From an uncultured Bacillales bacterium (GTDB lineage: Bacteria > Bacillota_I > Bacilli_A > RF39 > UBA660), in NCBI GenBank assembly GCA_905206805.1, contig CAJLIR010000006.1, positions 2,999-66,998 of the forward strand: a stretch of DNA of 64,000 nucleotides. Direction: 5' to 3'. This document shows positions 1 through 64,000 of the stretch, piece by piece. Numbering within the stretch: position 1 is the stretch's first letter; each line of letters opens with the position of its first letter. The notes below the pieces were generated by a model. It did not search any database. It was not told where the DNA came from and saw only the letters and a list, made by a program, of their open reading frames with translations. A program made the position numbers and the translations under genes.

Positions 1-95
1 ATTATGGCTAATTTTTTTAATAAAATAATAAAATTTGTTGATAATAATAATATATATTGTTTACATTAAATTGTGTAAAGTATATATCAATGTTA

Positions 96-125
96 TTGAC
101 AGTTTTTTTAGCAAAGATGTAAAAT
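96..125 (+). promoter_or_regulatory. sigma-A-like promoter (TTGACA, 18-nt spacer, TAAAAT) upstream of the first ORF
   Basis: TTGACA at 96-101 and TAAAAT at 120-125, followed by an AGGAGG RBS before the ATG at 149. Confidence 0.35.
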
Positions 126-148
126 AGTATTAAGCTAGGAGGAAGACT

Positions 149-373
149 ATGGATAGTTTAAGTATGCAAATTGAGGAATTAGAAAAACGCGTAAAAAGAA
201 TAACAAGATCAAAACAGAAAAAAAACATAAGTGAAGAGGTTATGCAACACTTTACTAATGTTTTAAAAGGTATTGATGAATTAAATAAGGAAATTTTGGA
301 TTATCAAGGTACTAATATCTTTTTATACGCCAAATTAAAAGATAATTTAGTTACTGATTATGTTCAATATTAA
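149..373 (+). CDS. hypothetical small coiled-coil protein (74 aa)
   Basis: ORF preceded by an AGGAGG RBS; I recognise no family. Confidence 0.45.
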   Translation: MDSLSMQIEELEKRVKRITRSKQKKNISEEVMQHFTNVLKGIDELNKEILDYQGTNIFLYAKLKDNLVTDYVQY

Positions 374-407
374 AGAATAAAAAAGGGAAATTACTTGAGG
401 TGAGTTT

Positions 408-842
408 ATGGAAAATAGTGTGATAATTAGTTCAATTAAGCCTAGAATCGATGTTTATGCTAATGCAGCTGGGGTTACTAATACTGCAATTAAAAAATAT
501 ATAAAAAATAGAATGACTAATTTAGAAACAAAAATAACTCACTTTGATTTATTAAATATAAAAAGGATGTTACAAGGTTTTGAACTAGCAATGGGAGAGA
601 AGAGAACCACAGAAAAAATGTATTTAGAAAGAGATTTAAAGTACATTGAAGATATGGATTCAAGTTTATTTTCTATTGATAAAAATAAGGGTAGAAATTT
701 TGTAAATACAATGCGACAAAGTTATGATTATTCATCAAATGGTGAATTAAATAATGTATCATCTAATAAATCAACTTACAAAACTTTAACTAAAGTAAAT
801 CATGATTCCAATGCTTATAAAATTTATTCTAACCCAAACTAA
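408..842 (+). CDS. hypothetical protein (144 aa)
   Basis: ORF with a GAGGTG RBS; ends at a bidirectional terminator hairpin. Confidence 0.5.
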   Translation: MENSVIISSIKPRIDVYANAAGVTNTAIKKYIKNRMTNLETKITHFDLLNIKRMLQGFELAMGEKRTTEKMYLERDLKYIEDMDSSLFSIDKNKGRNFVNTMRQSYDYSSNGELNNVSSNKSTYKTLTKVNHDSNAYKIYSNPN

Positions 843-872
843 AAAATACTAAGATTAATTCTTAGTATTTTT
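841..872. terminator. bidirectional rho-independent terminator between convergent genes
   Basis: Perfect 9-bp inverted repeat ATACTAAGA / TCTTAGTAT with a 5-nt loop, flanked by an A-run on one side and a T-run on the other; overlaps the rnj stop codon. Confidence 0.5.
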
Positions 873-2552
873 CTTTATATCCATAATAACGGGTAATATA
901 ATTGGTTTGCGGCCTGTTTTATCAAATATATAACTTGATAATTCAGTAATTATTTCATTTTTTATATCAGCATAATTAATTTGTTCAGTTAATTTTGAAT
1001 TAATTGCAGTTTTACTTATTTCTTCTAATTTCTTTAAAAGTTCTTCATTTTCATTAACTAAAACAAAACCTCTTGTTGTTATATTTGGTGTTCCAAGTAA
1101 TTTATTGTTTATTGTATCAATATTTGATATTACTACTACAATTCCATCATTAGACATTATTTTTCTATCACGAATAACAGCACTGCTAACATCACCAATT
1201 CTATTTCCATCAACGTAAATATCGTTGGCCTGAATGGAACCTGCTAATTTAGCAACACCATTTTTAATAGAAACAATATCACCATTTCCTAAAACAAATG
1301 TATTTTCTTTTGGAATATCGCAATCAATTGCAATATCAGCATGACTTTTTAACATTCTATATTCGCCGTGAAAAGGCATAAAATATTTTGGGTTAATAAG
1401 TCTTAACATCAGTTTTAATTCTTCTTTATTACCGTGACCAGATGTATGAATATCACTTAATGAAGTGTTAGTATAAACTGATACTCCTTTTAAGTAAAGC
1501 TTATTAATTGTTCTTGAAATACTTAAAGCATTACCTGGTATAGCAGAAGATGAGAATACTACAACATCATCATCTTGTAATTTTATTTGTTTATGTGTAC
1601 CGTTTGCAATTCTAGTTAAAGCTGCAAGTGGTTCTCCTTGACTACCTGTACATAAAATACAAACTTTATTTGCTGGTAATTTTTTACTTTCCTCTGGTGT
1701 TATAAAAATTTCTTTATGTTTTATATATCCACCTTGAATAGATATCTCAATATTTGTTTCCATACTTCTTCCAAAAGTAACTATTTTTCTACCATTTCTT
1801 TTACATGTATCAACAATATGTTTTAATCTATAAATATTTGAAGCAAATGTCGCAATTATAATACGACCACTATGTCTTTCAAAAATTTCACTCAAAGCTT
1901 CATCTACTTTTGATTCACTAACACTCATTCCCTCATTTAAGGCATTTGTACTATCACTTAATAACATTGTAACTCCACGTGAACCAATTTCAGCCATTTT
2001 GTGTAAATTAGCAACAGGTCCAATTGGTGTAAAGTCAAATTTGAAATCTCCGGTTGCAACAATTATTCCGTTTGGCGTTGTAACACAGAAACCATGTGAA
2101 TCAGGAATAGAGTGAGTTGTTCTAAAAAATTCAACTTGTATATTTTTAAATTTTACAATAGTTTTTTCCGTATAAATAAATAAATTTTTGTACCCAATAT
2201 TTTTATCTTCAAGTTTTTTTCTAATTAATCCAACAGCTTGGTTTGGAGCATATATTGCTGGAATATTAACGGTTTGTAAAAGATATGGAATTCCACCAAT
2301 ATGATCCTCGTGACCGTGTGTAATAAATAAAGCTTTAATTTTACTTTCGTTTTTCTTTAAAAATGAGAAATCTGGGATTACATAATCAACTCCCATTAAA
2401 TCTCCTTCTGGAAAAGTAATACCCGCATCAATAATTATAATTTCGTTATTATGCATTATACAATACATATTTTTACCGACTTCACCAAGTCCGCCAAGAG
2501 CAAATACTTTAGTGTCATCGCTATTAAAAAATTTCATATTAACTCCTTTCAT
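855..2552 (-). CDS. rnj: ribonuclease J (metallo-beta-lactamase / beta-CASP family RNase)
   Basis: 565 aa; HGHEDHIGG (HxHxDH) metallo-beta-lactamase motif; overall layout of Firmicutes RNase J1/J2. Confidence 0.9.
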   Translation of the reverse strand: MKGVNMKFFNSDDTKVFALGGLGEVGKNMYCIMHNNEIIIIDAGITFPEGDLMGVDYVIPDFSFLKKNESKIKALFITHGHEDHIGGIPYLLQTVNIPAIYAPNQAVGLIRKKLEDKNIGYKNLFIYTEKTIVKFKNIQVEFFRTTHSIPDSHGFCVTTPNGIIVATGDFKFDFTPIGPVANLHKMAEIGSRGVTMLLSDSTNALNEGMSVSESKVDEALSEIFERHSGRIIIATFASNIYRLKHIVDTCKRNGRKIVTFGRSMETNIEISIQGGYIKHKEIFITPEESKKLPANKVCILCTGSQGEPLAALTRIANGTHKQIKLQDDDVVVFSSSAIPGNALSISRTINKLYLKGVSVYTNTSLSDIHTSGHGNKEELKLMLRLINPKYFMPFHGEYRMLKSHADIAIDCDIPKENTFVLGNGDIVSIKNGVAKLAGSIQANDIYVDGNRIGDVSSAVIRDRKIMSNDGIVVVISNIDTINNKLLGTPNITTRGFVLVNENEELLKKLEEISKTAINSKLTEQINYADIKNEIITELSSYIFDKTGRKPIILPVIMDIKKNTKN

Positions 2553-2706
2553 TTCTGCAATCTAACTACATAATTATAACTGTTTTTTTTTACTTTGTCT
2601 AGTATTTTGATTTTAAACTAAAAATAATAACTTTTAAAATTGTAAAATCTTATATAAATACTAGAATTTTATTAATTAATAGTGTAAAATTAATAATGGT
2701 GATAGA

Positions 2707-3324
2707 ATGAAAAATATATTATCGATATTTAAGAGATTTTTTTCATATAAATGGAGTCTTAATTTTATTTCGACAATATTTAAAAATGAAAAAATGGAAA
2801 CTATATCAGATGATGGTTTTAATAAAATTGATTATGGATGTTTGACACTATCGAATTCATTTTTTGTTAAATTATGTTGCACAGTTATAATTATAATATT
2901 TGCTAATATTAATTTGGTTGATATTAAAGGTTTTAATTTGGTAGTTGAAGTGTTAAAACAAAACTTTTTTGTGCCAGTACTTTATTTATTGATTGGAATT
3001 GTTCCAAGTTTTATTATTTATACAACTAAAAAAAATAGATATGTTAAAAGATATCCACGACTTTATTATAATATGTTAATAATAGTTTTAATCTCTTTAA
3101 TTGAAGTTATATTTTCGACTATTTATTTTATTTCTAGTTTTGGTAGTTCAAAAGTTTTAATTATTGCTTCTATAATTGGTTTAATCGCTAATATAGCAAC
3201 ATTTATAGGATATTTATCTATAAGTGTTGGAATTATTGACTTTTGTATTTTTACAAATAGAGTAGCATTAGATAAAAAAGTAAGCGCTAAAACCGATTTT
3301 GGTGATTATGTTGATTATTTTTAA
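2707..3324 (+). CDS. hypothetical polytopic membrane protein
   Basis: 205 aa with several long hydrophobic segments. Confidence 0.45.
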   Translation: MKNILSIFKRFFSYKWSLNFISTIFKNEKMETISDDGFNKIDYGCLTLSNSFFVKLCCTVIIIIFANINLVDIKGFNLVVEVLKQNFFVPVLYLLIGIVPSFIIYTTKKNRYVKRYPRLYYNMLIIVLISLIEVIFSTIYFISSFGSSKVLIIASIIGLIANIATFIGYLSISVGIIDFCIFTNRVALDKKVSAKTDFGDYVDYF

Positions 3325-3337
3325 ATAGGGAGGTTAT

Positions 3338-4315
3338 ATGGGTTTTTTTGATAAATTAAAAAATGTCTTTAAAGGGCAAAGTGTAGAAGAAAAAAAAGTA
3401 ACTGATTTATATGAATCAGGATTAGAAAAAACTAGGGAAGACTTTATATTTAAGTTAAATAGTTTGAACAAAAAGTATAAAAAAGTTAGTAATGAATATT
3501 TTGAAGAATTAGAAGAAATATTAATAATGGCTGATATTGGTGTAAATACGGTTATGAATTTTGTTGATAAATTGAAAAAAAGAGTTAAATCAGAAAATAT
3601 TTTAAATGTAGAAGATTTAAAAGAAATAATTGTCGATGAAATGTTTATAATATATGTTAACAATGAAGTTATTGTTAATAAGATTAAATACGCTAAAGAA
3701 GGCCCTACAGTAATATTATTTGTAGGTGTAAACGGTGTTGGAAAGACAACTACTATTGGTAAATTAGCAAGTAAATTAAAAAATAGTGGGAAAAGTGTTT
3801 TAATGATTGCAGGTGATACCTTTAGAGCAGGTGCGGTAGAACAAATAGAAGAGTGGTCAAGCCGTGTCGGTTGTGAGGTCGTTTTTAAGGAAAATGCAGA
3901 TCCTGCCAGTGTTATTTATGACGGAGTAACGAAAGCAAAAATGGAAAATATTGATGTTGTATTAGTGGATACTGCAGGAAGGCTTCAAAATAAAACAAAC
4001 CTTATGAATGAACTTAGTAAAATTAATAAAGTAATAGGTAATATTATTCCTGATGCTCCTCATGAAACGTTACTTGTTATCGATGCTACTACAGGTCAAA
4101 ATGGAATTAGTCAGGCTAAGAGTTTTAAAGAAATTACTAATATAACTGGTATAGTACTTACAAAACTTGATGGAACTGCTAAGGGCGGAATTGTTTTGGC
4201 TATAAAAGACGAGGTAAATTTACCAGTAAAATATGTTGGTCTTGGTGAAGGCGTTAACGACTTACAGGTTTTTGATATTGAAAAATATATATATGGATTA
4301 TTTAGAGATTGGTAG
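3338..4315 (+). CDS. ftsY: signal recognition particle receptor FtsY
   Basis: GVNGVGKTTTIGKLA P-loop, DTAGR, TKLDGTAKGG SRP-GTPase motifs; NG-domain-only form of about 325 aa as in Bacillus. Confidence 0.92.
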   Translation: MGFFDKLKNVFKGQSVEEKKVTDLYESGLEKTREDFIFKLNSLNKKYKKVSNEYFEELEEILIMADIGVNTVMNFVDKLKKRVKSENILNVEDLKEIIVDEMFIIYVNNEVIVNKIKYAKEGPTVILFVGVNGVGKTTTIGKLASKLKNSGKSVLMIAGDTFRAGAVEQIEEWSSRVGCEVVFKENADPASVIYDGVTKAKMENIDVVLVDTAGRLQNKTNLMNELSKINKVIGNIIPDAPHETLLVIDATTGQNGISQAKSFKEITNITGIVLTKLDGTAKGGIVLAIKDEVNLPVKYVGLGEGVNDLQVFDIEKYIYGLFRDW

Positions 4316-4322
4316 TGATAGT

Positions 4323-4619
4323 ATGAATAGTAATTTAGAACCTTTAAAAAATAATAAAAAAGATGAACAAAAAATTAGCTTAAAACGTGTTCAAGAAATA
4401 GCACTTTTAGGACAGGCAATAACTATATTAGCAATAATTGCGTCCTTTATAATGTCTAGATATGTTGCTGAATTAACAATTTTAGTAAACATTTATTTGG
4501 TAATTTTATCATTTGTTATGGCTTATACTAGTTATTCAGTTTACAAAAGAAAAGGTATGAGTATTGTTTATATCGTATTTGGAATTATGATTTTACTAAG
4601 TATATTAGTGGGTATTTAA
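4323..4619 (+). CDS. small hydrophobic membrane protein; start uncertain (track ORF begins at 4233, overlapping ftsY)
   Basis: Two predicted TM helices. The first ATG after the ftsY stop is at 4323. No such gene is expected between ftsY and ylxM. Confidence 0.3.
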   Translation: MNSNLEPLKNNKKDEQKISLKRVQEIALLGQAITILAIIASFIMSRYVAELTILVNIYLVILSFVMAYTSYSVYKRKGMSIVYIVFGIMILLSILVGI

Positions 4620-4909
4620 TGGAAGAACAAATTTTATTAACAAACTTATATGATTATTATAAAGAATTATTAACTAATAAACAGCAAAATTATTTTGAAG
4701 AATATTATTTTAATAATTTGTCATTATCAGAAATTAGTGAAAATTATAATGTAAGTCGTAATGCAGTCCATAAACAATTAAAAGAAATATCTTCTAAATT
4801 GTTAGAATATGAAGAAAAATTAAAATTATTGAATAAATCAAAAAAAATAAAAAAATTAATAGAAAATATTGATGAAAAATTAAAAAAAGAAATAGAAAGT
4901 TTAATATAA
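4619..4909 (+). CDS. ylxM: YlxM (UPF0122) putative HTH protein of the ffh operon
   Basis: 96 aa; close resemblance to B. subtilis YlxM (LTNLYDYYKELLTNKQQNYFEEYYFNNLSLSEISENYNVSRNAVHKQLKE... versus [42 protein letters not shown]...). Confidence 0.85.
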   Translation: MEEQILLTNLYDYYKELLTNKQQNYFEEYYFNNLSLSEISENYNVSRNAVHKQLKEISSKLLEYEEKLKLLNKSKKIKKLIENIDEKLKKEIESLI

Positions 4910-4922
4910 AAAGGGTGTTAAA

Positions 4923-6677
4923 ATGTTTGGAAAAATTATATATATAAGTGATAATGTAGCGCATATTGAAATTCCAGAAGGAACTCCAATTGCTGAAAAT
5001 TTAATGAATATGCATGTTATTTTCGAAGATGAAAAAAAGAAAATATTAGGTGAAATTGAGGATATAAGCGAAAAAATCATTAAAGTAGGATTTTTGGGTG
5101 AAATAGTAAATGGTAGATTTGTTGGTGGTGTCATTAGAAAACCAACTTTATCGGCAAGAATTAGAATTATAACAAAGGAAGAATTAGCTTTAATTATTGG
5201 TGAAGATACCCCAGGAAGTATGATATTAGGTAATTCTCCATTATATGATGACTGTCAAATAAGAGTTGATATTAACGATTTATTTAGTAATCATATGGCA
5301 ATATTCGGAAATACTGGTAGTGGTAAATCTTGTGGTGTTGCAAGACTTTTACAAAATGTATTTAATAATCCTAATTTTTTGCCATATAAATCTAATTTCT
5401 TTATTTTTGATGCATATGGAGAATATCATAATGCATTTAAAGATATTAATAAAATAAATCCTAATTTACATTTTAAATATTATACAACTAATAAAACAGA
5501 AGCTGGAGAACAAAAATTAAAAATACCTTTATGGCTTTTAAATGTGGATGACTTAGCTTTATTACTTGAAGCAAGTAGTCACTCACAACTAACAATTATT
5601 GAAAAAATGTTAAAATTAGTTAAAATATTTTCACAATCAGACGAACAGTCTATTAAGTATCGTAATCATTTAATTGCAAAAGCTATTATGAATATTTTAT
5701 ATACAAATCAAACTTCTCCAAGTAAGAGAAATGACATTTTTTCTATATTAGCAACTTGTTCAACAGAACAATTTAACTTAGAAGCTCCAGTTCAAGGTAT
5801 AGGTTATGTTAGAAAATTTCGTGAATGTTTTACAATGAATAAAGATGGACAATTTACTGAAAGTATATTAGTAACAGAATATATTAGTAGTTTTATTGAT
5901 GAAGAACTTGAAAAATATGAACCAGTTAAACCTACATTCTATACATTAGAAGATATGGAAAAAGCTATGAATTTTACGCTTATTTCAGAAGGCCTTTTAA
6001 AGAATGAAAAAATGTATGATGAAGCAATTATGTTAAAGGTTAGATTACACGCTTTAGTTATAGGAGAGAATTCTGAGTATTTCAAAATGGATAGATATAT
6101 GACAGTGGAACAATACATTTCTTCGCTAGTTGCTTGTCCAGATGGAAGAAAGGCTCAAATAATTAACTTTAACTTAGAAGATATTGATGATTCTTTTGCA
6201 AAAAGTGTTACAAAAATCTATACAAGAATGTTATTTGATTTTACGAAAAGATTGAATGTCAGAGCTTCAATACCATTTCATATATTCCTAGAAGAAGCTC
6301 ATAGATATGTTCAAAATGATAATGATAAATTTTTACTTGGTTATAATATTTTTGATCGTGTTGCAAAAGAAGGAAGAAAATATGGTCTTATATTTAATTT
6401 AATTTCACAAAGACCAGTAGAAATTTCTGAAACTGTTATTTCACAATGCTCTAATTTTATAATCTTCAAAATGAACCATCCTCGTGATTTGGAGTATATT
6501 AAAAAAATGTTACCAAATATTAGTGCAGAGGTTGTTGAAAAACAAAAGAGTTTACAACCAGGTACATGTGTAGCATTTGGAAAAGCATTTAAAATTCCAA
6601 TGATTATAAAAATGCAGATGCCAAATCCTGAACCACATAGTTCAAACTGTGATGTTGTTGCAAGATGGGTTAATTAA
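4923..6677 (+). CDS. HerA-like ATPase (FtsK/HerA superfamily, DUF87-type) with an N-terminal HAS-barrel-like domain
   Basis: 584 aa; Walker A IFGNTGSGKS; Walker B / catalytic FLEEAHRY; C-terminal ISQRP...QCSNFIIFKMNHPRD, characteristic of HerA/DUF87; N-terminal beta-rich region consistent with a HAS barrel. Confidence 0.75.
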   Translation: MFGKIIYISDNVAHIEIPEGTPIAENLMNMHVIFEDEKKKILGEIEDISEKIIKVGFLGEIVNGRFVGGVIRKPTLSARIRIITKEELALIIGEDTPGSMILGNSPLYDDCQIRVDINDLFSNHMAIFGNTGSGKSCGVARLLQNVFNNPNFLPYKSNFFIFDAYGEYHNAFKDINKINPNLHFKYYTTNKTEAGEQKLKIPLWLLNVDDLALLLEASSHSQLTIIEKMLKLVKIFSQSDEQSIKYRNHLIAKAIMNILYTNQTSPSKRNDIFSILATCSTEQFNLEAPVQGIGYVRKFRECFTMNKDGQFTESILVTEYISSFIDEELEKYEPVKPTFYTLEDMEKAMNFTLISEGLLKNEKMYDEAIMLKVRLHALVIGENSEYFKMDRYMTVEQYISSLVACPDGRKAQIINFNLEDIDDSFAKSVTKIYTRMLFDFTKRLNVRASIPFHIFLEEAHRYVQNDNDKFLLGYNIFDRVAKEGRKYGLIFNLISQRPVEISETVISQCSNFIIFKMNHPRDLEYIKKMLPNISAEVVEKQKSLQPGTCVAFGKAFKIPMIIKMQMPNPEPHSSNCDVVARWVN

Positions 6678-7438
6678 TGAACGATAAATTATTGATACAT
6701 ATTCCTCATTCTAGTTTAAATTTTCCTAAGTTATTTTTGACTCGTGTTAATGATTTAGAAAAAGTTAACTCTGAAAATATTTTTATATCAGATTATTTGA
6801 TTGACCAATTTATACCAAATGATGATGTAAATATTATTAAATTTAATTATTCTAGATTATTTTGTGATGTAGAAAGATTTAAAAATGATTCAGATGAACC
6901 TATGTCAAAATATGGCATGGGTTCTGTTTATTACTTAGATTCTAATGGTTATAAGTTTATTGATTATGATGAAGTTTATAAAAGAGAGGTTATTTGTAAC
7001 TATTATGATAATCATCATAAAAAATTAGATAGTATGGTTACTGATATTTTAAATAAAAATAATATTTGCTATATTTTGGATTTACATAGTTTTTCTGATT
7101 TGTTTGTTAATAAAATGTTTAATTATAATGATACTCCAGATATATGTATTGGTGTTGAGGATGGAAAAACTGATTTAGAATTACTTAATATAACTATTAA
7201 TCACTTTAAGGAATTCAATTATTCGGTTAAAATTAATTTTCCATATAAAGGTAGCATAATACCTAATAAATATTATTCAGCGAATGATAATAGAATAAAA
7301 ACAATGATGATAGAGATAAATAAAAGAATATATTTAGAAAATAATTGTGTACCTGATAAGAAAAAATATAAAAAATTAAAAAAATGTATGAATTTATATT
7401 ATATAAAATTAAATGATTATTTACAAAAAAATAAATAG
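6677..7438 (+). CDS. N-formylglutamate amidohydrolase (FGase)-family zinc hydrolase-like protein
   Basis: 253 aa; N-terminal HIPHSS, SRLFCDVERF (compare the family SR..D.NR motif), YILDLHSF (compare the DLHS motif), NFPYKG; translationally coupled to the HerA-like gene (TAATG overlap). Confidence 0.55.
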   Translation: MNDKLLIHIPHSSLNFPKLFLTRVNDLEKVNSENIFISDYLIDQFIPNDDVNIIKFNYSRLFCDVERFKNDSDEPMSKYGMGSVYYLDSNGYKFIDYDEVYKREVICNYYDNHHKKLDSMVTDILNKNNICYILDLHSFSDLFVNKMFNYNDTPDICIGVEDGKTDLELLNITINHFKEFNYSVKINFPYKGSIIPNKYYSANDNRIKTMMIEINKRIYLENNCVPDKKKYKKLKKCMNLYYIKLNDYLQKNK

Positions 7439-7482
7439 TTCAAAATTCTATATTGTTTCATATACTATATACGAGGTGTTAT

Positions 7483-7929
7483 ATGAAATACAGAGAAATT
7501 TTAAATAAAATATATTCTAATTATAAAAAAAATGATAAGTTTGATTTAAATAGTTTTATAAAATTTTACAAAGAAAATAATACTAAAATTGTTAAGTTTA
7601 AAATGTTTGACAATATAGATGGTATTATTGTTGACCAAAATCATTTAATATTTATATATTTTAAAGATAAAGAGTCGATGGTTTTTAGTAAAGCACATAT
7701 TGTATTTGATAGTAGAGCTATAATATATAATTGTGTATTAAATAATGGTGATATTGAATATCAAGAAACTATTGGAAGAGATTTTAGAAAAAGAGAGGAT
7801 ATTTATAACTTTAATGATATAGATATTGTAATTAATGATAATTTGCTTGATGAAGAATTTGAACATACAATAGAGAATATTGAATACTTAAGTTATCAAA
7901 AAAATAAACAAAAAAGGCTTAAAATATAG
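7483..7929 (+). CDS. hypothetical protein (148 aa), third gene of the inserted cassette
   Basis: ORF with a GAGGTG RBS and start at 7483 (track ORF starts at 7453); no recognisable domain. Confidence 0.5.
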   Translation: MKYREILNKIYSNYKKNDKFDLNSFIKFYKENNTKIVKFKMFDNIDGIIVDQNHLIFIYFKDKESMVFSKAHIVFDSRAIIYNCVLNNGDIEYQETIGRDFRKREDIYNFNDIDIVINDNLLDEEFEHTIENIEYLSYQKNKQKRLKI

Positions 7930-7973
7930 TCTTTTTTTTAATTTTATTATATAATTTAAAAAGGTGATTATAA

Positions 7974-9281
7974 ATGTTTGAAAATTTAGGAGATAGATTA
8001 CAAAACGCTATTAATAAAATAAAGGGTTATGGGAAAATAACTGAAGAAAATATTAGTGAAGTTACAAGAGAAATAAGACTTGCATTATTAGAGGCTGATG
8101 TTAATTATAAAGTTGTAAAAGAATTTATAAATAATGTTAAAGAAAAAGCATTAGGTGAAGAAGTTCAGAAAAGTTTAAGACCTAGTGAATTATTTGTTAA
8201 AATTGTAAAAGATGAATTAGTTGATTTATTAGGTGGTAATTCAGAACCAATTAATACTACTGGTAATCCCGCTATATTAATGCTTGTGGGATTACAAGGA
8301 AGTGGTAAAACTACTACTATAGCAAAATTAGCCAATTTTTTAAGAAAAAAATACAATAAAAAACCATTACTTGTAGCATGTGATGTATATAGACCTGCCG
8401 CAATTGATCAATTAAAGCAACTTGGTAGAGAACTTAATATTGAAGTATATTCAGAAGGAAAGGAAGATCCCGTAAAAATTTCGAGTAATGCTGTTAACTA
8501 TGCTAAAGAAAATGGTTTTAATTATGTTTTAGTAGATACTGCAGGTAGATTACATATTGATGAATTGTTAATGCAAGAACTTGAAAATATTACAAATAGT
8601 ATTAATCCTCAAGAAACAATTTTAGTAATTGATAGTATGATGGGACAAGATGCTATAAATGTAATTGAAGGTTTTAATTCAAAATTAAAATTAACAGGAG
8701 CAATTTTAACAAAATTAGATGGAGATACTAGGGGTGGGGTTGCCTTATCGGTAAGACACTTGACTAATGTTCCAATTAAATTTATTGGTATTAGTGAAAA
8801 AATGGATGGATTAGAAGAATTTCATCCTGATAGAATGGCTACTCGTATTCTTGGTATGGGCGATTTAATGACTATGATTGAAAAGGCTGAATCTGTTATT
8901 GATCAAGACGAAGTTATGAATACAGCTAAAAAAATGCAAAAGGGAAATTTTGATTTAGAAGATTTCTTAAGTCAATTAAAACAAATAAAAAAAATGGGCC
9001 CACTTGAAAATTTAATAAAGTTAATTCCTGGTGCTAAAAAAATGGGATTAAATAATGTTCAAATTAATCCTAAGGATATGGCTCATTTAGAAGCAATAAT
9101 TTTATCTATGACACCTAAGGAAAGAAAGCATCCTGAAATAATTAAGGCAAGTAGAAAAATTAGAATTGCTAAAGGTTCAGGTAGAAGTGTTGAGGAAGTA
9201 AATAGGCTTTTAAAGCAATTTGAACAAATGAAAACTATGATGAAACAATTTAAAAATGGAAATTTTAAAATGCCATTTTAG
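7974..9281 (+). CDS. ffh: signal recognition particle protein Ffh
   Basis: GLQGSGKTTT P-loop, DTAGR, TKLDGDTRGG; C-terminal Met-rich M domain (MKTMMKQF). Confidence 0.93.
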   Translation: MFENLGDRLQNAINKIKGYGKITEENISEVTREIRLALLEADVNYKVVKEFINNVKEKALGEEVQKSLRPSELFVKIVKDELVDLLGGNSEPINTTGNPAILMLVGLQGSGKTTTIAKLANFLRKKYNKKPLLVACDVYRPAAIDQLKQLGRELNIEVYSEGKEDPVKISSNAVNYAKENGFNYVLVDTAGRLHIDELLMQELENITNSINPQETILVIDSMMGQDAINVIEGFNSKLKLTGAILTKLDGDTRGGVALSVRHLTNVPIKFIGISEKMDGLEEFHPDRMATRILGMGDLMTMIEKAESVIDQDEVMNTAKKMQKGNFDLEDFLSQLKQIKKMGPLENLIKLIPGAKKMGLNNVQINPKDMAHLEAIILSMTPKERKHPEIIKASRKIRIAKGSGRSVEEVNRLLKQFEQMKTMMKQFKNGNFKMPF

Positions 9282-9285
9282 AAAA

Positions 9286-9320
9286 AGATTAAATGAAAAT
9301 TTCATTTAATCTTTTTATTT
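9286..9320 (+). terminator. rho-independent terminator after ffh
   Basis: Perfect 13-bp stem AGATTAAATGAAA / TTTCATTTAATCT followed by TTTTATTT. Confidence 0.7.
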
Positions 9321-9500
9321 ATATTGATTACTTATTGATTTATAAACATCGGTTATATTAGTAATGTGTTTATATCATTTATGTAATTTTTTATAAAATT
9401 AATGCTTTTTATATATTTTTTATAATAAATAAAATTAACAAGGCAAATCACATATTCAAAAAAATTCAATCGACATATCATAAAGTAGATAAGGGGGAAT

Positions 9501-9854
9501 ATGTTCATGTTATTTAATAAAAGATGTTGTGGAGCAATGCCACAATTTGGTTGTGCACCAATAATGCCACAAGATAACTGTTGTGACGGAGGTAATTTTG
9601 CTCAAGGAGCAATGCCACAATCAGATAGATGTTGTCAAAATATGAACCAAACAAGAGAACAATGTATAGTAGAACCAACTATTAATAAATGTATTGAAAA
9701 AGAATTTTATCATGAAGTACCACATGTATGTCCAATACATACACATGTAATAAATCGTCATATATATAATCATAGCTATACACCACAATACACTTGTTCA
9801 GAAGAAAACCAAGTTTGCAATATTGACAACGGACCATGTTGCAAATTTGTCTAA
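9501..9854 (+). CDS. cysteine/histidine-rich small protein, possibly a CotD-like inner spore coat protein
   Basis: 117 aa with 16 Cys; the segment HEVPHVCPIHTHVINRHIYNHSYTPQY resembles the H/P/T-rich repeats of CotD-type coat proteins; AGGGGG RBS. Confidence 0.4.
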   Translation: MFMLFNKRCCGAMPQFGCAPIMPQDNCCDGGNFAQGAMPQSDRCCQNMNQTREQCIVEPTINKCIEKEFYHEVPHVCPIHTHVINRHIYNHSYTPQYTCSEENQVCNIDNGPCCKFV

Positions 9855-9925
9855 AGAATAGTCTACTATTCTTTTTTTTCTTGCTAAAAATAAATAATTT
9901 GATTATACTAGTAACAGGTGATGTT

Positions 9926-10555
9926 ATGAAAAAAGTATTATTAAAATGTATTTTTATAATAATAATTTTGGTTGGTTATATTATTTTGAATGAAAATATA
10001 CATGAAAAAAACTATGTCAATGAAATTGTATTAGAAAGTGATTCTATTACTAGTTATGATTGGGAATGTATAGTTAATGATGAATTTTTGAATATTTCAA
10101 AAGAAGAAAAAAATGGAAAATATATATTTAAACTATCTGCTAAAAAGAGTGGAATAACAGAAGTTCAATGTGTATATAGTTCTTCATTAAATAATAATGA
10201 TAGTGATGTTGTAAAAGTATATAGTGTTCAGATTGATTCAAGAAAAAAAATTACTATTAATGATCCAAAGGACTATAAAGAATTCAAATTTGATACAGCA
10301 TATGGCAATGTAAAAATTGTTGCTAATAATGCGTTAACTGCTACAGGATTTGCTGGTTCTAGTAATACTATTTTTTATTTAAAGGATAATAATTTATATT
10401 TATATGTCAATAATGGTGATGATGATTTATTGGCAGTTGGTGTAGATAAAATGTATTATGAAAATAACAATTCTCAAGTAATTACTGTGAAATTAAATAA
10501 AAATTCAAATATTATTAAGAATTTGCCTTACATAAATTATGTATATGATAATTAA
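9926..10555 (+). CDS. hypothetical secreted / membrane-anchored protein
   Basis: N-terminal hydrophobic signal-anchor (MKKVLLKCIFIIIILVGYIIL); start chosen at the ATG following an AGGTGATG RBS. Confidence 0.5.
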   Translation: MKKVLLKCIFIIIILVGYIILNENIHEKNYVNEIVLESDSITSYDWECIVNDEFLNISKEEKNGKYIFKLSAKKSGITEVQCVYSSSLNNNDSDVVKVYSVQIDSRKKITINDPKDYKEFKFDTAYGNVKIVANNALTATGFAGSSNTIFYLKDNNLYLYVNNGDDDLLAVGVDKMYYENNNSQVITVKLNKNSNIIKNLPYINYVYDN

Positions 10556-10578
10556 TAAAAAAATAGAATATTAAAATT

Positions 10579-11013
10579 TTATTCTATTCTGCCACATAAC
10601 CAATCTAGTGAAATTTCAAATTTTGTTGCTATACTATAAGCAAAAACAGTTAATATTAAAGTTTTTCCATTTTCATAAGCACTAATAGTAGAGTGAGATG
10701 TATTTAATAATTTTGCCAAATCATTTTGGCTTAAATTAAATTTTTTTCTTAAATACAAAATTCTTTCACCTATTATTTTTTTATTTATTTTGTCGTTTAT
10801 TTTTGGATAATTTTTGTCTTTAGATAAATTTACTATATAATCCATAGATAAATTATAAAAATTGCACAAGTCATTTAAGTGTTCTAAAGGAATGAATGTT
10901 TCACCTGTTTCCCATCTATTATATGTTGACTTACTAACATTTAGTTTTAAGGCAATTTGTCTTTGTGTAAGTTCACTATTTTCTCTTAAACTTTTTAATT
11001 TTTCAAAAATCAT
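10579..11013 (-). CDS. XRE-family transcriptional regulator with two tandem HTH domains
   Basis: Two HTH_XRE-like segments (LTQRQIALKLNVSKSTYNRWETG and LSQNDLAKLLNTSHSTISAYENG). Confidence 0.75.
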   Translation of the reverse strand: MIFEKLKSLRENSELTQRQIALKLNVSKSTYNRWETGETFIPLEHLNDLCNFYNLSMDYIVNLSKDKNYPKINDKINKKIIGERILYLRKKFNLSQNDLAKLLNTSHSTISAYENGKTLILTVFAYSIATKFEISLDWLCGRIE

Positions 11014-11117
11014 ATACTACTTCACCTATATATAATTTTCTCATTAAATAAAATTTTATTAATTTTTGTCCCCTATATGCGACCGAATGTGTTATAATAA
11101 ATACGAGGAGGAATATT

Positions 11118-11318
11118 ATGAATTATTTTATAAGACAATATCATAAAATTTTAACGCAGTTAGAAAATTATAAAAAAAATTTAGTTTTGAGACAAACCAA
11201 ATTTATTAATGATCAAGATATATATCTTAAATATTTTGATGAAATAGATAATTTATTATTGGATAAATATATAAAAATAGAAGAAATGTTAAATGAATTT
11301 AATGAACAAAATTATTAA
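11118..11318 (+). CDS. hypothetical small protein (66 aa)
   Basis: ORF with a GAGGAGG RBS; no recognisable domain. Confidence 0.3.
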   Translation: MNYFIRQYHKILTQLENYKKNLVLRQTKFINDQDIYLKYFDEIDNLLLDKYIKIEEMLNEFNEQNY

Positions 11319-12156
11319 AGTAAGATGGTTTATTAATTTCAAATGTAAGAATTTTTTTACTATTTGGATCTAGAATAATAAGTTTATTTGCATGTAAGCA
11401 AAAATAATTTGATTTGAAGTTTTTATCTCCATATTTTTTGTCACCAACAATACTATTACCAATACTTTGCATAGCAACACGAATTTGATTTTTTCTGCCT
11501 GTTTTAATTTCGATATCTAAAAGTGAATAATTTTGATTTGATTTGATAACTTTGTAGCAAGTTATAGCTTTTTTCCCTGTATTATTTTTTGTTGCAAAAA
11601 CATATAAATTGTCAGTTTCTTTTAAATACTGAATAATTGTGTCACTGCTTTTTTTAGGAATACCTTCTACAATAGCTTGATATCCTCTATATTTAACTAA
11701 TGAGTCCCAATTATTTTGGTATATACTTTGAATTTTTGTACTTTTAGCAAACATTACTATTCCAGATGTTTCCCTATCAAGTCTATGAATAACAAAAACT
11801 TTAGAATTTTTGTTATTTTTTTTTAAATATTCACTAACTAAATGATATAGTGTTTTTTCCTTTTCTTTATTTGTACTAATTGTAAGTAAATTAGATGGTT
11901 TATTAACTACGATTATGTTTTTATCTTCGTAAATTATTTCTATATTGTCATTTATTTTTGAATTAAAATTATTAATTGTAATAGAATCATTACATTTTAA
12001 ATTGTAATTATATTGTGTTATCTTTTTATTATTAACAAGTATTTGATTATTTGCTAATTTCTTTTTAGCTTCTTTATGAGAATATTTTAATTCTTCTATT
12101 AAGTAATTTATTAAAATTGTATCTTTATTTACTATATAATTTTTCATATTTAACAC
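11299..12156 (-). CDS. RluA-family 23S rRNA pseudouridine synthase (RluC/RluD-like, with N-terminal S4 domain)
   Basis: HRLDRETSGIVMFAKS catalytic motif (HRLDxxTSG); N-terminal S4-like region. Confidence 0.85.
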   Translation of the reverse strand: MLNMKNYIVNKDTILINYLIEELKYSHKEAKKKLANNQILVNNKKITQYNYNLKCNDSITINNFNSKINDNIEIIYEDKNIIVVNKPSNLLTISTNKEKEKTLYHLVSEYLKKNNKNSKVFVIHRLDRETSGIVMFAKSTKIQSIYQNNWDSLVKYRGYQAIVEGIPKKSSDTIIQYLKETDNLYVFATKNNTGKKAITCYKVIKSNQNYSLLDIEIKTGRKNQIRVAMQSIGNSIVGDKKYGDKNFKSNYFCLHANKLIILDPNSKKILTFEINKPSYFNNFVH

Positions 12157-12188
12157 CCAAAATAATAATACACTATAATTTAAAAATT

Positions 12189-12773
12189 TTAAATATTATT
12201 TTCTAAATATTCTTCTAAAGTTAAATTATTTTTAGTTATTTCTAAAGCAATTTTTCCTACATATCTATAATGCCATGGTTCATATTTAAATCCAGTTATA
12301 TTTTGTTTATCAGAGGGATATCTTAATATAAAACCATAATTAGGAGCATTTTTTATCATCCAAGAAAATTCCTTTGTATTACTAAAATTATTGTAGTCGC
12401 CCTCTGAACCTCTTACATCAACTGCAAGTCCTGTTTGATGTTCAGAGTGTCCTGGTTTAGCAGAACAGGCGTTAGCATATTCACTACCATATTTTAATAC
12501 ATAATTGTCGTATAATTTTTTTTGATATTCAAAACTTCTATATGTTGATTCTGCTTTTATACTTAAATTTAATTTTTTAGCATTCTTACATAATTTTTCA
12601 AAGCATTCTTTAGCTTCATTTCTTAAATATTTAGTATCAACAGAATATAATTCATTAATTTTTTCTAAATTGCTAGGTATAAATTTTTGATACAACATAT
12701 TATTTTTATTTACAAGTACTAATAAATCATCAGGATTTTCAATTAATTTTATATTTTTATAAAAATCATTCAT
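12189..12773 (-). CDS. D-alanyl-D-alanine carboxypeptidase, peptidase M15B (VanY-like)
   Basis: SEHQTGLAVDV (SxHxxGxAxD) and EPWHYRYVG motifs typical of VanY / M15 zinc D,D-carboxypeptidases. Confidence 0.8.
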   Translation of the reverse strand: MNDFYKNIKLIENPDDLLVLVNKNNMLYQKFIPSNLEKINELYSVDTKYLRNEAKECFEKLCKNAKKLNLSIKAESTYRSFEYQKKLYDNYVLKYGSEYANACSAKPGHSEHQTGLAVDVRGSEGDYNNFSNTKEFSWMIKNAPNYGFILRYPSDKQNITGFKYEPWHYRYVGKIALEITKNNLTLEEYLENNI

Positions 12774-12878
12774 TTAATCACCACTTAATTTTATGCGATT
12801 AATAAATTGGACATACTCATTATTTTTATTAAACCATATATTATGATAGAAGTTTTTACTTCTTTAAGGAGGAATTAT

Positions 12879-13127
12879 ATGAATAATAATACTATAAGCC
12901 TCGATTTACTTAAAATAGGAGATAGCGCTAATGTTGTAAAAATTAATTCAAACGATGATATAAAAAGAAGATTACTTGATATGGGAATAACTGAAAATAG
13001 CGTAATTAAATGTATTTTAGAAAGTCCTTTTAAAGATCCTAGAGCTTATTTAGTTAAGGGTGCCACTATAGCAATAAGAAATTGTGATGCGAAAGATATA
13101 ACGGTAAGGTGTTGTAATAATGAATGA
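12879..13127 (+). CDS. feoA: ferrous iron transport protein FeoA
   Basis: Small SH3-like FeoA domain; AAGGAGG RBS at 12866; overlaps the feoB start. Confidence 0.75.
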   Translation: MNNNTISLDLLKIGDSANVVKINSNDDIKRRLLDMGITENSVIKCILESPFKDPRAYLVKGATIAIRNCDAKDITVRCCNNE

Positions 13128-15174
13128 GTATGCGAAAATAATAGCTTTAGCTGGTAATCCAAATGTTGGAAAAAGTACTATATTTAATGCTTTAACTGGT
13201 TTAAAACAACATACTGGTAATTGGCCTGGAAAAACTGTAAGTAATGCAGTAGGAGAATATAAATATAATGATTCTTTATATAAAATTTATGATTTACCAG
13301 GTACTTATTCATTAGTATCACATTCTGAAGAAGAAGAAATAGCTAGAGATTTTATTTGTTTTGGTAATTCTTCTATAACTGTTATTGTTTGTGATGCGGT
13401 TTGTTTAGAAAGAAATTTGAATTTAGCTCTTCAAACTATAGAAATTAATGATAATGTAATTATTTGTGTAAATTTACTAGATGAAGCAAAAAGAAAAAAT
13501 ATTAATGTTGATTTAGATAAATTAAGTTCTATTTTAGGAGTACCTGTAATAGGAACTAGTGCTCGTAATAATAAAGGTTTAGACGATTTAATGTATGCGA
13601 TAGAAAATTATGAGAATAAAAAGCATTATCGCATAAAGTATGAAAAATGTATTGAAGATGCGATTGATATTATTTATCCTTATATTCATATTAATAATAG
13701 GATAAACAAAAGATGGCTTGCTCTTAAATTAATTGATGATGATAAGAACTTTTTAAAATCATTAAAGAAAAATTTAGATTTTAATTTAGATAATGAATTG
13801 GAAGATAGAATTTTATATGCAAGGTGTTTTTTATCCGATAATGGTATAGAAATAACGGAGTTAAAAAATCATATCGTTGGAAATATTGTTTCAATCGCGC
13901 AAGAAATAAGTAGTAAGGTTGTAACTTATAATGATAAAAATTATAACGAAAAAGAAATGAAAATTGATAAGTGGGTTACTAATAAATGGACTGGAATACC
14001 ACTTATGATTTTGTTATTGATGATTGTTTTTTGGATTACAATAGTTGGGGCAAATTATCCATCAGGATTACTTTATGATTTTTTGTTTTGGATAGAGGGA
14101 TATTTGTACAAATTTTTTGATCTTTTAATGGCACCAAGTTGGTTAAGCGGAATTTTAGTAGGTGGAGTGTATCGTGTTTTAGCTTGGGTAGTATCTGTTA
14201 TGTTGCCACCAATGGCTATATTTTTTCCATTATTTACAATTTTAGAAGATTTAGGCTATTTACCTAGAATTGCCTTTAATTTAGATAGATGTTTTAAAAA
14301 ATGTGCAGCTTGTGGGAAACAAGCGTTAACAATGGTAATGGGATTTGGTTGTAATGCAGTAGGGGTAACAGGAGCTAGAATTATTGATTCAAAAAGAGAG
14401 CGATTACTAGCAATTATAACTAATTGTTTTGTACCTTGTAATGGAAGATTTCCGGCAATTATCTCAATTATAACAATGTTTTTTATAGGTTTTTCAGGAG
14501 GATTTTTATCTTCAGTATTTAGTGTTTTAATTTTAACACTAGTAATTTTAAGTGGAATATTTATGACATTTTTAGTTTCTAAAATATTATCTAAAACCTT
14601 ACTAAAAGGTATTCCATCTTCATTTACTTTAGAATTACCACCTTATAGAAAACCACAATTTTTTAAAGTAATTGTTAGATCTATTTTTGATAGAACATTA
14701 CTTGTTTTGGGAAGAGCTATTTCTATTGCAGCACCAGCAGGTTTAATTATTTGGATTCTAGCTAATGTGAATATAAATGATATTAGTATTTTGAAATATT
14801 GTACTGACTTTTTAAATCCTTTTGCGCAATTGATAGGTTTAGATGGTGTAATTTTAATGGCTTTTATTTTAGGATTTCCGGCAAATGAAATAGTAGTACC
14901 AATTGTGATAATGGGTTATATGGCAACAGGTAATTTAACAGATTTTGATTCTTTAGTTCAATTAAAAACATTATTAGTTGATAATGGTTGGACAATTCAA
15001 ACTGCGATTTGTTTTATTACTTTTTCACTTTTTCATTTTCCATGTTCTACAACTTGTTTAACTATAAAAAAAGAAACTGGCAGTTTTAAGTGGACTTTAG
15101 TTTCTATATTGATTCCTACTATAATTGGTTTTATTTTATGTTTTACAATAAATTTTATTTTTAATCTTTTCTAA
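13120..15174 (+). CDS. feoB: ferrous iron transporter FeoB
   Basis: N-terminal G domain IALAGNPNVGKSTIFNALTG; long polytopic C-terminal permease; 684 aa. Confidence 0.9.
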   Translation: MNEYAKIIALAGNPNVGKSTIFNALTGLKQHTGNWPGKTVSNAVGEYKYNDSLYKIYDLPGTYSLVSHSEEEEIARDFICFGNSSITVIVCDAVCLERNLNLALQTIEINDNVIICVNLLDEAKRKNINVDLDKLSSILGVPVIGTSARNNKGLDDLMYAIENYENKKHYRIKYEKCIEDAIDIIYPYIHINNRINKRWLALKLIDDDKNFLKSLKKNLDFNLDNELEDRILYARCFLSDNGIEITELKNHIVGNIVSIAQEISSKVVTYNDKNYNEKEMKIDKWVTNKWTGIPLMILLLMIVFWITIVGANYPSGLLYDFLFWIEGYLYKFFDLLMAPSWLSGILVGGVYRVLAWVVSVMLPPMAIFFPLFTILEDLGYLPRIAFNLDRCFKKCAACGKQALTMVMGFGCNAVGVTGARIIDSKRERLLAIITNCFVPCNGRFPAIISIITMFFIGFSGGFLSSVFSVLILTLVILSGIFMTFLVSKILSKTLLKGIPSSFTLELPPYRKPQFFKVIVRSIFDRTLLVLGRAISIAAPAGLIIWILANVNINDISILKYCTDFLNPFAQLIGLDGVILMAFILGFPANEIVVPIVIMGYMATGNLTDFDSLVQLKTLLVDNGWTIQTAICFITFSLFHFPCSTTCLTIKKETGSFKWTLVSILIPTIIGFILCFTINFIFNLF

Positions 15175-15227
15175 TTAAAATAATATATGTTTATATTAAA
15201 TAAAGAACAAACTTAAAAATTTGTTCT

Positions 15228-16919
15228 TTATTCTTTTACTGTTGGATTAAAATTTTCAATTGCTTCTACTAATTTAGGATGTCTTATAATAAAATGTATA
15301 ATAGGGTTAGAACTTTTTGATAGAATAACATAATTATCTTTTAAAATAGTTATATTTATATTATTAAATATTTTATAGTCGTTAATAGTAATATTATAGT
15401 TTTTTAAATTTTTTGCGTATTTTTTTGTACTATTTAAGTGTTCTAAATATTCTTCATAATTATATTTTATTTTTTTTGTATAAAACATATTTTCTAGTTG
15501 AAGATATACATCATTAAAATCATTTTTATTTAATGAATAAATAATATCATTTATTTCATTATTTTTAAGAATTAATTTTATATTTTTTTCTTCTTCATTT
15601 TTATATAATAATATATTATTAATATCATGTTTTGGAATATTATTTCTTTTTAAGATTTTAATAAGTAGTTCATCATTTATAGTAAATAGAGGTAATGAAG
15701 AAAATATTCTTTTTCTATTACCTTTAATATTTGTATCATTTAGTAAAAATAATTTATATTCTTCTTTTTGTTCCTCTCTATAAATATTCATAAGAGAATT
15801 TGCTTTCTTTAGTAATAATTCTGATTTTTCTTTATAATATTCAACTTCTTTATTATTAGCTGTTAAATAATATTTTCCTCTTTCGTGAGATCCGTTAATA
15901 CATTCACCCATTAAAGCAACACTACCAGATACATAATTTAAGTGGTTATATATATTTGTTTTATTATTTTTTAAATAGTAGGGTGTTATTTGACCTGTCA
16001 TATAAATTGGAATCCAACTTTCAAGTCCTAACATCATTTCATTAAAAGGTCTATCTAAATTATGGATTATATTTAAGTGTAATCCTTTTTTTAGACACAT
16101 CGCAATTCCAAACATCCAATTTTTACCAAATTTAATATCACTTGCCATATCTTCCATAGGCATATCACTGCACATAAACATATTTTCCATAGATTTTGAC
16201 AAAACTGTACCTTTAAGAAAATCAAGTTCTCCTTTTTTCATTTCTTCTATGCCATAGTATGATTTGGTTTTTGCTTTATAAAATGGAATATAGGGTACCT
16301 TTAATTCATCAAATTTAATTGCTTTTATATAATCATTTAGATTAAAATTATCTAAATTTTTTAAAAACTTATCTATTTGATTATCATTAATTATTTTATT
16401 ATTTAATATCCAATTTTTAATTTTTTCTTCATTTATTTCATTAATATTACAATTAAATAAAATACTTAAACTTTTTTTGGCGTCATCACTACTATATTTT
16501 TTTACTATATAACTAGTTAATTCATTTATAAATCCTTGTTTATTAGAAGGAATTCTATTACCGTTTCTAATTCTTGAAAGATATGATGCATCAAAATTTA
16601 AAAATTTAGCTAATTCACTAGCATTTATATCAAGACATATAATTAGTTTATTTAAGTTACATCTTATAATTTCAAAATCTATTTCTGTATTATTAATAGT
16701 TTTATTAAATTCAGTAAAAATGTCTTCTTTTTTATATTTTTCTTCTGAAAGTATAGATAAGGATTCACTAATTTTTTTTAAATTTTCATTATTAGGAATT
16801 CTATTACCACTTTTGTATCTACTTATTATTGATTCAGAAAGATTAGAGTATTTAGCGATATCTTTAGAACTACATCCAATTAAATTTATATACTTATTTA
16901 AAATATCATTAAACTTCAT
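15228..16919 (-). CDS. large protein with two N-terminal XRE-type HTH modules and an uncharacterised C-terminal domain
   Basis: Segments DIAKYSNLSESIISRYKSGNRIP and ASELAKFLNFDASYLSRIRNGNRIP look like HTH DNA-binding motifs; the remaining roughly 400 aa has no recognisable family. Confidence 0.55.
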   Translation of the reverse strand: MKFNDILNKYINLIGCSSKDIAKYSNLSESIISRYKSGNRIPNNENLKKISESLSILSEEKYKKEDIFTEFNKTINNTEIDFEIIRCNLNKLIICLDINASELAKFLNFDASYLSRIRNGNRIPSNKQGFINELTSYIVKKYSSDDAKKSLSILFNCNINEINEEKIKNWILNNKIINDNQIDKFLKNLDNFNLNDYIKAIKFDELKVPYIPFYKAKTKSYYGIEEMKKGELDFLKGTVLSKSMENMFMCSDMPMEDMASDIKFGKNWMFGIAMCLKKGLHLNIIHNLDRPFNEMMLGLESWIPIYMTGQITPYYLKNNKTNIYNHLNYVSGSVALMGECINGSHERGKYYLTANNKEVEYYKEKSELLLKKANSLMNIYREEQKEEYKLFLLNDTNIKGNRKRIFSSLPLFTINDELLIKILKRNNIPKHDINNILLYKNEEEKNIKLILKNNEINDIIYSLNKNDFNDVYLQLENMFYTKKIKYNYEEYLEHLNSTKKYAKNLKNYNITINDYKIFNNINITILKDNYVILSKSSNPIIHFIIRHPKLVEAIENFNPTVKE

Positions 16920-17111
16920 ATTTAATCACCGTTTATAATATATCAAAAAAATCTGTTAAAAAAAATATTTTTTATAAATTAAATAAAAATTTACTAAATA
17001 GTCAATGACATTTTGACAATAATTCTTTGTAACTGTGTTTATTTATAATATACTAAATGTAACAAATTATGTAATTTTTGTTATTTTTATAATAAGTAGA
17101 GGAGTGATATT

Positions 17112-17822
17112 ATGGCATTAATTAAATGTCCAGAATGTAAAAAAGATATCAGTGATAAGGCTTTGGTTTGTCCAAAATGTGGATATGAACTTAAAAGCGA
17201 AGGTACTTTAAATCAGGTTAAGAATAGTGTTGATTCTATTAAATCAGGAATTTTTAAATTTGATTATAAATTTATTCTTATAATTGCGGTATTAATTATT
17301 GGTGCATATTTTATTTTTAATCAAAATAAACAATCTAATTCTGGTGGTACTAGTACACCATCTAGTAATTCAGGATATTCAGTTTTTAATAGTTCTTATA
17401 TGGGAATATCGTTTGAATACCCAACTGGCTATAAGGTTGCGACTGATAAAGATGGATTTATCTATGTAGCTAAAAATATAGATAATGAAGGGGCTTTGAT
17501 TCCTTACATAATTATTGGAAGATATGATAATTATTATGACTCGGTTGCATTTTTAACTGATTTTACAAGTCATATGAGTCAACAATATAGTGATTTAATT
17601 TTGACTATTGATTTAGTTTCTGGAGTGCGTGCAGGTAGAACAGTATATGGTCTTGCATATAATTATACAAGTGGTGGTCATCTAGTAGTTGATAATAGAT
17701 ACGCAGTTACTATAAATAACAAGGTATATATGATTGGAAGCAAGGAAGAAAATGTAAATTCTGCCGAGATTAATGATGTAGTAGGACATATTCTAGATAC
17801 AATAACAGAAGGAGGTAAGTAG
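17112..17822 (+). CDS. zinc-ribbon membrane protein (N-terminal CxxC...CxxC, single TM, extracellular domain)
   Basis: MALIKCPECKKD...CPKCGY zinc ribbon; TM helix LIIAVLIIGAYFIF. Confidence 0.6.
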   Translation: MALIKCPECKKDISDKALVCPKCGYELKSEGTLNQVKNSVDSIKSGIFKFDYKFILIIAVLIIGAYFIFNQNKQSNSGGTSTPSSNSGYSVFNSSYMGISFEYPTGYKVATDKDGFIYVAKNIDNEGALIPYIIIGRYDNYYDSVAFLTDFTSHMSQQYSDLILTIDLVSGVRAGRTVYGLAYNYTSGGHLVVDNRYAVTINNKVYMIGSKEENVNSAEINDVVGHILDTITEGGK

Positions 17823-17823
17823 T

Positions 17824-18969
17824 ATGGCTTTAATTAAATGTAGTGAGTGTGGAAATGAAATTTCATCGAGTGCGAAATTTTGTCCTCAATGTGGAGCTAG
17901 TGTTGAACAACATTTTTGTCCAGAATGTGGTGTAAAATTAAAAGGAAATGAGATTAATTGTCCAGAATGTGGATTTCCTCTTACTAAAAAAACAGCGTCA
18001 AATATAATTACTGAGAATTTGGATAAAATAACAGGCGCAAAATCAGAAAATTATGTAACTTTTAAAGACTTATTTAAAGATACATTTAAAAAACATAGCG
18101 AAGAAGACTTAGATAATGTGTTTGTTTGTGGAAGCTCTAGTACGACTCCTAACGTAAAAGATGTTAATCCTAAAAAAGCAAGTGCTTGGGTATATTTTAA
18201 AATTTTTATATTTTTTATAATAGCTTACATTCCTACTAGAATTGGCTATATTAATTATGGTAATCTTAACTTTTTACCAGCAATGATTATGTTGGGTGCA
18301 TTTGCTGTACCAGTTACAGTTTTAATTTTTTTCTATGAAATAAATCTATTTAGAAACATTCCATTCTATAAAGTAATAAAGTACTTTATTCTAGGTGGTG
18401 CACTTAGTCTAATTCTAGCAATATTATTTTTCTCATTAAACCTTAATACTGATATAAGTACATATTCTGGTGCTTTAATGGTTGGATTAATTGAGGAGGC
18501 AGCAAAAGCTGTCATAGTAGCATTTTTTCTGTTTAAAAGTAAAAAGAGTAATTATATTTTAAATGGTTTATTAATCGGTGCAGCAGTAGGAGCTGGATTT
18601 GCTGCATTTGAAACAGCTGGTTATATATTAAGATATGGTTTGACTGGTGGCGATGCCGCTATGTTACAAATTATAAAACTTCGTGGTTTCTTAGCTCCAG
18701 GTGGACATGTTGCGTGGGCCGCTATTGAAGGTGCCGCACTTATGTATGTTAAAGGATTTGAAAAATTAGATAAAAAACATTTAAATGATAAAAGATTTTT
18801 ACTTATTTGTCTTATTTCAGTTGTTGAACACGGTATTTGGGATATGCCAATAGAAGCTCCATATTATTTAGTACCAATTGGACTTACGGTAGCTGCGTGG
18901 TTAGTTATAATATATTTTATTAATTTGGGTTTAAAACAAATTGATGATGCGAAAAAATTAAAAAATTAG
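17824..18969 (+). CDS. PrsW-family intramembrane metalloprotease with an N-terminal double zinc-ribbon
   Basis: N-terminus paralogous to the upstream gene (MALIKCSECGNE...CPQCG, CPECG...CPECG). Multi-TM core with GLIEEAAKA (EExxK), FETAGY (FxxxE) and a conserved His region, as in PrsW/YpdC. Confidence 0.7.
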   Translation: MALIKCSECGNEISSSAKFCPQCGASVEQHFCPECGVKLKGNEINCPECGFPLTKKTASNIITENLDKITGAKSENYVTFKDLFKDTFKKHSEEDLDNVFVCGSSSTTPNVKDVNPKKASAWVYFKIFIFFIIAYIPTRIGYINYGNLNFLPAMIMLGAFAVPVTVLIFFYEINLFRNIPFYKVIKYFILGGALSLILAILFFSLNLNTDISTYSGALMVGLIEEAAKAVIVAFFLFKSKKSNYILNGLLIGAAVGAGFAAFETAGYILRYGLTGGDAAMLQIIKLRGFLAPGGHVAWAAIEGAALMYVKGFEKLDKKHLNDKRFLLICLISVVEHGIWDMPIEAPYYLVPIGLTVAAWLVIIYFINLGLKQIDDAKKLKN

Positions 18970-19007
18970 AATTTAATTATTTTTGAATAAAGAAGGAGGA
19001 ATTTATT

Positions 19008-20108
19008 TTGAAAAATAAAACAAGTGTTATAATCATAACTATTTTTTTAGTAGTAGTTATATCTTTAGTTATCTTTAATTTTACTAAGAAAAACAATAAT
19101 AATTCTATAGATATTCCTAGTAAAAGTTTGGATGTTAAAATTGTAAAAAATGAGGTCTCAAATTTAACTCTTGAAGAATATACAAATGATGCACTTACAA
19201 TGAAAAAACCTAAGGGTTGGGTTGTAGAAACAGGTGGAAGTGGTATATATTATGCGATAAGAGTATATGACCCTAGTGATAGTAGAAATCAAGTATTTTT
19301 AATGTTAAAAGTTCAACCGCTTTTAAAAAGTGATGCATCAAAATCATTTTGGCAAAATTATTATAATATGAGTGGATATAATTCCCAATATAAATTATTT
19401 GCGGATGCGATAGTTTTAGATAGTCCTAAAGTAGAAACATTTTATCAAAAATTTAATGAAATTTTCTCATTTGTAAAATCGATTGATCCAAGTTTTTCTA
19501 CAATAAATTTTCCAACAATTAATAATTTTAAAACATTAGAAGAATTTGAATCAACAGCTTCAATGAAAAGTGTTGCTTTAGATAGTAAGGTTTTAAGAGC
19601 TACTTATAGTGATCAAGATAATAAAGAAGCAGAGGGTATGTTTTTAGCTTCTATTGTAAACTTTGGTAATAGTAATATGAATGGAGTAGATACCCTTTAT
19701 TATATGGTGTATGACATAATGGCTATTACAACAGCTAAAGATGAATTTATAGATTATAAAGATATATTATTAGAGTCAATTAATTCAATAGATTTTAATA
19801 GTTCTTATGTACAAAAAACTATAGATGATGGTAATGCTCAAACAAAACAAGCTCTAGAATTAAGTGCTAGTATGCAAAAAGCCTTTGATTCATATATGAG
19901 TGCTTGGGAAAATAGAAGTAAATCATACGATATAATGAGTCAAAAACAAAGTGATGCAACTTTAGGTTATGAAAGAGTTTATGATACTGAAACAGGAGAT
20001 ATATATAAAGCATATAATGGTTTCACCGATGACTATGATGGTGAAAGATACAAATCAATAACTGATAATATGTACACTGAAAAAACTAGTGGATATATTG
20101 AAAAATAG
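19008..20108 (+). CDS. hypothetical secreted protein
   Basis: N-terminal signal/anchor; 366 aa; no recognisable domain. Confidence 0.5.
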   Translation: MKNKTSVIIITIFLVVVISLVIFNFTKKNNNNSIDIPSKSLDVKIVKNEVSNLTLEEYTNDALTMKKPKGWVVETGGSGIYYAIRVYDPSDSRNQVFLMLKVQPLLKSDASKSFWQNYYNMSGYNSQYKLFADAIVLDSPKVETFYQKFNEIFSFVKSIDPSFSTINFPTINNFKTLEEFESTASMKSVALDSKVLRATYSDQDNKEAEGMFLASIVNFGNSNMNGVDTLYYMVYDIMAITTAKDEFIDYKDILLESINSIDFNSSYVQKTIDDGNAQTKQALELSASMQKAFDSYMSAWENRSKSYDIMSQKQSDATLGYERVYDTETGDIYKAYNGFTDDYDGERYKSITDNMYTEKTSGYIEK

Positions 20109-20115
20109 GTGAATT

Positions 20116-21084
20116 ATGAAAAATAAAAAAATTATTTTTATAGGTTCTATTTTATTTATTATTTTATTAGTATTTGTTTTATATTTAATAAATAATAAAG
20201 AAGGCTCTTCAAAAATATATAATGAAGATAAATTTGATAGTAAAACAGATACGGAACCAGTTAATTTACTTGAAGCTGTTTTGAAAAAAAATGGAAAAAA
20301 CAAAATTGAAGCAGGTTATTCTACTTTTGCAGGTGGAGAAGTTTTAACAGAAGGAACATTTTTTATAGATTATGCATTTATTGTTAATAATAAAGCTTAT
20401 ATTTATGATCCTGAAAAATTAAAAACAGATGAACTTAGTTATAAAAAGGTATATGATATACCAGATAATATAAATGTAACTAATATAGGAATTCCGTTTG
20501 GAGCTGATATATATTTTTATGATGATATAGGAAATCAATACATTTTAAAGGATACTAATATAGATAATGATATAAAAAGTGGATATTTAAAATATGAAAA
20601 AGCTAATTATGAATTAAAAAATTATACTACTGAATTATATAAAATAACTGATAATATAAAAGAAAACTATGATATTAGATGTAACTTATTTTACGCAAAA
20701 GATAATATTTTGTATAAAATAAATTATGGTTATTATAATTTTATAGAAAAAAGGGATGTTCCTGATTCGTTAGAAAAAGTATCAGGTAATTATGAAAATC
20801 AAAAGATATTGCACATTTATAATGATAGAATAGTTAAAACTGATAAAGGTTTTTATGAATTGATTGAATATTCAGATAATGGAAATGTATATACAACAAC
20901 TATGAAAATTGACCTGTTAACAAAATATTATGATGATGTTTTAACATTTACTTATGACTATGTAATTTTAAAAGATTATACATTAATACCAATAAATGAT
21001 GTAATGACAAATAGAAGTCAAAAATATTTAAATGGATTTTATTTAGGTAGATTAGATGAAAAACCAGTAGAATTTGTAGAATAA
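20116..21084 (+). CDS. hypothetical membrane-anchored protein; its 3' 760 bp is duplicated at 26094-26880
   Basis: N-terminal TM; ORF 26477-26851 encodes an identical C-terminus. Confidence 0.55.
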   Translation: MKNKKIIFIGSILFIILLVFVLYLINNKEGSSKIYNEDKFDSKTDTEPVNLLEAVLKKNGKNKIEAGYSTFAGGEVLTEGTFFIDYAFIVNNKAYIYDPEKLKTDELSYKKVYDIPDNINVTNIGIPFGADIYFYDDIGNQYILKDTNIDNDIKSGYLKYEKANYELKNYTTELYKITDNIKENYDIRCNLFYAKDNILYKINYGYYNFIEKRDVPDSLEKVSGNYENQKILHIYNDRIVKTDKGFYELIEYSDNGNVYTTTMKIDLLTKYYDDVLTFTYDYVILKDYTLIPINDVMTNRSQKYLNGFYLGRLDEKPVEFVE

Positions 21085-21112
21085 ATAAATTCTACTTTTT
21101 TATATCTATAAT
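20322..21112. repeat. about 790-bp direct repeat, copy 1 (3' part of gene 20116-21084 plus 28 bp downstream)
   Basis: Near-identical sequence at 26094-26880. Confidence 0.85.
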
Positions 21113-21132
21113 CATTTTATTTTTAGTAGAGA

Positions 21133-22394
21133 GAGTGTAAAAAAATTTGTGTAAAGTTACCAATCCATGGTAATAAAGATATTTGAGGTTGATTAGTATC
21201 AATCTCTTTTTGTTACTTAAATAATAACATAAATTAAATAATTTTCAAAGATCAATTTAATCGTTCAGGATATAATATATTTAATTCATTATAAATCATA
21301 TCCCAATCAGGGCATCTAGTAGTCCATTTTTTCTCTACATTTTTAGTAGCTAAAAATAAGCATTTCATTAAAGAATTATCACTAGTAAATACTCCTTTTG
21401 TTTTAGTATGTTTACGATATGAACGATTTAAACTTTCTATCGCATTTGTTGTATACATTATTTTTCTTAATTCTTTTGAATAGTTAAATAATGTACAAAT
21501 TGCTTCCCAGTTATCTTCCCAAACTTTTAAACTTGTTGGATAAATAGAACACCATTTGTTTTTTACTTTTTCTAAATTTTCTCTTGCTTCCTTTTCAGTA
21601 TTTGATTTATATATAGTTCTTAAATCATTACAAAATTCTTTTAAATATTTATAAGAAACAAATTTAACCGAATTTTTGATTAAATGAACAATACATCTTT
21701 GTTGCATAGCTTTTGGATAAACAGCTTTAATTGCCTCGTTTATTCCATTTAATACATCAGAACATATAATTAAAATATCTTTAACACCACGATTTTTAAT
21801 TCATTTAAAGTTTCTAACCAATATTTAGCTGACTCATTTTCTTCAATCCATATTCCAAGTACCTCTTTAAAACCATCAGCATTAACACCTAACATTACAT
21901 AAGTTGCTTTTTTTACTATAACATTTTCTTGTTTAACATTAAAATGTATAGCATCAATAAATACAATTGGGTATACTTCTTTTAATGGTCTTTTTTGTCA
22001 TTCATCTATCTCTTCTAAAACTGCATCTGTTATATTACTAATTATCATAGCAGAGAGTTGTATATCATAAATATCTTCAATAGAATCACTTATTTCTCTT
22101 GTAGATAATCCTTTACAATAAAGATTTATAACTTTTTCTTCAATTCCAGAAATGTCTCTTTTATTTTTAGGAACAATTTGAGGCTCAAATTCAGCATTCA
22201 TCATAGTTTAAATAGTATCTTTAAACATATCTTTTATGCATAAGCAATATCATTTGCATCTTTAATATCATAATTTTTTAATAAATATTTAACAACTTCA
22301 TTATTTTTATTTTCTTTCATACAAAAATCCTTTCTTGGTTCTATATTTCTATATTACCATAGAAAGGATTTTATCTTTACACAAAATTATTTAC
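21133..22394 (-). mobile_element. degenerate IS256-family insertion sequence (about 1.26 kb) with terminal inverted repeats
   Basis: Transposase fragments on the minus strand. Left end gtaaaaaaatttgtgtaaagttacc and right end (reverse complement) gtaaataattttgtgtaaagataaaatcc form imperfect IRs sharing the AATTTTGTGTAAAG core. Confidence 0.6.
21252..22330 (-). pseudogene. IS256-family transposase, disrupted by several frameshifts
   Basis: C-terminal fragment (21252-21707) carries QRCIVHLIKNS and other IS256 (mutator-type) motifs. N-terminal fragments sit in other frames (21998-22204, about 22205-22330). No single intact reading frame. Confidence 0.65.
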
Positions 22395-24128
22395 AGACTC
22401 ATCAATATTTTTAATTTCTGTATCATATAACTCTTTATATTGTTTACAATTTTGTAGAAGTTGCTTATGATTTCCTTCTGCAATAATTTGACCATTTTCT
22501 AACATTAAAATTCTGTCTGCATTTTGTATTGTAGACAATCTGTGAGCAATAATTAAAATTGTGTATTCTTTTTGTAAATTATCTATTGCTTTTTGTATTT
22601 TTGATTGCGTTTCGTTGTCTAATGCACTTGTTGCTTCATCAAATAATATAATTTCAGTTTTTTGAACAAATGCTCTTGCTATTGCCAATCTTTGTTTTTG
22701 ACCACCTGATAATGTGATTCCACCTTCACCAACAATAGTGTCATATTTATTAGGTAATGATTCTATATAATCATCTAAGCAGGCCATTTTACATGCATCT
22801 TTCATTTCTATATCGGTTAAATCCTGTTTTACAAGTTTTAAATTGTCTTTAATACTCATATTAAAAATATATGGATTTTGACTTACAATTGTTATATTTC
22901 CTCTAATCGAATTCTTGTCTAATTCTTTAATATCAATATCATCAATTGTTATTGTTCCTTCATAATTATCATACATTTTACATAAAAGATTAAAAATCGT
23001 TGTTTTACCAGATCCACTTTTTCCTACAAAAGCAACAGTTTCATTCGCTTTTACTTTCAAGTTACAGTTTTTAAGTACATTGTTTTTGTTATATTTAAAT
23101 GATACATTTTTGAATTCAAAATCACCTTTTATATTGTTTAAATGTTTTTCTCCAAATACTTCTTTTTCATATTTTTTATCTTCAAAAATATCAAATATTC
23201 TTGTCGCAGATAAATTAAATTTTTTTATTAATTCGTGAAAACCAGTAACATTTTCAACAAAATTATTATATCTATTTCCAAAATTATAAATTATTAATCC
23301 AACTGCAACAGACATTGAACCAGAGTTAATAGATAGACCAATTATTAAAATCATTAAAAAAAACGAAATATCAGCCCAATACCATCTAACTATTAAATAT
23401 GATAAATTGGTGTTTTCTATTTTATATCGTTCTATATTTAATTTTTCAAACTTATTTCTTAATTCTTTTAAGAAACTTTCTTCACCGTTTAACATTTTAA
23501 TATCTTCTGCACCACGTACTATTTCTCCAGTAAAACCTGTTATACTATCATTGATTTTTCTATATTCTTTATCATTTTTATTATAAGCATTAATTCTTAT
23601 TATTTCAATTATTAATCTAATTGTAAAAGCAATTAGTACAAAGATAAACATTGTTTTACTTAAAATAAAATATGTAACAATTACGCCAATGTTTGAAATA
23701 ATTCCATTTATATATTTATTTAAATCAGTAAATATTGAAGAGATGTTTCTTGTATCTCCAACTAATCTTTGAATAAACATACCAGAACCATTTTCTTCTA
23801 ATGTTTTATTATTTAACTTTAGTATTTCTGCTCCTAAATTTGATTGAACATTTATATATATTTGTTTAAATATTTTTTCATACAATTTACTTTTAAAATA
23901 ATTTATTGTATCCCCAATTAAATGTGCAGATATTAAGATTACTCCAACATATATAAATTGTTCAATATTATTGTCAGTTAAATTAACTATAATACTTGCT
24001 GAAATAAAAGGATAAATTATACTTGCAATAATATTAAATAAACTAAGTATGAAATATAAAATTATTCTTTTTTTCTCACTTTTTGCATATTTCCATACAA
24101 ATTTAATATTTTTTTTAAATTCTTTCAC
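22377..24128 (-). CDS. ABC exporter, fused transmembrane domain plus ATPase (type I exporter)
   Basis: Six N-terminal TM segments; Walker A GKSGSGKTT; signature LSGGQKQRLAIARA; no C39 peptidase domain. The stop codon lies inside the IS256 right inverted repeat. Confidence 0.85.
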   Translation of the reverse strand: MKEFKKNIKFVWKYAKSEKKRIILYFILSLFNIIASIIYPFISASIIVNLTDNNIEQFIYVGVILISAHLIGDTINYFKSKLYEKIFKQIYINVQSNLGAEILKLNNKTLEENGSGMFIQRLVGDTRNISSIFTDLNKYINGIISNIGVIVTYFILSKTMFIFVLIAFTIRLIIEIIRINAYNKNDKEYRKINDSITGFTGEIVRGAEDIKMLNGEESFLKELRNKFEKLNIERYKIENTNLSYLIVRWYWADISFFLMILIIGLSINSGSMSVAVGLIIYNFGNRYNNFVENVTGFHELIKKFNLSATRIFDIFEDKKYEKEVFGEKHLNNIKGDFEFKNVSFKYNKNNVLKNCNLKVKANETVAFVGKSGSGKTTIFNLLCKMYDNYEGTITIDDIDIKELDKNSIRGNITIVSQNPYIFNMSIKDNLKLVKQDLTDIEMKDACKMACLDDYIESLPNKYDTIVGEGGITLSGGQKQRLAIARAFVQKTEIILFDEATSALDNETQSKIQKAIDNLQKEYTILIIAHRLSTIQNADRILMLENGQIIAEGNHKQLLQNCKQYKELYDTEIKNIDESVNNFV

Positions 24129-24353
24129 AAAACCACCTCAACTTAGTATATTTTAGCAATTGCAATAATAAAATTCTAGCCTTGAATTTTATGAAAAAAT
24201 ATGATATAATTTTTTAGACATTGTAATATGAAAAATGATGAAATTATGGAATCTTTAAATTAAAAAGAAAATTCAATTTAGCGATAAATATTAAAATTAT
24301 CTAGTTAAAATGTTTCAATATGATATAATACTGTTATATGGGGTGTGATTTTT

Positions 24354-24815
24354 ATGGAAAATCTAGATGAATATTTAAACCAAGATATTTTTAATCCAAA
24401 ATATTTATTTCATGGTAGTTCTAAATTATTAGAAAAATTAGAGCCGAGACAATCAAAAGATAAATATAATGCAGAAAATGAAGATTGTGCTATTTTTTTA
24501 AGTAGTTGGTTTATTAATGCTGCTGCATATGCTTTTAGAAGTAAATTAAAAGAAATAAATGAATATTATAGCTTTAGGATGAATAATAATGGAACTTTAC
24601 CTGCTATGGAATATGAAGTTGAAAATATCCCAGAAAATTTATTTGAGTATATTTATGTATTAAAAAAGAAGAGGATATTATTAAAGATAGTTATGAATAT
24701 ACTACTCAATATAGATGTTATCATGAATTAGAACCAATAAAAGTTATTAAAGTCAATTTTGATTATTTTGAAAAATATTTTCAAAGAGTAGAACAGAAAC
24801 AAAGAAAAAAATAAG
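24354..24815 (+). pseudogene. hypothetical gene apparently frameshifted in a poly-A run
   Basis: The ORF 24345-24731 ends with a low-complexity tail. A protein-like continuation (EEDIIKDSYEYTTQYRCYHELEPIKVIKVNFDYFEKYFQRVEQKQRKK) sits in a different frame after the A6 run near 24662. Confidence 0.3.
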
Positions 24816-25267
24816 ATTATGTATATAAATAAAAAAGATCTTTATATTCAACTAAAATTTTTTGTAATGTAGAAGAATTTATAAAAAAATATATAAACAA
24901 GTACGTAAAAACAAGTACGTAAAAAAATATAATTAATCTACAAAATACTATTTATTTTTTGTATGTTTTCAAAAATCATGTATGATGGAGAGTTGTTTGC
25001 ATAGCCAGTAAATAATTTTGTTAAAGATAATGCTTTTATATGTAAAACAGTTGTTCTATGCATCATCAAGTATAGAAAATAGTTCTAAATTACTAGAAGA
25101 AATGACTAAAAGATGAATTCGTTGAAATTTAAAAAAAGTTATGATAAAATGAAGGAAGCTAATTTTAAATAGGTGTGAATAATTATTAAAATATTGTAAA
25201 AACAAAACAAAAATAATTTATATAATTTTTGATTATAATTATGCTATAGTTTAGGAGGCTAATTTAT

Positions 25268-25933
25268 ATGAAATATGAGAATGACTTATTTATAATTAAT
25301 TATAATGAATGTGATAAAGAATATATTGATGAATTAATTTCTTATTTAAATAAAGAAGCATATAAAATAATGAATTTTTTTAATTTAAAAAAATTAGATA
25401 AAAAATGTATTATAAAATTTTATTCTACAAAGAAAGACTTTGACTATAATGCTTATTATAAAGTATATAATGAACAATCACCGGATTTTGCGATTGGATT
25501 TGCAAATAAAGGAATTATTTATTATGTTTCTTATAGCGATTATAAAAATATAGAAAAGCATAAAAATGATTCATTTGATTATTTTAAAAAAACACTTGTT
25601 CATGAATTTGTTCATCATTGCAATTATTTATATACTAATATATGGAATAGACCATTATGTGAAGGGCTAGCAGTATATTTAAGTGGTCAACAGGAAAATA
25701 ATATGTATGAATTTAATATATCAAAAGAAAATCTTTTCTTTGGTAGAATTAATTATAGGCAGTATTACATGTTTGTTAAATATATAATTGAAAATTACTC
25801 AAACGATTATTTTTTAAAATTATTAAGTGATGAAAATTTTCAAAATAAAAATTTAGATATTCTTTATGATGAGGCAAATGAATATTATAGAAATTATTTT
25901 AATGAATTAAACACAAAATGTATAAAAAAATGA
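25268..25933 (+). CDS. putative zincin-like metallopeptidase (HEXXH)
   Basis: HEFVHH motif with a downstream Glu (CEGLAVY); good AGGAGG RBS; 221 aa. Confidence 0.45.
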   Translation: MKYENDLFIINYNECDKEYIDELISYLNKEAYKIMNFFNLKKLDKKCIIKFYSTKKDFDYNAYYKVYNEQSPDFAIGFANKGIIYYVSYSDYKNIEKHKNDSFDYFKKTLVHEFVHHCNYLYTNIWNRPLCEGLAVYLSGQQENNMYEFNISKENLFFGRINYRQYYMFVKYIIENYSNDYFLKLLSDENFQNKNLDILYDEANEYYRNYFNELNTKCIKK

Positions 25934-26093
25934 TTAAACTGTTCAATCATTTTTTTGTAATAAGAAATTTATAGATAAAATTACAAAAAAAGTTTTAAAG
26001 ATTATTGATATATTAAAGAATTTATTATTGTAATAATTTGAATTATGTAGAAAATTTATATAAAAATATTATGTAAAATATAAACTCAAACTT

Positions 26094-26880
26094 TTGTAGG
26101 TGGAGAAGTTTTAACAGAAGGAACATTTTTTATAGATTATGCATTTATTGTTAATAATAAAGCTTATATTTATGATCCTGAAAAATTAAAAACAGATGAA
26201 CTTAGTTATAAAAAGGTATATGATATACCAGATAATATAAATGTAACTAATATAGGAATTCCGTTTGGAGCTGATATATATTTTTATGATGATATAGGAA
26301 ATCAATACATTTTAAAGGATACTAATATAGATAATGATATAAAAAGTGGATATTTAAAATATGAAAAAGCTAATTATGAATTAAAAAATTATACTACTGA
26401 ATTATATAAAATAACTGATAATATAAAAGAAAACTATGATATTAGATGTAACTTATTTTACGCAAAAGATAATATTTTGTATAAAATAAATTATGGTTAT
26501 TATAATTTTATAGAAAAAAGGGATGTTCCTGATTCGTTAGAAAAAGTATCAGGTAATTATGAAAATCAAAAGATATTGCACATTTATAATGATAGAATAG
26601 TTAAAACTGATAAAGGTTTTTATGAATTGATTGAATATTCAGATAATGGAAATGTATATACAACAACTATGAAAATTGACCTGTTAACAAAATATTATGA
26701 TGATGTTTTAACATTTACTTATGACTATGTAATTTTAAAAGATTATACATTAATACCAATAAATGATGTAATGACAAATAGAAGTCAAAAATATTTAAAT
26801 GGATTTTATTTAGGTAGATTAGATGAAAAACCAGTAGAATTTGTAGAATAAATAAATTTTACTTTTTTTATATCTATATT
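26094..26880. repeat. about 790-bp direct repeat, copy 2
   Basis: Near-identical to 20322-21112. Confidence 0.85.
26097..26851 (+). pseudogene. 5'-truncated duplicate of gene 20116-21084
   Basis: The reading frame is open from the repeat boundary with no upstream start or RBS; the encoded C-terminus is identical to that of 20116-21084. Confidence 0.6.
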
Positions 26881-26932
26881 TAGAAAAAGTATGATATAAT
26901 TCTTTTGTAAGTAATGTTAGTGAGAGGTAAGT

Positions 26933-27355
26933 ATGAAAATAACTTTAAAAAAAATAATTTTTATGATATTAATATTTATAATTGTTGGAGTTTTGTTTTT
27001 TATATTAAAAAATAATATTAATAATCAAGAAAAAAATCTTAGAAATCTTCTAAAACAAATGGGTAGTGATTTTTATGAAAATTATTATTATGATGCTTTA
27101 GATGATGATGTTTCTATAAGACAAACTTTCTTAAAAAAGTATGAAACAATTGGAATTAAAATTAACTTAGATAATTTATCTAGATATAGTGCTTTAAATA
27201 ATAGGGATAATTTAGAAAAATTTGTTAATAACAAGACTAATCAGGAGTGTGATAAGATAGATACAAAAGCTATTATATATCCGAAGTATCCGTTTGAAAA
27301 AAAATCGTATGAAATAGATGTAGAGTTATCTTGTGGTTTTGATGAAAGTAAATAA
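26933..27355 (+). CDS. small secreted / membrane-anchored protein with two conserved Cys; diverged paralogue of 46333-46779
   Basis: N-terminal TM; about 50% identity to the 46333 product (SDFYENYYYD...KYETIGIKINLDNLSRY...TKAIIYP...). Confidence 0.55.
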   Translation: MKITLKKIIFMILIFIIVGVLFFILKNNINNQEKNLRNLLKQMGSDFYENYYYDALDDDVSIRQTFLKKYETIGIKINLDNLSRYSALNNRDNLEKFVNNKTNQECDKIDTKAIIYPKYPFEKKSYEIDVELSCGFDESK

Positions 27356-27367
27356 TTACTTTCTTTT

Positions 27368-27397
27368 TTTGAAAATTTTTAAAAAGTGTGGTATAAT
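27368..27397 (+). promoter_or_regulatory. putative promoter of the 3101-aa gene (TTGAAA -35, extended -10 TGgTATAAT)
   Basis: TTGAAA at 27368-27373, 18-nt spacer, TGGTATAAT at 27389-27397; AGGAAGG RBS before the ATG at 27428. Confidence 0.4.
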
Positions 27398-27427
27398 TAA
27401 AAATAGTAGGAAGGTATTGATAGTTGT

Positions 27428-30400
27428 ATGTATAAGAATAAAAATTTGATTATATTAATATTTAGTTTAGTTTTGTTTTTTGTATTTTATCCTGATGTTT
27501 TTGCTCAGGAGATATCAGAATTTTCTTGTACAGATGATTATCAAGAATTTATTGCGCCAACTTATGGAAATTATAAAATAGAATTATGGGGAGCTGCTGG
27601 TGGTAGAAACTTAGTTGATAACGCATATACTAATACAACATATGCAAAACTAGGTGGTAAAGGTGCTTATACTAGTGGTGTTATTACTCTTAAGAAAAAC
27701 GAAAAAATTTATGTTTATGTTGGATGCAAAGGGCGAGATGCTAAGAAAGCTACTATTGTCGCTGGCGGATATAATGGTGGAGGTAGAGGAGATCACGATC
27801 ACTCTGATGATGAAGCTTCTGGTGCTGGTGGAGGTGCTACAGATGTTCGTTTAGTAAAAGGTGATAATTGGGATGATTTTACTTCTTTAAAAAGCCGTAT
27901 TATGATTGCTGGTGGAGGCGGAGGAGCTTCTTACGAACTTCGTGGTGGAAATGCTGGTACGCTTTCTGGTGAGGACACTCTTTATAGTAAAGGTGGAACT
28001 CAAACCACTGGATATAAATTTGGAATTGGACAAGATGGAGTTTATGTAAATTCTAATGTCGATGTTGCCGGAGGTGGAGGCGGATATTTTGGGGGATTTG
28101 CCAAATCTTCAGGAGCTTCTAATTCTTATAAAACAGCTGGTGCTGGTGGTAGTTCGTTTGTGTCAGGGTGTACAGGTTGTACTGCTATTTCTGGAAATTC
28201 TACTGAAGATAATATATATTTCTTAAATAGTAATATTCATTATAGTAATTATAAATTTAGTGATATTGTTATGAAATCTGGTAGTGAAGAGATGCCAAAC
28301 TATTTAGACAATAGTGTTATTACTGGTAATAGCTCTGATGGACATGCGAGAATAACTCTTATAAATGGGATTTCTCATTTTACTAAATTAGATATTGAAA
28401 ATGCTACTATTGTTCAAAAATTAGAAGATTCTGTTTTTGAATATGATGTAATTATTCCAAATGATAATTTTTCGACAACTATTAATTATGAAACATCAGT
28501 AAAAAATGTAACTGTATTTGGAGCTGGAAAGGTTACATTAAAAGATGGAAAAGTACATATGGTAAGTATTATAGACAATGATACTGGTGATATTACAATA
28601 TATAATATTACGCCATCTTTAAAGAAATCTACTTTAAAATCGATTTCATTTAGTGAAAAACAATTTGATTTTAATCCTGATCAATATGAATATACAATAG
28701 AAGTACCTTATAATATTTTTGACTTAACGCCTATTATAGAGACTTATGATAATACTACTTATACTATAGAAAAATCTACTTTAAAAATTGGAAATAATTT
28801 AGTAAAAATAAATGTAAGTACTCAAGGTATGGAAAATTCTACTTATAAATTTTATGTAAAAAGACAAGAAAGCAATAATCTTAAAACTATATATGAATCA
28901 ACAGGCTCTTCCGAAGAATACGTTGTACCTTATTCTGGTTATTATGAAATAGAGTTATGGGGAGCTGCTGGTGGCCGAGGTAGAACTAATTATGTATTAG
29001 ATAAATATGGTGGTAAAGGTGGGTATACAAAAGGTACTATCTATCTTGAAAAGGGTACTATTCTTTATTTTTATGTAGGTGGTAAAGGCCTTAATGCTGC
29101 AAGTGTATCTAGATGTGTAGGTGGACTTGGAGGATATAATGGTGGAGCTCAAGGTGGAATTGATGGAAACTGTGATTCTAATCCTGAACCTGGTGCCGGA
29201 GGTGGTGGAGCCACTGATGTTCGTTTGGTAGGAGGAGATTGGAATAATATTGATTCACTAAAAAGCCGTATAATGGTTGCCGGAGGCGGAGGAGGAGGAA
29301 CATATTCTTATGTTGGTTCTTCAGCCGGTGGACTTAATGGGTATGCTGGAGGAGCGGCTAAAACTTTCGCAACTCAAATATCTGGTAATGCATTTGGATA
29401 TGCAACTATGGTTTCTAATTCAGATTATACTGGAGGACCAGGAGGTTCTGGAAGTGGATATTATGGTGGTATAACTAATAAAAGTGATTCTGCATCTGGT
29501 GGAGGAGGTTCCAGTTTTATTTCTGGACATGCTGGAAGTATAGCTATAAATGAAGATGGAATTCCAAAGACAAATGTATATACTGTACTTGATAATTCTA
29601 TTCATTATTCAAATTATAAATTTGAAGATACAGTTATGATAGATGGAAATGGATATGAATGGACAACTAAGAAGGAAACTCAAATTGGAATGCCTACATT
29701 TGATGGAAAATCAAAAATGAATGGTAATGAAAATTCTGGTTATGCCAAAATAACTTTTTTAGGACGAGGAAAAGAAGATACGTTAGATTTCATTGCTTTG
29801 AGTAGTGGTACATTAGATCCAGTATTTGATCCTGATACAAAAGAATATAATGTTACTCTTGATTCATCTGTTTCACAGTTGACTGTTGACGCTACATCTT
29901 CTAATCCGGATATAGCGATATATGGTTTAGGAGAATATGATATTCCGTCAGGAAAAACTGATATAAATATTCAGCTTACTTCTGTAAATGGAAATGTTAA
30001 TTTATATACAATTCATGTAACAAGAGACGCAAATAGTAACAAGTATTTATCTAATGTACTTATCAATGGTATAAAATATGATTTATTTTCACCTAGTAAA
30101 TTCGAATATAATATTGAACTTCCTACAAGTATTAATTATATTGATTTAGAAGTAATTAAAGGTTCTACAAGTCAAGAGGTAACTGGAACAGGTAAGTTTG
30201 AATTTAGTAATAATTCTATTTCTAAAACAATTTTAGTTGTATCTGAAGATAAAAATGAAAGTCAACATTACATATTTAATTTTACAAGAAAAAAGAGTAC
30301 TAAATTAAAAAGTATTGATCTTGGTAATGAACTAATAAAAAATTTTGATTTTGGTTCTGATATATATGAATACAATATAGAAATTCCTAATAATATATTA

Positions 30401-33400
30401 GAGTTGAATATTAATACCATTGCTTATTATAATGGTGCATCTATTGAGATAATAGGCGGCCACTATTTGGAAAAAAGTGGTGTTATAACTGTAACTTCTA
30501 AATTAGAAGGTCTAGAAGATTCTGTTTATAAAATTAATTATACAAAAACTTCTGATATTGATGTTCCCGAAAATTTATATGAGTATACTGGTGATGTTCA
30601 AACATTTACGGCATTATATGGTGGAAAATATAAAATAGAATTATGGGGAGCTGCTGGTGGACGTGGAAGAACTAATTATGTATTAGATAAATATGGTGGT
30701 TCTGGAGGTTACACAAGTGGTGAAATAGTACTTAATCAAAACCAAGTTTTGTATGTTTATGTTGGAGGTAAAGGAAAAGATTCAGCAAGTGTATCTAGAT
30801 GTGTAGGTGGACTTGGAGGATATAATGGTGGAGCCAAAGGTGGTATTGATGGAAACTGTGATTCTAATCCTGAACCTGGAGCTGGTGGCGGAGGAGCTAC
30901 AGACATTCGTTTAGTTGGTGGTATTTGGAATGATACTGATTCATTAAAAAGCCGTATTATGGTTGCTGGAGGTGGTGGAGGAGCCACTTATAATGTTACC
31001 GGTTCATCCGCTGGTGGATTAGAAGGATATATTGGAAATAAAGGAAAATCGGCTGCAACTCAAATATCTGGTAATGCATTTGGATATGGCACTATTGTTT
31101 CTGATTCGGATTATACTGTTGGCCCAGGAGGAGCTGGAAGTGGATATTATGCTGGTACAACTAGTAGAAGTGATGGTTCATCTGGTGGAGGTGGATCAAG
31201 CTTTATTTCTGGACATGCCGGAAGTATAGCCATAAATGAAGATGGTAATCCTAAAACCACACTTTTTACAACTTTAAGTGATTCATATCATTATTCTAAT
31301 TTTGTTTTTACTAATACTGTTATGATAGATGGAAAAGGGTATAATTGGACTACTAAAAAAGAAGGTGTAACTTCTATGCCAGATCCTTATGGGGGATATT
31401 ATAAAGATGGTACTGGAAATTCTAAAGATGGCTATGCTAGAATAACTTTATTATCTACTTTAAGTAGTAATAATTTCTTAGATTCTCTTACAATTAACGA
31501 TGGTGATATTTCGATTGCATTTGAGCCTTGGATTACAGAATATGATTTAAATCTTGAAGAAGATGATAAATATATAAAAATTTCTGCTAAAGCGAAAGAT
31601 GAAGATGCTGTTATTAGCGGTTTAGGTACTGTCACTGTGCCACCTGGCAATAGTAAACAAACAATCTCTGTTACAGCAAGTGATGGAAGTGTTAGAAATT
31701 ATGTATTAAATATAAATCGTAAGGGTTCGAGTGACCCATATCCTTTAGACATACAAATAAATAAAATGAATCCTTATTTATGTCAAAAAGATTCTCATTA
31801 TTGTAATTATACTTTTAATAAAGATACAACTAATTATGAAATTACTTTACCTTTTATGCTTAATGAAGTTGAGGTAAAACCTATTTTAAAATCAGAATAT
31901 CAAAGTGTTATTTATAGAAAAGTAGAAGCTGATAATACAACTGAACTAGAAAATGGTACTTTTAGTTTAACAAATGATATAAATACTTATCAAGTAGAAG
32001 TTACTAGTGAGGATGGAACTCAAAATATTGTTTATACATATGTATTTAAAAGAGATATGACGGGTAATAATAATTTAACTAGTTTAAAAATTGTTAATCC
32101 AGATATTGAAATTGATTTTGATCCATATAAATATGAGTATTATGGAACAATTACTTCAGCTTATACAAATTATGATATTGAAGCAATTCCTGAAAGTAGT
32201 GATGCAAAAGTTTCTATTACAGGAAATACTAATTTGGTTTTAGGAATTAATGATGCTATGGTAATTGTTACTGCTTCTAATGGTGATACTAAAACTTATT
32301 TACTTCATATTTATAAAGAGCAAGATAGTAATGTGTTTTTGAAAGAATTAGAAGTTGTTGGAAATGGAAGTTCTTTAGAGTTATCACCACAATTTAATAA
32401 ATTGTTAAATGATTATGTTATAAGTGCTCCTTCAAATGTGAAATCTGTTACTATAAATGCAACTCCCGAAAGTGGCAGTGCATCTGTTACTGGATTAGGT
32501 AATAAAGTTTTAAAATCTGGTATAAATAATTTTAGTGTTCAAGTAACTAGTGAAAGTGGAGATGTTAATGTTTATAATTTGACAATTAATAAAGATAAGA
32601 ATTTTAATCCACTACTTTCTAATATTGAAATAGATGGATATACTTTTGAAGAAGAATTTAGTCCTACAAATTATGAATATTATTTAAAAATACCAAAGGA
32701 TGTTACTTCGCTTGATTTAAATGTTACTCCACAGGAATCTACTACAAATTATAGAATTAGTGGGAATCGTAATTTAGTAAAAGTAAATAATACTATTACA
32801 ATTCATAGTGTTGCTGAGAATCAAACCTCAAAAGATTACTATATATATGTATCAAAACCTCTTTCATCAAATAATTATTTGAAAGATATTAAGTTAAGTA
32901 CAGGCACCTTAAATGAAGAATTTAATAAAGAAACACTTGAATATACTATGGATATTTCAAGTGATGTTGAGAGTATAGATGTTACCGGAATTTTGGATGA
33001 TTCAAGTTCAATTATAAAGGGTAATGGTACATATTATTTATCCACAGGTGTAAATGTAATTAAACTTGTTGTTCAAAGTGAAACAGAAGAGGAACGTATA
33101 TATACTATAACAATAAATAGGGATAAAAATGATGATGCTGGTTTAAAAAAGGTAAATAATAGCGCAGGTAGTAGTGTTATACTAAATGATACAGAAGAAT
33201 ACCAATATTTGATTAATGTTCAATATGAGGTAAATCAAATAGAGATAAATGGTATTCCAAATGTATCAACATCAACAGTAAATGGTAATGGTACGTATTC
33301 ATTAAAGGTTGGAAATAATGATATTGTTTTAAGCGTTCAAAGTGAGAAAGGAACAGTAAAGACATATATTGTTAGGGTCGTAAGAGATTTATCCTTAAAT

Positions 33401-36400
33401 GATGATTTGAAATATTTATTTGTTAAAGAAGGCGCTCTTTCTCCTAGATTTCAAGATACAACTATTTTATATGATGTTAAAATTCCTTCTAATGTTGATA
33501 AATTAACTATTGATGCTATTACGGAAGATGAAAATGCTACGTATGAAATTATTGGTAATCAAGATTTTGTTGAGGAAACTGAAAAGGAAGTAATAGTTAG
33601 AGTTACTGCTCAACGTGGAAATACTAAAGATTATAAATTGCGAGTTGTTAAACAAAAAGTAATAACTGAAGAATTTTATTTAGATTCTTTATCTATAGAT
33701 TCTGGTATCTTAAATCCTACTTTTGATCCTAAAACTCAACTATATTATGCGTCTGTTGATTATAATGTTAATGAGATTACTTTAACTGGTGGCACTAATG
33801 ATCCAAACGTTAGAGTATATGGAAATGGTACATATTCTTTAAATGTTGGGAAAAATCCACTTGCTATTTCTATAATAAATAGTGAGGGTCTTCAAAAAGA
33901 TTATCAAGTTATCGTGACAAGAAAGGAATCTGATGATGCTACATTATCTTCACTTGTAGTAAAGGGTAATAAATTAAACCCTAAGTTTAATAAGAATATT
34001 GATAATTATACTTTAACTACAAGCAAATCTTTTCTAGAGTTTACTACAATTAAAACAACAGAAAATGATGCCACATATGAAGTAATTGGTAATAAAAATT
34101 TTACAACTGGTATAAATACTGTAACTATAAGAGTTACTGCTCCTGATAAAACAAAAACTCATGATTATGTACTTTCTGTAAATAAAAGTGCAGATACAAA
34201 CAATAATTTAGCATCTTTGAGTGTTCTTGGTAATACTTTAATACCTAATTTTCATAAAGGTGTAACAACATATACCATCAATGTTTCAAATGAAATAAAC
34301 AATGTTGTTATTGAAGCTACACCAGAAGAGAAAACATCTACGGTAACAGGAACAGGGTCACAACAAATTAATGTTGGTACTAATAAAATTGATGTTGTTG
34401 TAACAAGTGAAGCAGGAACTCAAAAAAAATATACAATTATTGTTACAAAAGATGAATCAGATAACAACTTTTTGGCAAATCTTTATACAAGTGAAGGAAT
34501 TTTAACTCCAAATTTTGATAAAGAAATATTAGAATATAATATAAATGTTCCTAATGAAGTTGATGAGATAGAAATAGATGGTAAATTAGAAGATTTATCT
34601 GCATCTACAAATGACTTTAAATTATATTCTTTAAATGAAGGCGATAATTCAATTTATATTACTGTAACAAGTCAGGCTGGAAGTGTACGTATATATAAAA
34701 TAAATGTCAATAGAGAAGAAAAAGTAAGTTCTTATTTAAAGAATTTAGAAATAGAAAATTATGATTTAGATCCCGAGTTTGATAAAGAAAATTTTGAATA
34801 TTTTATTAATGTTAATAATGAAACAACAAAATTAGATATTTCTTTAGAAACAGAAGATGAAAATGCTAATGTTGAAGTATCTGGAAATGAAAATTTTTCT
34901 GTAGGAATGAATATAGTTACAATTACAGTAACAACAACGGATTCGACAACTTCAACTTATGAAATTTATGTTAATAGGAATTTATCTACTAACAATTATT
35001 TAAGTAGTATTGAATTATCTAGTGGTACATTGAACCCAGAATTTAATCCAAATACAATGAATTATGTGGTAGATGTTGAAAATAATATTTCAAGCATAGA
35101 TATTAATGCAGTAGTGCAAGATTCACAATCAGTTGTAACAGTTGGTAATGGAACTCATACTTTAATTACAGGAGAAAATGAAATTGTTATTAAAGTTAAA
35201 TCGGCAATAGGAGTATATAGAGTATATACACTAAAAGTAAATAGAAAAAAATCTGATAATAATTATTTATCAAGTTTAATTGTTACTTCTAATAATAAAA
35301 ATATACCAATAAATTTTGAAAAAACTAATAATAATTATTCAATAAATGTTGATAGTTCAGTTGATTATATCAATATAAAGGCGTTTTCTGAGGAAAAAAG
35401 TTCTACTGTAAGTAATATAGGTACTAAAAAAATAAATTTAGGAATCAATAACTTTGAAATATTAGTTACTAGTGAGTCTGGTCTTGTAAATGTATATAAG
35501 TTAACTGTAGAAAGAAAAGCTAGTAGTAATAATAATGTTATTTTAATAAAACCAAGTGTTGGATTATTAAATGTTTCATTTGATCCAAAAATAAAAGAAT
35601 ATACATTAAATGTAGATAAAGATGATAATTTACTTTCCTTTGATGTTAACTTAGAAGATAGTAAAGCAATTGTTACTGGTTACGAAGAAAAAATTATTAC
35701 TGATGGAACAAGTGTAAGAACAATAACAGTAACAGCAGAAGATGGCAGTACAAATATATATACTTTTAATGTAATAAAAGAAAATCAAAGTGAAGCTAGA
35801 TTATCTAGTTTAAAAATAAAAGGTTATGAAATAAATTTTGATAAAGATAAATTTATTTATAATATAGAAGTAGCTGGTAAAAAAAGTAAATTACTAGAAA
35901 GTGAAATAGAAGCAATACCATTAGATAATGAAGCAAATGTAAATTTGATGGGTGATATAGAATTATTACGAGATATAAATAATAAATATATTATTGAAGT
36001 TATTGCTAAAGATGGTTATACGACACAAGAATATATATTAAATATAACTAGAGGTCCTATATTAGAAAATATTACTGTAAATAAAAATTTGTTTAAAATA
36101 GTAGAAGGTGAAACAGATACTATTTTAGTAACTACTGATCCTTTAGATTTTAAAACTGATATAAAATATGAAGTAGAAGATGATAGTATTGTAAGTGTTG
36201 ATGATGCTGGATTAATAACAGGTTTAAGTGTAGGGAAAACTACAATTAAAGTAATAGCAGTAGAAGATGAAAATATTACAAAAACATTAAATATAGAAGT
36301 AATACCAAAAGAGATAAAGAGTTCATATAGTATTAATAGAGATGAATATAAATATATAATTGGTATGGATGCTGGAATAACTGTTGATGATTTTTTAACA

Positions 36401-36733
36401 AGTATTGAAAATGATAAAGAGTATACAAAAATTTATAATGGAGAAGAATTTGCTGATAATTCTGAAATAATTAAAACAGGACAAATTATAAAACTAGAAA
36501 TAAATGATAAAGTATATGATGAATTGATAATAATTGTTAGAGGAGATATTAACGGTGATGGAAAAATAAACATATCTGATAGTGTTATATTGCAGGATTA
36601 TGTTTTGCTAAAAGAAAAAATAACTGATTATAGAGAATACTCAATGGAATTAACAAAGGATGGGAAAATAAATATATCTGATACTGTTAGACTTAATGAA
36701 TATATTTTAAAGAAAATTAAAACTTTAAACTGA
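27428..36733 (+). CDS. giant secreted surface protein (3101 aa): signal peptide, 3x glycine-rich (ALK/LTK-type Gly_rich-like) domains, about 25 cadherin-like beta-sandwich domains, a Big_2-like Ig domain, C-terminal dockerin
   Basis: Signal peptide. Three roughly 290-aa modules begin Y(G/S)xYKIELWGAAGG and carry multiple poly-Gly stretches (GAGGGATDVRLV, SRIMVAGGGGG, GGSSFISG). Dozens of roughly 90-aa repeats follow the L.SL.v..G.L.P.F......Y...V......V...A.......v.g.G......G.N.I.I.V.....t..Y.i.V.R pattern. C-terminal GDINGDGKINISDSVILQDYVL...KDGKINISDTVRLNEYIL is a dockerin duplicated Ca-binding segment. Confidence 0.9.
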   Translation: MYKNKNLIILIFSLVLFFVFYPDVFAQEISEFSCTDDYQEFIAPTYGNYKIELWGAAGGRNLVDNAYTNTTYAKLGGKGAYTSGVITLKKNEKIYVYVGCKGRDAKKATIVAGGYNGGGRGDHDHSDDEASGAGGGATDVRLVKGDNWDDFTSLKSRIMIAGGGGGASYELRGGNAGTLSGEDTLYSKGGTQTTGYKFGIGQDGVYVNSNVDVAGGGGGYFGGFAKSSGASNSYKTAGAGGSSFVSGCTGCTAISGNSTEDNIYFLNSNIHYSNYKFSDIVMKSGSEEMPNYLDNSVITGNSSDGHARITLINGISHFTKLDIENATIVQKLEDSVFEYDVIIPNDNFSTTINYETSVKNVTVFGAGKVTLKDGKVHMVSIIDNDTGDITIYNITPSLKKSTLKSISFSEKQFDFNPDQYEYTIEVPYNIFDLTPIIETYDNTTYTIEKSTLKIGNNLVKINVSTQGMENSTYKFYVKRQESNNLKTIYESTGSSEEYVVPYSGYYEIELWGAAGGRGRTNYVLDKYGGKGGYTKGTIYLEKGTILYFYVGGKGLNAASVSRCVGGLGGYNGGAQGGIDGNCDSNPEPGAGGGGATDVRLVGGDWNNIDSLKSRIMVAGGGGGGTYSYVGSSAGGLNGYAGGAAKTFATQISGNAFGYATMVSNSDYTGGPGGSGSGYYGGITNKSDSASGGGGSSFISGHAGSIAINEDGIPKTNVYTVLDNSIHYSNYKFEDTVMIDGNGYEWTTKKETQIGMPTFDGKSKMNGNENSGYAKITFLGRGKEDTLDFIALSSGTLDPVFDPDTKEYNVTLDSSVSQLTVDATSSNPDIAIYGLGEYDIPSGKTDINIQLTSVNGNVNLYTIHVTRDANSNKYLSNVLINGIKYDLFSPSKFEYNIELPTSINYIDLEVIKGSTSQEVTGTGKFEFSNNSISKTILVVSEDKNESQHYIFNFTRKKSTKLKSIDLGNELIKNFDFGSDIYEYNIEIPNNILELNINTIAYYNGASIEIIGGHYLEKSGVITVTSKLEGLEDSVYKINYTKTSDIDVPENLYEYTGDVQTFTALYGGKYKIELWGAAGGRGRTNYVLDKYGGSGGYTSGEIVLNQNQVLYVYVGGKGKDSASVSRCVGGLGGYNGGAKGGIDGNCDSNPEPGAGGGGATDIRLVGGIWNDTDSLKSRIMVAGGGGGATYNVTGSSAGGLEGYIGNKGKSAATQISGNAFGYGTIVSDSDYTVGPGGAGSGYYAGTTSRSDGSSGGGGSSFISGHAGSIAINEDGNPKTTLFTTLSDSYHYSNFVFTNTVMIDGKGYNWTTKKEGVTSMPDPYGGYYKDGTGNSKDGYARITLLSTLSSNNFLDSLTINDGDISIAFEPWITEYDLNLEEDDKYIKISAKAKDEDAVISGLGTVTVPPGNSKQTISVTASDGSVRNYVLNINRKGSSDPYPLDIQINKMNPYLCQKDSHYCNYTFNKDTTNYEITLPFMLNEVEVKPILKSEYQSVIYRKVEADNTTELENGTFSLTNDINTYQVEVTSEDGTQNIVYTYVFKRDMTGNNNLTSLKIVNPDIEIDFDPYKYEYYGTITSAYTNYDIEAIPESSDAKVSITGNTNLVLGINDAMVIVTASNGDTKTYLLHIYKEQDSNVFLKELEVVGNGSSLELSPQFNKLLNDYVISAPSNVKSVTINATPESGSASVTGLGNKVLKSGINNFSVQVTSESGDVNVYNLTINKDKNFNPLLSNIEIDGYTFEEEFSPTNYEYYLKIPKDVTSLDLNVTPQESTTNYRISGNRNLVKVNNTITIHSVAENQTSKDYYIYVSKPLSSNNYLKDIKLSTGTLNEEFNKETLEYTMDISSDVESIDVTGILDDSSSIIKGNGTYYLSTGVNVIKLVVQSETEEERIYTITINRDKNDDAGLKKVNNSAGSSVILNDTEEYQYLINVQYEVNQIEINGIPNVSTSTVNGNGTYSLKVGNNDIVLSVQSEKGTVKTYIVRVVRDLSLNDDLKYLFVKEGALSPRFQDTTILYDVKIPSNVDKLTIDAITEDENATYEIIGNQDFVEETEKEVIVRVTAQRGNTKDYKLRVVKQKVITEEFYLDSLSIDSGILNPTFDPKTQLYYASVDYNVNEITLTGGTNDPNVRVYGNGTYSLNVGKNPLAISIINSEGLQKDYQVIVTRKESDDATLSSLVVKGNKLNPKFNKNIDNYTLTTSKSFLEFTTIKTTENDATYEVIGNKNFTTGINTVTIRVTAPDKTKTHDYVLSVNKSADTNNNLASLSVLGNTLIPNFHKGVTTYTINVSNEINNVVIEATPEEKTSTVTGTGSQQINVGTNKIDVVVTSEAGTQKKYTIIVTKDESDNNFLANLYTSEGILTPNFDKEILEYNINVPNEVDEIEIDGKLEDLSASTNDFKLYSLNEGDNSIYITVTSQAGSVRIYKINVNREEKVSSYLKNLEIENYDLDPEFDKENFEYFINVNNETTKLDISLETEDENANVEVSGNENFSVGMNIVTITVTTTDSTTSTYEIYVNRNLSTNNYLSSIELSSGTLNPEFNPNTMNYVVDVENNISSIDINAVVQDSQSVVTVGNGTHTLITGENEIVIKVKSAIGVYRVYTLKVNRKKSDNNYLSSLIVTSNNKNIPINFEKTNNNYSINVDSSVDYINIKAFSEEKSSTVSNIGTKKINLGINNFEILVTSESGLVNVYKLTVERKASSNNNVILIKPSVGLLNVSFDPKIKEYTLNVDKDDNLLSFDVNLEDSKAIVTGYEEKIITDGTSVRTITVTAEDGSTNIYTFNVIKENQSEARLSSLKIKGYEINFDKDKFIYNIEVAGKKSKLLESEIEAIPLDNEANVNLMGDIELLRDINNKYIIEVIAKDGYTTQEYILNITRGPILENITVNKNLFKIVEGETDTILVTTDPLDFKTDIKYEVEDDSIVSVDDAGLITGLSVGKTTIKVIAVEDENITKTLNIEVIPKEIKSSYSINRDEYKYIIGMDAGITVDDFLTSIENDKEYTKIYNGEEFADNSEIIKTGQIIKLEINDKVYDELIIIVRGDINGDGKINISDSVILQDYVLLKEKITDYREYSMELTKDGKINISDTVRLNEYILKKIKTLN

Positions 36734-36750
36734 ATTTGTTAAATAGAAAA

Positions 36751-36778
36751 GCACTAAAATTTTATTAGTGTTTTTTTT
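36751..36778 (+). terminator. rho-independent terminator after the 3101-aa gene
   Basis: GCACTAA-aatttta-TTAGTG(T) hairpin followed by T8. Confidence 0.6.
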
Positions 36779-36800
36779 GTCGATTTTTGTAATATTTCGG

Positions 36801-36829
36801 TTTACAAATAATATACATTTTGTTATAAT
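36801..36829 (+). promoter_or_regulatory. putative promoter of the 1851-aa gene operon (TTTACA, 17 nt, TATAAT with TGT extension)
   Basis: TTTACA at 36801-36806, 17-nt spacer, TATAAT at 36824-36829 preceded by TGT; GGGAGAG RBS before 36871. Confidence 0.4.
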
Positions 36830-36870
36830 ATAATTATAATAAGTAAAGTATAGTTAGAAGTTGGGAGAGC

Positions 36871-39800
36871 TTGAAAATGAAATTAGTAAAAAAAAATAAT
36901 TTTTTTCTGTTATTTATTATAATGTTATTTTCTTTTGGATTTAATGTTATATCTGTAAATGCAGAAGGTGAACATCAATTTTCATTAAAGGTTTATGATT
37001 GGAATGCTTTTGATAATGATTGGGAAGGTTCTGGTACGGGAGAAGAAATTTCTAATAATGGTACTATAGAACCTGGTAAAGTATATAAATTATCTATTTA
37101 TTATATTCCAGGAACAATTACAGAAGTAGGTATGCAAATGGGGATTAAGTATAATAATCTTTTAATTGAACCGATGTATGCAGATGGTGAATTGTATACA
37201 GAAACTGATATGTCAACAACATACCAAGGTGGTATATGGCCTGCATCAGGTACAACACCATCCGCAAAAAAGAAAACAAATTGGCAAGTATTGTCAAATG
37301 ATGCAAGTGATGAAAGTATGTTTACATTTATGGCTACGGATACAACAACTTCAAATGCTCTTGAAACAGAAGGAGAAATTGCAAGTGTGTATTTTAAAGT
37401 AAAAGATACAGTGACATCAGGAACAAATATAATTTTTGAATATGATGATGAATATACAGCACTTAATAACGATAGACCTAAAGTAACATCAGGAATAAAT
37501 TTAACAGTTCAAACAGCTTTAAGTTCTAATTCGGCACTTCATACATTAAGTGTCACAAATAGCGAAACAACTTATAATTTAACCCCAACTTTTACAGCAG
37601 ATGATAATACAATTAAAGAATATAGTACAGTTGTACCTTCATCAGTAACAAGTGTTGATTTAAGTGCAACAGCAACAGATTCTAATGCCAGCGTGTTAAG
37701 TGGCGGATTGGGTATAAAAGAATTAAATATTGGAAATAATGATTTTAATATAGTTGTAACCGCTGGGGATGGTTCAATTACTACTTATAAGGTGTCAGTT
37801 TATAGATTAAATGATGATGCTACATTAAAATCATTAGATTTAACAAATAATGTTAATATTGGAGAATTTAATAGTGCAACTACTGAATATGAGGCAAGCG
37901 TACCATACGCAACTAAAAATACAGTTGTAAGTGCAACAACAACAGATCAAAATGCAAGTATTAAATCTGGAACTGGAAGTTTTGAATTTACTAATTGTGG
38001 TACTACTCCTAATACTAAGGAAATAATAGTAAATGCTGAAAACTGTAAGGAAGAATATGCAAGTGTTCCAAATAATGCTTGTACTACAAAAACATATACA
38101 GTAACAGTAAATAGAGAAAATCCTTCTAATAATAATTATTTAAGTAATTTAAAAGTAAATGGACAAACAGTAACTGATTTTAATAAAGAAAAATTAGAAT
38201 ATACATTGGATGATGTAAAAGGTGATGTTTCAAGTATAGAAGTTTCAGCTACAGCCGAAGATACAAAAGCAAGTGTAGTAGGAACTGAAAATAAATCACT
38301 AAGTATTGGTGATAATAGTATAGAAGTAGTTGTAACAGCAGAAGATGGATCAACTAAAATTTATACAATAAAAGTTAAGAAGTTATCAAATGATATAGCA
38401 CTTAAATCATTAACTGTAACAAGTAACCCTATGGGAACATTAACTCCAAGTTTTGCAAGTACAACTTATGCTTATACATATAATTATGATGCAACAGTAA
38501 CAAGTTTAAATGTTACAGCAACAACAAATAATACAAATGCAAAAGTAGGAATTATTGATAGTGATTCAAGTGATATTATGACAAGTACAATCGGAAGTGC
38601 AGCAAAAACATTTAATTCATCTACAAAAAATGTAAAAGTAACGGTAACAGCTGAAGATGGTACAACAAAAGATTATACAATTGTTTTATCAAGAGATAAA
38701 TCAACAGATGCAACATTAGATAGTTTAACAGTAAGTGAAGGAACATTAACTCCAACATTTAATAAAAATACATTAAATTATACAGTAAATGTTGATAATG
38801 ATGTTACCAGCATTGATGTAAATGCAACATCAACAGATTCAAATGCTACAGTAACTGGTACAGGAACTAAACAATTAAATACAGGAAATAATTTAATTAA
38901 TATTGTAGTTAAAAGTGAATCTGGAACCGAAAACACTTATACAATAAATGTAATAAGAGCAAAGAGTTCTAATAATTACTTAAGTGATTTAAAAGTAAAT
39001 GGGCAAACAGTAACTGATTTTAATAAAGAAAAATTAGAATATACATTGGATGATGTAAAAGGTGATGTTTCAAGTATAGAAGTTTCAGCTACAGCCGAAG
39101 ATACAAAAGCAAGTGTAGTAGGAACTGAAAATAAATCACTAAGTATTGGTGATAATAGTATAGAAGTAGTTGTAACAGCAGAAGATGGATCAACTAAAAT
39201 TTATACAATAAAAGTTAAGAAGTTATCAAATGATATAGCACTTAAATCATTAACTGTAACAAGTAACCCTATGGGAACATTAACTCCAAGTTTTGCAAGT
39301 ACAACTTATGCTTATACATATAATTATGATGCAACAGTAACAAGTTTAAATGTTACAGCAACAACAAATAATACAAATGCAAAAGTAGGAATTATTGATA
39401 GTGATTCAAGTGATATTATGACAAGTACAATCGGAAGTGCAGCAAAAACATTTAATTCATCTACAAAAAATGTAAAAGTAACGGTAACAGCTGAAGATGG
39501 TACAACAAAAGACTATACAATCGTTTTATCAAGAGCTTTATCAAATAATAGTTATTTAAAAGATATAAGTATTGATGGAACTAATATTGATGGATTTAAT
39601 AAAGAAAATTTTGAATATAATATAAAAGTTTCAAGAGAAACAGATAGTATTAATATATCTGCAATTTTAGATGATGAAAAGGCAACTTTAACTACAGATT
39701 TATCTAATAAATTTAGTTTAAATCTAGGAACTAATAAAATAAATATTGTAGTAACGGCAGAAAATGGTGATACAAGCACTTATGTATTAAATATTGAAAG

Positions 39801-42426
39801 AGAAAAGAATAATGATGCAACATTAGATAGTCTAACAGTTAGTAAAGGAACATTAACTCCAGCATTTAACAAAAACACATTAAATTATACAGTAAATGTA
39901 GAAAATGATGTTACAAGTATAGAGGTTTCAGCTACAGCAACAGATTCAAATGCTACAGTAACTGGTACAGGAACTAAACAATTAAATACAGGAGATAATA
40001 CAGTTACAATAAAAGTAACAAGTGAATCTGGATCAGAAAATACTTACACAATAAATGTAATAAGAGCAAAGAGTTCTAATAATTACTTAAGCGATTTAAA
40101 AGTAAATGGGCAAACAGTAATTGATTTTAATAAAGAAAAATTAGAATATACATTGGATGATGTAAAAGGTGATGTTTCAAGTATAGAAGTTTCAGCTACA
40201 GCCGAAGATACAAAAGCAAGTGTAGTAGGAACTGAAAATAAATCACTAAGTATTGGTGATAATAGTATAGAAGTAGTTGTAACAGCAGAAGATGGATCAA
40301 CTAAAATTTATACAATAAAAGTTAAGAAGTTATCAAATGATATAGCACTTAAATCATTAACTGTAACAAGTAACCCTATGGGAACATTAACTCCAAGTTT
40401 TGCAAGTACAACTTATGCTTATACATATAATTATGATGCAACAGTAACAAGTTTAAATGTTACAGCAACAACAAATAATACAAATGCAAAAGTAGGAATT
40501 ATTGATAGTGATTCAAGTGATATTATGACAAGTACAATCGGAAGTGCAGCAAAAACATTTAATTCATCTACAAAAAATGTAAAAGTAACGGTAACAGCTG
40601 AAGATGGTACAACAAAAGACTATACAATCGTTTTATCAAGAGCTTTATCAAATAATAGTTATTTAAAAGATATAAGTATTGATGGAACTAATATTGATGG
40701 ATTTAATAAAGAAAATTTTGAATATAATATAAAAGTTTCAAGAGAAACAGATAGTATTAATATATCTGCAATTTTAGATGATGAAAAGGCAACTTTAACT
40801 ACAGATTTATCTAATAAATTTAGTTTAAATCTAGGAACTAATAAAATAAATATTGTAGTAACGGCAGAAAATGGTGATACAAGCACTTATGTATTAAATA
40901 TTGAAAGAGAAAAGAATAATGATGCAACATTAGATAGTCTAACAGTTAGTAAAGGAACATTAACTCCAGCATTTAACAAAAACACATTAAATTATACAGT
41001 AAATGTAGAAAATGATGTTACAAGTATAGAGGTTTCAGCTACAGCAACAGATTCAAATGCTACAGTAACTGGTACAGGAACTAAACAATTAAATACAGGA
41101 GATAATACAGTTACAATAAAAGTAACAAGTGAATCTGGATCAGAAAATACTTACACAATAAATGTAATAAGAGCAAAGAGTTCTAATAATAATTTAACAG
41201 ATATTAAAGTAGATGGTAATAGTATTGAAAACTTTAGTTCAAATACTTTAAAATATAATTTACCAAAGGTAAGCTATAATAGAACAAGTATAAATGTAGA
41301 AGCTATATTATCAGATTCAAAAGCTAGCGTAACCGGGGTTGGTAATGTTTCATTAAATACTGGTGATAACAAAATAGAAATAATTGTAACTGCCGAAGAT
41401 GGAACCGCTAAAACTTATGAATTAAATATTGAAAGAAAAAAAAATAATAATGCTAAATTACAAAGTTTAAGTATTGGCAATTATACATTAACTCCAGCAT
41501 TTAATAAAGATACTTTAGAATATACTGTAACAGTAGGTGAAGATGTAAATATTTTAAATCAAGATGATGTAATTGCAATCCCAGAAGATAATAATGCAAC
41601 AGTTGTAAAACAAGGTAATTTAGAGTTATCTACAACATCTGATAATTATTATAGAGTAACAGTAACAGCTGAAAATGGTGTTGATAAAAATGTTTATGCT
41701 ATTAAAGTAATTCGTCCAAAATCAAGTGATGCTACTTTAAAATCATTAGAAATAATTGGTGGAAAATTGACTCCAACATTTAATAAAGATACTTTAGAAT
41801 ATAATGTTACAATGGGTAAAGATGTTACTAAATTTAATAAAGATAATATAAAAGTATCAATAAATAATGGTAATGCTAAAATTAGTTATAACAATGAAAT
41901 AATAATTAATAGTGATACATTTACTAAGTATATAATTACAGTAACAGCTGAAAATGGTTCTAAAAAGGAATATATCTTAAATGTAAAAGTTGATACAGAA
42001 TTGGATAAAATCACATCTAGCAGTCATACAATTAATGATGAATATATTAAAACAGTAAGATTATATGAAACAGGTAGAGAATTAAAGGATGAGTTGGATA
42101 ATGATAATGCTTATCTTGAAATTTGGACATCTGATGAATCAAGAAAAGTTGAAGATGATGAAAAATTATCAACTGGAATGATTGTAAAATTAGTTATTAA
42201 TGGTGTTTTAAAAGATAGAAAAATCATTGTTATTAGGGGAGATACATCTGGTGATGGTGAAATAGATTTGTTAGATGCTGTTAAAATATTAAATAATGCA
42301 TTGCAAAAAGCAATGTTAGATGGAGCTTATAAAGAAGCAGCATTTGTAAATAATGATGATGAAATTGACTTATTGGATGCAGTTATGATTTTAAATCATT
42401 GTTTACAAAAACAACCTTTATATTAG
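36871..42426 (+). CDS. giant secreted surface protein (1851 aa): signal peptide, N-terminal cohesin-like domain, about 16 cadherin-like beta-sandwich domains, C-terminal dockerin-like module
   Basis: N-terminal region (aa about 35-215) shows the cohesin-like pattern (KVYKLSIYYIPG..EVGMQMGIKYNNLLIEP ... GEIASVYFKVKDTVTSGTNIIFEYDD). Repeated cadherin-like domains. C-terminal GDTSGDGEIDLLDAVKILN...NNDDEIDLLDAVMILNHCL is a dockerin-like duplicated segment. Confidence 0.85.
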   Translation: MKMKLVKKNNFFLLFIIMLFSFGFNVISVNAEGEHQFSLKVYDWNAFDNDWEGSGTGEEISNNGTIEPGKVYKLSIYYIPGTITEVGMQMGIKYNNLLIEPMYADGELYTETDMSTTYQGGIWPASGTTPSAKKKTNWQVLSNDASDESMFTFMATDTTTSNALETEGEIASVYFKVKDTVTSGTNIIFEYDDEYTALNNDRPKVTSGINLTVQTALSSNSALHTLSVTNSETTYNLTPTFTADDNTIKEYSTVVPSSVTSVDLSATATDSNASVLSGGLGIKELNIGNNDFNIVVTAGDGSITTYKVSVYRLNDDATLKSLDLTNNVNIGEFNSATTEYEASVPYATKNTVVSATTTDQNASIKSGTGSFEFTNCGTTPNTKEIIVNAENCKEEYASVPNNACTTKTYTVTVNRENPSNNNYLSNLKVNGQTVTDFNKEKLEYTLDDVKGDVSSIEVSATAEDTKASVVGTENKSLSIGDNSIEVVVTAEDGSTKIYTIKVKKLSNDIALKSLTVTSNPMGTLTPSFASTTYAYTYNYDATVTSLNVTATTNNTNAKVGIIDSDSSDIMTSTIGSAAKTFNSSTKNVKVTVTAEDGTTKDYTIVLSRDKSTDATLDSLTVSEGTLTPTFNKNTLNYTVNVDNDVTSIDVNATSTDSNATVTGTGTKQLNTGNNLINIVVKSESGTENTYTINVIRAKSSNNYLSDLKVNGQTVTDFNKEKLEYTLDDVKGDVSSIEVSATAEDTKASVVGTENKSLSIGDNSIEVVVTAEDGSTKIYTIKVKKLSNDIALKSLTVTSNPMGTLTPSFASTTYAYTYNYDATVTSLNVTATTNNTNAKVGIIDSDSSDIMTSTIGSAAKTFNSSTKNVKVTVTAEDGTTKDYTIVLSRALSNNSYLKDISIDGTNIDGFNKENFEYNIKVSRETDSINISAILDDEKATLTTDLSNKFSLNLGTNKINIVVTAENGDTSTYVLNIEREKNNDATLDSLTVSKGTLTPAFNKNTLNYTVNVENDVTSIEVSATATDSNATVTGTGTKQLNTGDNTVTIKVTSESGSENTYTINVIRAKSSNNYLSDLKVNGQTVIDFNKEKLEYTLDDVKGDVSSIEVSATAEDTKASVVGTENKSLSIGDNSIEVVVTAEDGSTKIYTIKVKKLSNDIALKSLTVTSNPMGTLTPSFASTTYAYTYNYDATVTSLNVTATTNNTNAKVGIIDSDSSDIMTSTIGSAAKTFNSSTKNVKVTVTAEDGTTKDYTIVLSRALSNNSYLKDISIDGTNIDGFNKENFEYNIKVSRETDSINISAILDDEKATLTTDLSNKFSLNLGTNKINIVVTAENGDTSTYVLNIEREKNNDATLDSLTVSKGTLTPAFNKNTLNYTVNVENDVTSIEVSATATDSNATVTGTGTKQLNTGDNTVTIKVTSESGSENTYTINVIRAKSSNNNLTDIKVDGNSIENFSSNTLKYNLPKVSYNRTSINVEAILSDSKASVTGVGNVSLNTGDNKIEIIVTAEDGTAKTYELNIERKKNNNAKLQSLSIGNYTLTPAFNKDTLEYTVTVGEDVNILNQDDVIAIPEDNNATVVKQGNLELSTTSDNYYRVTVTAENGVDKNVYAIKVIRPKSSDATLKSLEIIGGKLTPTFNKDTLEYNVTMGKDVTKFNKDNIKVSINNGNAKISYNNEIIINSDTFTKYIITVTAENGSKKEYILNVKVDTELDKITSSSHTINDEYIKTVRLYETGRELKDELDNDNAYLEIWTSDESRKVEDDEKLSTGMIVKLVINGVLKDRKIIVIRGDTSGDGEIDLLDAVKILNNALQKAMLDGAYKEAAFVNNDDEIDLLDAVMILNHCLQKQPLY
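38135..38975. repeat. first, partial copy of the intragenic tandem repeat (A+B units, about 840 bp)
   Basis: The 560-bp A unit (aataattatttaagtaatttaaaagtaaatggacaaacag...ttatcaagag) recurs almost identically at 38975 and 40082. Confidence 0.8.
38975..41188. repeat. two near-identical 1107-bp tandem repeat units inside the 1851-aa gene (each encodes about 4 cadherin-like domains)
   Basis: Identical 228-bp stretches, shown by identical reverse-strand ORFs at 39552-39779 and 40659-40886 (offset 1107 bp); only a few SNPs between units. Confidence 0.85.
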
Positions 42427-42435
42427 GAGGCAATT

Positions 42436-44550
42436 ATGAAAAAATTTAAAAATTTAAACTTGTTTATAGTATCTGGCTTTATATTTCTATTTTCTATCTT
42501 TTTTATAACTCCAGTATATGCTTTAGGAAGTGCTACAGTAGGTTTTAGTGGCAATTCTACTGTTAGTGTAGGTAGTAATATAACAGTACAATTATATGTA
42601 TCAAATGTTAATGATGCAAATGGTGGTGTTGCAAGTTTTGAAGGAAATCTTTCTTTTGATTCTGATTATTTGGAATATGTATCAGGATCTGGTGCAACAA
42701 CTCCTTATTTGTTTCAAATAAATACAGCTGCAAATTATAAAATTGCAGCTCTTGATACATCTTTAAGTAATGGCATTAAAAGTAGTAGTTCGACTAACGT
42801 TTTTACCTTTGTATTTAAAGCAAAAAAAGAAGGCTCAACAACTGTTAGTATTACAAATTTAAAATTGACTAATAGCAGTGAGAGAATGACTGGTAATGTT
42901 AGCCCAAAAACAATTACGATAAATACTCCTGCACCAGTTACAAAATCAAGTGATGCAACACTTAAAAGTTTATCAGCAACAGGCTATACATTAAGTCCTG
43001 AATTTAATAAAGATATTACATCTTATAAGATTAAAGTTCCAGCAACTGCTACAACAGTTAGTTTACAAGGAAGTGCTAATCATAGTAAGGCAACAGTATC
43101 AGGACTTGGTAATATAAATTTAACTGGTGATACAACTGTTGCAACAATAAAAGTAACAGCCGAAGATGGAACGGTAAAAAATTATACAGTAACAATTGAA
43201 AAAGAAAAAACTACTCCTGTTACAAAGAGTAATGATGCAACACTTAAAAGTTTGGATGTTAGTGGATTTACTTTAAATCCAACTTTTAAAAGTAATGTAA
43301 ATACTTATTCTATTAGGGTTAATAATAATATAACTGGTTTAAAAGTTACTGCTATTGCTAATAGTGATAAAGCTAGTGTTTCTATATCTGGAAATAGTGA
43401 TTGGGAAGAAGGAAACAATATAATTACAATAAAAGTAACAGCAGAAGATGGAACAGTTAATAATTATATTGTTAATGTTAATAGAGCTTCACTAAATACA
43501 ACAAAAGCTATAAATAAATCGAGTGACAATTATTTAAAGAGTTTAATCATTCAATCATCACACGAAATGAAACCTATTTTTGATAAGAATTTAACTAATT
43601 ATAATATTACAGTACCTTATGAGGTTAGCAAACTTGATTTAACTGCTACTAGTAATGACTCTAAAGCAAAAGTTGAAATAATAGGTAATAGTAGTTTTAG
43701 TGTTGAAAAAGTAAATCTTGTTGAAGTTAAAGTAACTGCTGAGGATGGAAGTATTCGTATTTATTCTTTAAACGTTACTCGTAGTACAACTTCTAGTAAA
43801 ACTGATTTAAAAGATTTAGTAATAGATAATGTTAATTTAAGTCCAAAATTTGATTCAAATATTTTAGATTATACTGCTAATGTTGATGCTAAAACTGATA
43901 AATTAAATATTAGATATACAACTAGTAATAGTGATAGTAAAGTCGAAATAATTGGTAATGATAATTTAAAAGAAGGAAATAATACTGTTTTAATAAAAGT
44001 AACTGATAAGGAAGGCTTTACTAAGTATTATTCGATAAATGTTGTAAAAGAAAAATCAGGTAGTACTATTTTAGGTCTTAAACCACTTCATTTTGTACTT
44101 CTATTCTTTATAATACTTCTTTTAATTGCGATAATTATTATTTTATTAATAAAAAGAAAAAAAGATGAGAACAAAAAATTGGAAGAAAAGAAGTTAATGC
44201 AAACGCAACCAATAATTGAAGTAAAACCAGAATTTAATTTTAATTCAAAGAATTCTTCTGATGATGATGTTGTACACGGAAATATGAGTCAAAATAGTGG
44301 TACTATAGGGACAAATCCAGAAAAGAAACAAATTTTTGATGCTAGTTATGAAAATAAAATTCCTTATGACCCTTATGATGAAACAGTTACTAAACAAGAA
44401 TTAATTGATGCAATTCACGAAGCATCAGAAAAAAAGGATGTGTCTAAACTTCAAATGTTGTTGAGGCAAGAAGAGTTAAATAAGATGAAAAAAGAATTAA
44501 AGGAAAAAGAGGATTTAGAACAAAAAGAGGAAGATGAAAAATGGTGGTAA
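42436..44550 (+). CDS. membrane-anchored cohesin protein (704 aa): signal peptide, cohesin domain, 4 cadherin-like domains, TM helix, charged cytoplasmic tail of about 130 aa
   Basis: N-terminal SATVGFSGNSTVSVGSNITVQLYVSNVNDANGGVASFEGNLSFDSDYLEYVSGSG...VFTFVFKAKKEGSTTVSITNLKLTN matches the cohesin fold pattern. TM LHFVLLFFIILLLIAIIIILLI followed by a KRKK stop-transfer. RBS TAGGAGG 10 nt after the upstream gene's stop. Confidence 0.8.
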   Translation: MKKFKNLNLFIVSGFIFLFSIFFITPVYALGSATVGFSGNSTVSVGSNITVQLYVSNVNDANGGVASFEGNLSFDSDYLEYVSGSGATTPYLFQINTAANYKIAALDTSLSNGIKSSSSTNVFTFVFKAKKEGSTTVSITNLKLTNSSERMTGNVSPKTITINTPAPVTKSSDATLKSLSATGYTLSPEFNKDITSYKIKVPATATTVSLQGSANHSKATVSGLGNINLTGDTTVATIKVTAEDGTVKNYTVTIEKEKTTPVTKSNDATLKSLDVSGFTLNPTFKSNVNTYSIRVNNNITGLKVTAIANSDKASVSISGNSDWEEGNNIITIKVTAEDGTVNNYIVNVNRASLNTTKAINKSSDNYLKSLIIQSSHEMKPIFDKNLTNYNITVPYEVSKLDLTATSNDSKAKVEIIGNSSFSVEKVNLVEVKVTAEDGSIRIYSLNVTRSTTSSKTDLKDLVIDNVNLSPKFDSNILDYTANVDAKTDKLNIRYTTSNSDSKVEIIGNDNLKEGNNTVLIKVTDKEGFTKYYSINVVKEKSGSTILGLKPLHFVLLFFIILLLIAIIIILLIKRKKDENKKLEEKKLMQTQPIIEVKPEFNFNSKNSSDDDVVHGNMSQNSGTIGTNPEKKQIFDASYENKIPYDPYDETVTKQELIDAIHEASEKKDVSKLQMLLRQEELNKMKKELKEKEDLEQKEEDEKWW

Positions 44551-46241
44551 AAAATATATTAAATAAGAATATTAAATTATTTCTATTTTCTATTCTTTCT
44601 TTTTGTTTTCTTTTATTTCCATTTATAGCTAAAGCTGATGGAAGTGTGTCATCTGGCTTTAGTGGAAATGATAGTGTTTATGTCGGAAATACTATTGATG
44701 TAACTCTTTATGTAAATGAAAGTGGTAGTGCTTCAGGTATTATGGCAATACAAGGAAGTTTGTCGTATGATAGTAGTAAATTAACGCTTTTAAATTCAGT
44801 TTCATTAGCGCCATATCAAATTCAAATAAATGGTAATAGTATTGCCGGGATGGATACTAGTGGTTCCAGAACAATCAGAGGTTATTCAAATATAATGAAA
44901 TTTACATTTAAAGCAAATTCACTAGGAAGTGCTACAGTAAGTTTTAATGGAGCTAAATATATTGATGGCAACAATTCTTATATTAACGGTGGTGGATGTA
45001 GTAGAACAATAAATATTGTAAATCCTCCTAGTTCAAATAATAATTTAAGTAGTTTGACAGTTAGTAGTGGAAATATCAATTTTGATAAAAATAATACTAA
45101 CTATAATATAAGTGTTGATTCAAATGTAACAAGTATAAATATTGGTGCAACTGCAGAAGATGGGGGAGCTAGTGTATCAGGAACTGGAACTAAAAATTTA
45201 GGATACGGTAATAATTCTTTTGGTATTACTGTAACAGCTCCAAGTGGTGCTACAAAAACATATACAGTAAATGTTAATCGTAAAGATGATAGAAGTAGTA
45301 ATAATAAACTTTCTAGTTTAAGTGTAAATGATGGTGAAATTAATCCTAGTTTTAATGCAGATAATGAGTCTTATGATGTATCAGTTCCATTTAGTGTAGA
45401 TAATTTAAGAATAAATGCTAAAGCACAAGATGGTAAATCAAGAATTGATATTTCTGATACTTCTTTAATTGCTGAGGAAACAAAGGATATATATATAACG
45501 GTAACAGCAGAAAATGGAGCTAAAAAAATCTATACAATTCATGCTACCCGTGGTAAAGATCCGAATAAAGTTCTTTCAACGAATAATTTTTTAGAAAGTT
45601 TAACTGTAAGTTCAGGTGTACTTAGTCCAATTTTTAATAAAGAACAGGATAAATATATCATTTATCTTCCTTATGAAGTTGATTCAATTGATATAACAGG
45701 TATTGTAGAGGATAAAAGGTATGCAACTATAAAAAAAGATGGACCAGAAAAATTAAGTGTTGGAAATAATACTTATACTTTATCTGTAACATCAGAAGAT
45801 AACTCAGTTAGAACATATACAATAATTGTATCAAGAGGAATAAGTATGACTGAGGAAACATTGAGTTCTAATATTTATTTAAAAAGTATTAAATTAAAAA
45901 AAGGTTCATTAAAAGAATCATTTGACAAAGAAATATTTGATTATACTTATACTGGTAGTGAAGTAGAAGCAATTCCTGAAGATGAAAATAGTACGGTGAC
46001 GGTTATAAATCGTAATAATAAAATAATTATTATGGTAAAATCTCCTTCAGGAAGTATTGGTATTTATACATTAACTCCATATAAGTCAAATTTAATTAAT
46101 ATTATTATTTATATAATTTTATCTTTAACAAATATAGTAGGTGGAGTAGGATTTTATATAATATATAAAAAAAATAAAAAGAACAATTCTAAAGTAAAAA
46201 AACAAGATAAAGAGAGAATAACAGTAGATAATAAAAACTAG
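44541..46241 (+). CDS. membrane-anchored cohesin protein (566 aa): signal peptide, cohesin domain, about 4 cadherin-like domains, C-terminal TM anchor
   Basis: SVSSGFSGNDSVYVGNTIDVTLYVNESGSASGIMAIQGSLSYDSSKLTLLNSVS...IMKFTFKANSLGSATVSFNG matches the cohesin pattern. C-terminal TM IIIYIILSLTNIVGGVGFYIIY followed by KKNKKNN. Overlaps the upstream gene by 10 nt (operon). Confidence 0.8.
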   Translation: MVVKNILNKNIKLFLFSILSFCFLLFPFIAKADGSVSSGFSGNDSVYVGNTIDVTLYVNESGSASGIMAIQGSLSYDSSKLTLLNSVSLAPYQIQINGNSIAGMDTSGSRTIRGYSNIMKFTFKANSLGSATVSFNGAKYIDGNNSYINGGGCSRTINIVNPPSSNNNLSSLTVSSGNINFDKNNTNYNISVDSNVTSINIGATAEDGGASVSGTGTKNLGYGNNSFGITVTAPSGATKTYTVNVNRKDDRSSNNKLSSLSVNDGEINPSFNADNESYDVSVPFSVDNLRINAKAQDGKSRIDISDTSLIAEETKDIYITVTAENGAKKIYTIHATRGKDPNKVLSTNNFLESLTVSSGVLSPIFNKEQDKYIIYLPYEVDSIDITGIVEDKRYATIKKDGPEKLSVGNNTYTLSVTSEDNSVRTYTIIVSRGISMTEETLSSNIYLKSIKLKKGSLKESFDKEIFDYTYTGSEVEAIPEDENSTVTVINRNNKIIIMVKSPSGSIGIYTLTPYKSNLINIIIYIILSLTNIVGGVGFYIIYKKNKKNNSKVKKQDKERITVDNKN

Positions 46242-46332
46242 TTAAAGTAGATTATTCTACTTTTTTCTTTAATCAATAGATTGATATATATTTAAATGTT
46301 ATGATACAATGTAAGTGTGAGGTAAATAAAGT

Positions 46333-46779
46333 ATGGGTAGTGTTTTGAAAAAATTAGATAAAAAGGTTTATATTTTAATATTTGCTATTATTTTAATATT
46401 GGTTATTGCCTTTTTTATAATAAAAAATATTAATAGAAAAGAAATAAGTGAAGAAGAAAGATTATCAAATTTATTAATAAAAATGAGTAGTGAATTTTAT
46501 GAAAATTTTTATTATGATCAAATAGGCAGTACAGAAGAAGATAGAATTAATTTTGTAAAAAAATACGAAACTATTGGTATAAAGTTTAATCTTGATAATT
46601 TATCAAGATATAATTTTGATGAAAATAATGAATTAATTAAAGAGTTTATTAATTCAAATACTAATCTAGAATGTAATAGAGTTAATACAAAAGCAATTAT
46701 TTATCCAGTAGAACCATATTCAAAGAAATCATATAATATAAAAATAGAATTAGATTGTAGTCTTGATAATAATAAATAA
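46333..46779 (+). CDS. small secreted / membrane-anchored protein; paralogue of 26933-27355
   Basis: N-terminal TM; conserved core SEFYENFYYD...KYETIGIKFNLDNLSRY...TKAIIYP...C...C. Confidence 0.55.
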   Translation: MGSVLKKLDKKVYILIFAIILILVIAFFIIKNINRKEISEEERLSNLLIKMSSEFYENFYYDQIGSTEEDRINFVKKYETIGIKFNLDNLSRYNFDENNELIKEFINSNTNLECNRVNTKAIIYPVEPYSKKSYNIKIELDCSLDNNK

Positions 46780-46845
46780 TTATAATTTTTGACAAATATA
46801 TTCATATATATACAAATTTTTCATAATTTTTAATAGAGGTGGATT

Positions 46846-47268
46846 ATGAAAAAAATATTATGTATTATATTATGCTTTTGTATGTTTTTACCATTTTCAA
46901 TAAAGGCTGATGAAGTTGATTTAGCACCTAATGCAGGAAGTGCAGTTTTAATGGAATTTGAAACAGGTGAAATAATTTTTGAAAAAAATTCTCACGAGAA
47001 ATTGCACCCAGCATCAATGACAAAAATTATGTCTATGTTAATAATTATGGAACATATTGATAAAGGTTTAATTGGTTGGGATGATGTAGTAACAGCAAGT
47101 GAGAATGCATCTGGTATGGGAGGCTCACAAATTTTACTTGAAACTGGCGAAAAAATGAAAGTTAGTGATTTATTTAAGGGAATTGCGGTTGCAAGCGGAA
47201 ATGATGTGGTGGTAGCCAAAAAGCAGTCGCTAGTTATAGGAGAAGAAATAATAATAGAACAACATTAA
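46846..47268 (+). pseudogene. truncated 5' duplicate of the D-Ala-D-Ala carboxypeptidase gene (first about 116 codons), ending in unrelated junction sequence
   Basis: 46795-47196 is about 99% identical to 48978-49388 (promoter, RBS and 5' coding region of the gene at 49028). It diverges after GIAVASGND into a short tail that recurs at 57473-57545. Confidence 0.65.
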
Positions 47269-47300
47269 GACCTTATATTTTAAAGTATTACTATAATTTG
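47183..47300. repeat. imperfect direct repeat, about 118 bp, copy 1 (dacF-derived 20 bp plus junction tail)
   Basis: About 88% identical to 57473-57590 (ttgcaag(c/t)ggaaatgatgtgg(t/c)ggta(g/a)ccaaaaagcagtcgctagtta...aataataata...accttat.ttttaaagtatta). Confidence 0.7.
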
Positions 47301-47343
47301 TATATATAGGCAAATTATTTGACTTTTTTTTGGAGGTGGTAAA

Positions 47344-48069
47344 ATGTCAGTGTTTAAGATTGAAAAGACAAAAGATTATACCGTTATGTCAAATTATCAT
47401 TTAAGAGATAAAAATTTAAGTTATAAAGCAAAAGGTTTATTGTCGTTTATGTTATCATTACCAGATGACTGGGATTATTCTTTAAATGGTTTATGTTCGA
47501 TTAGCAAAGAAAGTAGGGATGGAATAAGATCCATACTTAGAGAGTTGCAAGAACATCATTATGTAGAAATAGAAAAAGTAAGAGGAGATAAAGGATATTT
47601 TGAATATAACTATTTAATATATGAAATGCCACATTGGATTTGTTTGGAAAATGAGAAAAATAATCCAGATATGGAAATTCCACACCTGGATATTCCAAAT
47701 GTGGAAAATACTACACAAATAAATACTAATAAACAAATAGAAAAAGATGATAAAACAAAAATATCATCTTTTTTTGTTGCAGAAGAACACAATCTATTAA
47801 CATTGGAGTTAATAGATAGAGGTTACTTAACTGAAAATGATATGCAAATTTTTTATTATGATAATTTATTTGAACAATTATTAAAGGGAGAAAATTCATA
47901 TAAAGACTTAATTCAAATAATACACTATATAGTTCCAAGAGTGATTAATCGAAATTTTAAAGATGAAGATGGGAATGTTATTGTTAATAAATTTGGATAT
48001 TTCAAAAATGCTATTATAGATAATATAAATAAGTTAAATAAAAGAAATGAAAGCTTATGGGAATTATAA
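47344..48069 (+). CDS. RepA_N-like replication initiator / replisome-organizer protein of plasmid or phage origin
   Basis: N-terminal region YTVMSNYHLRDKNLSYKAKGLLSFMLSLPDDWDYSLNGLCSISKESRDGIRSILRELQEHHYVEIEKVRGDKGYFEYNYLIYEMP matches the Firmicutes RepA_N winged-helix pattern. Confidence 0.55.
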   Translation: MSVFKIEKTKDYTVMSNYHLRDKNLSYKAKGLLSFMLSLPDDWDYSLNGLCSISKESRDGIRSILRELQEHHYVEIEKVRGDKGYFEYNYLIYEMPHWICLENEKNNPDMEIPHLDIPNVENTTQINTNKQIEKDDKTKISSFFVAEEHNLLTLELIDRGYLTENDMQIFYYDNLFEQLLKGENSYKDLIQIIHYIVPRVINRNFKDEDGNVIVNKFGYFKNAIIDNINKLNKRNESLWEL

Positions 48070-48152
48070 ACTTAAAGCAAATTTAGAAAAAGTTTATTAT
48101 AAATTCATATTATATATGATATAATTATATTGAATTGTTATGGAGGATATAA

Positions 48153-48929
48153 ATGAAAAAAATTATTTTTGCAGTATGTTGTTTAATTATTTTTATCATT
48201 TTAATTTTAAAAAATGTTTCATTTGGAATAACTGATTTTATTGACAAAAAAAATGACTTAATTATAAAAATTCCTAAAACATATATAAATAAAATTGAGA
48301 ATAAAGAAGGTGTAATTGTACTTAAAACAATTAAGAGTAAAAGAATTTTGAAGAATGATATGGATAAAATTATTGAAAGTTTAGAAAAAAAGATGTGTAA
48401 TCAAAAAGATGTATATTATGATATAGCAAACAATATAAAAATAACTGGTTATGAAATTAAGTCAAAAAATTTAATCAATTATTTGTATATTAATTATTCT
48501 AAAGAAGATTATGATGCATATAACTGTCAGAAAATAACATATCCAGAATTAATAAAGTATGTAGTACGTTCTCAGGCAAATAATCAATGCGTATTAGTTA
48601 ATGGATATAAGTATAAAAATGAAGATGGAAATTTATATAATGTTTATCTTGATTGTATTGGTAGTATTTTAATACAAAATGGTGCAGGTTATATGACTCA
48701 TTTACAATCTTTACTTTATTCTAATTTAATTGATATGAATGATATTTTAAATTTTTTTGAATATCAGTTTGAGATAAATAATGGTACTAAAGAAACAATA
48801 GATAATAATGGTACCGTTTTATATAAAACAAATTATTTTTCATTACTTAAATGTAATACACTTGATGGTAATAAGGATATATATATGGGTAATGAAAATT
48901 TTGTTTATAAAAGTGATTATTGTAAATAG
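48153..48929 (+). CDS. hypothetical secreted protein (258 aa)
   Basis: N-terminal signal/anchor; no recognisable domain. Confidence 0.45.
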   Translation: MKKIIFAVCCLIIFIILILKNVSFGITDFIDKKNDLIIKIPKTYINKIENKEGVIVLKTIKSKRILKNDMDKIIESLEKKMCNQKDVYYDIANNIKITGYEIKSKNLINYLYINYSKEDYDAYNCQKITYPELIKYVVRSQANNQCVLVNGYKYKNEDGNLYNVYLDCIGSILIQNGAGYMTHLQSLLYSNLIDMNDILNFFEYQFEINNGTKETIDNNGTVLYKTNYFSLLKCNTLDGNKDIYMGNENFVYKSDYCK

Positions 48930-49027
48930 TTTTATATTAATGTATCAGATGAAATAAAAAATTCTATAAATTTACAAATATATTCATATATATACAATTT
49001 TTTCATAATTTTTAATAGAGGTGGATT

Positions 49028-50182
49028 ATGAAAAAAATATTATGTATTATATTATGCTTTTGTATGTTTTTACCATTTTCAATAAAGGCTGATGAAGTTG
49101 ATTTAGCACCTAATGCAGGAAGTGCAGTTTTAATGGAATTTGAAACAGGTGAAATAATTTTTGAAAAAAATTCTCACGAGAAATTGCACCCAGCATCAAT
49201 GACAAAAATTATGTCTATGTTAATAATTATGGAACATATTGATAAAGGTTTAATTGGTTGGGATGATGTAGTAACAGCAAGTGAGAATGCATCTGGTATG
49301 GGAGGCTCACAAATTTTACTTGAAACTGGCGAAAAAATGAAAGTTAGTGATTTATTTAAGGGAATTGCGGTTGCAAGCGGAAATGACGCTGTTGTAGCGA
49401 TGTCGGAGTATATAGCAGGTACTGAAGAAGCATTTGTTAAAATGATGAATGAAAAAGTTAAAGAACTAGGTTTAAACGATACAAACTTTAAAAATGTACA
49501 CGGATTAGATGATGCTAATCACTATTCGAGTGCTTATGATATGGCTATGATGGCTAGAGAATTAATAAAACATAAAACTGTTTTAAAATATACATCTATT
49601 TATGAAGATTATTTAAGAAAAGGAACTGATAAAGAATTTTGGCTTGTTAATACAAATAAATTAGTAAGATTTTATGATGGAGCGGATGGACTTAAAACAG
49701 GATATACAAAAGAGGCTGGATATTGTCTTACTGCAACAGCAACAAAAAATAATATGCGACTTATTGCAGTAGCAATGAATGAACCAGATAGTAAAACAAG
49801 AAATGCAGAAGTAACATCTATGCTCGATTATGGATTTGCTCAATATTCAACAGAAACTTTATTATCTACTGAAAGTGTTTTAGATAAAGCTTTAGTTGAT
49901 AAAGGCAAAAAAGAATATGTAGAAATAATACCAACAGAAAATATTACTTTCTTAAATAAAAAAACAGAAGAAAAAAAGAATGCCTCATACGAAATTAAGT
50001 TAAATAAATTATCTGCACCATTAAAAAAAGGTGATGTAGTAGGGACATTAATTGTAAAATTTGATGATAATAATCAAAAGTGTGTAGATATAACAATAAA
50101 AGAAGATGTAGACAAATGCAATATTTTTGAATTATTTATTAGATATTTATGTGATGTATTAAGTGGGAATATAAAATTCTAA
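49028..50182 (+). CDS. dacF: serine-type D-alanyl-D-alanine carboxypeptidase (peptidase S11, PBP5/DacF-like)
   Basis: Signal peptide; SMTKIM (SxxK) active-site motif, SGN motif, KTG motif (LKTGYT); 384 aa. The dacF assignment rests on the spore-former context and is tentative. Confidence 0.85.
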   Translation: MKKILCIILCFCMFLPFSIKADEVDLAPNAGSAVLMEFETGEIIFEKNSHEKLHPASMTKIMSMLIIMEHIDKGLIGWDDVVTASENASGMGGSQILLETGEKMKVSDLFKGIAVASGNDAVVAMSEYIAGTEEAFVKMMNEKVKELGLNDTNFKNVHGLDDANHYSSAYDMAMMARELIKHKTVLKYTSIYEDYLRKGTDKEFWLVNTNKLVRFYDGADGLKTGYTKEAGYCLTATATKNNMRLIAVAMNEPDSKTRNAEVTSMLDYGFAQYSTETLLSTESVLDKALVDKGKKEYVEIIPTENITFLNKKTEEKKNASYEIKLNKLSAPLKKGDVVGTLIVKFDDNNQKCVDITIKEDVDKCNIFELFIRYLCDVLSGNIKF

Positions 50183-50212
50183 GGATTATCACAATTGGTA
50201 ATTCTTTTTTAT
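50183..50212 (+). terminator. terminator-like hairpin plus T-run after dacF; variant of the repeated intergenic element
   Basis: GGATTATCAC-aatt-GGTAATTC followed by TTTTTT; related to the elements at 55634, 56928 and 58468. Confidence 0.35.
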
Positions 50213-50288
50213 TATTAAAATTTTATAAATTTCACCCAATAGTTAATTCTATTTTATAAATGCATAATATAAGATAGGAGGGTAAAAT

Positions 50289-51416
50289 ATGTATAATAAT
50301 TGTAACTGTAATGATGATTATGAAAGAATAAAAAAACGTATAGATGAGGAAAGCAAAAAATATAAACAATGTTATATACAAGGTCCACCTGGACCAAAAG
50401 GAGAACAGGGAATTAAAGGAGATCCAGGTCCAGCTACTATCAGAGTAGGTAGTACAGAAACTGTAGAATCTAGTGAACCCGCTTTAGTAATAAATACTGG
50501 TACGAAAGAAGACGTAATTTTAGATTTTAAAATACCAAAAGGTGATAAAGGAGATAAAGGAGAACAAGGTATTCAAGGAATGCAGGGACCAAAAGGAGAA
50601 CAGGGGGATAAAGGTGATATTGGTTTAAAAGGTGATAAGGGTGAAAAGGGAGAACCAGGACCAACTACTATCAGAGTAGGTAGTACGGAAACAGTGGAAT
50701 CTGGTGAATCCGCTTTAGTAATAAATGCTGGTACAAAAGATGACATAATTTTAAATTTTAAAATACCAAAAGGTGATAAAGGAGATAAGGGAGATTCAGG
50801 TCCTAGAGGACTTCCTGGAGAAATAGGCAGAACTGAACATATAGCAATAGACGAAACTGAAACTCTTGAACCAGGTGAACCTGCTCAAGTTATGGATACT
50901 TTTGAAAATTGGGTTCATCACTTATCATTTCTTATACCAAAAGGAGAAAAAGGTGATTTAGGTCCTGTAGGACCTCAGGGACCTACGGGGCAATCATTTG
51001 TATCTTCGTATGGAATTAGATATTCAATGACTGATACTCAGCTCAATTTACCACAGGCAACTGATACTGTAATTCCTTTACCAGAAAAGGGCATTTCATT
51101 TTTTACAGAGTATCCTGATGATAATTCAATCAAGATAAAAGAAAGTGGAGTTTATTTGGTATCATATTTATTATGTGCTGCAACTAATGAAGAATGTTCT
51201 ATAACAATGTCGGTTAGAGCAAATGATATACTTCAACCTGCAACAAGTGCTACTAGTGAGTTTCAAGCACAGTTGATAAATAATATAAGTGGGTCAACAA
51301 TTATATCATTACAAACAAATGATCTTATAACACTGAATGTAAAATCTTCTAAGAATGTTAACATGAAGTTTAATGGTAGTACTAATGCAATGTTGAGTAT
51401 TATTAAAATTCATTAA
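50289..51416 (+). CDS. BclA-like collagen-repeat exosporium/surface glycoprotein (interrupted Gly-X-Y triple-helix region plus C-terminal TNF/C1q-like domain)
   Basis: Cys-rich N-terminus (NCNCNDDYERIKKRIDEESKKYKQCYIQ). Multiple GxxGxx runs (GPPGPKGEQGIKGDPGP) interrupted by repeated roughly 45-aa non-collagen modules (TIRVGSTETVESxEPALVINxGTKxDxILxFKIPKGDKGDKG). C-terminal roughly 130 aa follows the BclA C-domain pattern (ESGVYLVSY...NAMLSIIKI). Confidence 0.75.
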   Translation: MYNNCNCNDDYERIKKRIDEESKKYKQCYIQGPPGPKGEQGIKGDPGPATIRVGSTETVESSEPALVINTGTKEDVILDFKIPKGDKGDKGEQGIQGMQGPKGEQGDKGDIGLKGDKGEKGEPGPTTIRVGSTETVESGESALVINAGTKDDIILNFKIPKGDKGDKGDSGPRGLPGEIGRTEHIAIDETETLEPGEPAQVMDTFENWVHHLSFLIPKGEKGDLGPVGPQGPTGQSFVSSYGIRYSMTDTQLNLPQATDTVIPLPEKGISFFTEYPDDNSIKIKESGVYLVSYLLCAATNEECSITMSVRANDILQPATSATSEFQAQLINNISGSTIISLQTNDLITLNVKSSKNVNMKFNGSTNAMLSIIKIH

Positions 51417-51516
51417 TAAATTTTAATCAAGTAATTGTTACTTGATTTTTTTTGTTATATATTAATTAAGTCCTTTTTTATGTATTTAATATATTATAAT
51501 AAAGGAAAGTGAAAAT

Positions 51517-53376
51517 ATGAAAATAATAGATAATAAAACAGTAGTTGTAACCAATAGTGAAGAATTAAAAACTGCTTTAAGTGGAGATAATGAATATGTT
51601 TATATTTATTTTGGTAATGATATAACACTTGAAAGTGGTTTTGTAATTAATTCTAATAAAGAAAAAGTAATTATAGATGGAACATACCAAAATCATAAAT
51701 ATACATATTATAATTATTTATCAGAAAATAATGATGTTATAATAGCAAATTCTGATAATAAAGTAATAACAGTAAAAAATTTAGTTATAAAATCTTCACA
51801 TACTCTAGGTGTTATTTATGTTTCTGATAATGAAATTTATGAAAATGTTAAAGTTGTATATAGTAATATTCAATTTAATGGTATAAAGTTATCAAATAAT
51901 TTATATGGTACTACTAAGATTTTAGACAGTAGCATAACTATAGAAGATATAAATAATATCAAAGCTCAAAGTGTATGTGATTGCAATAAAATTGAAATAG
52001 GTGGTCAGACTACTTTTGATACTCCTAACACTGCCTTTTTATATCAACATACTATAGAACCATCTAAGTTTACTATACTTACAAATAGTAAGGTAAATTT
52101 AAATACATTGAATGCTTTTTTCAATGGTACACCAAGATTAGATTTTAAAATATTACATAATTCGGAATTTAATTTGACTACTGGTAATGGATTTGCACAA
52201 ACAATTAATAATGGTTGCAAAAACGTTTTAATAGATGAATATTCTACATTTAATTTTATTGAAAATAATCATCAAAGAATACCAATGTGGAATGTATATG
52301 GTGATTTTATTGTTAATAATTATGCTAGTTTATTCATAATAAATAGTTTTGATTCTACTCCTGCAGATAATTATAATATATATTTTAAGGGTACTAATCA
52401 AAATTTAGTTTTAAATAATCCTAAGAGTATCATTATTTATACAAAAAATGCAAATATTCTATATACTGAAAATCCAGTAAATTTTTCATTTGAATTCAAT
52501 AGATTAAATATGTGGATTAATTCTAAGAATATTACAACAGCTGGTAGTATTGATAATTTACCTGATTATTCTTGGTATAAAGTTGATACACTATCACAAG
52601 TTAAAGGTGTATTTTATAAAACTACAACAACAATAACAGAAACAAATTATACTGAACAAGAAAAAAATAAATTACCTGATTTATCTAATTTTATCTTTCA
52701 AAATAGAAAACAATTTTCAATTGGAATGATAAAAAATAATATTCATCCAATTGACAGTAATTCTACTAAAATATCAGGACATACAATGCCACATACTGAT
52801 GTTTTAATCTCTTATGATAGTATATATGAAATAGTAACTTCGGATGTTGATGGATTATTTGAATATATTTTGTTAGACGATATTCAGGATGGAACTAATA
52901 TAACAATTGTTTTTTGTAAACCAACAAGTTTTGTTTATGATACTAGGTTAATTGTAACACCATTTGAAGGAGAAATTACACTTTTAAATTCAACTGAAGT
53001 AGTGACATTTGATAAAATTCCAATATCAACTAATCCTATTATTTTAGGAAAGAAAAAAAATACTACAATTACAGTTATTGATAGTAGAAAAAATGGTACG
53101 GAATTTAATTTATATCTTAATTATGTAAATCCTATGATGACAATAGATGGAAAAGTATTAATTGATTCTTTAATATTTAAAAAATTTGATGACGAAATAA
53201 TTACGTTAAGAAATGAACCTAAATTAATTTATCAAGGAAAAAAAACAAATAATCAAGTAAACATAGAAAATATTACATTTTCAACTGATAAAGGTTTATT
53301 ATTAAGATTAGACGATGATAAGTATAATTTAAAAGATGAATTTGTAACTAAATTTATATGGACAATAGAATTATAA
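51517..53376 (+). CDS. hypothetical Asn-rich protein, possibly a right-handed beta-helix fold
   Basis: 619 aa; N-terminal TVVVTNSEELKTAL...YIYFGNDITL...IIDGT, then many short V.I.N-type beta-strand repeats; weak assignment. Confidence 0.4.
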   Translation: MKIIDNKTVVVTNSEELKTALSGDNEYVYIYFGNDITLESGFVINSNKEKVIIDGTYQNHKYTYYNYLSENNDVIIANSDNKVITVKNLVIKSSHTLGVIYVSDNEIYENVKVVYSNIQFNGIKLSNNLYGTTKILDSSITIEDINNIKAQSVCDCNKIEIGGQTTFDTPNTAFLYQHTIEPSKFTILTNSKVNLNTLNAFFNGTPRLDFKILHNSEFNLTTGNGFAQTINNGCKNVLIDEYSTFNFIENNHQRIPMWNVYGDFIVNNYASLFIINSFDSTPADNYNIYFKGTNQNLVLNNPKSIIIYTKNANILYTENPVNFSFEFNRLNMWINSKNITTAGSIDNLPDYSWYKVDTLSQVKGVFYKTTTTITETNYTEQEKNKLPDLSNFIFQNRKQFSIGMIKNNIHPIDSNSTKISGHTMPHTDVLISYDSIYEIVTSDVDGLFEYILLDDIQDGTNITIVFCKPTSFVYDTRLIVTPFEGEITLLNSTEVVTFDKIPISTNPIILGKKKNTTITVIDSRKNGTEFNLYLNYVNPMMTIDGKVLIDSLIFKKFDDEIITLRNEPKLIYQGKKTNNQVNIENITFSTDKGLLLRLDDDKYNLKDEFVTKFIWTIEL

Positions 53377-53439
53377 AAACTGCATATATTTTTAATATAT
53401 TAAATTTATACATATAAATATATCATAATGAGGTGATTT

Positions 53440-53787
53440 ATGGATAAAGATTATATTTATGTGAAATTAATGTCTAGTAACAATGTTTGTATTAATAAAA
53501 TACAGTTTGTATTAAAAGATGTTTATAATAATATAGTTTTTAATGGAATAACTGATAATTATGGAGGTATTGAATTACCTATAAATAATAAAAATATTTA
53601 TAAATTATTAATATATTCTGGAGTTGGATTAATTCAAATACCAATATATGCTTTAAAAAATGCAAGATATTGTATATGTATTAATGAAGAAAAAAATAAT
53701 AAGAAGAAAAATAATAAAATGTTATTATTTGATTCTAATTATCCAGAAATTAAAATAAAGAAAGGAGAGATAATTTTATGGCAATAA
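53440..53787 (+). CDS. hypothetical protein (115 aa)
   Basis: ORF with a GAGGTG RBS; no recognisable domain. Confidence 0.35.
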   Translation: MDKDYIYVKLMSSNNVCINKIQFVLKDVYNNIVFNGITDNYGGIELPINNKNIYKLLIYSGVGLIQIPIYALKNARYCICINEEKNNKKKNNKMLLFDSNYPEIKIKKGEIILWQ

Positions 53788-54329
53788 AACATAGAATTCC
53801 AATAACTAATGGACTTGGAAGTTTAGAGGTTGTTAATGGACGATATAATGTAACGGCTGAAGTACCTGGATATGACAATTCAACTTTAACTCCTAAAAGC
53901 ATAGAAATAGTAGATGGTGTTGAAACGTATGCTTTTACAATTTCTGCTACTGGAACTCTTACAATTAATGTAACAGATACAGGAAGTTCAACTACTGGTG
54001 TACAAATAGTTGGAGCTAAATTTGTAAGAACTGATTATCAAGGAAATGAAATAGGTGTTGAAGCTATAACTGATTCAGATGGTAATGCGAAATTTTTGAA
54101 TGTGCCATTTTCTGCAAATAATAGTTTAAAAATATATTTTAAGCAAGTAACTAGTGATGGGAAACATACGTTTAGTGAAGAAGTGAGAAATATAGAAATG
54201 AAAATGAATGAAGAAACTATTGAAATCGCAAATCCATTAGCTCCACTTAAAAAATTTACATTATCAGATTCAAATTTTGTAAATATACTTATTGATGATG
54301 GCGATTTATATATTGAAGAAAACGGTTAG
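53778..54329 (+). CDS. hypothetical beta-rich protein (183 aa)
   Basis: Overlaps the upstream ORF by 10 nt (coupled); Thr/Gly/Val-rich Ig-like composition. Confidence 0.4.
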   Translation: MAIKHRIPITNGLGSLEVVNGRYNVTAEVPGYDNSTLTPKSIEIVDGVETYAFTISATGTLTINVTDTGSSTTGVQIVGAKFVRTDYQGNEIGVEAITDSDGNAKFLNVPFSANNSLKIYFKQVTSDGKHTFSEEVRNIEMKMNEETIEIANPLAPLKKFTLSDSNFVNILIDDGDLYIEENG

Positions 54330-54415
54330 AAAAAACCTAATTTAATAAATTTTTATGAATAAAAAAATTATATATATTTTATTGTTATATAAATTTAATT
54401 AGGAAGGAGAATGTT

Positions 54416-55525
54416 ATGAATAATAATTCCTGTAATTGTAATTATAATGATAATTATGAGAAAATAAAAAAACGAATAGAAGAAGAAAGTAAAAAATATA
54501 AAATGTGTTATATACAAGGACCGACTGGTCCTAGAGGTGATATTGGACCAACTGGACCAAAAGGAGAAGATGGTCCAACAACAATTGAAGTTGGTACAAC
54601 AGAAACAGGTGAACCTAATACTGAGGCTATCGTAAAAAATGTTGGCACAAATAAAAATGTTATTTTAAATTTTGTAATACCTAAAGGAGTTACTGGTGAT
54701 AATGGTGATAAAATTATTATTGGCAAAACGGAAACATTAGATGCTAATGCTAAAGCAAAAGTTATTGATACTTTAGTTGGAAATGTTCATACACTAGATT
54801 TTTATATACCACAAGGGTTTGATGGTATAAATGGCGCTGTAGGTCCTAAAGGAGAAACTGGGAAAAGTGAAGGGATTAAAGTTATTAATACAAAAACAAT
54901 TTCCCCAGGCACAGAAGCAGAAGTTACTGATGATTTTGATGGTGATACACATTATTTGACATTTTCTATTCCAAAAGGAGAAAAAGGTGAACAAGGAGTT
55001 GCTGGTGAAAGGGGAGAAAGAGGAATAGCAGGCCCAGTTGGACCAGCCGGTTTGCAGGGAGAAGTAGGTCCAACAGGTCCAATGGGTCCAGCAGGGACTT
55101 CTTCACTTGATGCATTTGCATTTCTTTATGAAGATAATGGAAATTCTTATTCTTTAACACCAAATACACCAAATCAAATTGATTTAGGTCAAACTTCTCA
55201 AATTAAAAATGTTGATACAACTTTTACAAATACAATTAAAATACAAAATACAGGAGTATATAAAATTGATTATTTTTTTGAGGCCAAAGCTTCTGCTAAT
55301 GCAAATGTATCATTAGAAGTTAGAAAAGAAAATATCACAGTAAATGGTACAAAAATAACAAAAGAAGTAAATAATCAAAATTATGTTAGTTTTACTGGAA
55401 GTATAATTACAGTGTTAAATAAAAATGATAAAATTGATTTAGCATTATCATCGACAGTAAGTGTTACATTAACTCCAAATGATGATACTAGTTCTTACCT
55501 AAGTGTTATAAAGATAGATAATTAA
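54416..55525 (+). CDS. BclA-like collagen-repeat protein, paralogue of 50289-51416
   Basis: Same Cys-rich N-terminus ([51 protein letters not shown]); interrupted Gly-X-Y runs with non-collagen inserts; [22 protein letters not shown] block; C-terminal beta-rich domain. Confidence 0.75.
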
Positions 55526-55633
55526 TTTTCTTTTAAATTATTAAAATAATTAATAAAAAATAAGATATATAAAAAATTGTTAGAATAAACATAAAAATTA
55601 ATGATTGATAGTAAAATTAAATATTATTTAGAT

Positions 55634-55668
55634 TTTAAGGGTTATCGAATGATAATTCTTTTTGTATA
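55634..55668 (+). terminator. repeated terminator-like element, copy A (TTTTAAGGGTTATCGAATGATAATTCTTTTT)
   Basis: GGGTTATC / GATAATTC stem (two G-U wobbles), GAAT loop and T-run; downstream of the collagen-like gene. Confidence 0.45.
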
Positions 55669-55726
55669 GTTAAATGTTAAATTTTACTATATATAATTTT
55701 TAGTGTATAATTATATTGGTGATAGT

Positions 55727-56908
55727 ATGGAAAAGTATCTTGAAGATTTGAATTATTTAATTAAAATGTTAGAATGTAATCATTTAGATATTTATTTTAA
55801 TGTATCTAAATCTGATTTGAATAATTATATTAATTATATAAAAGAAAATATTTTAATTAATAATGATTATCAATTTATGTATATTATAAAAAAAGTTATT
55901 AAAAAATTAAGTGGAATATATGACTCTCATACTAGGGCTATGTTTCAAAATAATAAATTATTACCAATAAAAATCAAAGTAATTAAAGATAAGGTATATA
56001 TAATAAAAACATTAGATGAATATAAAAATATTTGTTATAGTGAAATTACTCATATTAATGGAATAAGTATGAATAACCTAATTAGTGAATTGGAAGAAAC
56101 AATTTCTTATTCTACTAGGGAATGGTTAATAAAAAATATTCAGGATGATTTAATTAAAATTAATAGTTTAAAGATGTTACCAAGTATTGGTGATGCTTAT
56201 TCTATTGATTTGACAATCAAAAAAAATAATAATATTAATAGTATTAAATTCGATTGTAATAAAGATTATCAAAAAATAACAAATGATGATAAAAACTATA
56301 CATTTGAAATAATAGATGATGTTTTAAAAATAAATTATACAAGTTGTATTGAAAAGAAAAAAAATCAAATGTTAGATTTTATTAATGATATAAATACGAA
56401 TGTAAATAATAGAATTATTAATGATGTTGTTGTTGATTTACGTGGTAATGTGGGTGGTAATGATACTATAATAAAACCCTTACTTGAATATTTAAAAAAT
56501 AATTTTACTAATATTTATTTGTTACAAGATGGTGGTATATTTTCTGGTGGCAGATTTGCTTTGTTTGATTTAAAAAATATTGGAAGTTGTACAATAGGCA
56601 CAAATATAGGAACTCAGGCAAATTGTTTTGGAAATTTAAAAAAGTTTAATGATAAAAGTTATTTTGAACTTCCAAATACAAAATTTAAAATTACTTGTTC
56701 AACTAAATTTTATTATTTAGATAATGGTTTAATAAAGTTTACTTCTGATAAAAAAGAACTATCGATTTTAAAGAGAAATAAAAAAATTTTAGAACCAATA
56801 TATTTTGAACCTGATTATTATGTAGAAGAGGATATAAATGATTATGAACAGGGTATTGATTCGTATATGGAACAGTTTAAAGAAATAAAAAATTTAAAAA
56901 TTAAATAA
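55727..56908 (+). CDS. hypothetical protein with a possible S41 (C-terminal processing peptidase)-like domain
   Basis: VVVDLRGNVGGN resembles the S41 DLRxNxGG motif; weak, single-motif assignment; start chosen at the ATG at 55727 after GGTGATAG. Confidence 0.4.
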   Translation: MEKYLEDLNYLIKMLECNHLDIYFNVSKSDLNNYINYIKENILINNDYQFMYIIKKVIKKLSGIYDSHTRAMFQNNKLLPIKIKVIKDKVYIIKTLDEYKNICYSEITHINGISMNNLISELEETISYSTREWLIKNIQDDLIKINSLKMLPSIGDAYSIDLTIKKNNNINSIKFDCNKDYQKITNDDKNYTFEIIDDVLKINYTSCIEKKKNQMLDFINDINTNVNNRIINDVVVDLRGNVGGNDTIIKPLLEYLKNNFTNIYLLQDGGIFSGGRFALFDLKNIGSCTIGTNIGTQANCFGNLKKFNDKSYFELPNTKFKITCSTKFYYLDNGLIKFTSDKKELSILKRNKKILEPIYFEPDYYVEEDINDYEQGIDSYMEQFKEIKNLKIK

Positions 56909-56927
56909 AAGATTATTAAAAAGTTAA

Positions 56928-56994
56928 AATCAAATAATTAAAATGTTTATTTAAAATTTTAAGGGTTATCGAATGATAATTCTTTTTTGTATAC
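56928..56994 (+). terminator. repeated intergenic element, copy B (conserved 35-nt leader plus terminator hairpin and T-run)
   Basis: AATCAAATAATTAAAATGTTTATTTAAAATTTTAAGGGTTATCGAATGATAATTCTTTTTT; about 90% identical to 58468-58530. Confidence 0.5.
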
Positions 56995-57155
56995 AAATGA
57001 TGTAATATTTAGTATTTGAGATCATTATTTTTTGATAGAATTATTTCATATCGTTTGTAATATTAAATTATTTATAAATATTTGATTTTTAATTAGAAAA
57101 AATATAAAATATAATAGATACGATTTATAAATTTTTATTTAGGGAGGTAGAAAAA

Positions 57156-57455
57156 ATGAATATGCAAGAAATGCAAAAAGAAATATGGCAAAATAAAATA
57201 AATAAGGGATTTAATACAACAGATGTTAATAAAGAATTTTGTTTATTATATGGAGAAGTGGCAGAGGCTTATGATGCTTATAGGAAAAAGAAAGATGATT
57301 TAAATGAGGAACTTGCTGATATTGCTATATATTTAATGGGGCTTTCTCAAATGCTAGGTTATGATTTAGAAACTGAAATAATAAAAAAAGTAAAAAAGAA
57401 TAAAACTAGAGTATATAAAAATATTGATGGGGTAAACACGAGAATTAGTGATTAA
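57156..57455 (+). CDS. MazG-like nucleotide pyrophosphohydrolase (small all-alpha NTP-PPase)
   Basis: EFCLLYGEVAEAYDAYRKKKDDLNEELADIAIYLMGLSQMLGYDLE matches the MazG/NTP-PPase EExxE...ELxD signature; GGGAGG RBS. Confidence 0.65.
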   Translation: MNMQEMQKEIWQNKINKGFNTTDVNKEFCLLYGEVAEAYDAYRKKKDDLNEELADIAIYLMGLSQMLGYDLETEIIKKVKKNKTRVYKNIDGVNTRISD

Positions 57456-57472
57456 TAAATTTAATTGATTTG

Positions 57473-57590
57473 CTATTGCAAGTGGAAATGATGTGGCGGT
57501 AACCAAAAAGCAGTCGCTAGTTACAGGAGAGGAAATAATAATATAATTACATATAAACCTTATGTTTTAAAGTATTATTGTAATTCTTTC
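57473..57590. repeat. imperfect direct repeat, about 118 bp, copy 2
   Basis: About 88% identical to 47183-47300, including the short dacF-derived GNDV codons and the shared tail. Confidence 0.7.
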
Positions 57591-57672
57591 ATTGATTGAA
57601 TAGTTAGCTAATTTATGAATTTAAAAAATGGAAAAATGCATAGGTAACTAAAAATAAAGGAAATGAAATTAA

Positions 57673-58467
57673 GTGAAAATTTTAAGTTACAATATATATG
57701 GTGTTAAAAACACAACATATCCAATACCTAAGTGGGAAATAAGGCAAAAAAATATAAAAAGGATCTTAAATAATCTACTAAAAGATATTGAAATAAAGGT
57801 ATGTTGTTTTCAAGAGGTAAATGAAAATAACATAGAATCATTACATGAAATATTAAATCATAATAATTTTAAAATGTTAGAAAAATTTCCAATGAAAACA
57901 GAATCATATAATCAATACAATATAGTTGCAATTAGAAATGAAGATTCAATAAAGGTGAATTTTGTATATTGTTTGCCACATGGAAAAGACATAGAATATA
58001 AAAAAGTCGAAGAACAAAAAATTGATTATAATATGAGTGATTATAGAACAACCATATTTGTAAATTTTGAATATAATAATAAAAACTATCTTGTAGGAGA
58101 TATTCATACAGATTATATATCTACAAATGGAAAAATAAAAGGAACTGTTAAATCACTAAATTACATGGATACAATAAAATGTGATTATAAATTAATTATT
58201 GGAGATATGAATATGGTTTCACATATGTCCGAAGTCTATAATATTTTAAAACAAAATAATAACTATACTACTATTTCGAGAAATAATATTTTTCACATAT
58301 CTGATAATTCATGGCAAGGATATGGAACAAAGGAACAAGTTAATGTTGATTTTGCCTTTATAGAAAAAAAGATGATAAAAAATTACAATTATGAAATTAT
58401 AAAACAAGATAATATGATGAATGAGGGATCAGATCATAGGCCCGTTGTATTAACTATTAAAGAATAA
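57673..58467 (+). CDS. endonuclease/exonuclease/phosphatase (EEP)-family protein; GTG start
   Basis: N-terminal ILSYNIYG, CFQEV, C-terminal GSDHRPVVL, the typical EEP catalytic motifs; AAAGGAAAT RBS 7 nt before the GTG. Confidence 0.7.
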   Translation: MKILSYNIYGVKNTTYPIPKWEIRQKNIKRILNNLLKDIEIKVCCFQEVNENNIESLHEILNHNNFKMLEKFPMKTESYNQYNIVAIRNEDSIKVNFVYCLPHGKDIEYKKVEEQKIDYNMSDYRTTIFVNFEYNNKNYLVGDIHTDYISTNGKIKGTVKSLNYMDTIKCDYKLIIGDMNMVSHMSEVYNILKQNNNYTTISRNNIFHISDNSWQGYGTKEQVNVDFAFIEKKMIKNYNYEIIKQDNMMNEGSDHRPVVLTIKE

Positions 58468-58530
58468 AATCAAATAAGTAAAATGTTTATTTAAAATTTT
58501 AAAGATTATCGAATGATAATTCTTTTTTTA
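58468..58530 (+). terminator. repeated intergenic element, copy C
   Basis: AATCAAATAAGTAAAATGTTTATTTAAAATTTTAAAGATTATCGAATGATAATTCTTTTTTT immediately after the EEP gene stop. Confidence 0.5.
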
Positions 58531-58622
58531 TTAGGAATGTTGATCTAATATTAATTATGTGATAAAATATTTAGTAGGGTAAATTTAGTCAAAATTATTA
58601 TTTAAAAATAAAAGAGGTTATT

Positions 58623-59317
58623 ATGAAATGTAATAATTATAATAGTGAGCGTGTTATAGATTGTTTATATAATAGAGGATATACTAATTTTTTAAATAGA
58701 AAAGAATTTCAAATAATAAAAAGCAATTAAAATCATGTGAATACAATGTATATGAATTATATAAAGAATCTTCAAAAATTATACTTTATAATAAAAAAAT
58801 TCCGGATATTGCTATTTTAAAAATAGATTGTAATAATAAACTAAAGCATCAAAGTATTATGGGAACAATATATTCACTAGGTTTAAATGATGATGTTTTT
58901 GGAGATATCATTTATTATGAAGATTCATTTTATATTTTTGTTTTACCTATTATAAAAAATTATTTAATTCAAAATATGTTTATAGTAGAAAAAAATAAAG
59001 TAAATTTAAGAGAAGTTGATTTAAGTATTAGTTTAAATTTTAAAATCAATTATGAAGTAAAAAATTATATAGTGTCTTAACTTAGAATCGATAATATTAT
59101 AAGTAGTATAATAGGTGATAGTAGAAATGGTGTACTTGATAAATTTAAAAATAAAGAAATTATAATAAATTATAATGAAAATATAAAACCATCTTATACA
59201 TTAAAAGAAAATGACATATTTAGTATAAGAAAATATGGTAAATATAAATTTAAGGGCATTGTTAAAACAACTAAAAAGAGTAGTTTAATTATAGAAGTTT
59301 TAAAATATATTTAAAGG
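58623..59317 (+). pseudogene. YlmH-like S4-domain RNA-binding protein gene, disrupted by one frameshift (near 58700-58730) and one in-frame TAA (59078-59080)
   Basis: Three consecutive ORF pieces together give roughly 230 aa resembling B. subtilis YlmH (GTIYSLGLNDDVFGDII versus GTLMSAGLKREKFGDII; C-terminal S4 domain RIDNIISSIIGDSRNGVLDKFKNKEIIINYNENIKPSYTLKENDIFSIRKYGKYKF). Confidence 0.5.
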
Positions 59318-59326
59318 GGTTAGATT

Positions 59327-59824
59327 ATGGAATATTTACAAGTTTTTGATGATGATAAGAATTTATTAGATGAAAAAGTTGAAAGAAGTAATAAGCTAAA
59401 TTTAAAAGATGGAAAAAGATTTATGATTGTTTTAGTATTTATAGAAAATAGTGAACATAAATTTTTAGTTCAAAAAACATCTAAAGAAAGAAATAGCGAG
59501 TATGCAATAACTGGTGGTCATGTTACTTATAAAGATACTAGCCTGAAAACTGTTATAAAAGAACTTAAAGAAGAATTAGGTGTAATTATTAATGAGTCTC
59601 AAATTAATTATTTTGATACAATAAAATATCCTAAAGCTTATGCAGATTTATATTATATAAAAAAAGATTTGAATATTAATAAATTAAATATTCAAAAAGA
59701 AGAAGTAGATAGTATAATCTGGTTATCTAAAGATGAAATAATTGAATTAATAAATAAAAATGAATTTAGAAAAAGTAATATAGAACCATTAAATAAATTT
59801 TTTGAATATATAAAAAATAGATAA
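59327..59824 (+). CDS. NUDIX hydrolase
   Basis: Degenerate Nudix box GGHVTYKDTSLKTVIKELKEELGV (G-x5-D-x7-KEUxEExGU). Confidence 0.6.
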   Translation: MEYLQVFDDDKNLLDEKVERSNKLNLKDGKRFMIVLVFIENSEHKFLVQKTSKERNSEYAITGGHVTYKDTSLKTVIKELKEELGVIINESQINYFDTIKYPKAYADLYYIKKDLNINKLNIQKEEVDSIIWLSKDEIIELINKNEFRKSNIEPLNKFFEYIKNR

Positions 59825-59845
59825 ATTAAAATTGTGAGGAATTGT

Positions 59846-62338
59846 ATGATTGAATTAAAGAATGTTACGAAAGTTTATAAGTCTAAAAAAGGTAATTCTA
59901 CTAAGGCACTTAATAATGTAAATTTAAAGTTTGAAAATAAAGGTATGGTATTTATTGTTGGAAAAAGTGGAAGTGGTAAATCAACTTTACTTAATTTATT
60001 AGGTGGTCTTGATAGTGCTACTAGTGGTGAAATTCTAGTAAATAATCAAAATATAAATGAATTTAGTGCTTCAAATTATGATGCATATCGTAATACTTAT
60101 ATAGGATTTATTTTTCAAGAATTTAACGTACTTGAACAATATAATGTATATGAAAATATAGAATTATCCTTAAAATTACAAGGTAAGAGTCCTTCTAAAT
60201 TAGAGATTGAAGATATTTTAAAAAAATTAGGATTAGAAAATTTAGAAAATAGAAGAATAAATGAATTATCAGGTGGACAAAAACAAAGAGTTGCAATCGC
60301 GCGTGCTATAATAAAAAATCCCAAAATAATTTTAGCAGATGAGCCAACTGGTAATTTAGATAAAAACTCAAGTGAACAAATATTTAATATTTTAAAAGAT
60401 ATAAGTAAAGATCACTTAGTAATTGTTGTATCTCACGATAATGAAGCTGCAAATATTTATGCTGATAGAATTATAAAAATAGAGGATGGATGTGTTTTAA
60501 CTGATCCTATAGATTGCAATATGGAATTAGAAGAACTTAAATTAAAACGTGCAAAATTACCTTTTTCTTATGCTTTAAAAATGGCTTTTAATAGTTTTAA
60601 ATCAAAACCTATTAAACTATTAATGACAATAATACTAACTACTATATCTTTTATTTTTATGTTTTTTACAGTTAATTGTTCTCTGTTTAATAAAGAACAA
60701 TTAATAATAAATACAATGCGAGATAATAATGACTATATATATTATGTAAAAAATTCCTATTATGGATATATGGGTAGTATTACTAATAAAGTTTTAAATC
60801 AAACAGATTTAGATTATATTTCTAGTGTAACTAATTCAAAATTAAATTTAGTATATAATTTGTATGATAATGGTAATATGTTAAATTTTGAATTTGGTTT
60901 AAAAAATAATAATTTAAAAAGATTTCAACACGATATATATGGTTTAAAATTTATAGAAGTAGTGGATGATAATATTTTAAAAAATATTATTGGTAGAATG
61001 CCTAGTGAAAAGTATGAAATTGTAATTCATAAATATTTAGCGGACTATATGATTGAATATGGGGTAATTGATATAAATGGTAATTTATACTTTCCTAATA
61101 GTTATGAAGATTTAGTATCACAAAATAAATTATTAAAAATGGGTAGTAATAGTGTAATGGTTGTTGGAATTATAGATGATGATACAACATTATTTAAAAA
61201 TATAATAGAAAATGACAAATTTGAAAGTGATGAATTGGAAAATTATTATTTTTATAAATATGTTAGTAAAGCATCTAATATTTATGTAAAAGGTTTTACA
61301 AAAGATGTAATTTTAGAAAACAATAAAAATTCTATTTTAGATAACCTTTATATTACTAATAAAAAAGAAAATGAATTTTCTAAAACTATTCATAATTATA
61401 TAAAATCTTTAGATTCAAATATTAATATAATTACAAGTGATGGTATAAAAAATATTAATTATTTAAAAAAAGATGAAGCTATTTTATCACTTGATGCTTT
61501 AAAACAATTTTATCCAAATTTTGATACTAATTTTATGAATTATTTTAGTATAAATAAAAACAAAAGTTATGATGAATCTCTAGAGAGTTTTATTTCTAAT
61601 TTTTTAAGTGAGAATTTGGTAGATTTAAGTTTAAAATTTAATGATGTTGATGGTAGTAATTTCCAAAATGACATAAAAATTATTGGAATATCTCTTGATC
61701 AAAATAATTATATAAGTAATATTTATGTAGAGGAATATAAACCAATTGATAAAATAATTTATTCTGTTATGATTTATGATGATAATTTAAATAATTTAAA
61801 AAAATCTTTTAATAATTTATTATTTAATGATACTTTTGAATTAGATGAAAATTTATATGGAGATTATTATAATTATTCATTAGATATAAGTAATTCAAAT
61901 GAAATTTCTAATATTATCGGTGTATATAAATATCTAACTATATATATATTAATAGTAAGTTTAGTTTTTATGTTATTTGCATTTTTATTATTTTCTAATT
62001 TTATAGCGGTTTCTATATCCTACTTTAAAAAAGAAATTGGTATATTAAGAGCTATTGGGGCAACGAGTGCTGATATTACTAAAATTTTCTTAATAGAATC
62101 TATAATAATTGCGCTTATTTCTTTTGTTTTATCAGTATTTGGTTTTTACTTTGTATGTGATATATTGAATAATTCTTTATTTAAAGATTCATTTATTTTA
62201 ATTAATGGTTTTGTAATAAATCCATACACAATAATATTGTTATTTATTTATGTAATTATAATTTCTGTTTTAGTTACAACTAGTTTGATAGGTAGAATTA
62301 GTAAAATAAAACCAATTGATGTGATTTTAAATAAATAG
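59846..62338 (+). CDS. fused ABC ATPase / FtsX-family permease (MacB-like) transporter
   Basis: N-terminal Walker A GKSGSGKSTLLNLLGG, signature LSGGQKQRVAIARAI, Walker B ILADEPTGNLD. Large periplasmic-type domain. C-terminal FtsX region (GILRAIGATSADITKIFLIESIIIALISF). Start at 59846 after GAGGAA. Confidence 0.85.
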   Translation: MIELKNVTKVYKSKKGNSTKALNNVNLKFENKGMVFIVGKSGSGKSTLLNLLGGLDSATSGEILVNNQNINEFSASNYDAYRNTYIGFIFQEFNVLEQYNVYENIELSLKLQGKSPSKLEIEDILKKLGLENLENRRINELSGGQKQRVAIARAIIKNPKIILADEPTGNLDKNSSEQIFNILKDISKDHLVIVVSHDNEAANIYADRIIKIEDGCVLTDPIDCNMELEELKLKRAKLPFSYALKMAFNSFKSKPIKLLMTIILTTISFIFMFFTVNCSLFNKEQLIINTMRDNNDYIYYVKNSYYGYMGSITNKVLNQTDLDYISSVTNSKLNLVYNLYDNGNMLNFEFGLKNNNLKRFQHDIYGLKFIEVVDDNILKNIIGRMPSEKYEIVIHKYLADYMIEYGVIDINGNLYFPNSYEDLVSQNKLLKMGSNSVMVVGIIDDDTTLFKNIIENDKFESDELENYYFYKYVSKASNIYVKGFTKDVILENNKNSILDNLYITNKKENEFSKTIHNYIKSLDSNINIITSDGIKNINYLKKDEAILSLDALKQFYPNFDTNFMNYFSINKNKSYDESLESFISNFLSENLVDLSLKFNDVDGSNFQNDIKIIGISLDQNNYISNIYVEEYKPIDKIIYSVMIYDDNLNNLKKSFNNLLFNDTFELDENLYGDYYNYSLDISNSNEISNIIGVYKYLTIYILIVSLVFMLFAFLLFSNFIAVSISYFKKEIGILRAIGATSADITKIFLIESIIIALISFVLSVFGFYFVCDILNNSLFKDSFILINGFVINPYTIILLFIYVIIISVLVTTSLIGRISKIKPIDVILNK

Positions 62339-62403
62339 TTTTTCTTGATTTTTTTGTAATTTTTGTTATTATAGTATAAAATTTATATTTAATGGGGGAA
62401 AAT

Positions 62404-63225
62404 ATGAATAATAATTATGATGAAAAATTATCAAATTTATATAATGTATATAAAAAATTTGAAGAAGAAGAAAAAAATATAAATTGGTCTTTGGCATTAG
62501 GTTTAAATAGTGTTGACGGATTAAAACCATCTTCTTATTTAGAAAATTTAATTGGACAATATATAAATGGTAATATAAATATAGAAGATTTAGAATTGAT
62601 ATTAGAACGTTACTATTTAAAATTAGGTGTTTTAGCGAACTCTAAAGAAAAGGAATGCGATATTGTAAGTAGTAGAATTATTGATTTATTAAATAAAGAT
62701 AAAGATGATTTTTTTCTAGATTATGAGATGCTTCTTTATATACATAAATACTTATTTAACAATATATATGATTTTGCTGGAAATTTTCGTATATGTAATT
62801 TAACAAAAAAAGAAGTTGTTTTAAATAATGATACAGTTAGGTATGCGAATTTTAATGAAATAAAAGATTTGTTAATTTATGATTTTAATGAAGAAAGAAA
62901 TTTTAATTATAGAAAAATAACTATAGATAAACAAGCTAAGCATTTTGCTTCATTTTCATCAAATATATGGCAAATACATCCATTTAGAGAAGGCAATACT
63001 AGAACAGTAGCAGTATTTATGATTAAATATTTACGCCATCTTGGTTATGATGTTAATAATGATATATTTAAAAATAATTCAACATATTTTAGAAATTCCT
63101 TAGCTTTAAGTAATTATTCAAATTATAAGAAAAATATAAATCCTAACTTTATTTATCTAACAGAATTTTATAATAATTTACTTTATTGTAATAATGAATT
63201 ACCTAAAATTAAAGTCTATAAATAG
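62404..63225 (+). CDS. Fic-family protein (probable AMPylator/toxin-like)
   Basis: HPFREGNTRT matches the Fic motif HPFx(D/E)GNxR; start at 62404 after GGGGGA. Confidence 0.75.
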   Translation: MNNNYDEKLSNLYNVYKKFEEEEKNINWSLALGLNSVDGLKPSSYLENLIGQYINGNINIEDLELILERYYLKLGVLANSKEKECDIVSSRIIDLLNKDKDDFFLDYEMLLYIHKYLFNNIYDFAGNFRICNLTKKEVVLNNDTVRYANFNEIKDLLIYDFNEERNFNYRKITIDKQAKHFASFSSNIWQIHPFREGNTRTVAVFMIKYLRHLGYDVNNDIFKNNSTYFRNSLALSNYSNYKKNINPNFIYLTEFYNNLLYCNNELPKIKVYK

Positions 63226-63324
63226 ATTTTAATTTTTTTATTGTTTTTTTCTTTGTTTACTTATATTGACATTACATATTTATAATGCTATTATTACAAT
63301 AGATATGATAGGAAGGTATTATAT

Positions 63325-64000
63325 ATGGCTAAGCGACGTATAAAGAAAAGTGTTAAAATAGGTTTGATTATTTTTGCTATTTTAGTAGTTGTTATAATTA
63401 TAGTTATAATAGGTGTAGGAAACTATAAAAAACATCAAGAATATCTTGCAAGTTATGAATATAAGTTAAGTGAACTTGGTTATGAAAATGATAATTTAAG
63501 TTACTTATTAGAACAAAGTGATGAAATAAAGAATAAAATTTTGAATATGGATTATGATGATCATATTGTTGATTTTTTGAAACAAAAATATTTTATATTA
63601 GACAATTTAAATGATTATTTAGAATATTTAAAGAAGAATAGTAGTGATTCACTAGAACATATCGTAAGTATTGTAAATGTTAAAGCTAACAATGATTTTT
63701 ATGATAATTCTATAGAAACTAATATAAATGATGGTAATCTTATGCTTGTTAATAAATATCATTACTTACCAGAAAATTATAATCCAAATGATATTGTTGA
63801 TGTAAAAAATTGGTATTGTTATGGTGAAAATAAAATTAAAGAAGAAGTTTATCAAAAATTTATTGAAATGTTTAATGCAGCAAAGGAACAGGATAAGAAG
63901 TTAATAATTTCATCAGGATATAGAACTTATGAAGATCAAAAAGAAACTTATGATAATTATGTTGATAGATATGGCGTAAAAAAGGCCGATGGACTTGCCG
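63325..64000 (+). CDS. VanY-like M15B D-alanyl-D-alanine carboxypeptidase, 3'-partial (runs off the window end)
   Basis: N-terminal TM anchor. LMLVNKYHYLPENYNP and SGYRTYEDQ motifs typical of the N-terminal half of VanY-type carboxypeptidases. Frame stays open to position 64000. GGAAGG RBS. Confidence 0.65.
   Translation, partial: MAKRRIKKSVKIGLIIFAILVVVIIIVIIGVGNYKKHQEYLASYEYKLSELGYENDNLSYLLEQSDEIKNKILNMDYDDHIVDFLKQKYFILDNLNDYLEYLKKNSSDSLEHIVSIVNVKANNDFYDNSIETNINDGNLMLVNKYHYLPENYNPNDIVDVKNWYCYGENKIKEEVYQKFIEMFNAAKEQDKKLIISSGYRTYEDQKETYDNYVDRYGVKKADGLA

Follow-up and report, generated by a model that had tools for sequence, protein, structure and literature searches.

What is the function of a secreted bacterial protein with an N-terminal cohesin and a C-terminal dockerin? 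One such protein is encoded in the stretch of DNA analyzed here (64,000 nucleotides, hereafter the window; every gene, module and promoter-like site described below lies on its + strand). To our knowledge, nearly everything understood about how cohesins and dockerins assemble comes from cellulosomes and, lately, amylosomes. The modules are also used outside plant cell-wall degradation, as in the toxin/glycosidase cohesin-dockerin complexes of Clostridium perfringens. In most of these non-cellulosomal cases, a single module is carried by an enzyme or toxin. Such non-cellulosomal cohesin and dockerin modules are the reported subject of a survey (Peer et al. 2009, FEMS Microbiol Lett 291:1). An initial annotation of the window, made from the letters alone, proposed that its protein is either an adaptor between a giant dockerin protein and membrane-anchored cohesins or a subunit that polymerizes head to tail.

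Results

A secreted protein with a cohesin and a dockerin

The open reading frame of the protein, which we call the adaptor, is real (36871–42426) and opens at a TTG at 36871, giving 1851 amino acids (aa). Since a GGGAG Shine-Dalgarno sequence (36862–36868) lies upstream of the ATG at 36877, this ATG is probably the start; the resulting 1849-aa protein (36877–42426) is recorded with its exact sequence in NCBI/ENA. A promoter-like site upstream of the gene (36801–36829; TTTACA, 17-nt spacer, TATAAT, with TG) was the top site of a sigma-70 promoter scan, with 11 of 12 matches; it is a consensus match only, in AT-rich DNA where the site total was not above chance. An AT-rich hairpin with a T-run lies between the stop of the preceding giant gene and this site.

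Behind its signal peptide (ending …VNA, followed by EGEHQ), the adaptor has a cohesin at the N terminus, then about 15 cadherin-like domains and a small pre-dockerin module, and it ends in a dockerin. The spacer of cadherin-like β-sandwich domains (37531–42006) matches Pfam PF12733 in 15 stretches (E 1.1e-150) and contains internal repeats that are 98–100% identical, at spacings of 1107 nt and 840 nt (families D1–D4). Tandem Repeats Finder gave no output for the adaptor; the repeats are longer than its maximum period and were detected by a separate repeat search. Pfam matches that exceeded the threshold, or that had other support, were confined to Cohesin, Cadherin-like and Dockerin_1; those to DUF5018, DUF1214 and THAP4_heme-bd were below their cut-offs. 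The adaptor has no membrane anchor of its own: hydropathy revealed no hydrophobic anchor in it or in the giant protein, whose sole hydrophobic segment is the N-terminal signal peptide, and neither has a Pfam match to an SLH domain. The adaptor is therefore secreted and, with its lack of catalytic domains and its cohesin and dockerin, has the makeup of an adaptor scaffoldin. The initial annotation had described a cohesin-like N terminus and a C-terminal dockerin on the 1851-aa product, and family profiles, Pfam and Foldseek all agree with that description.

The N-terminal domain is a divergent cohesin

The region first described as cohesin-like (36967–37515) corresponds to adaptor residues 33–215 and is the domain that directly follows the signal peptide. 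Pfam, a profile search of solved structures, Foldseek and profile-profile comparison confirm that residues 32–220 (CohN, 36964–37530) are a divergent cohesin. CohN alone matches Pfam Cohesin (PF00963) with E = 3e-4 and 21.4 bits, just under the 24.1-bit cut-off, and for this profile the case rests on the family, in which 18 of 33 members match (best E 8.5e-8). The sole other Pfam family matched among the 33 was SEF14_adhesin, by one member (E 0.0038). When the family profile was compared with solved chains, all 28 matches at E < 1 were cohesins (best 1.8e-5).

CohN has the nine-stranded β-sandwich (jelly roll) of the cohesin domain (PF00963). Its AlphaFold model (pLDDT 68.6, pTM 0.71) retrieved cohesin chains at Foldseek ranks 1 to 25 (E down to 2.8e-7), the one exception being the uncharacterized Thermus protein TTHA1873 at rank 22. 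Among the structural matches were the C. perfringens cohesins 2vo8, 2jh2 and 2w1n. Modeled against known cohesins, the domain thus has a cohesin fold and not the non-cohesin fold that the initial annotation had named as the refuting outcome. Its claim that CohN resembles the cohesins of the two anchoring proteins encoded downstream fared less simply. Pairwise BLASTP with these neighbors was not significant (E 0.5 and 2.5), so profile methods were required; profile-profile comparison (hhalign) then recovered the likeness, with a probability of 86% and E 4.8e-6. CohN carries a conserved, family-specific insertion of ~27 aa (…DMSTTYQGGIWPASGTTPSAKKKTNW…) that is absent from the neighboring cohesins. 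The insertion faces a gap when the profiles of CohN and the membrane cohesins are aligned, and it coincides with low-pLDDT stretches of the model (81–91 and 93–100).

The adaptor and the giant protein end in different dockerins

The C terminus of the adaptor is confirmed as a dockerin (DocB, aa 1790–1846; 42238–42408). DocB scored 23.5 bits against Pfam Dockerin_1 (PF00404; cut-off 22.9) when the C-terminal 139 aa were searched alone and 19.4 bits inside the whole adaptor. A family profile built from 21 dockerins (19 of them belonging to family members, the others being the window DocA and DocA1) matched solved dockerins with E values between 7e-22 and 1e-12, including 7e-22, 3e-15 and 2e-13. 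DocB contains the duplicated calcium-loop/helix segments of ~22 residues that are typical of dockerins (GDTSGDGEIDLLDAVKILNNALQ and FVNNDDEIDLLDAVMILNHCLQ). The first, DTSGDGEIDLLD followed by AVKILNNALQ, has the canonical D1, S3, D5, D9 and D12. Because position 1 of the second, FVNNDDEIDLLD followed by AVMILNHCLQ, is Phe and the acidic residue is missing there, the second calcium loop is partly degenerate, a feature that we counted against our best explanation of the locus. AlphaFold modeled DocB as three helices at low confidence. The ~75-aa pre-dockerin module (42007–42237) was delimited by alignment, and the giant protein has a similar module before its own dockerin. The model of this module with DocB had a pLDDT of 60.5 overall, and 75–85 over the pre-dockerin module only; Foldseek with this model gave no match below E 0.2.

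The gene preceding that of the adaptor encodes a giant secreted protein of 3101 aa (27428–36733), the putative cargo. It consists of a signal peptide, three ALK/LTK-type glycine-rich domains (PF12810, E 1.2e-142, 3 stretches), about 19 cadherin-like domains (PF12733, E 6e-109, 19 stretches), Big_2 (2.8e-8) and a small pre-dockerin module, and ends in the dockerin DocA (Dockerin_1, 9.5e-7). By Pfam, this only neighboring dockerin protein has no enzyme domain. Cargo of the cellulosome type would be either carbohydrate-active enzymes with dockerins or a primary scaffoldin loaded with enzymes; the giant protein, with PF12810 glycine-rich, cadherin-like and Big_2 domains but none of an enzyme, is therefore not a cellulosome component. 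DocA (aa 3039–3096; 36542–36715) scored 29.4 bits against Dockerin_1 (cut-off 22.9) and E 1.4e-23 against a local dockerin HMM, and its two segments, GKINISDSVILQDYVL and GKINISDTVRLNEYIL, are internally symmetric. A homologue search with DocA and its pre-dockerin module returned five fragments only. DocA is of another sequence type than DocB, with IS…SV at the helix positions after each calcium loop where DocB has LL…AV.

Two membrane-anchored cohesins follow the adaptor

The first anchor protein (704 aa; 42436–44550; Pfam Cohesin E 3.4e-9, 37.5 bits) has a signal peptide, a cohesin (aa 29–168), four cadherin-like domains, a transmembrane helix located by hydropathy (aa 551–572; 44086–44151) and a charged cytoplasmic tail of ~130 aa. 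The second (566 aa; 44541–46241; Pfam Cohesin 28.4 bits, E 2e-6 alone; cadherin-like E 7.7e-28) has a signal peptide, a cohesin (aa 32–163), three cadherin-like domains, a transmembrane helix (aa 518–542; 46092–46166) and a short tail. In both, the single transmembrane helix is followed by a basic stretch and the cytoplasmic tail, as in type-I membrane proteins with the cohesin outside the cell. Neither has an SLH domain by Pfam, and the SLH or sortase (LPXTG) attachment of cellulosome anchoring scaffoldins is not the means of anchoring here. The first anchor gene begins 10 nt past the adaptor stop and is overlapped by 10 nt by the second, which suggests co-translation. The two cohesins are 41% identical to each other. 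Among the window and 29 related loci, the 566-aa protein occurs only in the window and in locus L006; its presence, two anchors for one adaptor, was also counted against our best explanation.

Two paralogous small membrane protein genes (26933–27355, 140 aa; 46333–46779, 148 aa; phmmer E 3e-39) bracket the cluster. The first protein has no Pfam match, and its orthologues in L001 and L004 (E 1e-29 to 4e-35) come right after the membrane cohesin gene; the second is a conserved neighbor of the system.

Cohesins and dockerins vary in pairs among related loci

The 29 related loci come from human-gut and rabbit metagenome bins, found in a metagenome scan built on alignment A1. The gene order of the window (giant dockerin protein, adaptor with CohN and dockerin, membrane cohesin) recurs in about 20 of them, the incomplete ones being short contigs or loci without the giant gene. 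The locus is thus a conserved cluster of uncultured human-gut Bacilli, comprising a giant dockerin protein, an adaptor and a membrane-anchored cohesin protein, sometimes two. In most loci the count is exactly two cohesins and two dockerins, and most have a single membrane cohesin (CohM). In L004 and L010 the adaptor and anchor are present and no giant gene adjoins them; the partner of CohN therefore need not be encoded nearby, a further point against our best explanation.

Two pairs of loci are mosaics. L007 and L002 are nearly identical in the giant body (98.1%), adaptor body (97.7%), DocB (100%) and CohM (99.3%), whereas DocA is 56.2% and CohN 67.7% identical. The divergent patch stops at the domain boundary, placing the breakpoints of the mosaic at the C-terminal edge of CohN. 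Between L001 and L002, DocA (100%) and CohN (90.2%) are conserved, whereas the adaptor body (52.1%), DocB (26.3%) and CohM (30.9%) are not. CohN thus varies with DocA, and DocB with CohM, but CohN does not vary with DocB. From L001 and L002 it follows that DocA tolerates full replacement of CohM, and that CohN tolerates full replacement of DocB, leaving DocA-CohN and DocB-CohM as the candidate pairs within the locus. Independent events are few: the clear mosaics number two and the module combinations five. Moreover, as DocA adjoins CohN and DocB adjoins CohM on the DNA, recombination of contiguous segments alone would give the same co-variation even if the modules did not interact.

Discussion

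We propose, with a probability of roughly 60%, that the locus encodes a cohesin-dockerin system with two specificities that displays proteins on the cell surface, and that the protein is its non-enzymatic adaptor scaffoldin. DocB would plug into a membrane-anchored cohesin, by orthology most likely that of the 704-aa protein, and the distal CohN would capture DocA of the giant protein. The resulting three-tier fiber would run from membrane anchor through adaptor to a giant cargo bearing ALK-type glycine-rich domains. The two interacting pairs, CohN-DocA and DocB-membrane cohesin, would be orthogonal, and lineages would exchange them as cassettes. To the extent that sequence comparison can speak to binding, the hierarchical, adaptor-scaffoldin-like assembly of the initial annotation is supported.

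How else might these modules be connected? An unlikely alternative is that DocA and DocB both dock directly on membrane cohesins, in the window one per anchor, with CohN recruiting dockerin proteins encoded elsewhere or a non-dockerin ligand. Such parallel anchoring would account for the two membrane cohesin proteins that face two dockerins in the window, but most loci have a single membrane cohesin. It would also fit the absence of an adjacent giant gene in L004 and L010, where CohN is not beside a DocA. However, DocA is 100% identical between L001 and L002 despite membrane cohesins of 31% identity, and in L007 DocA and CohN changed together, the membrane cohesin remaining 99% identical. There is some resemblance across loci, as window DocA and the L002-type DocB both have I-S-D-S after the calcium loop, and the L002-type membrane cohesin has its closest relative (43%) in the cohesin of the window 704-aa protein. 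We considered whether these two dockerins are of the same type and rejected this; because their helix registers differ (SVILQDYVL in window DocA, SIGILGHYL in L002 DocB), the likeness is superficial.

It is improbable that CohN is instead a cohesin-fold adhesin or a structural Ig-like domain that does not bind dockerins, which would make the adaptor a dockerin-anchored fibrillar adhesin. CohN would sit at the distal tip, a place typical of adhesive domains, and could, for example, have a ligand on a host or partner cell; its conserved ~27-aa insertion is missing from the neighboring cohesins, and the window CohN alone is under the Pfam threshold. Yet the sequence-level evidence all points to cohesins only, as do the best 25 Foldseek matches bar TTHA1873, and the localized co-divergence of CohN and DocA in L007 is hard to explain if CohN ignores dockerins.

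Most doubtful is the other option of the initial annotation, in which CohN would bind DocB of another copy and filaments would be capped or anchored at membrane cohesins: cohesin and dockerin do share one polypeptide in ~24 full-length proteins among 50 family representatives, minimal members of 268–281 aa are cohesin plus dockerin only, and the Ruminococcus bromii Amy4 cohesin binds its own dockerin (PMC4611034), head-to-tail self-polymerization having been proposed for Amy4, but a self-recognizing pair should co-vary, and CohN is 90% identical between L001 and L002 with DocB 26% identical and of a different helix type, while DocB is 100% identical between L007 and L002 with CohN at only 68%. 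Of the two options, the strain comparison across the 29 loci appears to favor the adaptor over self-polymerization.

The adaptor-scaffoldin principle itself is already known, from complex cellulosomes (PMC5934362, PMC4217186). Like Acetivibrio cellulolyticus ScaB and Ruminococcus flavefaciens ScaA/ScaB with the anchor ScaE, the adaptor is secreted and non-catalytic and combines cohesin with a C-terminal dockerin, the link from cargo to cell-bound cohesin being predicted here. Both kinds of system have clustered genes and at least two orthogonal cohesin-dockerin specificities (again predicted for the window), and solved cohesins and dockerins of cellulosome adaptor systems (3l8q, 4uyp_A/B, 5lxv) rank among the top matches by sequence and by structure. 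Unlike cellulosomal adaptors, the protein has one cohesin, at the extreme N terminus and of a divergent subfamily with a conserved insertion, and a spacer of ~15 cadherin-like domains. Its cargo has no carbohydrate-active enzyme domain, its anchors use a transmembrane helix and not SLH domains or a sortase signal, and its host belongs to an uncultured low-GC gut Bacilli lineage, not to the cellulolytic clostridia. The system is thus a non-cellulosomal variant of the adaptor-scaffoldin principle, with cargo that lacks an enzyme domain, cadherin-like spacers and transmembrane anchors.

A closer parallel in habitat is the amylosome protein Amy4/Sca1 of R. bromii, also from a human-gut Firmicute, non-cellulosomal and with one cohesin and one C-terminal dockerin per polypeptide. 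The Amy4 dockerin binds the cell-anchored cohesin Sca2 (PMC4611034). However, Amy4 is an enzyme (GH13) whose cohesin adjoins the dockerin, Sca2 is sortase-anchored, and the Amy4 cohesin recognizes its own dockerin, whereas the strain comparison argues against self-recognition by the window adaptor. As in C. perfringens, the window modules serve outside plant cell-wall degradation. In the literature searched, we did not find a dedicated three-gene, two-tier cohesin-dockerin assembly that joins giant cadherin-like proteins to transmembrane anchors.

A broader picture can be offered tentatively, at rather less than even odds. Uncultured human-gut Bacilli may build an enzyme-free, three-tier surface organelle, perhaps 100–200 nm long, from two orthogonal cohesin-dockerin pairs that are recoded as cassettes; fiber length would be varied by the near-identical 840- and 1107-nt repeats, the whole would serve to diversify an adhesive or host-facing structure, and the CohN subfamily, with its TTYQGGIWP…TNW insertion, could be a new cohesin type. 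In this picture, the cassette breakpoints lie at module boundaries.

If our proposal is correct, abundant but uncultured gut Bacilli use plug-and-socket logic, adaptor tier included, to mount giant proteins that are not enzymes on their surface, and the departures from known cases extend to the transmembrane-helix anchors and the socket-plug pairs apparently swapped as cassettes between strains. If confirmed, the system would provide naturally orthogonal cohesin-dockerin pairs for protein engineering, as well as a handle on how uncultured gut Bacilli attach to hosts, particles or partner cells.

Gene organization

The cluster lies in very AT-rich DNA (window G+C about 25%), and all its genes are on the + strand: the 3101-aa giant (27428–36733), the 1851-aa adaptor ORF (36871–42426) and the membrane anchors of 704 aa (42436–44550) and 566 aa (44541–46241). 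Since a GGGAG Shine-Dalgarno sequence stands at 36862–36868, ahead of the adaptor gene, the real start of the adaptor is most likely the ATG at 36877, and the resulting 1849-aa protein is on record in NCBI/ENA as exactly that sequence. Of the promoter-like sites in this region, the best (TTTACA, 17 nt, TATAAT, with TG; 36801–36829) is between the giant and adaptor genes, preceded by an AT-rich hairpin and T-run; given the AT-richness, this is weak evidence for a putative promoter. The adaptor and 704-aa anchor genes are 10 nt apart and the two anchor genes overlap by 10 nt. The promoter-like site and the tight adaptor-anchor spacing fit loci that have adaptor and anchor but no giant.

Paralogous small membrane proteins flank the cluster on both sides (26933–27355 and 46333–46779, both +). 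These paralogues, of 140–168 aa and without a Pfam match, have orthologues 3′ of the membrane cohesin gene in two related loci (L001, 18430–18927; L004, 18607–19113) and may belong to the cohesin-dockerin system as conserved accessory proteins. Just upstream, a 789-nt direct repeat (20323–21110 and 26090–26878; 99.6% identity) copies the 3′ part of a 322-aa ORF. The roughly 5 kb between the copies hold a transposase-like ORF (21252–21707), which we take to resemble the C-terminal half of an IS256-type transposase, an ABC-transporter-like ORF (22377–24128) and other ORFs; the region may have arisen by insertion or segmental duplication. On the other side, a 140-aa N-terminal fragment of a Peptidase_S11 D-Ala-D-Ala carboxypeptidase (46846–47268) is followed by an HTH_36 gene (47344–48069), a 258-aa ORF and a full-length PBP5-type carboxypeptidase recognized by Pfam (49028–50182), which suggests that an insertion duplicated the 5′ end of the latter gene. 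RNase J, FtsY, Ffh and FeoB, as we judge by eye, are ordinary chromosomal genes in the window. The source organism may form spores: the protein at 50289–51416 combines a collagen triple-helix repeat with a BclA C-terminal domain (Pfam), like exosporium filament proteins, and a Cys-rich ORF (9501–9854) presumably resembles a spore-coat protein.

Cohesin and dockerin modules

The initial annotation had read the adaptor as cohesin-like at its N terminus and dockerin-like at its C terminus, and both assignments are confirmed. The interval 36967–37515 (residues 33–215 of the 1851-aa ORF) is the first domain past the signal peptide, which ends …VNA, with EGEHQ following. Alone, this domain (CohN) is sub-threshold for Pfam Cohesin (E = 3e-4; 21.4 bits, cut-off 24.1), and its best six sequence matches among solved structures, at E = 0.1–0.4, are all cohesins; single-sequence evidence for a putative cohesin is thin. 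The CohN family is small, with 6 close relatives in 5.8 billion clusters and 50 representatives in 1.84 billion. Among 33 aligned members, 18 match Pfam Cohesin individually (best 8.5e-8), and the sole other Pfam family matched is SEF14_adhesin (one member, E = 0.0038). Every solved chain matched by the family profile at E < 1 is a cohesin (28/28; best 3l8q at 1.8e-5, then 1aoh at 9.7e-5). The proposed resemblance to the two anchor cohesins was not borne out by BLASTP, which found nothing significant between CohN and its two neighbors, but was recovered by profile-profile comparison of the CohN family with five membrane-protein cohesin types (86% probability, E = 4.8e-6, 102 columns). Structural modeling likewise led to cohesins and to no non-cohesin fold: the AlphaFold model is all-beta (pLDDT 68.6, pTM 0.71), and Foldseek ranks 1–25 are cohesin chains (E to 2.8e-7), except for TTHA1873, an uncharacterized Thermus protein, at rank 22. 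CohN also has about 27 inserted residues (…DMSTTYQGGIWPASGTTPSAKKKTNW…) that the neighboring cohesins lack. This insertion is the family's most conserved motif (D-x-s-T-T-Y-q-G-G-I-W-P…k-k-T-N-W, domain residues about 74–108) and, modeled at pLDDT < 50, could be an interface flap or structural.

The adaptor's dockerin, DocB, consists of two duplicated segments, GDTSGDGEIDLLDAVKILNNALQ and FVNNDDEIDLLDAVMILNHCLQ. Pfam Dockerin_1 matches the C-terminal 139 aa above its cut-off (23.5 versus 22.9 bits), and solved dockerins are hit at E = 7e-22 to 1e-12 by a profile built from 21 dockerins, of which 19 come from family members and the other two are DocA1 and the DocA of the window. In the second calcium loop of DocB, Phe replaces Asp or Asn at position 1. 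Similar modules of about 75 aa precede DocB and DocA, the giant's dockerin; structure modeling and fold search yielded no fold for this module.

After its signal peptide, the giant has three glycine-rich domains of the ALK/LTK type, some 19 cadherin-like domains, Big_2 and DocA (Pfam). The glycine-rich domain, known from animal receptor kinases, occurs in its N-terminal half (PF12810 ×3, E = 1.2e-142), with cadherin-like domains after each copy. In each anchor, the signal peptide is followed by an N-terminal cohesin that scores above the Pfam cut-off (37.5 bits in the 704-aa and 28.4 bits in the 566-aa protein), three or four cadherin-like domains and one C-terminal transmembrane helix with a cytoplasmic tail behind it. 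In the tail of the 704-aa anchor (44152–44547), a segment (…TKQELIDAIHEASEKK…LLRQEELNKMKKELKEKE), coiled-coil-like by eye, is kept at the C terminus of the 813-aa L002-type anchor, which hints at an intracellular partner; L001/L004-type anchors have a conserved tail of different sequence. In the giant and adaptor, the signal peptide is the sole hydrophobic segment and Pfam matched no SLH domain. The one visible way for either protein to be held at the cell surface appears to be docking. Scanning the 64-kb window with local HMMs turned up no cohesin or dockerin beyond those described.

Within the adaptor gene, repeats at 38130–41136 are 98–100% identical, with 840- and 1107-nt spacing, and each unit holds two to four cadherin-like domains. 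Among the adaptor's close relatives, lengths are 1111 aa (P0007), 1571 aa (L006) and 1849 aa (P0008 and the window). As these differences are whole repeat units, repeat copy number, and hence the predicted fiber length, varies between strains.

Related loci and module exchange

We compared 29 loci, from 24 human-gut metagenome contigs and five genome bins (uncultured Bacilli or 'Tenericutes', 'Clostridium sp. CAG:433' and a rabbit bin). The order giant with dockerin, adaptor, membrane cohesin is found in about 20 of the 29, the remainder being short contigs or lacking the giant gene, which is absent from this position in L004 and L010; in most loci there are exactly two modules of each kind, cohesin and dockerin. 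Of the 50 family representatives, about 24 are full-length, with the layout signal peptide-CohN…dockerin. Two minimal members (268–281 aa) consist of a cohesin and a dockerin and nothing else.

Typing DocA, CohN, DocB and the membrane cohesin (CohM) at 85% identity gave five combinations. Between L007 and L002, DocA (56.2%) and CohN (67.7%) differ, whereas the giant body (98.1%), adaptor body (97.7%), DocB (100%) and membrane cohesin (99.3%) are nearly unchanged. Nucleotide identity falls from about 99% to 68–90% only over the giant gene end, the intergenic region and CohN, returning to 97–100% exactly at the CohN domain boundary. This differing patch also contains, in L007, an extra 350-aa ORF (7996–9048) between the giant and adaptor genes. 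L001 and L002 share a breakpoint at the same C-terminal edge of CohN and show the reverse: giant body 96.9%, DocA 100% and CohN 90.2%, versus adaptor body 52.1%, DocB 26.3% and membrane cohesin 30.9%. A complete swap of the membrane cohesin therefore makes no difference to DocA, nor does one of DocB to CohN; from the two comparisons, DocA and CohN change together, as do DocB and the membrane cohesin. The trend is the same across types (DocB1/3 59% with CohM1/3 49%; DocB2/4 40% with CohM2/4 43%; DocA2/3 76% with CohN3/4 68%). The window's DocB and 704-aa cohesin, both of type 4, are orthologous to DocB2 and CohM2, the L002 pair. Only the window and the conspecific L006 have the 566-aa cohesin, which shares 41% identity with the 704-aa one.

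Such co-variation is what would be expected if CohN bound DocA and DocB bound the membrane cohesin, and these comparisons lead us to favor the adaptor role suggested initially, at a probability of roughly 0.6. Recombination of contiguous segments could produce the same pairing without interaction, as the partners of each proposed pair are also neighbors on the DNA and the independent exchange events are only a handful. The co-variation argues against docking of DocA on the membrane cohesin. Head-to-tail self-polymerization through CohN and DocB, the other option raised initially, is unlikely, with CohN at 90.2% alongside DocB at 26.3%.

Relation to cellulosomes

The literature searched holds no account of such a system. 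Adaptor scaffoldins of complex cellulosomes follow the same logic (PMC5934362; PMC4217186), and Amy4 of the gut bacterium R. bromii likewise unites cohesin and dockerin in a single polypeptide, its cohesin binding its own dockerin (PMC4611034). The window's adaptor differs from known systems in having just one cohesin, which is N-terminal and belongs to a divergent subfamily, and the system differs in its cadherin-like spacers, a cargo in which no enzyme domain was found, transmembrane anchoring instead of SLH or sortase, and its host, an uncultured low-GC gut lineage. It would be adaptor-scaffoldin-like in its working, yet departs from cellulosomes in two defining features, enzyme cargo and anchoring mode.

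Follow-up and report, generated by a model that had tools for sequence, protein, structure and literature searches.

The stretch of DNA analyzed here (64,000 nt, hereafter the window) comes from an uncultured, very AT-rich human-gut bacterium (25% GC) and carries a gene for a secreted protein of 1849 aa, which lies in a cluster of four genes with an upstream gene for a 3101-aa protein and two downstream genes for proteins of 704 and 566 aa (Table 1). The original prediction had assigned 1851 aa to this gene, with a TTG start at 36871; the gene itself was recovered, but the TTG start is less likely, as the ATG at 36877 has a ribosome-binding site (GGGAGA) 8 nt before it and agrees with all database orthologues. 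The product read from this ATG is identical to the database protein P0001. A hairpin with a T-run, seen in the sequence, closes the 3101-aa gene and precedes a promoter-like site that is the best-scoring sigma-70-like match within 36500-46500; sites found in the promoter and terminator scan were not enriched over shuffles, and only the position of this top match is suggestive. A megablast comparison of the gene with plasmid and phage collections gave no match, and thus nothing points to a mobile-element origin. A scan of genome contigs returned only relatives of 58-59% identity (an HRGM MAG and Clostridium sp. CAG:433), and looking up the exact protein of the window yielded no contig that encodes it.

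Table 1. Features of the 1849-aa gene and its neighbors, with positions in the window
Feature	Position	Strand	Basis or remark
Gene for 3101-aa protein, candidate distal subunit	27428-36733	+	Three ALK/LTK glycine-rich domains, Cadherin-like, Big_2, dockerin
Promoter-like TTTACA-17-TATAAT with TG extension	36801-36829	+	Sigma-70-like match, 11/12
Gene for 1849-aa secreted protein	36877-42426	+	Cohesin, 16 Cadherin-like domains, dockerin; ORF call, ATG with ribosome-binding site
Putative signal peptide, aa 1-28, MKLVKKNNFFLLFIIMLFSFGFNVISVNA	36877-36960	+	Translation; hydrophobic core and VNA cleavage-like motif
N-terminal cohesin-fold domain, aa 29-222	36961-37542	+	Pfam (sub-threshold), profile search, AlphaFold, Foldseek
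Cadherin-like D1 and D2, non-repeated	37543-38133	+	Domain segmentation; PF12733
Unit 1, a1-b1-d0, 840 nt, 280 aa	38134-38973	+	a1b1 ~99% identical to a2b2 and a3b3
Unit 2, a2-b2-c2-d2, 1107 nt, 369 aa	38974-40080	+	Direct comparison, segmentation, AlphaFold
Unit 3, a3-b3-c3-d3, 1107 nt	40081-41187	+	2 nt apart from unit 2
Cadherin-like E, F and G, non-repeated	41188-42012	+	Segmentation; E 51% identical to c
C-terminal dockerin, Ca-binding repeats DTSGDGEIDLLD and NNDDEIDLLD	42238-42396	+	Pfam Dockerin_1; sequence
Gene for 704-aa protein, candidate membrane anchor	42436-44550	+	Pfam Cohesin, 37.5 bits; TM helix read in translation
Gene for 566-aa protein, second candidate anchor	44541-46241	+	Signal peptide, cohesin-like N-terminus, Cadherin-like, C-terminal TM helix

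Between the cohesin and the dockerin, the domains of the 1849-aa protein follow the order D1-D2-[a b d]-[a b c d]-[a b c d]-E-F-G; Pfam matched PF12733 to 15 stretches (490.9 bits), and an in-house profile separates 16 domains. The N-terminal domain scored E=3e-4 and 21.4 bits against Pfam Cohesin, under the gathering score of 24.1, and BLASTP found no similarity between it and the neighbor's cohesin, so that its assignment rests on profile and fold. A profile search against PDB sequences yielded 14 matches, 13 of them to cohesins or to scaffoldins that bear cohesins (best E=0.002), and when the AlphaFold model of this domain (pLDDT 92.6) was compared with the PDB by Foldseek, the best 50 matches listed were all cohesins (E down to 1.5e-8), with those of ScaA from Acetivibrio cellulolyticus and ScaB/ScaC from Ruminococcus flavefaciens among the closest. 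By its predicted fold, the domain is a cohesin module, with a marginal sequence score. At the other end, a scan of the C-terminus by itself gave Dockerin_1 a score of 23.5 bits (cut-off 22.9), and a scan of the full protein gave 19.4 bits. The C-terminal sequence shows two loops of D-x-D/N-x-D type, with IDLLDAV after each; a predicted dockerin module with duplicated Ca-binding segments is present, again with a marginal score. No LPXTG or other wall anchor was found in the protein, which ends in this dockerin.

The 1107-bp tandem pair that had been placed at 38975-40081 and 40082-41188 was borne out by direct comparison, both copies being 1107 nt long and differing at 2 positions, namely a synonymous T/C at 38985 and a C/T at 39014 that changes Thr to Ile. 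The 369-aa units are 99.7% identical in amino acids and 99.8% in nucleotides, and their longest common exact run is 1066 nt, which makes chance no issue for this repeat (Table 1 gives the units in codon frame; 1107 = 3 x 369). The other parts of the predicted anatomy were likewise found: each long unit holds four cadherin-like domains, a (273 nt), b (315 nt), c (267 nt) and d (252 nt), and the related 840-nt unit that precedes the pair is a long unit minus c, whose last domain, d0, is about 85-87% nt-identical to d2 and d3. A sub-unit of 560 bp had been counted three times; about 558 nt (38130-38687) are indeed found again at offsets of 840 and 1947, each time with 4 mismatches, and the 196-aa a-b segment is present three times at ~99% identity. 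Tandem Repeats Finder handles periods up to 500 only and for this reason returned nothing within the gene; the array was instead verified by direct comparison. The AlphaFold model of unit 2 consists of four all-beta (beta-sandwich) domains (pLDDT 94.5, pTM 0.69). Adjoining Cadherin-like domains in the array are 22-46% identical, and identical ones recur at every third or fourth position only.

A further proposal was that the array forms an in-frame stalk whose length varies between strains, which is supported by steps of 280 and 369 aa at syntenic loci in short-read assemblies. Orthologues from human-gut metagenomes measure 1849, 1569, 1480, 1200 and 1111 aa (16, 13, 12, 9 and 8 domains), the steps between their lengths are exactly 840 nt, 1107 nt or both, and their architectures are abd-abcd-abcd, abcd-abcd, abd-abcd, abcd and abd. 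These variants sit in identical four-gene synteny, and the 3101-aa neighbor is constant in length, at 3099-3101 aa in every related locus. Two lineages, with non-repeat flanks that are 99.6-100% identical inside each, both contain several of the length classes. The 16-domain form is the commonest allele (at least 24 distinct sequences), and no allele beyond 16 domains was seen among the orthologues.

All comparison alleles derive from metagenomes assembled from short reads (contig names of SPAdes, MEGAHIT-style and Logan type), and the protein might always have 16 domains, with the 13-, 12-, 9- and 8-domain alleles being collapsed assemblies. The repeat graph of the long allele contains a valid shortcut that yields each of the short ones, the breakpoints fall in stretches common to the units, and the 8-domain allele L008 is a Logan contig. 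However, the homology at the breakpoints of the 1111-aa alleles is only 36-47 nt and the breakpoints differ, L004 having its own at the unit boundary (36-nt interval) and L008 inside d (47-nt interval); moreover, an 8-domain contig must drop all c sequence, and yet the L004 scaffold, 377 kb long, runs across the locus. Intact long alleles were assembled from at least 10 samples of lineage B, and 4 others hold the same 12-domain recombinant; a single recombinant pattern of 1480 aa was recovered from four independent assemblies, with another crossover in a fifth. Where repeats defeat the assembler, broken contigs are observed instead, and an unrelated family member also shows a one-unit difference; other members of the family carry 266/267-aa super-repeats of their own, of high identity, and P0062 differs from P0094 by one such unit. 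We consider a uniform 16-domain protein with collapsed assemblies to be quite improbable.

In other strains, units 2 and 3 are 94-96% identical, with a dS of 0.11-0.24 vs. 0.004 in the window. The original prediction of a recent intragenic duplication does not hold for the three-unit architecture, which is old, since it is the commonest allele and its units differ by 4-6% elsewhere; what stands is a recent homogenization or re-duplication of units 2 and 3 in the window, which short-read assembly may have exaggerated. It is even conceivable that the near-identity of these units, their copy number or both are products of assembly, either through the merging of units that are 94-96% identical or because the number of abcd units is in fact another one. 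The 1066-nt exact repeat is longer than short-read insert sizes, the window contig is only 73.6 kb and probably also from short reads, and the two sites at which the units differ are both no more than 40 nt from the 5' junction of the unit, where short reads still anchor in unique sequence. The clustering at the 5' junction fits a real event as well as assembly-driven homogenization. Short-read assembly had been named as a hazard for this repeat, and other assemblies confirm this, as they hold truncated gene fragments (303-915 aa, from contigs broken within the gene) and contigs that end inside the repeats. Assemblers may skip loops in the repeat graph, pop bubbles formed by 95%-identical copies and mis-phase variants deeper than the insert size, and such errors can mimic deletion, conversion and homogenization. 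On the other hand, independent samples gave at least 24 distinct sequences with the order and length of abd-abcd-abcd, some of them with well-diverged units, and cassettes that are identical or nearly so at two positions are also found elsewhere (c2=c3 in L010; b1=b2 and c1=c2 in L012). In the window strain, the d2-to-a3 junction and three distinguishable a-starts would require at least three units. An assembly origin of the structure in the window is therefore, in our judgment, unlikely to a considerable degree, and its copy number and near-identity call for long reads. The locus also serves as a warning for metagenome-assembled genomes, in which one gene appears as five lengths plus broken fragments, so that, without long reads, catalogued genes and comparisons between strains are untrustworthy at this locus.

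Comparison of the cassettes revealed extensive mixing. The c domain comes in two alleles of 92% identity, which pair up as alpha-alpha in the window, alpha-beta in L003, beta-alpha in L009 and beta-beta in L010; L003 also has a d1 that matches d3 exactly. Cassettes whose alleles lie 8-15% apart have been shuffled among positions as well as strains. When near-clonal alleles of 1849 aa are compared, 72 substitutions fall in the repeat region, 54 of which yield the residue found at a paralogous position, and an 8-site patch in b has been homogenized in both directions. Synonymous divergence between strains is higher in the units (0.1-0.39) than in the flanks (0-0.16), and dN/dS in the units (~0.2) is the same as or below that of the flanks. 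These sequence comparisons indicate a putative exchange of old cassettes under purifying selection; the same dN/dS value led us to reject diversifying selection on the repeats.

Taken together, we consider it likely that the locus holds a real in-frame super-repeat array, in which unequal crossover and gene conversion produce a variable stalk within a putative cohesin-dockerin adaptor. The near-identical DNA stretches of 0.56-1.1 kb would be the substrates for homologous recombination: unequal crossover would gain or lose whole blocks, giving rise to alleles of 8, 9, 12, 13 and 16 domains, and gene conversion would move patches or whole cassettes from block to block. Gene conversion is also proposed to explain why units 2 and 3 are almost identical in the window and diverged in other strains. 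An alternative is that the block number sets valency and not reach, with the Cadherin-like domains binding a ligand such as a glycan and their copies tuning avidity or serving as antigenic cassettes. PF12733 domains have been proposed to bind carbohydrate (Pfam family description), and the shuffling of divergent cassettes between strains would suit such a role, but the low dN/dS carries no signal of diversifying selection, and we regard a valency role as unlikely. It would be compatible with a stalk role.

The neighboring genes suggest how a variable stalk might be used. The 704-aa protein has a signal peptide, a cohesin, Cadherin-like domains, a C-terminal TM helix and a cytoplasmic tail, and the N-terminus of the 566-aa protein shares 38% identity with the cohesin of the 704-aa protein (E=9e-23). 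The 1849-aa protein may thus be the adaptor of a surface fibre assembled by cohesin-dockerin contacts, in which its dockerin would plug into one of these two membrane-anchored cohesin proteins and its N-terminal cohesin would hold the dockerin of the 3101-aa glycine-rich-domain protein. The number of blocks would then set the distance of the distal 3101-aa subunit from the cell, with a reach of roughly 30 to 70 nm at ~4 nm per domain, our own estimate from cadherin-type domains. The complete arrangement, running from a membrane anchor through the 1849-aa protein as a length-dial adaptor to a 3101-aa ALK/LTK-type tip, with a super-repeat that lacks identical neighbors and has recurred independently in related species, is put forward tentatively, as a possibility that we hold to be somewhat short of even.

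The repeats probably serve as a recombination-driven length adjuster for a surface fibre, a principle for which other bacteria already provide examples; most known variable-length surface stalks belong to cultured pathogens whose genomes were sequenced with long reads. The closest parallel is offered by the Periscope Proteins, which include SasG/Aap, Rib, Sgo_0707, CdrA and Esp (Whelan et al., 2021, PMC8201768; review, PMC9704523) and were screened for by repeats of >50 residues with at least 80% identity and variation within clusters of at least 90% identity (PMC8201768), a screen that the 1849-aa gene passes. As in these proteins, long and highly identical tandem repeats of domains, here with a predicted fold, occur in a secreted and putatively surface-located protein, repeat number differs between close strains (here as five classes between near-identical flanks, in short-read assemblies), intragenic homologous recombination has been proposed, and a functional domain, here of cohesin fold, stands at the N-terminus. 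In contrast, the unit is here a block of three to four different domains whose neighbors are not highly similar, and at 22-46% identity the misfolding paradox of identical neighbors is absent. The number of units is one to three and not tens, the N-terminal cohesin would serve protein docking and not the binding of a host ligand, and attachment would proceed via the dockerin and a cohesin partner and not via LPXTG or a wall anchor. PF12733, cohesin and dockerin receive no mention in the main text and accessible supplements of PMC8201768, and a literature search on PF12733/PF12810 and cohesin-dockerin systems in RF39/RFN20-type bacteria found nothing relevant.

The combination of cohesin and dockerin in one polypeptide recalls the cellulosomal adaptor scaffoldins (ScaA, ScaB and ScaC, named above), as does the location of the gene next to genes for membrane- or cell-anchored cohesins and for another dockerin-bearing protein. 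Unlike in the scaffoldins, however, a single cohesin, under the Pfam threshold by sequence, is followed by 16 Cadherin-like domains before the dockerin, and the candidate anchors use TM helices and not SLH domains or sortase. In addition, no glycoside hydrolase or CBM families, and so none of the dockerin-bearing carbohydrate-active enzymes of a cellulosome, were found in the four cluster genes or 10 neighbors. The case would extend the variable-stalk principle to an uncultured human-gut commensal lineage (including Hadza and several industrialized cohorts) and would add to it a non-covalent cohesin-dockerin assembly without a cellulolytic role, as well as multi-domain super-repeats that never juxtapose identical domains. 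If true, a super-repeat of this kind would keep the kilobase-scale DNA identity needed for recombination and escape the cost in misfolding that has been ascribed to classical Periscope Proteins.

In terms of structure, the best PDB matches of the a-b-c-d model are linear multi-domain arrays of beta-sandwiches, namely an RTX-adhesin extender and cadherin/protocadherin ectodomains. These proteins use other secretion and anchoring systems and match at 10-15% identity with TM-scores of ~0.3, and the bead-on-a-string architecture alone is held in common.

The kilobase-scale repetition that the original prediction described in the studied gene is real. Direct comparison of the two tandem 1107-nt units (units 2 and 3) found 2 mismatches in all, and their longest common exact run is 1066 nt, in agreement with the few differences expected. 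An 840-nt unit (unit 1) precedes them, as had been noted, and its first ~558 nt recur in each long unit with 4 mismatches per copy, which confirms that a sub-unit is present three times. Each long unit holds four Cadherin-like domains (a-b-c-d), matching the estimate of about four, and the short unit (a-b-d0) equals the long one minus c (267 nt). Every unit length is divisible by three, and the repeats are thus in-frame. Tandem Repeats Finder reported no array in the gene because its period limit was 500. The noted length of 1851 aa was revised: the start is most likely the ATG giving 1849 aa, which agrees with all database orthologues and is preceded by a GGGAGA ribosome-binding site, whereas the TTG giving 1851 aa is less likely.

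Features of the window and their positions
Feature	Position	Description
Studied gene	36877-42426 (+)	1849 aa; ATG at 36877
Alternative start	36871	TTG
Unit 1	38134-38973	840 nt, codon frame; a-b-d0
Unit 2	38975-40081	1107 nt; a-b-c-d
Unit 3	40082-41188	1107 nt; a-b-c-d
Unit 2/3 mismatch	38985	synonymous
Unit 2/3 mismatch	39014	Thr to Ile
Upstream neighbour	27428-36733	3101 aa; three ALK/LTK glycine-rich domains, Cadherin-like domains, Big_2, dockerin
Diverged repeats in upstream neighbour	28943-29761; 30629-31453	77%
Downstream neighbours		704 and 566 aa; each with signal peptide, cohesin, Cadherin-like domains, C-terminal transmembrane helix
Flanking paralogues	26933-27355; 46333-46779	140 and 148 aa; membrane-anchored, ~70% nt identity
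789-nt duplication	20323-21110; 26090-26878	99.6% identity, 5.8 kb apart
ORF at first 789-nt copy	20116-21084	
ORF in second 789-nt copy	26477-26851	truncated version of 3' part of ORF 20116-21084
ABC transporter	22377-24128 (-)	between the 789-nt copies, with small ORFs
448-nt duplication	46771-47216; 48953-49398	97.5% identity
Peptidase_S11/PBP5 gene	49028-50182	full D-Ala-D-Ala carboxypeptidase
140-aa ORF	46846-47268	truncated copy of the carboxypeptidase N-terminus
Collagen-like/BclA_C genes	50289-51416; about 54416-55525	exosporium-type; internal repeats in common

From N- to C-terminus, the protein comprises a signal peptide, a cohesin-fold domain, 16 Cadherin-like domains (PF12733), a linker and a dockerin that scores about at the Pfam threshold. 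The N-terminal domain (aa 29-222) is only weakly similar to cohesins in sequence (21.4 bits against Pfam Cohesin, under the cut-off of 24.1). A profile search of the PDB gave 14 matches, all but one of them to cohesins or to scaffoldins that carry cohesins (best E=0.002); the predicted fold is of high confidence (pLDDT 92.6) and its best 50 PDB matches are all cohesins, a clear match at the level of modelled structure. The 16 domains follow the order D1-D2-(a b d0)-(a b c d)-(a b c d)-E-F-G, in which adjacent domains share just 22-46% identity and near-identical ones return every third or fourth position. AlphaFold modelled one a-b-c-d unit as four all-beta domains (pLDDT 94.5), and the best PDB matches were linear multi-domain arrays (RTX-adhesin extender, cadherin ectodomains); because TM-scores were low, the model supports a bead-on-a-string character and nothing beyond it.

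A protein search for close orthologues revealed five length classes, with architectures assigned by domain labelling: 1849 aa (16 domains, abd-abcd-abcd, at least 24 distinct full-length sequences), 1569 aa (13, abcd-abcd, 3 sequences), 1480 aa (12, abd-abcd, 7), 1200 aa (9, abcd, 1) and 1111 aa (8, abd, 4). The shortfalls from 1849 aa (280, 369, 649 and 738 aa) are exact unit lengths and their sums; alleles thus differ by whole units. Non-repeat parts of the gene separate two lineages, each with several length classes on flanks that are 99.6-100% identical, and synteny is identical at all 10 loci compared. The proposal of an in-frame stalk varying in length between strains was therefore essentially right. 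The 3101-aa neighbour also has diverged internal repeats; its length, unlike that of the studied gene, is constant between strains (3099-3101 aa).

All comparison alleles come from short-read metagenome assemblies, and short reads probably underlie the 73.6-kb contig of the window as well. Repeat-graph errors (loop-skipping, bubble-popping, mis-phasing) can mimic deletions, conversions and homogenisation. Both remaining differences between units 2 and 3 are no more than 40 nt away from the 5' junction, close enough for a short read to be anchored; an assembly effect accounts for this position as well as a real event does, and there is a small but appreciable chance that the window's exact copy number or unit identity is wrong. 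A pure artefact, however, is at odds with the 16-domain order given by many independent assemblies with well-diverged copies, with the window itself, whose d-to-a junction and three a-starts that can be told apart would need at least three units, and with 8-domain contigs that hold no c-domain sequence, one of them continuous on a 377-kb scaffold. In addition, breakpoint homologies are short (36-47 nt), and assembler failure here shows as broken genes of 303-915 aa, which also bears out the warning that this site is error-prone. We consider it probable that the length polymorphism is real.

The suggestion of recent duplication needs refining: recent in the window is the near-identity of units 2 and 3 (99.8%, dS 0.004), not the architecture. 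In other 16-domain alleles these units share 94-96% nt identity, their longest exact matches span 270-656 nt and dS is 0.11-0.24, and related species carry one a-b-c-d block at the corresponding position; block amplification is therefore old within the species. What happened recently in the window is that units 2 and 3 were homogenised, via near-whole-unit conversion or loss and re-duplication.

Exchange between units has left further traces. Across the window and the orthologous loci L003, L009 and L010, each of the four possible pairings of two c alleles (92% identical) at positions 2 and 3 is represented, and in L003 the d at position 1 is identical to that at position 3. Among near-clonal 16-domain alleles of one lineage (lineage B), the repeats hold most of the differences, 54 of 72 repeat differences switching a residue to that of a paralogous position, and an eight-site patch in domain b is of unit-3 type throughout in two samples and of unit-2 type in another. 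Same-position units diverge between strains (dS 0.1-0.39) far above the flanks (0-0.16). With dN/dS of about 0.2, these sequence comparisons are consistent with old cassettes exchanged under purifying selection and not with diversifying selection. Breakpoints differ between the 8-domain deletions, that of L004 mapping to 36 nt at the unit boundary and that of L008 to 47 nt within domain d; a single 12-domain recombinant pattern occurs in four independent assemblies, with the crossover elsewhere in a fifth. Homologues from other species (P0060, P0062, P0094 and P0120) have independent three-domain super-repeats of 266/267 aa with at least 90% identity, and P0062 (2320 aa) and P0094 (2054 aa) match almost completely through the first ~1200 aa and differ in length by one 266-aa unit. 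Such a tendency is a trait of the family.

We propose that RecA-type unequal crossover and gene conversion may produce the length alleles. As a putative adaptor, the 1849-aa protein would dock through its dockerin on either of the two downstream membrane-anchored candidate cohesins and carry, by its own cohesin, the dockerin of the 3101-aa protein, a candidate partner; block number would set the reach of this putative distal subunit. The dockerin helix positions read SDSV/SDTV in the 3101-aa protein and LDAV in the 1849-aa protein, and such positions usually decide dockerin specificity.

The nearest known concept is that of the Periscope Proteins (PMC8201768, PMC9704523). The studied gene passes the operational screen of PMC8201768 and its repeat number varies, but it lacks the identical adjacent domains and the covalent wall anchor of Periscope Proteins. 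In pairing a cohesin with a dockerin, the encoded protein is similar to cellulosomal adaptor scaffoldins, but the system includes no enzymes, and no carbohydrate-active enzyme was found in the cluster region. The main text and the searched supplements of PMC8201768 mention neither cohesin, dockerin nor Cadherin-like domains, and our searches found no literature on this family. We read the gene as a variation on this known principle: a putative Periscope-like stalk, built of super-repeats and tethered through a dockerin, in a gut bacterium that has not been cultured.

The studied gene belongs to a four-gene cluster, in which the cohesins of the two downstream proteins share 38% identity. The glycine-rich domain of the upstream neighbour (PF12810) belongs to a family better known in animal receptor kinases. 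Among promoter-like sites in the region, the best one is found shortly before the studied gene, past a hairpin and T-run. G+C of the window is 24.9%, and its long ORFs read through under the standard bacterial code. The gene had no match in plasmid and phage collections. Human-gut metagenomes, a Hadza sample among them, are the source of the related contigs; in the nearest species-representative genomes (an HRGM human-gut MAG and Clostridium sp. CAG:433) the N-terminal domain is just 58-59% identical. Small paralogues that have no Pfam match flank the cluster, which hints at a block-wise insertion or duplication of the four genes. Two other duplications, of 789 and 448 nt, each include a truncated gene copy, and collagen-like genes lie downstream of the cluster.

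Follow-up and report, generated by a model that had tools for sequence, protein, structure and literature searches.

Two probable attL-type scars of dac-splitting serine recombinase elements in an uncultured Bacillales bacterium

Gene-intervening elements and the dac elements

In spore-forming bacteria, several genes are interrupted by elements that are excised by a large serine recombinase (LSR). Examples of such elements are skin in sigK (SpoIVCA), SPbeta in spsM (SprA/SprB), vfbin, and gin, a non-phage element in gerE (PMC4191935, PMC5499854, PMC5595907). The integrative mobilizable element IME_Rho_tet of gut Firmicutes also uses a serine recombinase and inserts inside small conserved open reading frames (PMC12904643). 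A dac gene was not found as the target of such elements in the literature searched.

The locus considered here lies within 64,000 nt of DNA from an uncultured Bacillales bacterium (GCA_905206805.1 CAJLIR010000006.1:2999-66998), referred to below as the window, in which positions are counted from the first letter. The window was compared with about 27 conspecific loci (L001-L010 and L086-L098) and with 33 distinct junctions in other gut "Bacilli" assemblies, drawn from GTDB genomes and from metagenomes. The window and every comparison contig are probably short-read (metagenome) assemblies, in which the assembler can collapse a 413-bp repeat. A short tail occurs twice in the window, and we consider it likely that this tail is the P' arm of LSR elements splitting S11 D,D-carboxypeptidase (dac) genes, and that the window holds two immobile attL-type scars of them.

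The dac elements resemble skin, SPbeta, vfbin and gin in that they split a coding sequence, carry the LSR gene at one end beside an att site, and have attL and attR ends that rejoin precisely. As in gin, no phage structural genes were seen in the complete elements. They differ from skin, SPbeta and gin in the target, which is the SxN motif of an S11 D,D-carboxypeptidase in uncultured low-GC gut Bacilli, and in that the window copies are without a recombinase and unable to excise. With IME_Rho_tet, the dac elements share a small size (about 6-11 kb), variable cargo, a serine recombinase, inverted-repeat ends, within-ORF insertion and near-identical copies across gut species. In contrast to IME_Rho_tet, they have another target gene and an HTH_36 gene as the signature of the left end, and the complete elements examined showed neither relaxase nor mobC. 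The dac gene is thereby a fresh target for an already known kind of element, of which the window copies are fossils.

Complete elements in related loci

At all 33 junctions, the dac 5' fragment is cut after the S-x-N-D codons (...AAYGAT) and is followed by the same tail. The fragments themselves differ, with 34-87% amino-acid identity to that of the window, and the pairwise identity is 59% on the host side versus 87% on the element side. Three elements are complete, with lengths of 6,364 bp (L056), 10,277 bp (L055) and 5,754 bp (L080). In each of them, an LSR gene for 552-574 aa at the right end runs into the 3' part of dac (L056 11747-13432; L055 12483-14141; L080 4775-6499), and an LSR gene adjoins the dac 3' part in L018 as well (17840-19441). 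The L056 recombinase matches the PHROG integrase (1e-106), CcrB (3e-33) and XisF (1e-28) profiles. Joining of the dac parts in silico gives uninterrupted S11 ORFs of 384 aa (L056) and 381 aa (L080); the parts of L055 rejoin in frame, and the ORF leaves the contig end. A conserved ORF of 65/66 aa upstream of the LSR gene is a candidate recombination directionality factor (RDF) only.

The attachment sites of L055 and L056 are also legible, as P' repeats, imperfectly and in inverted orientation, the P arm adjoining the recombinase gene. Both arms contain the inverted motif ACWGCTTTTT-AGT, as in LSR attP sites. The outer motif is common to the P arm (...ACTGCTTTTTAGTAATAGCGAAGGAT) and the reverse complement of P' (...ACAGCTTTTTAGTTACCACCAC), and the shared core is GAT G. 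The sites of these related loci agree with the usual LSR pattern, an attP of about 50 bp with imperfect inverted half-sites and a short core in common with attB. Exact attP matches were absent from the viral and JGI metagenome collections.

The elements move between hosts, to judge from how differently their two sides are conserved. L014 and L015 share 69-77% identity upstream of the junction and 99.3% over 11 kb downstream of it. Likewise, the tail with the HTH_36 gene is 98.4-99.0% identical in L100-L107, whose dac alleles match that of the window at 65-100%. Such contrast between host and element is, on these alignments, a product of horizontal transfer and mobility. At the level of the family, the comparison with other assemblies demonstrates the mode of integration: elements with an LSR gene at the right and an HTH_36 gene at the left enter exactly at the catalytic S-x-N(-D) codons of an S11 dac gene and split it. 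The family comprises small, cargo-variable LSR elements, which are neither plasmids nor recognizable phages.

Scar 1 and the duplicated dacF

The intact dacF of the window (49028..50182, + strand) encodes an S11 D,D-carboxypeptidase of 384 aa with SMTK, SGN and KTG motifs (Peptidase_S11 1e-81, PBP5_C 2.9e-13); the generic DacA, DacD and PBP3 models match with scores under their cut-offs. Its entire 5' intergenic region, with the promoter region, and the first 359 nt of its coding sequence form a direct repeat, R, of 413 bp. Copy A (46792..47204, +) is the host (B) arm of the first attL, attL1, and copy B (48974..49386, +) is part of the intact gene; they differ at a single position (46816/48998). 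The duplication of about 400 bp at about 99% identity reported in the first-pass annotation is therefore real, with slightly shifted limits. The left limit of R is the point where the upstream regions of the o148-dacF and orf258-dacF arrangements cease to match. At the right, the copies diverge within the Asp codon following S-G-N, which is GAT in copy A and GAC in copy B. The crossover lies at about 47203-47206 (AATGA/T GTGG), and its dinucleotide is not fixed exactly because of this codon difference between tail 1 and the intact gene. The intact dacF retains an unoccupied attB-like site with its center at 49379-49400 (GGAAATGAC GCTGTTGTAGCG).

Tail 1 (47205..47298, +) covers 94 nt and comprises, by the 33-junction comparison, the P' arm of attL1 and a conserved leader. 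Its reading as the element-side arm of an attL site follows from the complete elements and rejoined ORFs in other assemblies. The truncated ORF dacF' (46846..47268, +, 140 aa) matches DacF over residues 1-119 and again at Asp120 (GAT instead of GAC), and its next 20 codons come from the tail (VVVAKKQSLVIGEEIIIEQH, then a stop). The product keeps SxxK and SxN and is presumed inactive, because KTG and everything 3' of it are missing.

The tail is followed by the HTH_36 gene (47344..48069, +), which comes first at the left end in elements of this family and encodes a replication-initiator-like protein of 241 aa. It had been annotated as a RepA_N initiator, an assignment that fails in Pfam, where the protein matches only HTH_36 (2.8e-8) and not RepA_N (PF06970); NCBIfam gave no match. 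In PHROGs, the N-terminal domain matches a replication initiation protein (1.9e-22) and a DnaD-like loader (3.7e-11). This winged-helix domain shares 35-55% identity with phage "replication initiation proteins" and with DUF6017 proteins of enterococcal plasmids, and the matches are confined to the first 100-190 residues of the protein. No solved structure was found for the protein, and neither a replication origin nor iterons were identified for the gene. To the right, homology to the longer element copy stops at 48069 and homology to the upstream region of orf258 starts at 48108, with a novel joint of 38 bp between the two blocks (48070..48107, +). The gene orf258 (48153..48929, +) has a predicted N-terminal membrane segment and belongs to no known family: in Pfam nothing scored above a curated cut-off, and NCBIfam and PHROGs gave no match.

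The tail, the HTH_36 gene and orf258 belong to a unit of 2,182 bp (46792-48973) with the 413-bp repeats on both sides. The comparison with related genomes, which the first-pass annotation had proposed as a search for an empty site, yielded alleles free of this unit on at least 14 conspecific contigs (L010, L086 with 7 similar places, L087, L088, L095 and L098). Copies similar to scar 1 (98-99%) are present in at least four other dac alleles, one of which is a 100% identical conspecific allele. Scar 1 itself (47205-48069) corresponds, judging by these matches, to the leftmost 0.87 kb of an element lineage now spreading, and by analogy an LSR gene is assumed at the right end of this lineage (L100-L107). 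In L100 and L103, orf258 lies directly 5' of the dacF 5' fragment, so that the order there is orf258, R, tail and HTH_36 gene, then different DNA, versus R, tail and HTH_36 gene, orf258 and R in the window.

The single crossover of the Campbell type and the aberrant excision of specialized transducing phages are established genetics. The order in the window is a circular permutation of that in the strains with longer elements, which suggests homologous recombination of the Campbell type. Like a Campbell-type product, the scar 1 unit lies between long repeats of the target, with one gene truncated and one intact, in permuted order and with a loss that is reversible through the repeats. It differs in that the event is deduced from natural population variation, and in that the truncated repeat end was set by an earlier site-specific attL junction. 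Long direct repeats, empty alleles and permuted order are all observed here, and the event is reconstructed from them. Most likely, a single illegitimate joint (48070-48107) either produced a small circle or gave rise to a tandem duplication, which then would have recombined, by way of R, into or with a dacF allele that was not interrupted. The dacF 3' of scar 1 is intact because the direct repeats flank the unit. Recombination between the same repeats would permit its loss, and so accounts for the conspecific strains without it; the polymorphism may reflect either gain of the unit by an empty allele or its loss where the allele was occupied. The history of the window copy is a reconstruction, because it has no LSR gene, attR or excised form of its own.

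A route without a circle would lead to the same end product, and we regard it as possible but rather unlikely. In this scenario, a full element was present in dacF, and the promoter with the 5' region of the gene was copied by tandem duplication or by unequal exchange between sister chromosomes. Excision by the recombinase, or a deletion, would then have taken away the element's right part, restored dacF and stranded one attL, and unit-free strains would have arisen later through the 413-bp repeats. It is consistent with the empty allele of L010, whose very close relationship (99.0-99.7% identity) fits recent repeat-mediated loss, and with L103, in which an element proved able to occupy the orf258-linked dacF of the same species. 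However, it requires that orf258 is native between o148 and dacF, or that an additional precise deletion joined o148 to R, and in L100 orf258 is preceded by unrelated DNA and not by o148. It also takes more steps than the single joint and single crossover of the preferred reading.

Scar 2, the remaining explanations and wider meaning

The second tail (57492..57585, +) is the P' arm of a second attL scar. It is identical to tail 1 at 81 of 94 positions, and the 86% obtained upholds the repeat claimed earlier at about 88%; a 21-mer of the tail has exactly two copies in the window, with none expected. On its left lies a decayed relic of a dac 5' arm (57412..57491, +) of about 50-75 nt, which contains an indel and stop codons (65% identity over 79 columns) and overlaps the final codons of the MazG-like ORF. 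The codons for I-A-I-A-S-G-N-D remain legible in it. All four strains whose sequence was read there (L091, L095, L097 and L098) carry tail 2, and three of them are without scar 1. The DNA to its right is a variable cargo slot, occupied in the window by a gene for 264 aa (57673..58467, +) with no family match in Pfam, NCBIfam or PHROGs. In L097, the sequence switches at 57583, and genes for a dCMP deaminase, an acetyltransferase and an ASCH protein take the place of the 264-aa gene; in L098, this gene is partly deleted. From the decay of its dac arm and the exchange of its downstream cargo, scar 2 (57412-57585) reads as the older attL.

The two tails were first taken as attL/attR-like ends of one plasmid- or phage-derived island of about 10.3 kb (47.2-57.5 kb), with a replication gene, dacF, BclA and MazG genes as cargo. 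Two direct repeats of about 139 nt and 83% identity do lie on either side of the segment, and phages often carry MazG-like genes (PHROG pyrophosphatase 1.5e-15). However, at both tails the host dac arm lies left of the element arm, which makes both of them attL-type (B/P'); with this shared polarity, they cannot bound one element, and the island is already contradicted. No attR or attP is present in the window, and a pattern search with up to three mismatches found no P arm. The first-pass statement that an integrase is missing holds across all 64 kb, where tblastn with the L056 LSR gave nothing below E=3; Pfam likewise found no recombinase in the ORFs of at least 70 aa at 42.4-63.2 kb and 10 other ORFs. 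The window thus contains no functional LSR element with recombinase, attL and attR.

The behavior of the segment in populations also speaks against the island. The 10.3 kb between the tails is never absent as a unit among the approximately 27 conspecific loci, and wherever a strain lacking scar 1 was read beyond that site, dacF through MazG and tail 2 are retained. What varies is the 2.18-kb piece at 46792-48973, together with the S41-like gene and the cargo that follows tail 2 on its right. The segment gave no megablast matches to plasmids or phages. The elements resolved elsewhere contain neither a dac gene nor a BclA homologue, and nothing points to dacF and the BclA cluster as cargo. Of the gene content first described, the intact dacF, two Collagen+BclA_C genes and the MazG-like gene stand, the RepA_N gene does not, and the S41-like protein matches only below threshold (E 0.0012). 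What survives is the proposal that a mobile element entered the dacF 5' region by site-specific recombination, with homologous recombination through the dacF repeat also involved; the island as such is very improbable.

Two further explanations have next to no likelihood. The tail could be the diverged remainder of an old dac pseudogene, with R kept identical by gene conversion of paralogues, as might be read from the weak DacF likeness of its first 15 codons (D-V-V-V-A...G-E-E vs D-A-V-V-A...T-E-E) and from strain-specific SNPs that occur in both R copies alike, but this likeness is expected because LSR attP and attB half-sites are related, the SNPs could reflect gene conversion or an assembly effect, the same tail and gene stand behind dozens of unrelated dac alleles of other species at 87-99%, and in the complete cases the tail is paired with a recombinase-attR junction restoring the ORF. 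Equally hard to credit is a mis-join of two strains during metagenome assembly, for which the probable short-read origin of the contigs and the restriction of R differences to within 25 bp of the repeat ends, as in a collapsed repeat, could be cited, since the identical structure and joints were assembled independently in nine other samples, by different assemblers and on contigs of up to 377 kb, and the 140-aa truncated product is on record for 37 contigs.

As a tentative and rather doubtful extension, the elements may represent a widespread, undescribed LSR family that acts as a reversible switch of gene integrity for a peptidoglycan D,D-carboxypeptidase in uncultured low-GC gut Bacilli, with the window as an escape route of the host. 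In this it would be like skin and SPbeta, with cell-wall or spore-cortex maturation as the process affected. On this reading, the window would show how repeat-mediated recombination gives a permanently intact dacF, while the host keeps an orphan attL and the replication-type gene of the element. The neighbors of the dac gene differ among species and include ylxM, Mur ligase, VanY and BclA genes. A second element seems to cut dac at SxxK in one genome.

Repeat R, the junction tail and the genes around them

The window consists of AT-rich chromosomal DNA (GC about 25%) and includes genes for RNase J, FtsY/Ffh, FeoB, a pseudouridine synthase and VanY. Within it, 413 bp at 46792-47204 are repeated directly at 48974-49386 with a sole mismatch (46816/48998). 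This repeat, R, starts 12 nt past the stop codon of o148, the gene upstream, takes in the promoter region of dacF and extends 359 nt into its coding sequence, ending within the Asp codon that follows Ser-Gly-Asn. The intact dacF (49028-50182) encodes an S11 D,D-carboxypeptidase (Peptidase_S11, 1e-81, and PBP5_C) with the motifs SMTK, SGN and KTG. Directly after the first copy of R comes a tail of 94 nt (47205-47298), which recurs at 57492-57585 with 81 of 94 positions identical; a 21-mer of the tail occurs exactly twice in the window, against none expected by chance. Upstream of the second tail, about 50-75 nt of decayed dac-like sequence are left, in which I-A-I-A-S-G-N-D is still legible. 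Both the dacF 5′ duplication and the repeated junction tail reported in the first-pass annotation are real.

Most of its gene calls hold. The carboxypeptidase, two BclA-type genes (Collagen and BclA_C) and one MazG-like gene were recovered; the S41-like gene has a sub-threshold profile match only (E 0.0012), and the proposed RepA_N initiator falls outside that profile, as its sole Pfam match is HTH_36 (2.8e-8). The N-terminal domain of this HTH_36 protein matches phage replication-initiation proteins (1.9e-22) and also DnaD-like loaders in PHROGs, and comparison with PDB sequences gave chance-level matches only. Promoter and terminator scans around both tails returned sites no commoner than in shuffled sequence, and no promoter is claimed in the tail.

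Strain-specific SNPs are common to both 413-bp copies within the same strain, and differences between the copies are confined to at most 25 bp from the repeat ends. Such a pattern is compatible with gene conversion and also with repeat collapse by assemblers, all comparison data being metagenome assemblies; either way, the two copies of R are nearly identical.

Complete elements and their dac target

The HTH_36 protein has thousands of homologues (76-83% identity), which belong to gut MAGs under the labels Bacilli, Mollicutes, Tenericutes or 'Clostridium sp. CAG:417', and in many of these loci a truncated S11 ORF lies upstream of the gene. The dac fragments at the junctions are mutually different, with 34-87% amino acid identity to that of the window, and all share one end point (...S-[GA]-N-D), beyond which comes the same tail. 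Across 33 unique junctions, the mean pairwise identity is 59% on the host side (87 nt), which has codon-like periodicity, and 87% on the element side (110 nt). In two of the comparison loci, L014 and L015, RNase J and FtsY upstream are 69-77% identical and the 11 kb downstream of the junction 99.3%; the hosts differ, and the element is alike in both.

Both dac halves are present in three loci. In L056, the 6,364-bp element runs from the dac 5′ fragment through the tail, an HTH_36 gene fragment, ABC-transporter cargo and a 65-aa ORF to the gene of a large serine recombinase (LSR; 561 aa), the 3′ end of which continues straight into the dac 3′ part. This LSR matches the PHROGs integrase family (1e-106), CcrB (3e-33) and XisF (1e-28). 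The same architecture is found in L055 (10,277 bp; LSR of 552 aa, 78% identical to that of L056) and L080 (5,754 bp; LSR of 574 aa); cargo differs among the complete elements, and neither phage structural nor conjugation genes were found in the elements examined. Joined in silico at GAT|G, the dac halves give ORFs of 384 aa in L056 (49% identical to the window DacF) and 381 aa in L080, and in L055 a dac in frame that runs off the contig. The P arm beside the recombinase (...ACTGCTTTTTAGTAATAGCGAAGGAT) and the tail start, the P′ arm, form an imperfect inverted repeat, as would be expected of an LSR attP. On this architecture, the tail represents the P′ arm of the attL (the junction of host dac arm and element arm) of an LSR element whose target is the DNA for the dac SxN motif. 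A diverged dac pseudogene as the source of the tail was rejected on the same recombinase-linked elements.

No report of a dac target for LSR elements was found in the searchable literature; the elements themselves are of the same well-known general kind as skin, SPbeta, gin and the serine-recombinase IMEs. The feature in the window is a pair of attL scars lacking the recombinase, from a family whose target is new and whose kind is known. The DNA for the SxN active-site motif of PBP5-type carboxypeptidases is a new, highly conserved LSR integration target, and such targeting probably explains how a single element lineage enters dac alleles just 65% identical to one another. The attP/attB pairs reconstructed from L055, L056 and L080, with their recombinases, are directly testable and could enlarge the integrase toolbox. 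With so many dac genes interrupted, pipelines for annotation will undercount functional cell-wall genes in uncultured gut Bacilli, and they may mislabel the dac 5′ fragments.

Several side observations concern these elements. A 65/66-aa ORF (MNNNFSIDIAKKEIQKAI...) directly upstream of the LSR gene, conserved in L056 (11532-11729) and L080 (4557-4757) and without a significant Pfam match, is a candidate recombination directionality factor or regulator. In L018 (Clostridium sp. CAG:417, FR890374.1; 8043-10001 and 17840-19979), a second S11 paralogue, which bears the motif LLRSGNE, appears to be interrupted in two places: the end of one LSR gene lies shortly ahead of a middle gene piece, itself beginning immediately behind SxxK (KIMTATIALE...), and the SGN codons are occupied by the HTH_36 element, a second LSR and the dac 3′ part following 9.5 kb downstream. 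In L069 (JABLTL010135451.1, about 300-390), the tail is fused to a small non-dac ORF (...YSLSNDSRKD|VAAIKKQS), which could reflect pseudo-attB integration or a rearrangement; an attP at this locus was rejected, as the left side is this small unrelated ORF and not a recombinase 3′ end. The left-end HTH_36 gene also occurs in a different element context, as in five other MAG loci (L011-L013, L020 and L021) it is 80% identical, preceded by an HTH_3 and a ParB_N gene, and without an upstream dac fragment or tail.

The exact tail pattern had no match in GTDB species genomes and was probably over-strict, because a protein-seeded scan of the same collection did find tails. Exact-match searches of IMG/VR with the tail and attP patterns and of JGI metagenomes with the attP pattern also gave none, which is weak negative evidence on excised circles.

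Two attL-type scars in the window

At each tail, dac sequence lies to the left and the P′ arm to the right; the two are accordingly attL-type junctions and cannot be the ends of one island. No recombinase was detected in the whole 64 kb by tblastn with the family LSR, the P arm is absent from the window even with three mismatches allowed, and tblastn with DacF gave no further dac fragment and no dac 3′ relic that might be an attR. The cargo genes (orf258, BclA, o619, MazG and the 264-aa gene) have only weak NUDIX/ABC similarities in L011-L057, so they are lineage-specific. The feature in the window is a fossil, and its practical import for the window itself is modest.

Scar 1 is polymorphic within the species. 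At least 14 conspecific contigs, including L010, L086 (a 90.8-kb scaffold, plus 7 similar places), L087, L088, L095 and L098, have the order o147/o148, dacF, BclA without the truncated copy, the HTH_36 gene or orf258. The tail and HTH_36 gene of the window (865 nt) are 98.4-99.0% identical to the copies in L100-L107, where the dac side is 65.5%, 66%, 72%, 92% or 100% identical to that of the window. Past the HTH_36 stop codon, this lineage has a common segment of at least 5.5 kb, 99.7-100% identical, with genes for an HTH_19 protein (reverse strand), a 100-aa protein, an acyltransferase, a hybrid kinase, a NUDIX protein and LysR; window homology ends exactly at 48069. With tail and HTH_36 gene near-identical beside such different dac sides, scar 1 makes up the leftmost 0.87 kb of an element lineage that is spreading at present.

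The arrangement of scar 1 may be read from L103, a locus of the same species with a host side 100% identical. In L103, as in L100, orf258 lies upstream of the dacF 5′ fragment, and the order is orf258, R, tail, HTH_36 gene and remaining element; in the window it is R, tail, HTH_36 gene, a 38-bp joint, orf258, R and the dacF 3′ part, a circular permutation of the former. On its left, R ends where the dacF upstream regions linked to o148 and to orf258 cease to match. On the simplest path that we infer, an illegitimate joint (48070-48107) in an element-carrying strain would close a 2.18-kb circle or make a tandem duplication, and homologous recombination through R, in one crossover with a dacF allele that is not interrupted, would then yield the truncated copy, the stranded attL and the intact gene. 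Recombination between the 413-bp copies of R would delete the 2.18-kb unit again, which fits the empty allele of the very close relative L010 (99.0-99.7% identical).

At the presumed crossover, the intact dacF reads GAC GCT (49385-49387) and the first attL GAT G (47203-47205), the latter also being found at nearly all other junctions. The GAC could represent a silent substitution with an effect on renewed use of the site, or the difference could simply be an element-derived base.

The second scar is probably older and fixed, as all four strains read at the site (L091, L095, L097 and L098) have its tail and decayed dac arm, and three of them are without scar 1. In L097, the DNA switches at 57583, two bases before the conserved tail end, to cargo with dCMP deaminase, acetyltransferase and ASCH genes, and homology is back at 58457; L098 has lost part of the 264-aa gene. 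The tail thus behaves like a self-contained module, followed by a slot in which cargo can be exchanged.

The scar model provides a concrete mechanism for the half-gene, the stray replication-type gene and the repeated tail. Site-specific capture at the dacF 5′ region, as first proposed, is borne out. The attL/attR-like pair bounding an island is not sustained: both sites are attL-type, and the 10.3-kb interval is never variable as a unit among about 27 conspecific loci examined. A plasmid or phage nature likewise found no backing, in that megablast of 46200-58600 against plasmids and phages gave zero matches, and so no pointer to a known origin of either kind.

Variation around the locus

What does vary among the approximately 27 conspecific loci is the 2,182-bp piece at 46792-48973, the S41-like gene, the cargo immediately right of the second tail and a separate 5.96-kb insert after dacF. 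This insert directly follows the dacF terminator in L003 (11189-17146), L004, L008, L089, L093 and L096, and carries genes for a 165-aa protein, an HTH_31/MqsA-like protein, an IS110 DEDD transposase fragment, two NUDIX proteins and a HAD hydrolase. It is followed by a 566-bp duplicate of the dacF 3′ end (window 49650-50215), and is the second case at this locus of an insert with a long dacF-derived direct repeat.

The S41-like gene (55703-56908), present or absent among strains, has a 78-nt repeat at both sides (55601 and 56925), and a third copy lies behind the 264-aa gene (58465); the regions are 55601-57002 and 58465-58542. The motif AAGG(G/A)TTATC...GATAATTCTTTTTT also lies after dacF (50183-50215), and looks like a common terminator-like cassette boundary.

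Farther out, 27428-46241 encodes giant cadherin-like, cohesin and dockerin surface proteins (3101, 1851, 704 and 566 aa) with internal repeats, which vary strongly among strains; 28370-44303 is missing entirely from L008. The YlmH_RBD gene (58859-59080) is apparently disrupted in the window, with a 73-aa ORF against 230 aa elsewhere (e.g., L001 18246-18938). On the minus strand at 21252-21707, a 151-aa ORF is an IS remnant, its match to a Mutator-family transposase (1.7e-30) being confined to the C-terminal third of that protein.

Follow-up and report, generated by a model that had tools for sequence, protein, structure and literature searches.

The window, i.e., the whole 64-kb stretch of DNA that was analyzed, originates from RF39, which are common, uncultured, and genome-reduced bacteria of the human gut. 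The five open reading frames of the original prediction were all found on the + strand, together with a putative promoter region and an intrinsic terminator for the first gene:
50255..50280, + strand: putative colA promoter region (mother-cell type), -10 box read from the sequence
50289..51416, + strand: colA, 375 aa, BclA-like fiber
51424..51452, + strand: intrinsic terminator of colA, a 10-bp stem and then U8
51517..53376, + strand: p619, 619 aa, leaderless; predicted right-handed parallel β-helix, then two Ig-like β-sandwich domains
53440..53787, + strand: p115, 115 aa, assumed to be a small β protein
53778..54329, + strand: p183, 183 aa, apparent prealbumin-like (SpaA/CarboxypepD_reg-type) β-sandwich
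54416..55525, + strand: colB, 369 aa, paralog of colA

The start of p183 overlaps the stop of p115 by 10 nt. Synteny comparison showed that about 75 of the 80 RF39-like species-level genomes share the order colA–p619–p115–p183 (labeled uncultured Bacilli/Tenericutes/CAG:302/417/433/611/878), with a protein identity of roughly 40–75% across these species and with scrambled flanks. CAG-302 has been placed within RF39 (PMC7676259). The flanking genes are housekeeping genes (SecA, RF-2, FtsY, and ABC transporters) that differ between species, and no conserved phage genes were found within 10 kb of the cassette in the 80 loci. A colB gene downstream of the cassette was observed only in the window species and its closest relatives (L007–L013). 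What is conserved is the unit colA–p619–p115–p183, without colB, and ColB is a lineage-specific extra paralog. The synteny supports the earlier view that these genes belong together, but not the bracketing by ColA and ColB as the defining layout, since colB is so restricted. The neighborhood in the window is also rich in giant surface proteins.

ColA begins with a Cys-bearing helical N-terminus (residues 1–31), continues with Gly-X-Y runs at residues 32–49, 85–126, 162–182, and 219–236 that are separated by β modules at residues 50–84, 127–161, and 183–218, and ends in a BclA_C/C1q jelly-roll (residues 237–375). ColB shares this layout, from the N-terminus through three modules to a head of the BclA_C type. 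The predicted alternation of collagen and β modules in the stalk is borne out, as each protein contains four Gly-X-Y runs of 3–14 triplets with three non-collagen segments between them; these segments had been put at ~45 aa, and they are real, but their length is 34–36 aa, the larger figure having counted the first flanking triplets. Both proteins matched Pfam Collagen (PF01391) above the cut-off (E of 1e-13 for ColA and 5e-10 for ColB). The score with BclA_C (PF18573) was 43.7 bits for ColA, above the cut-off of 38, and 36.4 bits, just below it, for ColB. The AF2 model of the ColA C-terminal domain (pLDDT 80–92) showed its best PDB match to Bacillus anthracis BclA (TM 0.79, E 5e-9); the top Foldseek matches were BclA (2r6q and 1wck), followed by BxpB/ExsFA, F-BclA (9h38), C1q, and TNF. 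The proposed C-terminal jelly-roll is thus upheld by the family match, with ColB just under the cut-off, and by the structural match for ColA. The Cys-bearing N-terminus noted earlier is likewise real: the motif C(N)C..YE(R/K)IKKRI(D/E)EESKKYK.CYIQ-GP is common to ColA and ColB and is conserved in most ColA orthologs and many paralogs. No NCBIfam match to the Bacillus exosporium leader TIGR03720 was obtained in ColA or ColB at E<0.1; this leader defines only the Bacillus subgroup of BclA-like proteins. ColA and ColB are of the BclA-type design, with a beaded stalk instead of one continuous triple helix.

Structural modeling of p619 gave a confident β-helix spanning about residues 1–375 and two Ig-like domains after it, and the closest structural relative of the model was the binding region of the Lactobacillus reuteri SRRP adhesin (PDB 5nxk). 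The match to PF20585 (Pectate_lyase_5) was below the Pfam threshold. As judged from the model, p619 combines a β-helix fold of the adhesin or lyase type with Ig-like domains. SRRP and the Pectate_lyase_5 proteins of WxL loci are secreted and wall-anchored, whereas p619 has neither signal peptide nor anchor, carries the two Ig-like domains in addition, and is encoded together with a BclA-like gene. No p619 relatives were found among 2.9 million IMG/VR contigs, and its viral fold matches in BFVD were only weak generic β-helices (TM ≤0.29). The p183 protein appears to be a small β protein, with weak prealbumin-like matches and with weak SpaA matches in 22 of 27 family members; p115 also appears, from its sequence, to be one, and the C-terminal motif L.D..YP.I.I..G.IILW is common to both. 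Neither showed detectable homology to DUF11/CLIPPER proteins, and DUF4183 was not found at E<0.1 in any of the five proteins or in the 27 p183 family members. The middle genes had been suggested as glycosylation partners, but none of them looks like a glycosyltransferase, p619 being a β-helix with Ig-like domains and p183 being weakly prealbumin-like.

The six modules of ColA and ColB align without gaps, with I5, T10, T12, A19, V21, L32, F34, I36, P37, and G39 invariant. An HMM built from 13 phage tail-fiber modules only scored 62.5 bits for ColA and 52.1 bits for ColB at the module coordinates, and ≤6.8 bits on 1000 shuffled sequences, so the likeness is not due to chance. The stalk module is, on this sequence evidence, homologous to a phage tail-fiber module. 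In the tail fibers of Eggerthella phage LE2-3 (“tail fiber protein 1”) and Stenotrophomonas phage DLP_6, a module of 36–37 aa (ATIxVGTVTTGxPGSxAxVxNxGTxxxAxLxFxIPxG) alternates with short Gly-X-Y runs as in ColA and ColB, and collagen-plus-module stalk proteins are encoded in 72 IMG/VR contigs. The interrupted collagen is, therefore, less unusual than was originally held. Unlike ColA, such phage fibers reach about 1800 aa and up to 11 modules, carry large attachment domains at the N-terminus, differ in their C-terminal domains, and are located among virion genes. None of the viral stalk proteins in IMG/VR was found to have the ColA N-terminus or a BclA_C head. Many PHROG tail-fiber families matched ColA and ColB, and none matched p619, p115, or p183. 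By electron microscopy, the E. coli prophage protein EPclB, which carries the Pf2 repeat, shows beads joined by flexible stalks (PMC3368898); this is an analogy only, as the Pf2 repeat (PF03406) differs from the ColA/ColB module.

The stalk homology, the 72 viral contigs, and the PHROG matches, along with the lack of signal peptides that is equally usual in virion proteins and a phage-type replication-initiator-like gene 2 kb upstream, would suit a domesticated or remnant phage receptor-binding module, in which ColA and ColB are tail fibers, p619 is tailspike-like, and p115 and p183 are fiber adaptors or chaperones, serving a prophage, tailocin, or gene-transfer-agent-like particle with its main structural genes elsewhere in the genome. 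Such a module is rather unlikely. No conserved capsid, portal, tape-measure, sheath, baseplate, holin, or lysin gene lies within 10 kb in the 80 loci, the species-variable flanks are of the housekeeping type, and the Rep-like insert upstream is missing in other species. In addition, p619 lacks an IMG/VR relative and a close viral fold match, the N-terminus and head of ColA are absent from the viral stalk proteins, the 31-aa N-terminus is far below the usual length of a baseplate-attachment domain, and the promoters (below) fit the sigma-K type and show no phage late pattern.

None of the five proteins contains a signal peptide or transmembrane segment, and their best N-terminal 12-aa hydropathy was ≤0.9 vs. 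3.3–3.8 in two secreted/membrane controls of the same window. Pfam and NCBIfam showed no LPXTG, WxL, SLH, or choline-binding anchors in them. Spore-related genes had been reported elsewhere in the window; however, Pfam scans of the rest of its 64 kb identified no sporulation-specific family, but RNase J, FtsY, Ffh, FeoB, VanY, PrsW, ABC transporters, and Cadherin-like giant proteins. The sole candidate spore gene, an adjacent PBP5/S11 D-Ala-D-Ala carboxypeptidase, is not specific to sporulation. Spore formation in RF39 is predicted from gene content, some species being predicted to sporulate and others not (PMC10868615), and has never been observed.

PMC5749712 quotes the sigma-K consensus as [a/c]AC[a/c]-N16-CATA-N3-TA. 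In the window, the -10 box of colA is CATAATATA (fitting CATAnnnTA), located at about 50263–50271, with the AGGAGG ribosome-binding site following 9 nt downstream. The AC at -35 of colA is absent in the window species, and no clean box precedes its p619 or p115, the boxes there being degenerate with only the colA -10 intact. Conserved elements were found upstream of the orthologs, TATACA-N16-CATAAATTA for colA, TTTACA-N17-CATAAAATA for p115, and a conserved -10 box for p619. The aligned motif, tACa-N15-CATAAATTA, in which AC and CATA..TA are 97–100% invariant, fits the quoted consensus given a one-base difference in spacing. The elements of the colA and p115 orthologs also fit AC-N16/17-CATAnnnTA, the promoter pattern expected of a mother-cell (sigma-K or sigma-E) regulon. 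Of the col genes, 71% had CATAnnnTA within the preceding 150 nt, as did 73% of the p619 and 68% of the p115 genes vs. 9% of 1027 others, a 7–8-fold enrichment over the background of the same genomes (Fisher P 1e-30 to 1e-47). The conserved boxes before colA, p619, and p115 are, hence, putative sigma-K-type promoters, a reading that comes from matching the consensus in AT-rich sequence. The genome has about 25% GC, and its sigma-70-like matches are at chance level. The hairpin after colA folds with -9.9 kcal/mol (z -4.4), a stability reached by none of 200 shuffles, and an equivalent hairpin plus T-run follows the colA orthologs. Neither a hairpin nor a CATA box was found upstream of colB, so it is probably co-transcribed with p115–p183. 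In other Firmicutes, leaderless relatives of p619 show 26–29% identity. The full box occurred in 7 of 10 upstream regions of these relatives and of their divergent DUF11/CLIPPER neighbors in lineages other than RF39, at loci of 38–53% GC; with a chance of about 0.056 per region, the binomial P is 2e-7. Proteins with DUF11 are already known from spores and appendages (PMC5749712). A distant p619 relative that has a signal peptide lies in a WxL cell-surface operon and is without a sigma-K-type box.

These data bear on the alternative of a vegetative cell-surface adhesin fiber (like Scl1/2, Lcl, and WxL-locus proteins) that binds mucus or plant polysaccharide and leaves the cell through non-classical export or upon lysis. 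It would account for the cell-wall-anchored nature of SRRP, the nearest structure to p619, for the secreted p619 relative in the WxL operon, for the abundance of giant surface proteins in the window, and for weak NCBIfam matches to the collagen adhesins Lcl and SclA/B. However, the latter scores (48–59 bits vs. cut-offs of 325–500) arise from the Gly-X-Y repeats alone, all five proteins lack the signal peptide and anchors named above, and the sigma-K-type boxes are consistent in the leaderless p619 relatives and lacking in the secreted one, which makes such a fiber unlikely. That the genes are functionally unrelated neighbors with boxes as a by-product of AT-rich intergenic DNA, as the low GC content, the chance-level sigma-70-like matches, and the imperfect boxes of the window species might suggest, is highly improbable and already disfavored by the four-gene order in about 75 of 80 species despite scrambled flanks, by the 7–8 times enrichment over the same-genome background, and by the recurrence of the box in genomes of 50–53% GC.

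It is probable, then, that in RF39-order gut Bacilli the cassette is expressed in the mother cell late in sporulation and encodes a nap or appendage of the spore surface together with an adhesin, its products forming part of the outermost spore surface. The originally predicted spore-surface locus is supported by the lack of signal peptides, the conserved sigma-K-type boxes, and the predicted sporulation of RF39 (PMC10868615). ColA, and here also ColB, would form trimeric BclA-type filaments, in which the short Cys-flanked N-terminal helix may trimerize the chains and staple them by disulfides or anchor them to the spore surface. The stalk would alternate short collagen triple helices with 36-aa three-stranded β modules, which have come from phage tail fibers or are shared with them and probably serve as trimeric knots that bring the fiber back into register and stiffen it. 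The model and the family match indicate a TNF/C1q-like BclA_C trimer as the distal head. From its fold, p619 may be a glycan-binding, possibly glycan-cutting, surface component; SRRP is an adhesin of gut Lactobacillus that binds polysaccharide and mucus. The p115 and p183 proteins may serve as adaptor or anchor subunits. Having no secretion signals, the five proteins would be synthesized in the cytoplasm of the mother cell and would assemble directly on the forespore, like BclA in Bacillus and Clostridioides. They are likely to serve in the adhesion of spores to mucus, dietary glycans, or other spores, which could promote host-to-host transmission, and the cassette supplies candidate determinants of both. 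Counting against the spore reading are the stalk module, the PHROG tail-fiber matches, and the β-helix fold, which are equally typical of phage receptor-binding proteins, as well as the degenerate boxes of the window species, the absence of a sporulation gene in the window, and that of the TIGR03720 leader.

BclA shows late, sigma-K-type expression. Like BclA/BclB of the Bacillus cereus-group exosporium nap and BclA1-3 of Clostridioides difficile, ColA and ColB consist of a short N-terminal segment (used for targeting in BclA), a collagen-like stalk, and a TNF/C1q-like BclA_C head; they share the absence of a signal peptide, and we infer for them the same mother-cell assembly and late sigma-K-type expression. 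They differ in their four short runs split by 36-aa β modules, which leave no continuous triple helix, and, from Bacillus BclA, in the Cys-flanked charged helix that takes the place of the exosporium leader. Unlike BclA loci, the cassette has no adjacent BxpB/ExsFA-type anchor gene or glycosylation operon, the partners being a β-helix protein and two small β proteins. The appendage locus of Clostridium taeniosporum (P29a/P29b, GP85, CL2, and CRD1/2) has several sigma-K-type promoters and encodes β-sandwich partners and, comparable to ColA and ColB, a collagen-like pair with an identical N-terminus, GP85 and CL2 (PMC5749712). Its partners are DUF11 proteins, whereas p115 and p183 are without detectable DUF11/CLIPPER homology; no β-helix protein is reported there, and the collagen regions are not described as module-interrupted (PMC5749712). 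In F-ENA, the collagen-like F-Anchor and F-BclA (with a C1q-type head) are encoded beside the spore-fiber subunits and decorate the spore surface (PMC12357932). The C-terminal domain of F-BclA (9h38) is among the top fold matches of the ColA head, but the hallmarks of F-ENA are DUF4183 subunits that bear hook peptides at their N-termini and a DUF4183-tipped collagen-like anchor, and DUF4183 was not found in any of the five cassette proteins.

A more specific form of the spore-surface reading can be put forward only tentatively and is doubtful: the four genes may specify a previously undescribed RF39 spore-surface organelle, in which a phage-derived beaded collagen fiber of ColA and the adaptors p115 and p183, with a docking motif common to these two, would display p619 as a large glycan-binding or glycan-cutting β-helix protein. 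If so, a phage receptor-binding stalk would have been exapted as a spore adhesion device, and leaderless p619-type proteins with sigma-K boxes would mark a wider, unrecognized class of spore-coat/exosporium adhesins in Firmicutes. For the spore-surface reading in general, ColA and p619 offer concrete, testable markers of RF39 spores, as antigens or as proteomics targets in ethanol-resistant stool fractions, and the leaderless β-helix proteins are flagged as a family that probably belongs to the spore surface in several lineages of Firmicutes. The joining of a phage-tail-fiber stalk module to a BclA-type head widens the known range of bacterial collagen design, and short triple helices re-registered by small trimeric β knots, if formed as proposed, may be of interest to collagen engineers.

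The five ORFs of the original prediction were all present on the + strand, with two BclA-like collagen proteins (ColA and ColB) bracketing the genes of a 619-, a 115- and a 183-aa product (p619, p115 and p183):

50289-51416, + strand, colA, collagen-like protein of 375 aa
51517-53376, + strand, p619, 619-aa product
53440-53787, + strand, p115, 115-aa product
53778-54329, + strand, p183, 183-aa product
54416-55525, + strand, colB, collagen-like protein of 369 aa

Both ColA and ColB matched Pfam Collagen. The BclA_C cut-off of 38 bits was passed by ColA (43.7 bits) and narrowly missed by ColB (36.4 bits). Each protein contained four Gly-X-Y runs (3-14 triplets), interrupted three times by a non-collagen segment of 34-36 aa (modules 1-3). 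The predicted alternation was therefore present, but the 45 aa originally given for the module included the first flanking triplets. The six modules aligned without gaps and had ten invariant positions in common. ColA and ColB also share an N-terminus, C(N)C..YE(R/K)IKKRI(D/E)EESKKYK.CYIQ, which abuts the first Gly-X-Y run. In related genomes, most of the orthologues and many of the paralogues begin with a variant of this Cys motif. Pfam matching, run mapping and alignment thus bore out the architecture first noticed (ORFs, Collagen/BclA_C domains, split stalk and common N-terminus). The N-terminal cysteines would staple the chains by disulfides, and the stalk modules would form trimer knots. 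The best-conserved part of ColA was module 3, with 93% median identity as against 57-63% for modules 1-2, so that a partner protein may dock at this module.

The AF2 monomer model of ColA showed low confidence over the stalk (pLDDT 30-65), as expected for a trimeric fibre modelled as a monomer. It placed an N-terminal helix at residues 8-24 and a three-stranded beta meander in each module (pLDDT 55-65), a fold that is tentative owing to the low stalk pLDDT in a monomer model. The C-terminal domain was all-beta and confidently modelled (pLDDT 80-92). Foldseek against the PDB gave Bacillus anthracis BclA (2r6q, 1wck; TM 0.79, E ~5e-9) as the top matches of this head, followed by BxpB/ExsFA, F-BclA (the F-ENA tip protein), C1q and TNF ligands, in agreement with the TNF/C1q-like jelly-roll that had been predicted.

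The interrupted stalk had been regarded as unusual; a precedent does exist, as the same unit alternates with Gly-X-Y in phage tail fibres. ColA residues 30-250 matched tail-fibre proteins in a tblastn search of 50,697 phage records. The phage unit of 36-37 aa (ATIxVGTVTTGxPGSxAxVxNxGTxxxAxLxFxIPxG) alternates with Gly-X-Y runs and is present in nine copies in 'tail fiber protein 1' of Eggerthella phage LE2-3 and in five in the tail fibre of Stenotrophomonas phage DLP_6. An HMM of 13 phage modules only, with Gly-X-Y left out, matched ColA (62.5 bits) and ColB (52.1 bits) at the module coordinates, and 1000 shuffled sequences all scored ≤6.8 bits. Stalk relatives were found on 78 viral contigs of IMG/VR, with 1-11 modules on 72 of them, and neither the ColA N-terminus nor a BclA_C-like head was found on these contigs. 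ColA is therefore a chimera, in which a stalk of the phage-fibre type is joined to a BclA-type head and to an N-terminus specific to the clade. A two-module phage segment recovered only LE2-3 and DLP_6 from the 50,697 records (tblastn), which indicates that isolated phages seldom carry the module. A protein homologue search with a 42-aa module profile returned 45-76-aa fragments only and was uninformative on full-length architectures, two profiles searched by sequence against the PDB gave chance-level matches only, with no sequence-identifiable solved structure, and the DNA of the locus matched no plasmid or phage. A beaded design has been described for EPclB of an E. coli prophage, in which two collagen domains are parted by a Pf2 repeat (PMC3368898); the design is analogous to that of the ColA stalk, but the repeat is a different one.

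The original prediction had proposed the three intervening products as possible structural or glycosylation partners; none of them is glycosyltransferase-like. p619 had no match in Pfam, NCBIfam or PHROG and was modelled as an all-beta protein (pLDDT 92, pTM 0.90). Comparison with predicted viral structures gave weak generic matches only (TM ≤0.29), no relatives were found in IMG/VR, and the family is small (370 clusters in 1.84 billion representatives). The p183 family showed weak but recurrent matches to prealbumin folds (SpaA in 22 of 27 members, CarboxypepD_reg in 10 of 27), and p115 matched no family. The C-termini of p115 (53705-53784) and p183 (54240-54320) have in common a 27-residue motif, L.D..(Y/F)PNI.I..G.iiL (hhalign E 1.6e-5, probability 79%), outside which their sequences are unrelated. 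This suggests that the motif could be a common docking or strand-donation element. p115 and p183 were compared with the small DUF11/CLIPPER proteins encoded beside distant relatives of p619, and homology was rejected (hhalign probability <1%). In two species, a ~365-aa gene divergent from colA was observed (contigs L040, 6737-7828, - strand, and L055, 6961-8058, - strand), with its own AC-N17-CATAGAATA box; judged by eye, its product resembles a glycosyltransferase of the GT2 type with TPR-like repeats. In C. difficile, sgtA adjoins bclA3, and by analogy this product may be a fibre-glycosylating enzyme.

No hydrophobic N-terminus or transmembrane segment was found in ColA, ColB, p619, p115 or p183, whose N-terminal hydropathy was ≤0.9 as against 3.3-3.8 for two secreted/membrane proteins of the window, and the proteins carry no LPXTG, WxL, SLH or choline-binding anchor. 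Surface-type folds without an export signal are expected in two settings, virions and the outer layers of endospores, the latter being built in the mother-cell cytoplasm. The locus is probably a mother-cell-expressed spore-surface cassette. What the analysis showed directly is the domain architecture, the module homology, the folds of the head and p619, the synteny, the missing export signals and the conserved promoter-like boxes. ColA (and here ColB) would be filaments of the BclA type whose stalk is beaded, p619 would be a glycan-binding or glycan-cutting beta-helix component, and p115 and p183 would be small adaptor or anchor subunits; the proteins would be located on the spore and serve in adhesion. 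A domesticated phage receptor-binding set, to which the tail-fibre-type stalk would be suited, is rather unlikely with a head and N-terminus absent from the viral contigs. A vegetative adhesin exported by a non-classical route is unlikely. The spore-related genes said to lie elsewhere in the window were not borne out, as the 64 kb contain no sporulation-specific family. To our knowledge, no RF39 isolate exists and spores have never been seen in the lineage. Spore formation in RF39 is a prediction from gene content (PMC10868615).

Identical proteins were present on many human-gut metagenome contigs. A genome scan with the p619 alignment identified 80 loci in species-level genomes, labelled as uncultured Bacilli, Tenericutes or Mollicutes, Clostridium sp. 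CAG:302/417/433, Mycoplasma sp. CAG:611 and Acholeplasma sp. CAG:878. In the GTDB taxonomy, the labelled genomes besides CAG-302 are taken to belong to RF39. CAG-302 has been assigned to this order (PMC7676259). The order colA-p619-p115-p183 was held in ~75 of the 80 loci at ~40-75% protein identity. Clustering of the flanking ORFs of the 80 loci revealed nothing else conserved, the next commonest family occurring in only 16, and the frequent flank genes were housekeeping ones (SecA, RF-2, FtsY, ABC transporters and YitT). Hence, the four genes make up an autonomous chromosomal cassette and not a prophage module. colB lies 3' of p183 only in the window species and its nearest relatives, other genomes having additional col paralogues at other sites. 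That the neighbouring genes are unrelated is very improbable in the face of the conserved order. A 401-aa gene at 55703-56908, with a weak Peptidase_S41-like match, is also present in a Hadza MAG contig (L007) and missing from the otherwise near-identical L001-L003, where a MazG-like gene is directly 3' of colB; it is an insertion/deletion polymorphism within the species.

Upstream alignment of orthologues showed three conserved elements, before colA, p619 and p115. These are TATACA-N16-CATAAATTA upstream of colA, TTTACA-N17-CATAAAATA upstream of p115, and CATAAATTA before p619, just 5' of the ribosome-binding site and 3' of the hairpin and T-run that end colA. Of the col genes, 71% had CATAnnnTA in the upstream 150 nt, as had 73% of the p619 and 68% of the p115 genes; the proportion was 9% for 1027 other genes of these loci (Fisher P 1e-30 to 1e-47). 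Since the species are related, independence is overstated by these P values. Alignment of the colA motif showed 97-100% invariance at AC and at CATA..TA. The motif corresponds to the sigma-K consensus, [a/c]AC[a/c]-N16-CATA-N3-TA (as quoted in PMC5749712). It may alternatively be a sigma-E site, as the -10 box of sigma-E is similar, and both sigma factors act in the mother cell; expression of the cassette would depend on such a factor. In the window species, colA has CATAATATA 9 nt before the ribosome-binding site with no AC at -35, and no clean box precedes p619 or p115. Its colA is followed by a good intrinsic terminator (-9.9 kcal/mol, z -4.4), an AT-rich hairpin that was missed by a built-in terminator scan and confirmed by folding. 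No hairpin was found between p183 and colB. A sigma-70 consensus scan gave 70 sites against 64 expected, which is uninformative in AT-rich DNA. Other genes of the loci with the full sigma-K-like motif encode pentapeptide-repeat, GT2+TPR-like and VanY-like proteins, with no textbook sporulation gene among them as a positive control. Upstream of p115, RF39 genomes also share TATTGTAATGAGG immediately 3' of the -10 box (e.g., L017 ~11880-11910). A similar sequence, TATTGTCATGAG / TAATGTCATGAG, precedes the small DUF11/CLIPPER genes in distant lineages of 50% GC (L094 ~530-600; L092 ~2640-2700), and the element could be a conserved leader or a site for a regulator.

Leaderless p619 relatives of 26-29% identity were found in loci of 38-53% GC. 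The full box was present in 7 of 10 regions upstream of these genes and their divergent DUF11/CLIPPER neighbours (chance ~0.056 per region; binomial P 2e-7). Proteins with DUF11 are known from spores and appendages (PMC5749712). A p619 relative with a signal peptide sits in a WxL cell-surface operon without a sigma-K-type box. In L089, L090, L092, L093 and L094, leaderless ~630-aa beta-helix proteins (Pectate_lyase_5) are accompanied by a 127-133-aa protein, which matches DUF11/CLIPPER in three of the five loci and is unannotated in two; a collagen-like gene also adjoins the p619 relative in L092. Sigma-K-type boxes are present in most of these cases. Other Firmicutes may thus have a more widespread pair of spore-surface genes that lacks annotation.

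In its working, the proposed cassette is most similar to the BclA nap on the spores of Bacillus and Clostridioides and to the multi-gene appendage locus of C. taeniosporum. The latter also encodes two collagen-like proteins with a common N-terminus, and has beta-sandwich partners and sigma-K promoters (PMC5749712), as proposed here; its partners are DUF11 proteins, whereas p115 and p183 are not detectably DUF11. Membership in F-ENA was rejected because the DUF4183 domain is absent (PMC12357932), and the Bacillus exosporium leader is likewise absent. The proposed system combines a BclA-type spore fibre, which has a phage-type interrupted stalk, with a new set of partners found across the order.

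Other features of the window were also observed. A repeat of at least 300 nt with 97% identity (46771-47070 and 48953-49252) represents a duplicated 5' end of a PBP5/S11 D-Ala-D-Ala carboxypeptidase gene:

46846-47268, truncated PBP5/S11 copy of 140 aa
49028-50182, full PBP5/S11 gene

The 2.2-kb insert between the copies (47344-48929) carries an HTH_36 / phage replication-initiator-like gene and a gene for a 258-aa membrane protein. The arrangement, also present in contigs L001-L004, resembles the trace left by integration of a small element. Mutator-family transposase fragments were found at 21252-21707 and 21998-22204 (both - strand); the 151-aa ORF matches the C-terminal third of the Pfam model only, which points to a decayed insertion sequence. 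Four consecutive giant surface-type proteins (27428-46241; 3101, 1851, 704 and 566 aa) are full of Cadherin-like beta-sandwich repeats. The 3101-aa protein also contains Big_2, a dockerin and three glycine-rich domains of the ALK/LTK type, and the third, 704-aa protein contains a cohesin. This suggests that a surface complex is assembled by cohesin-dockerin pairing in a gut bacterium with a reduced genome.
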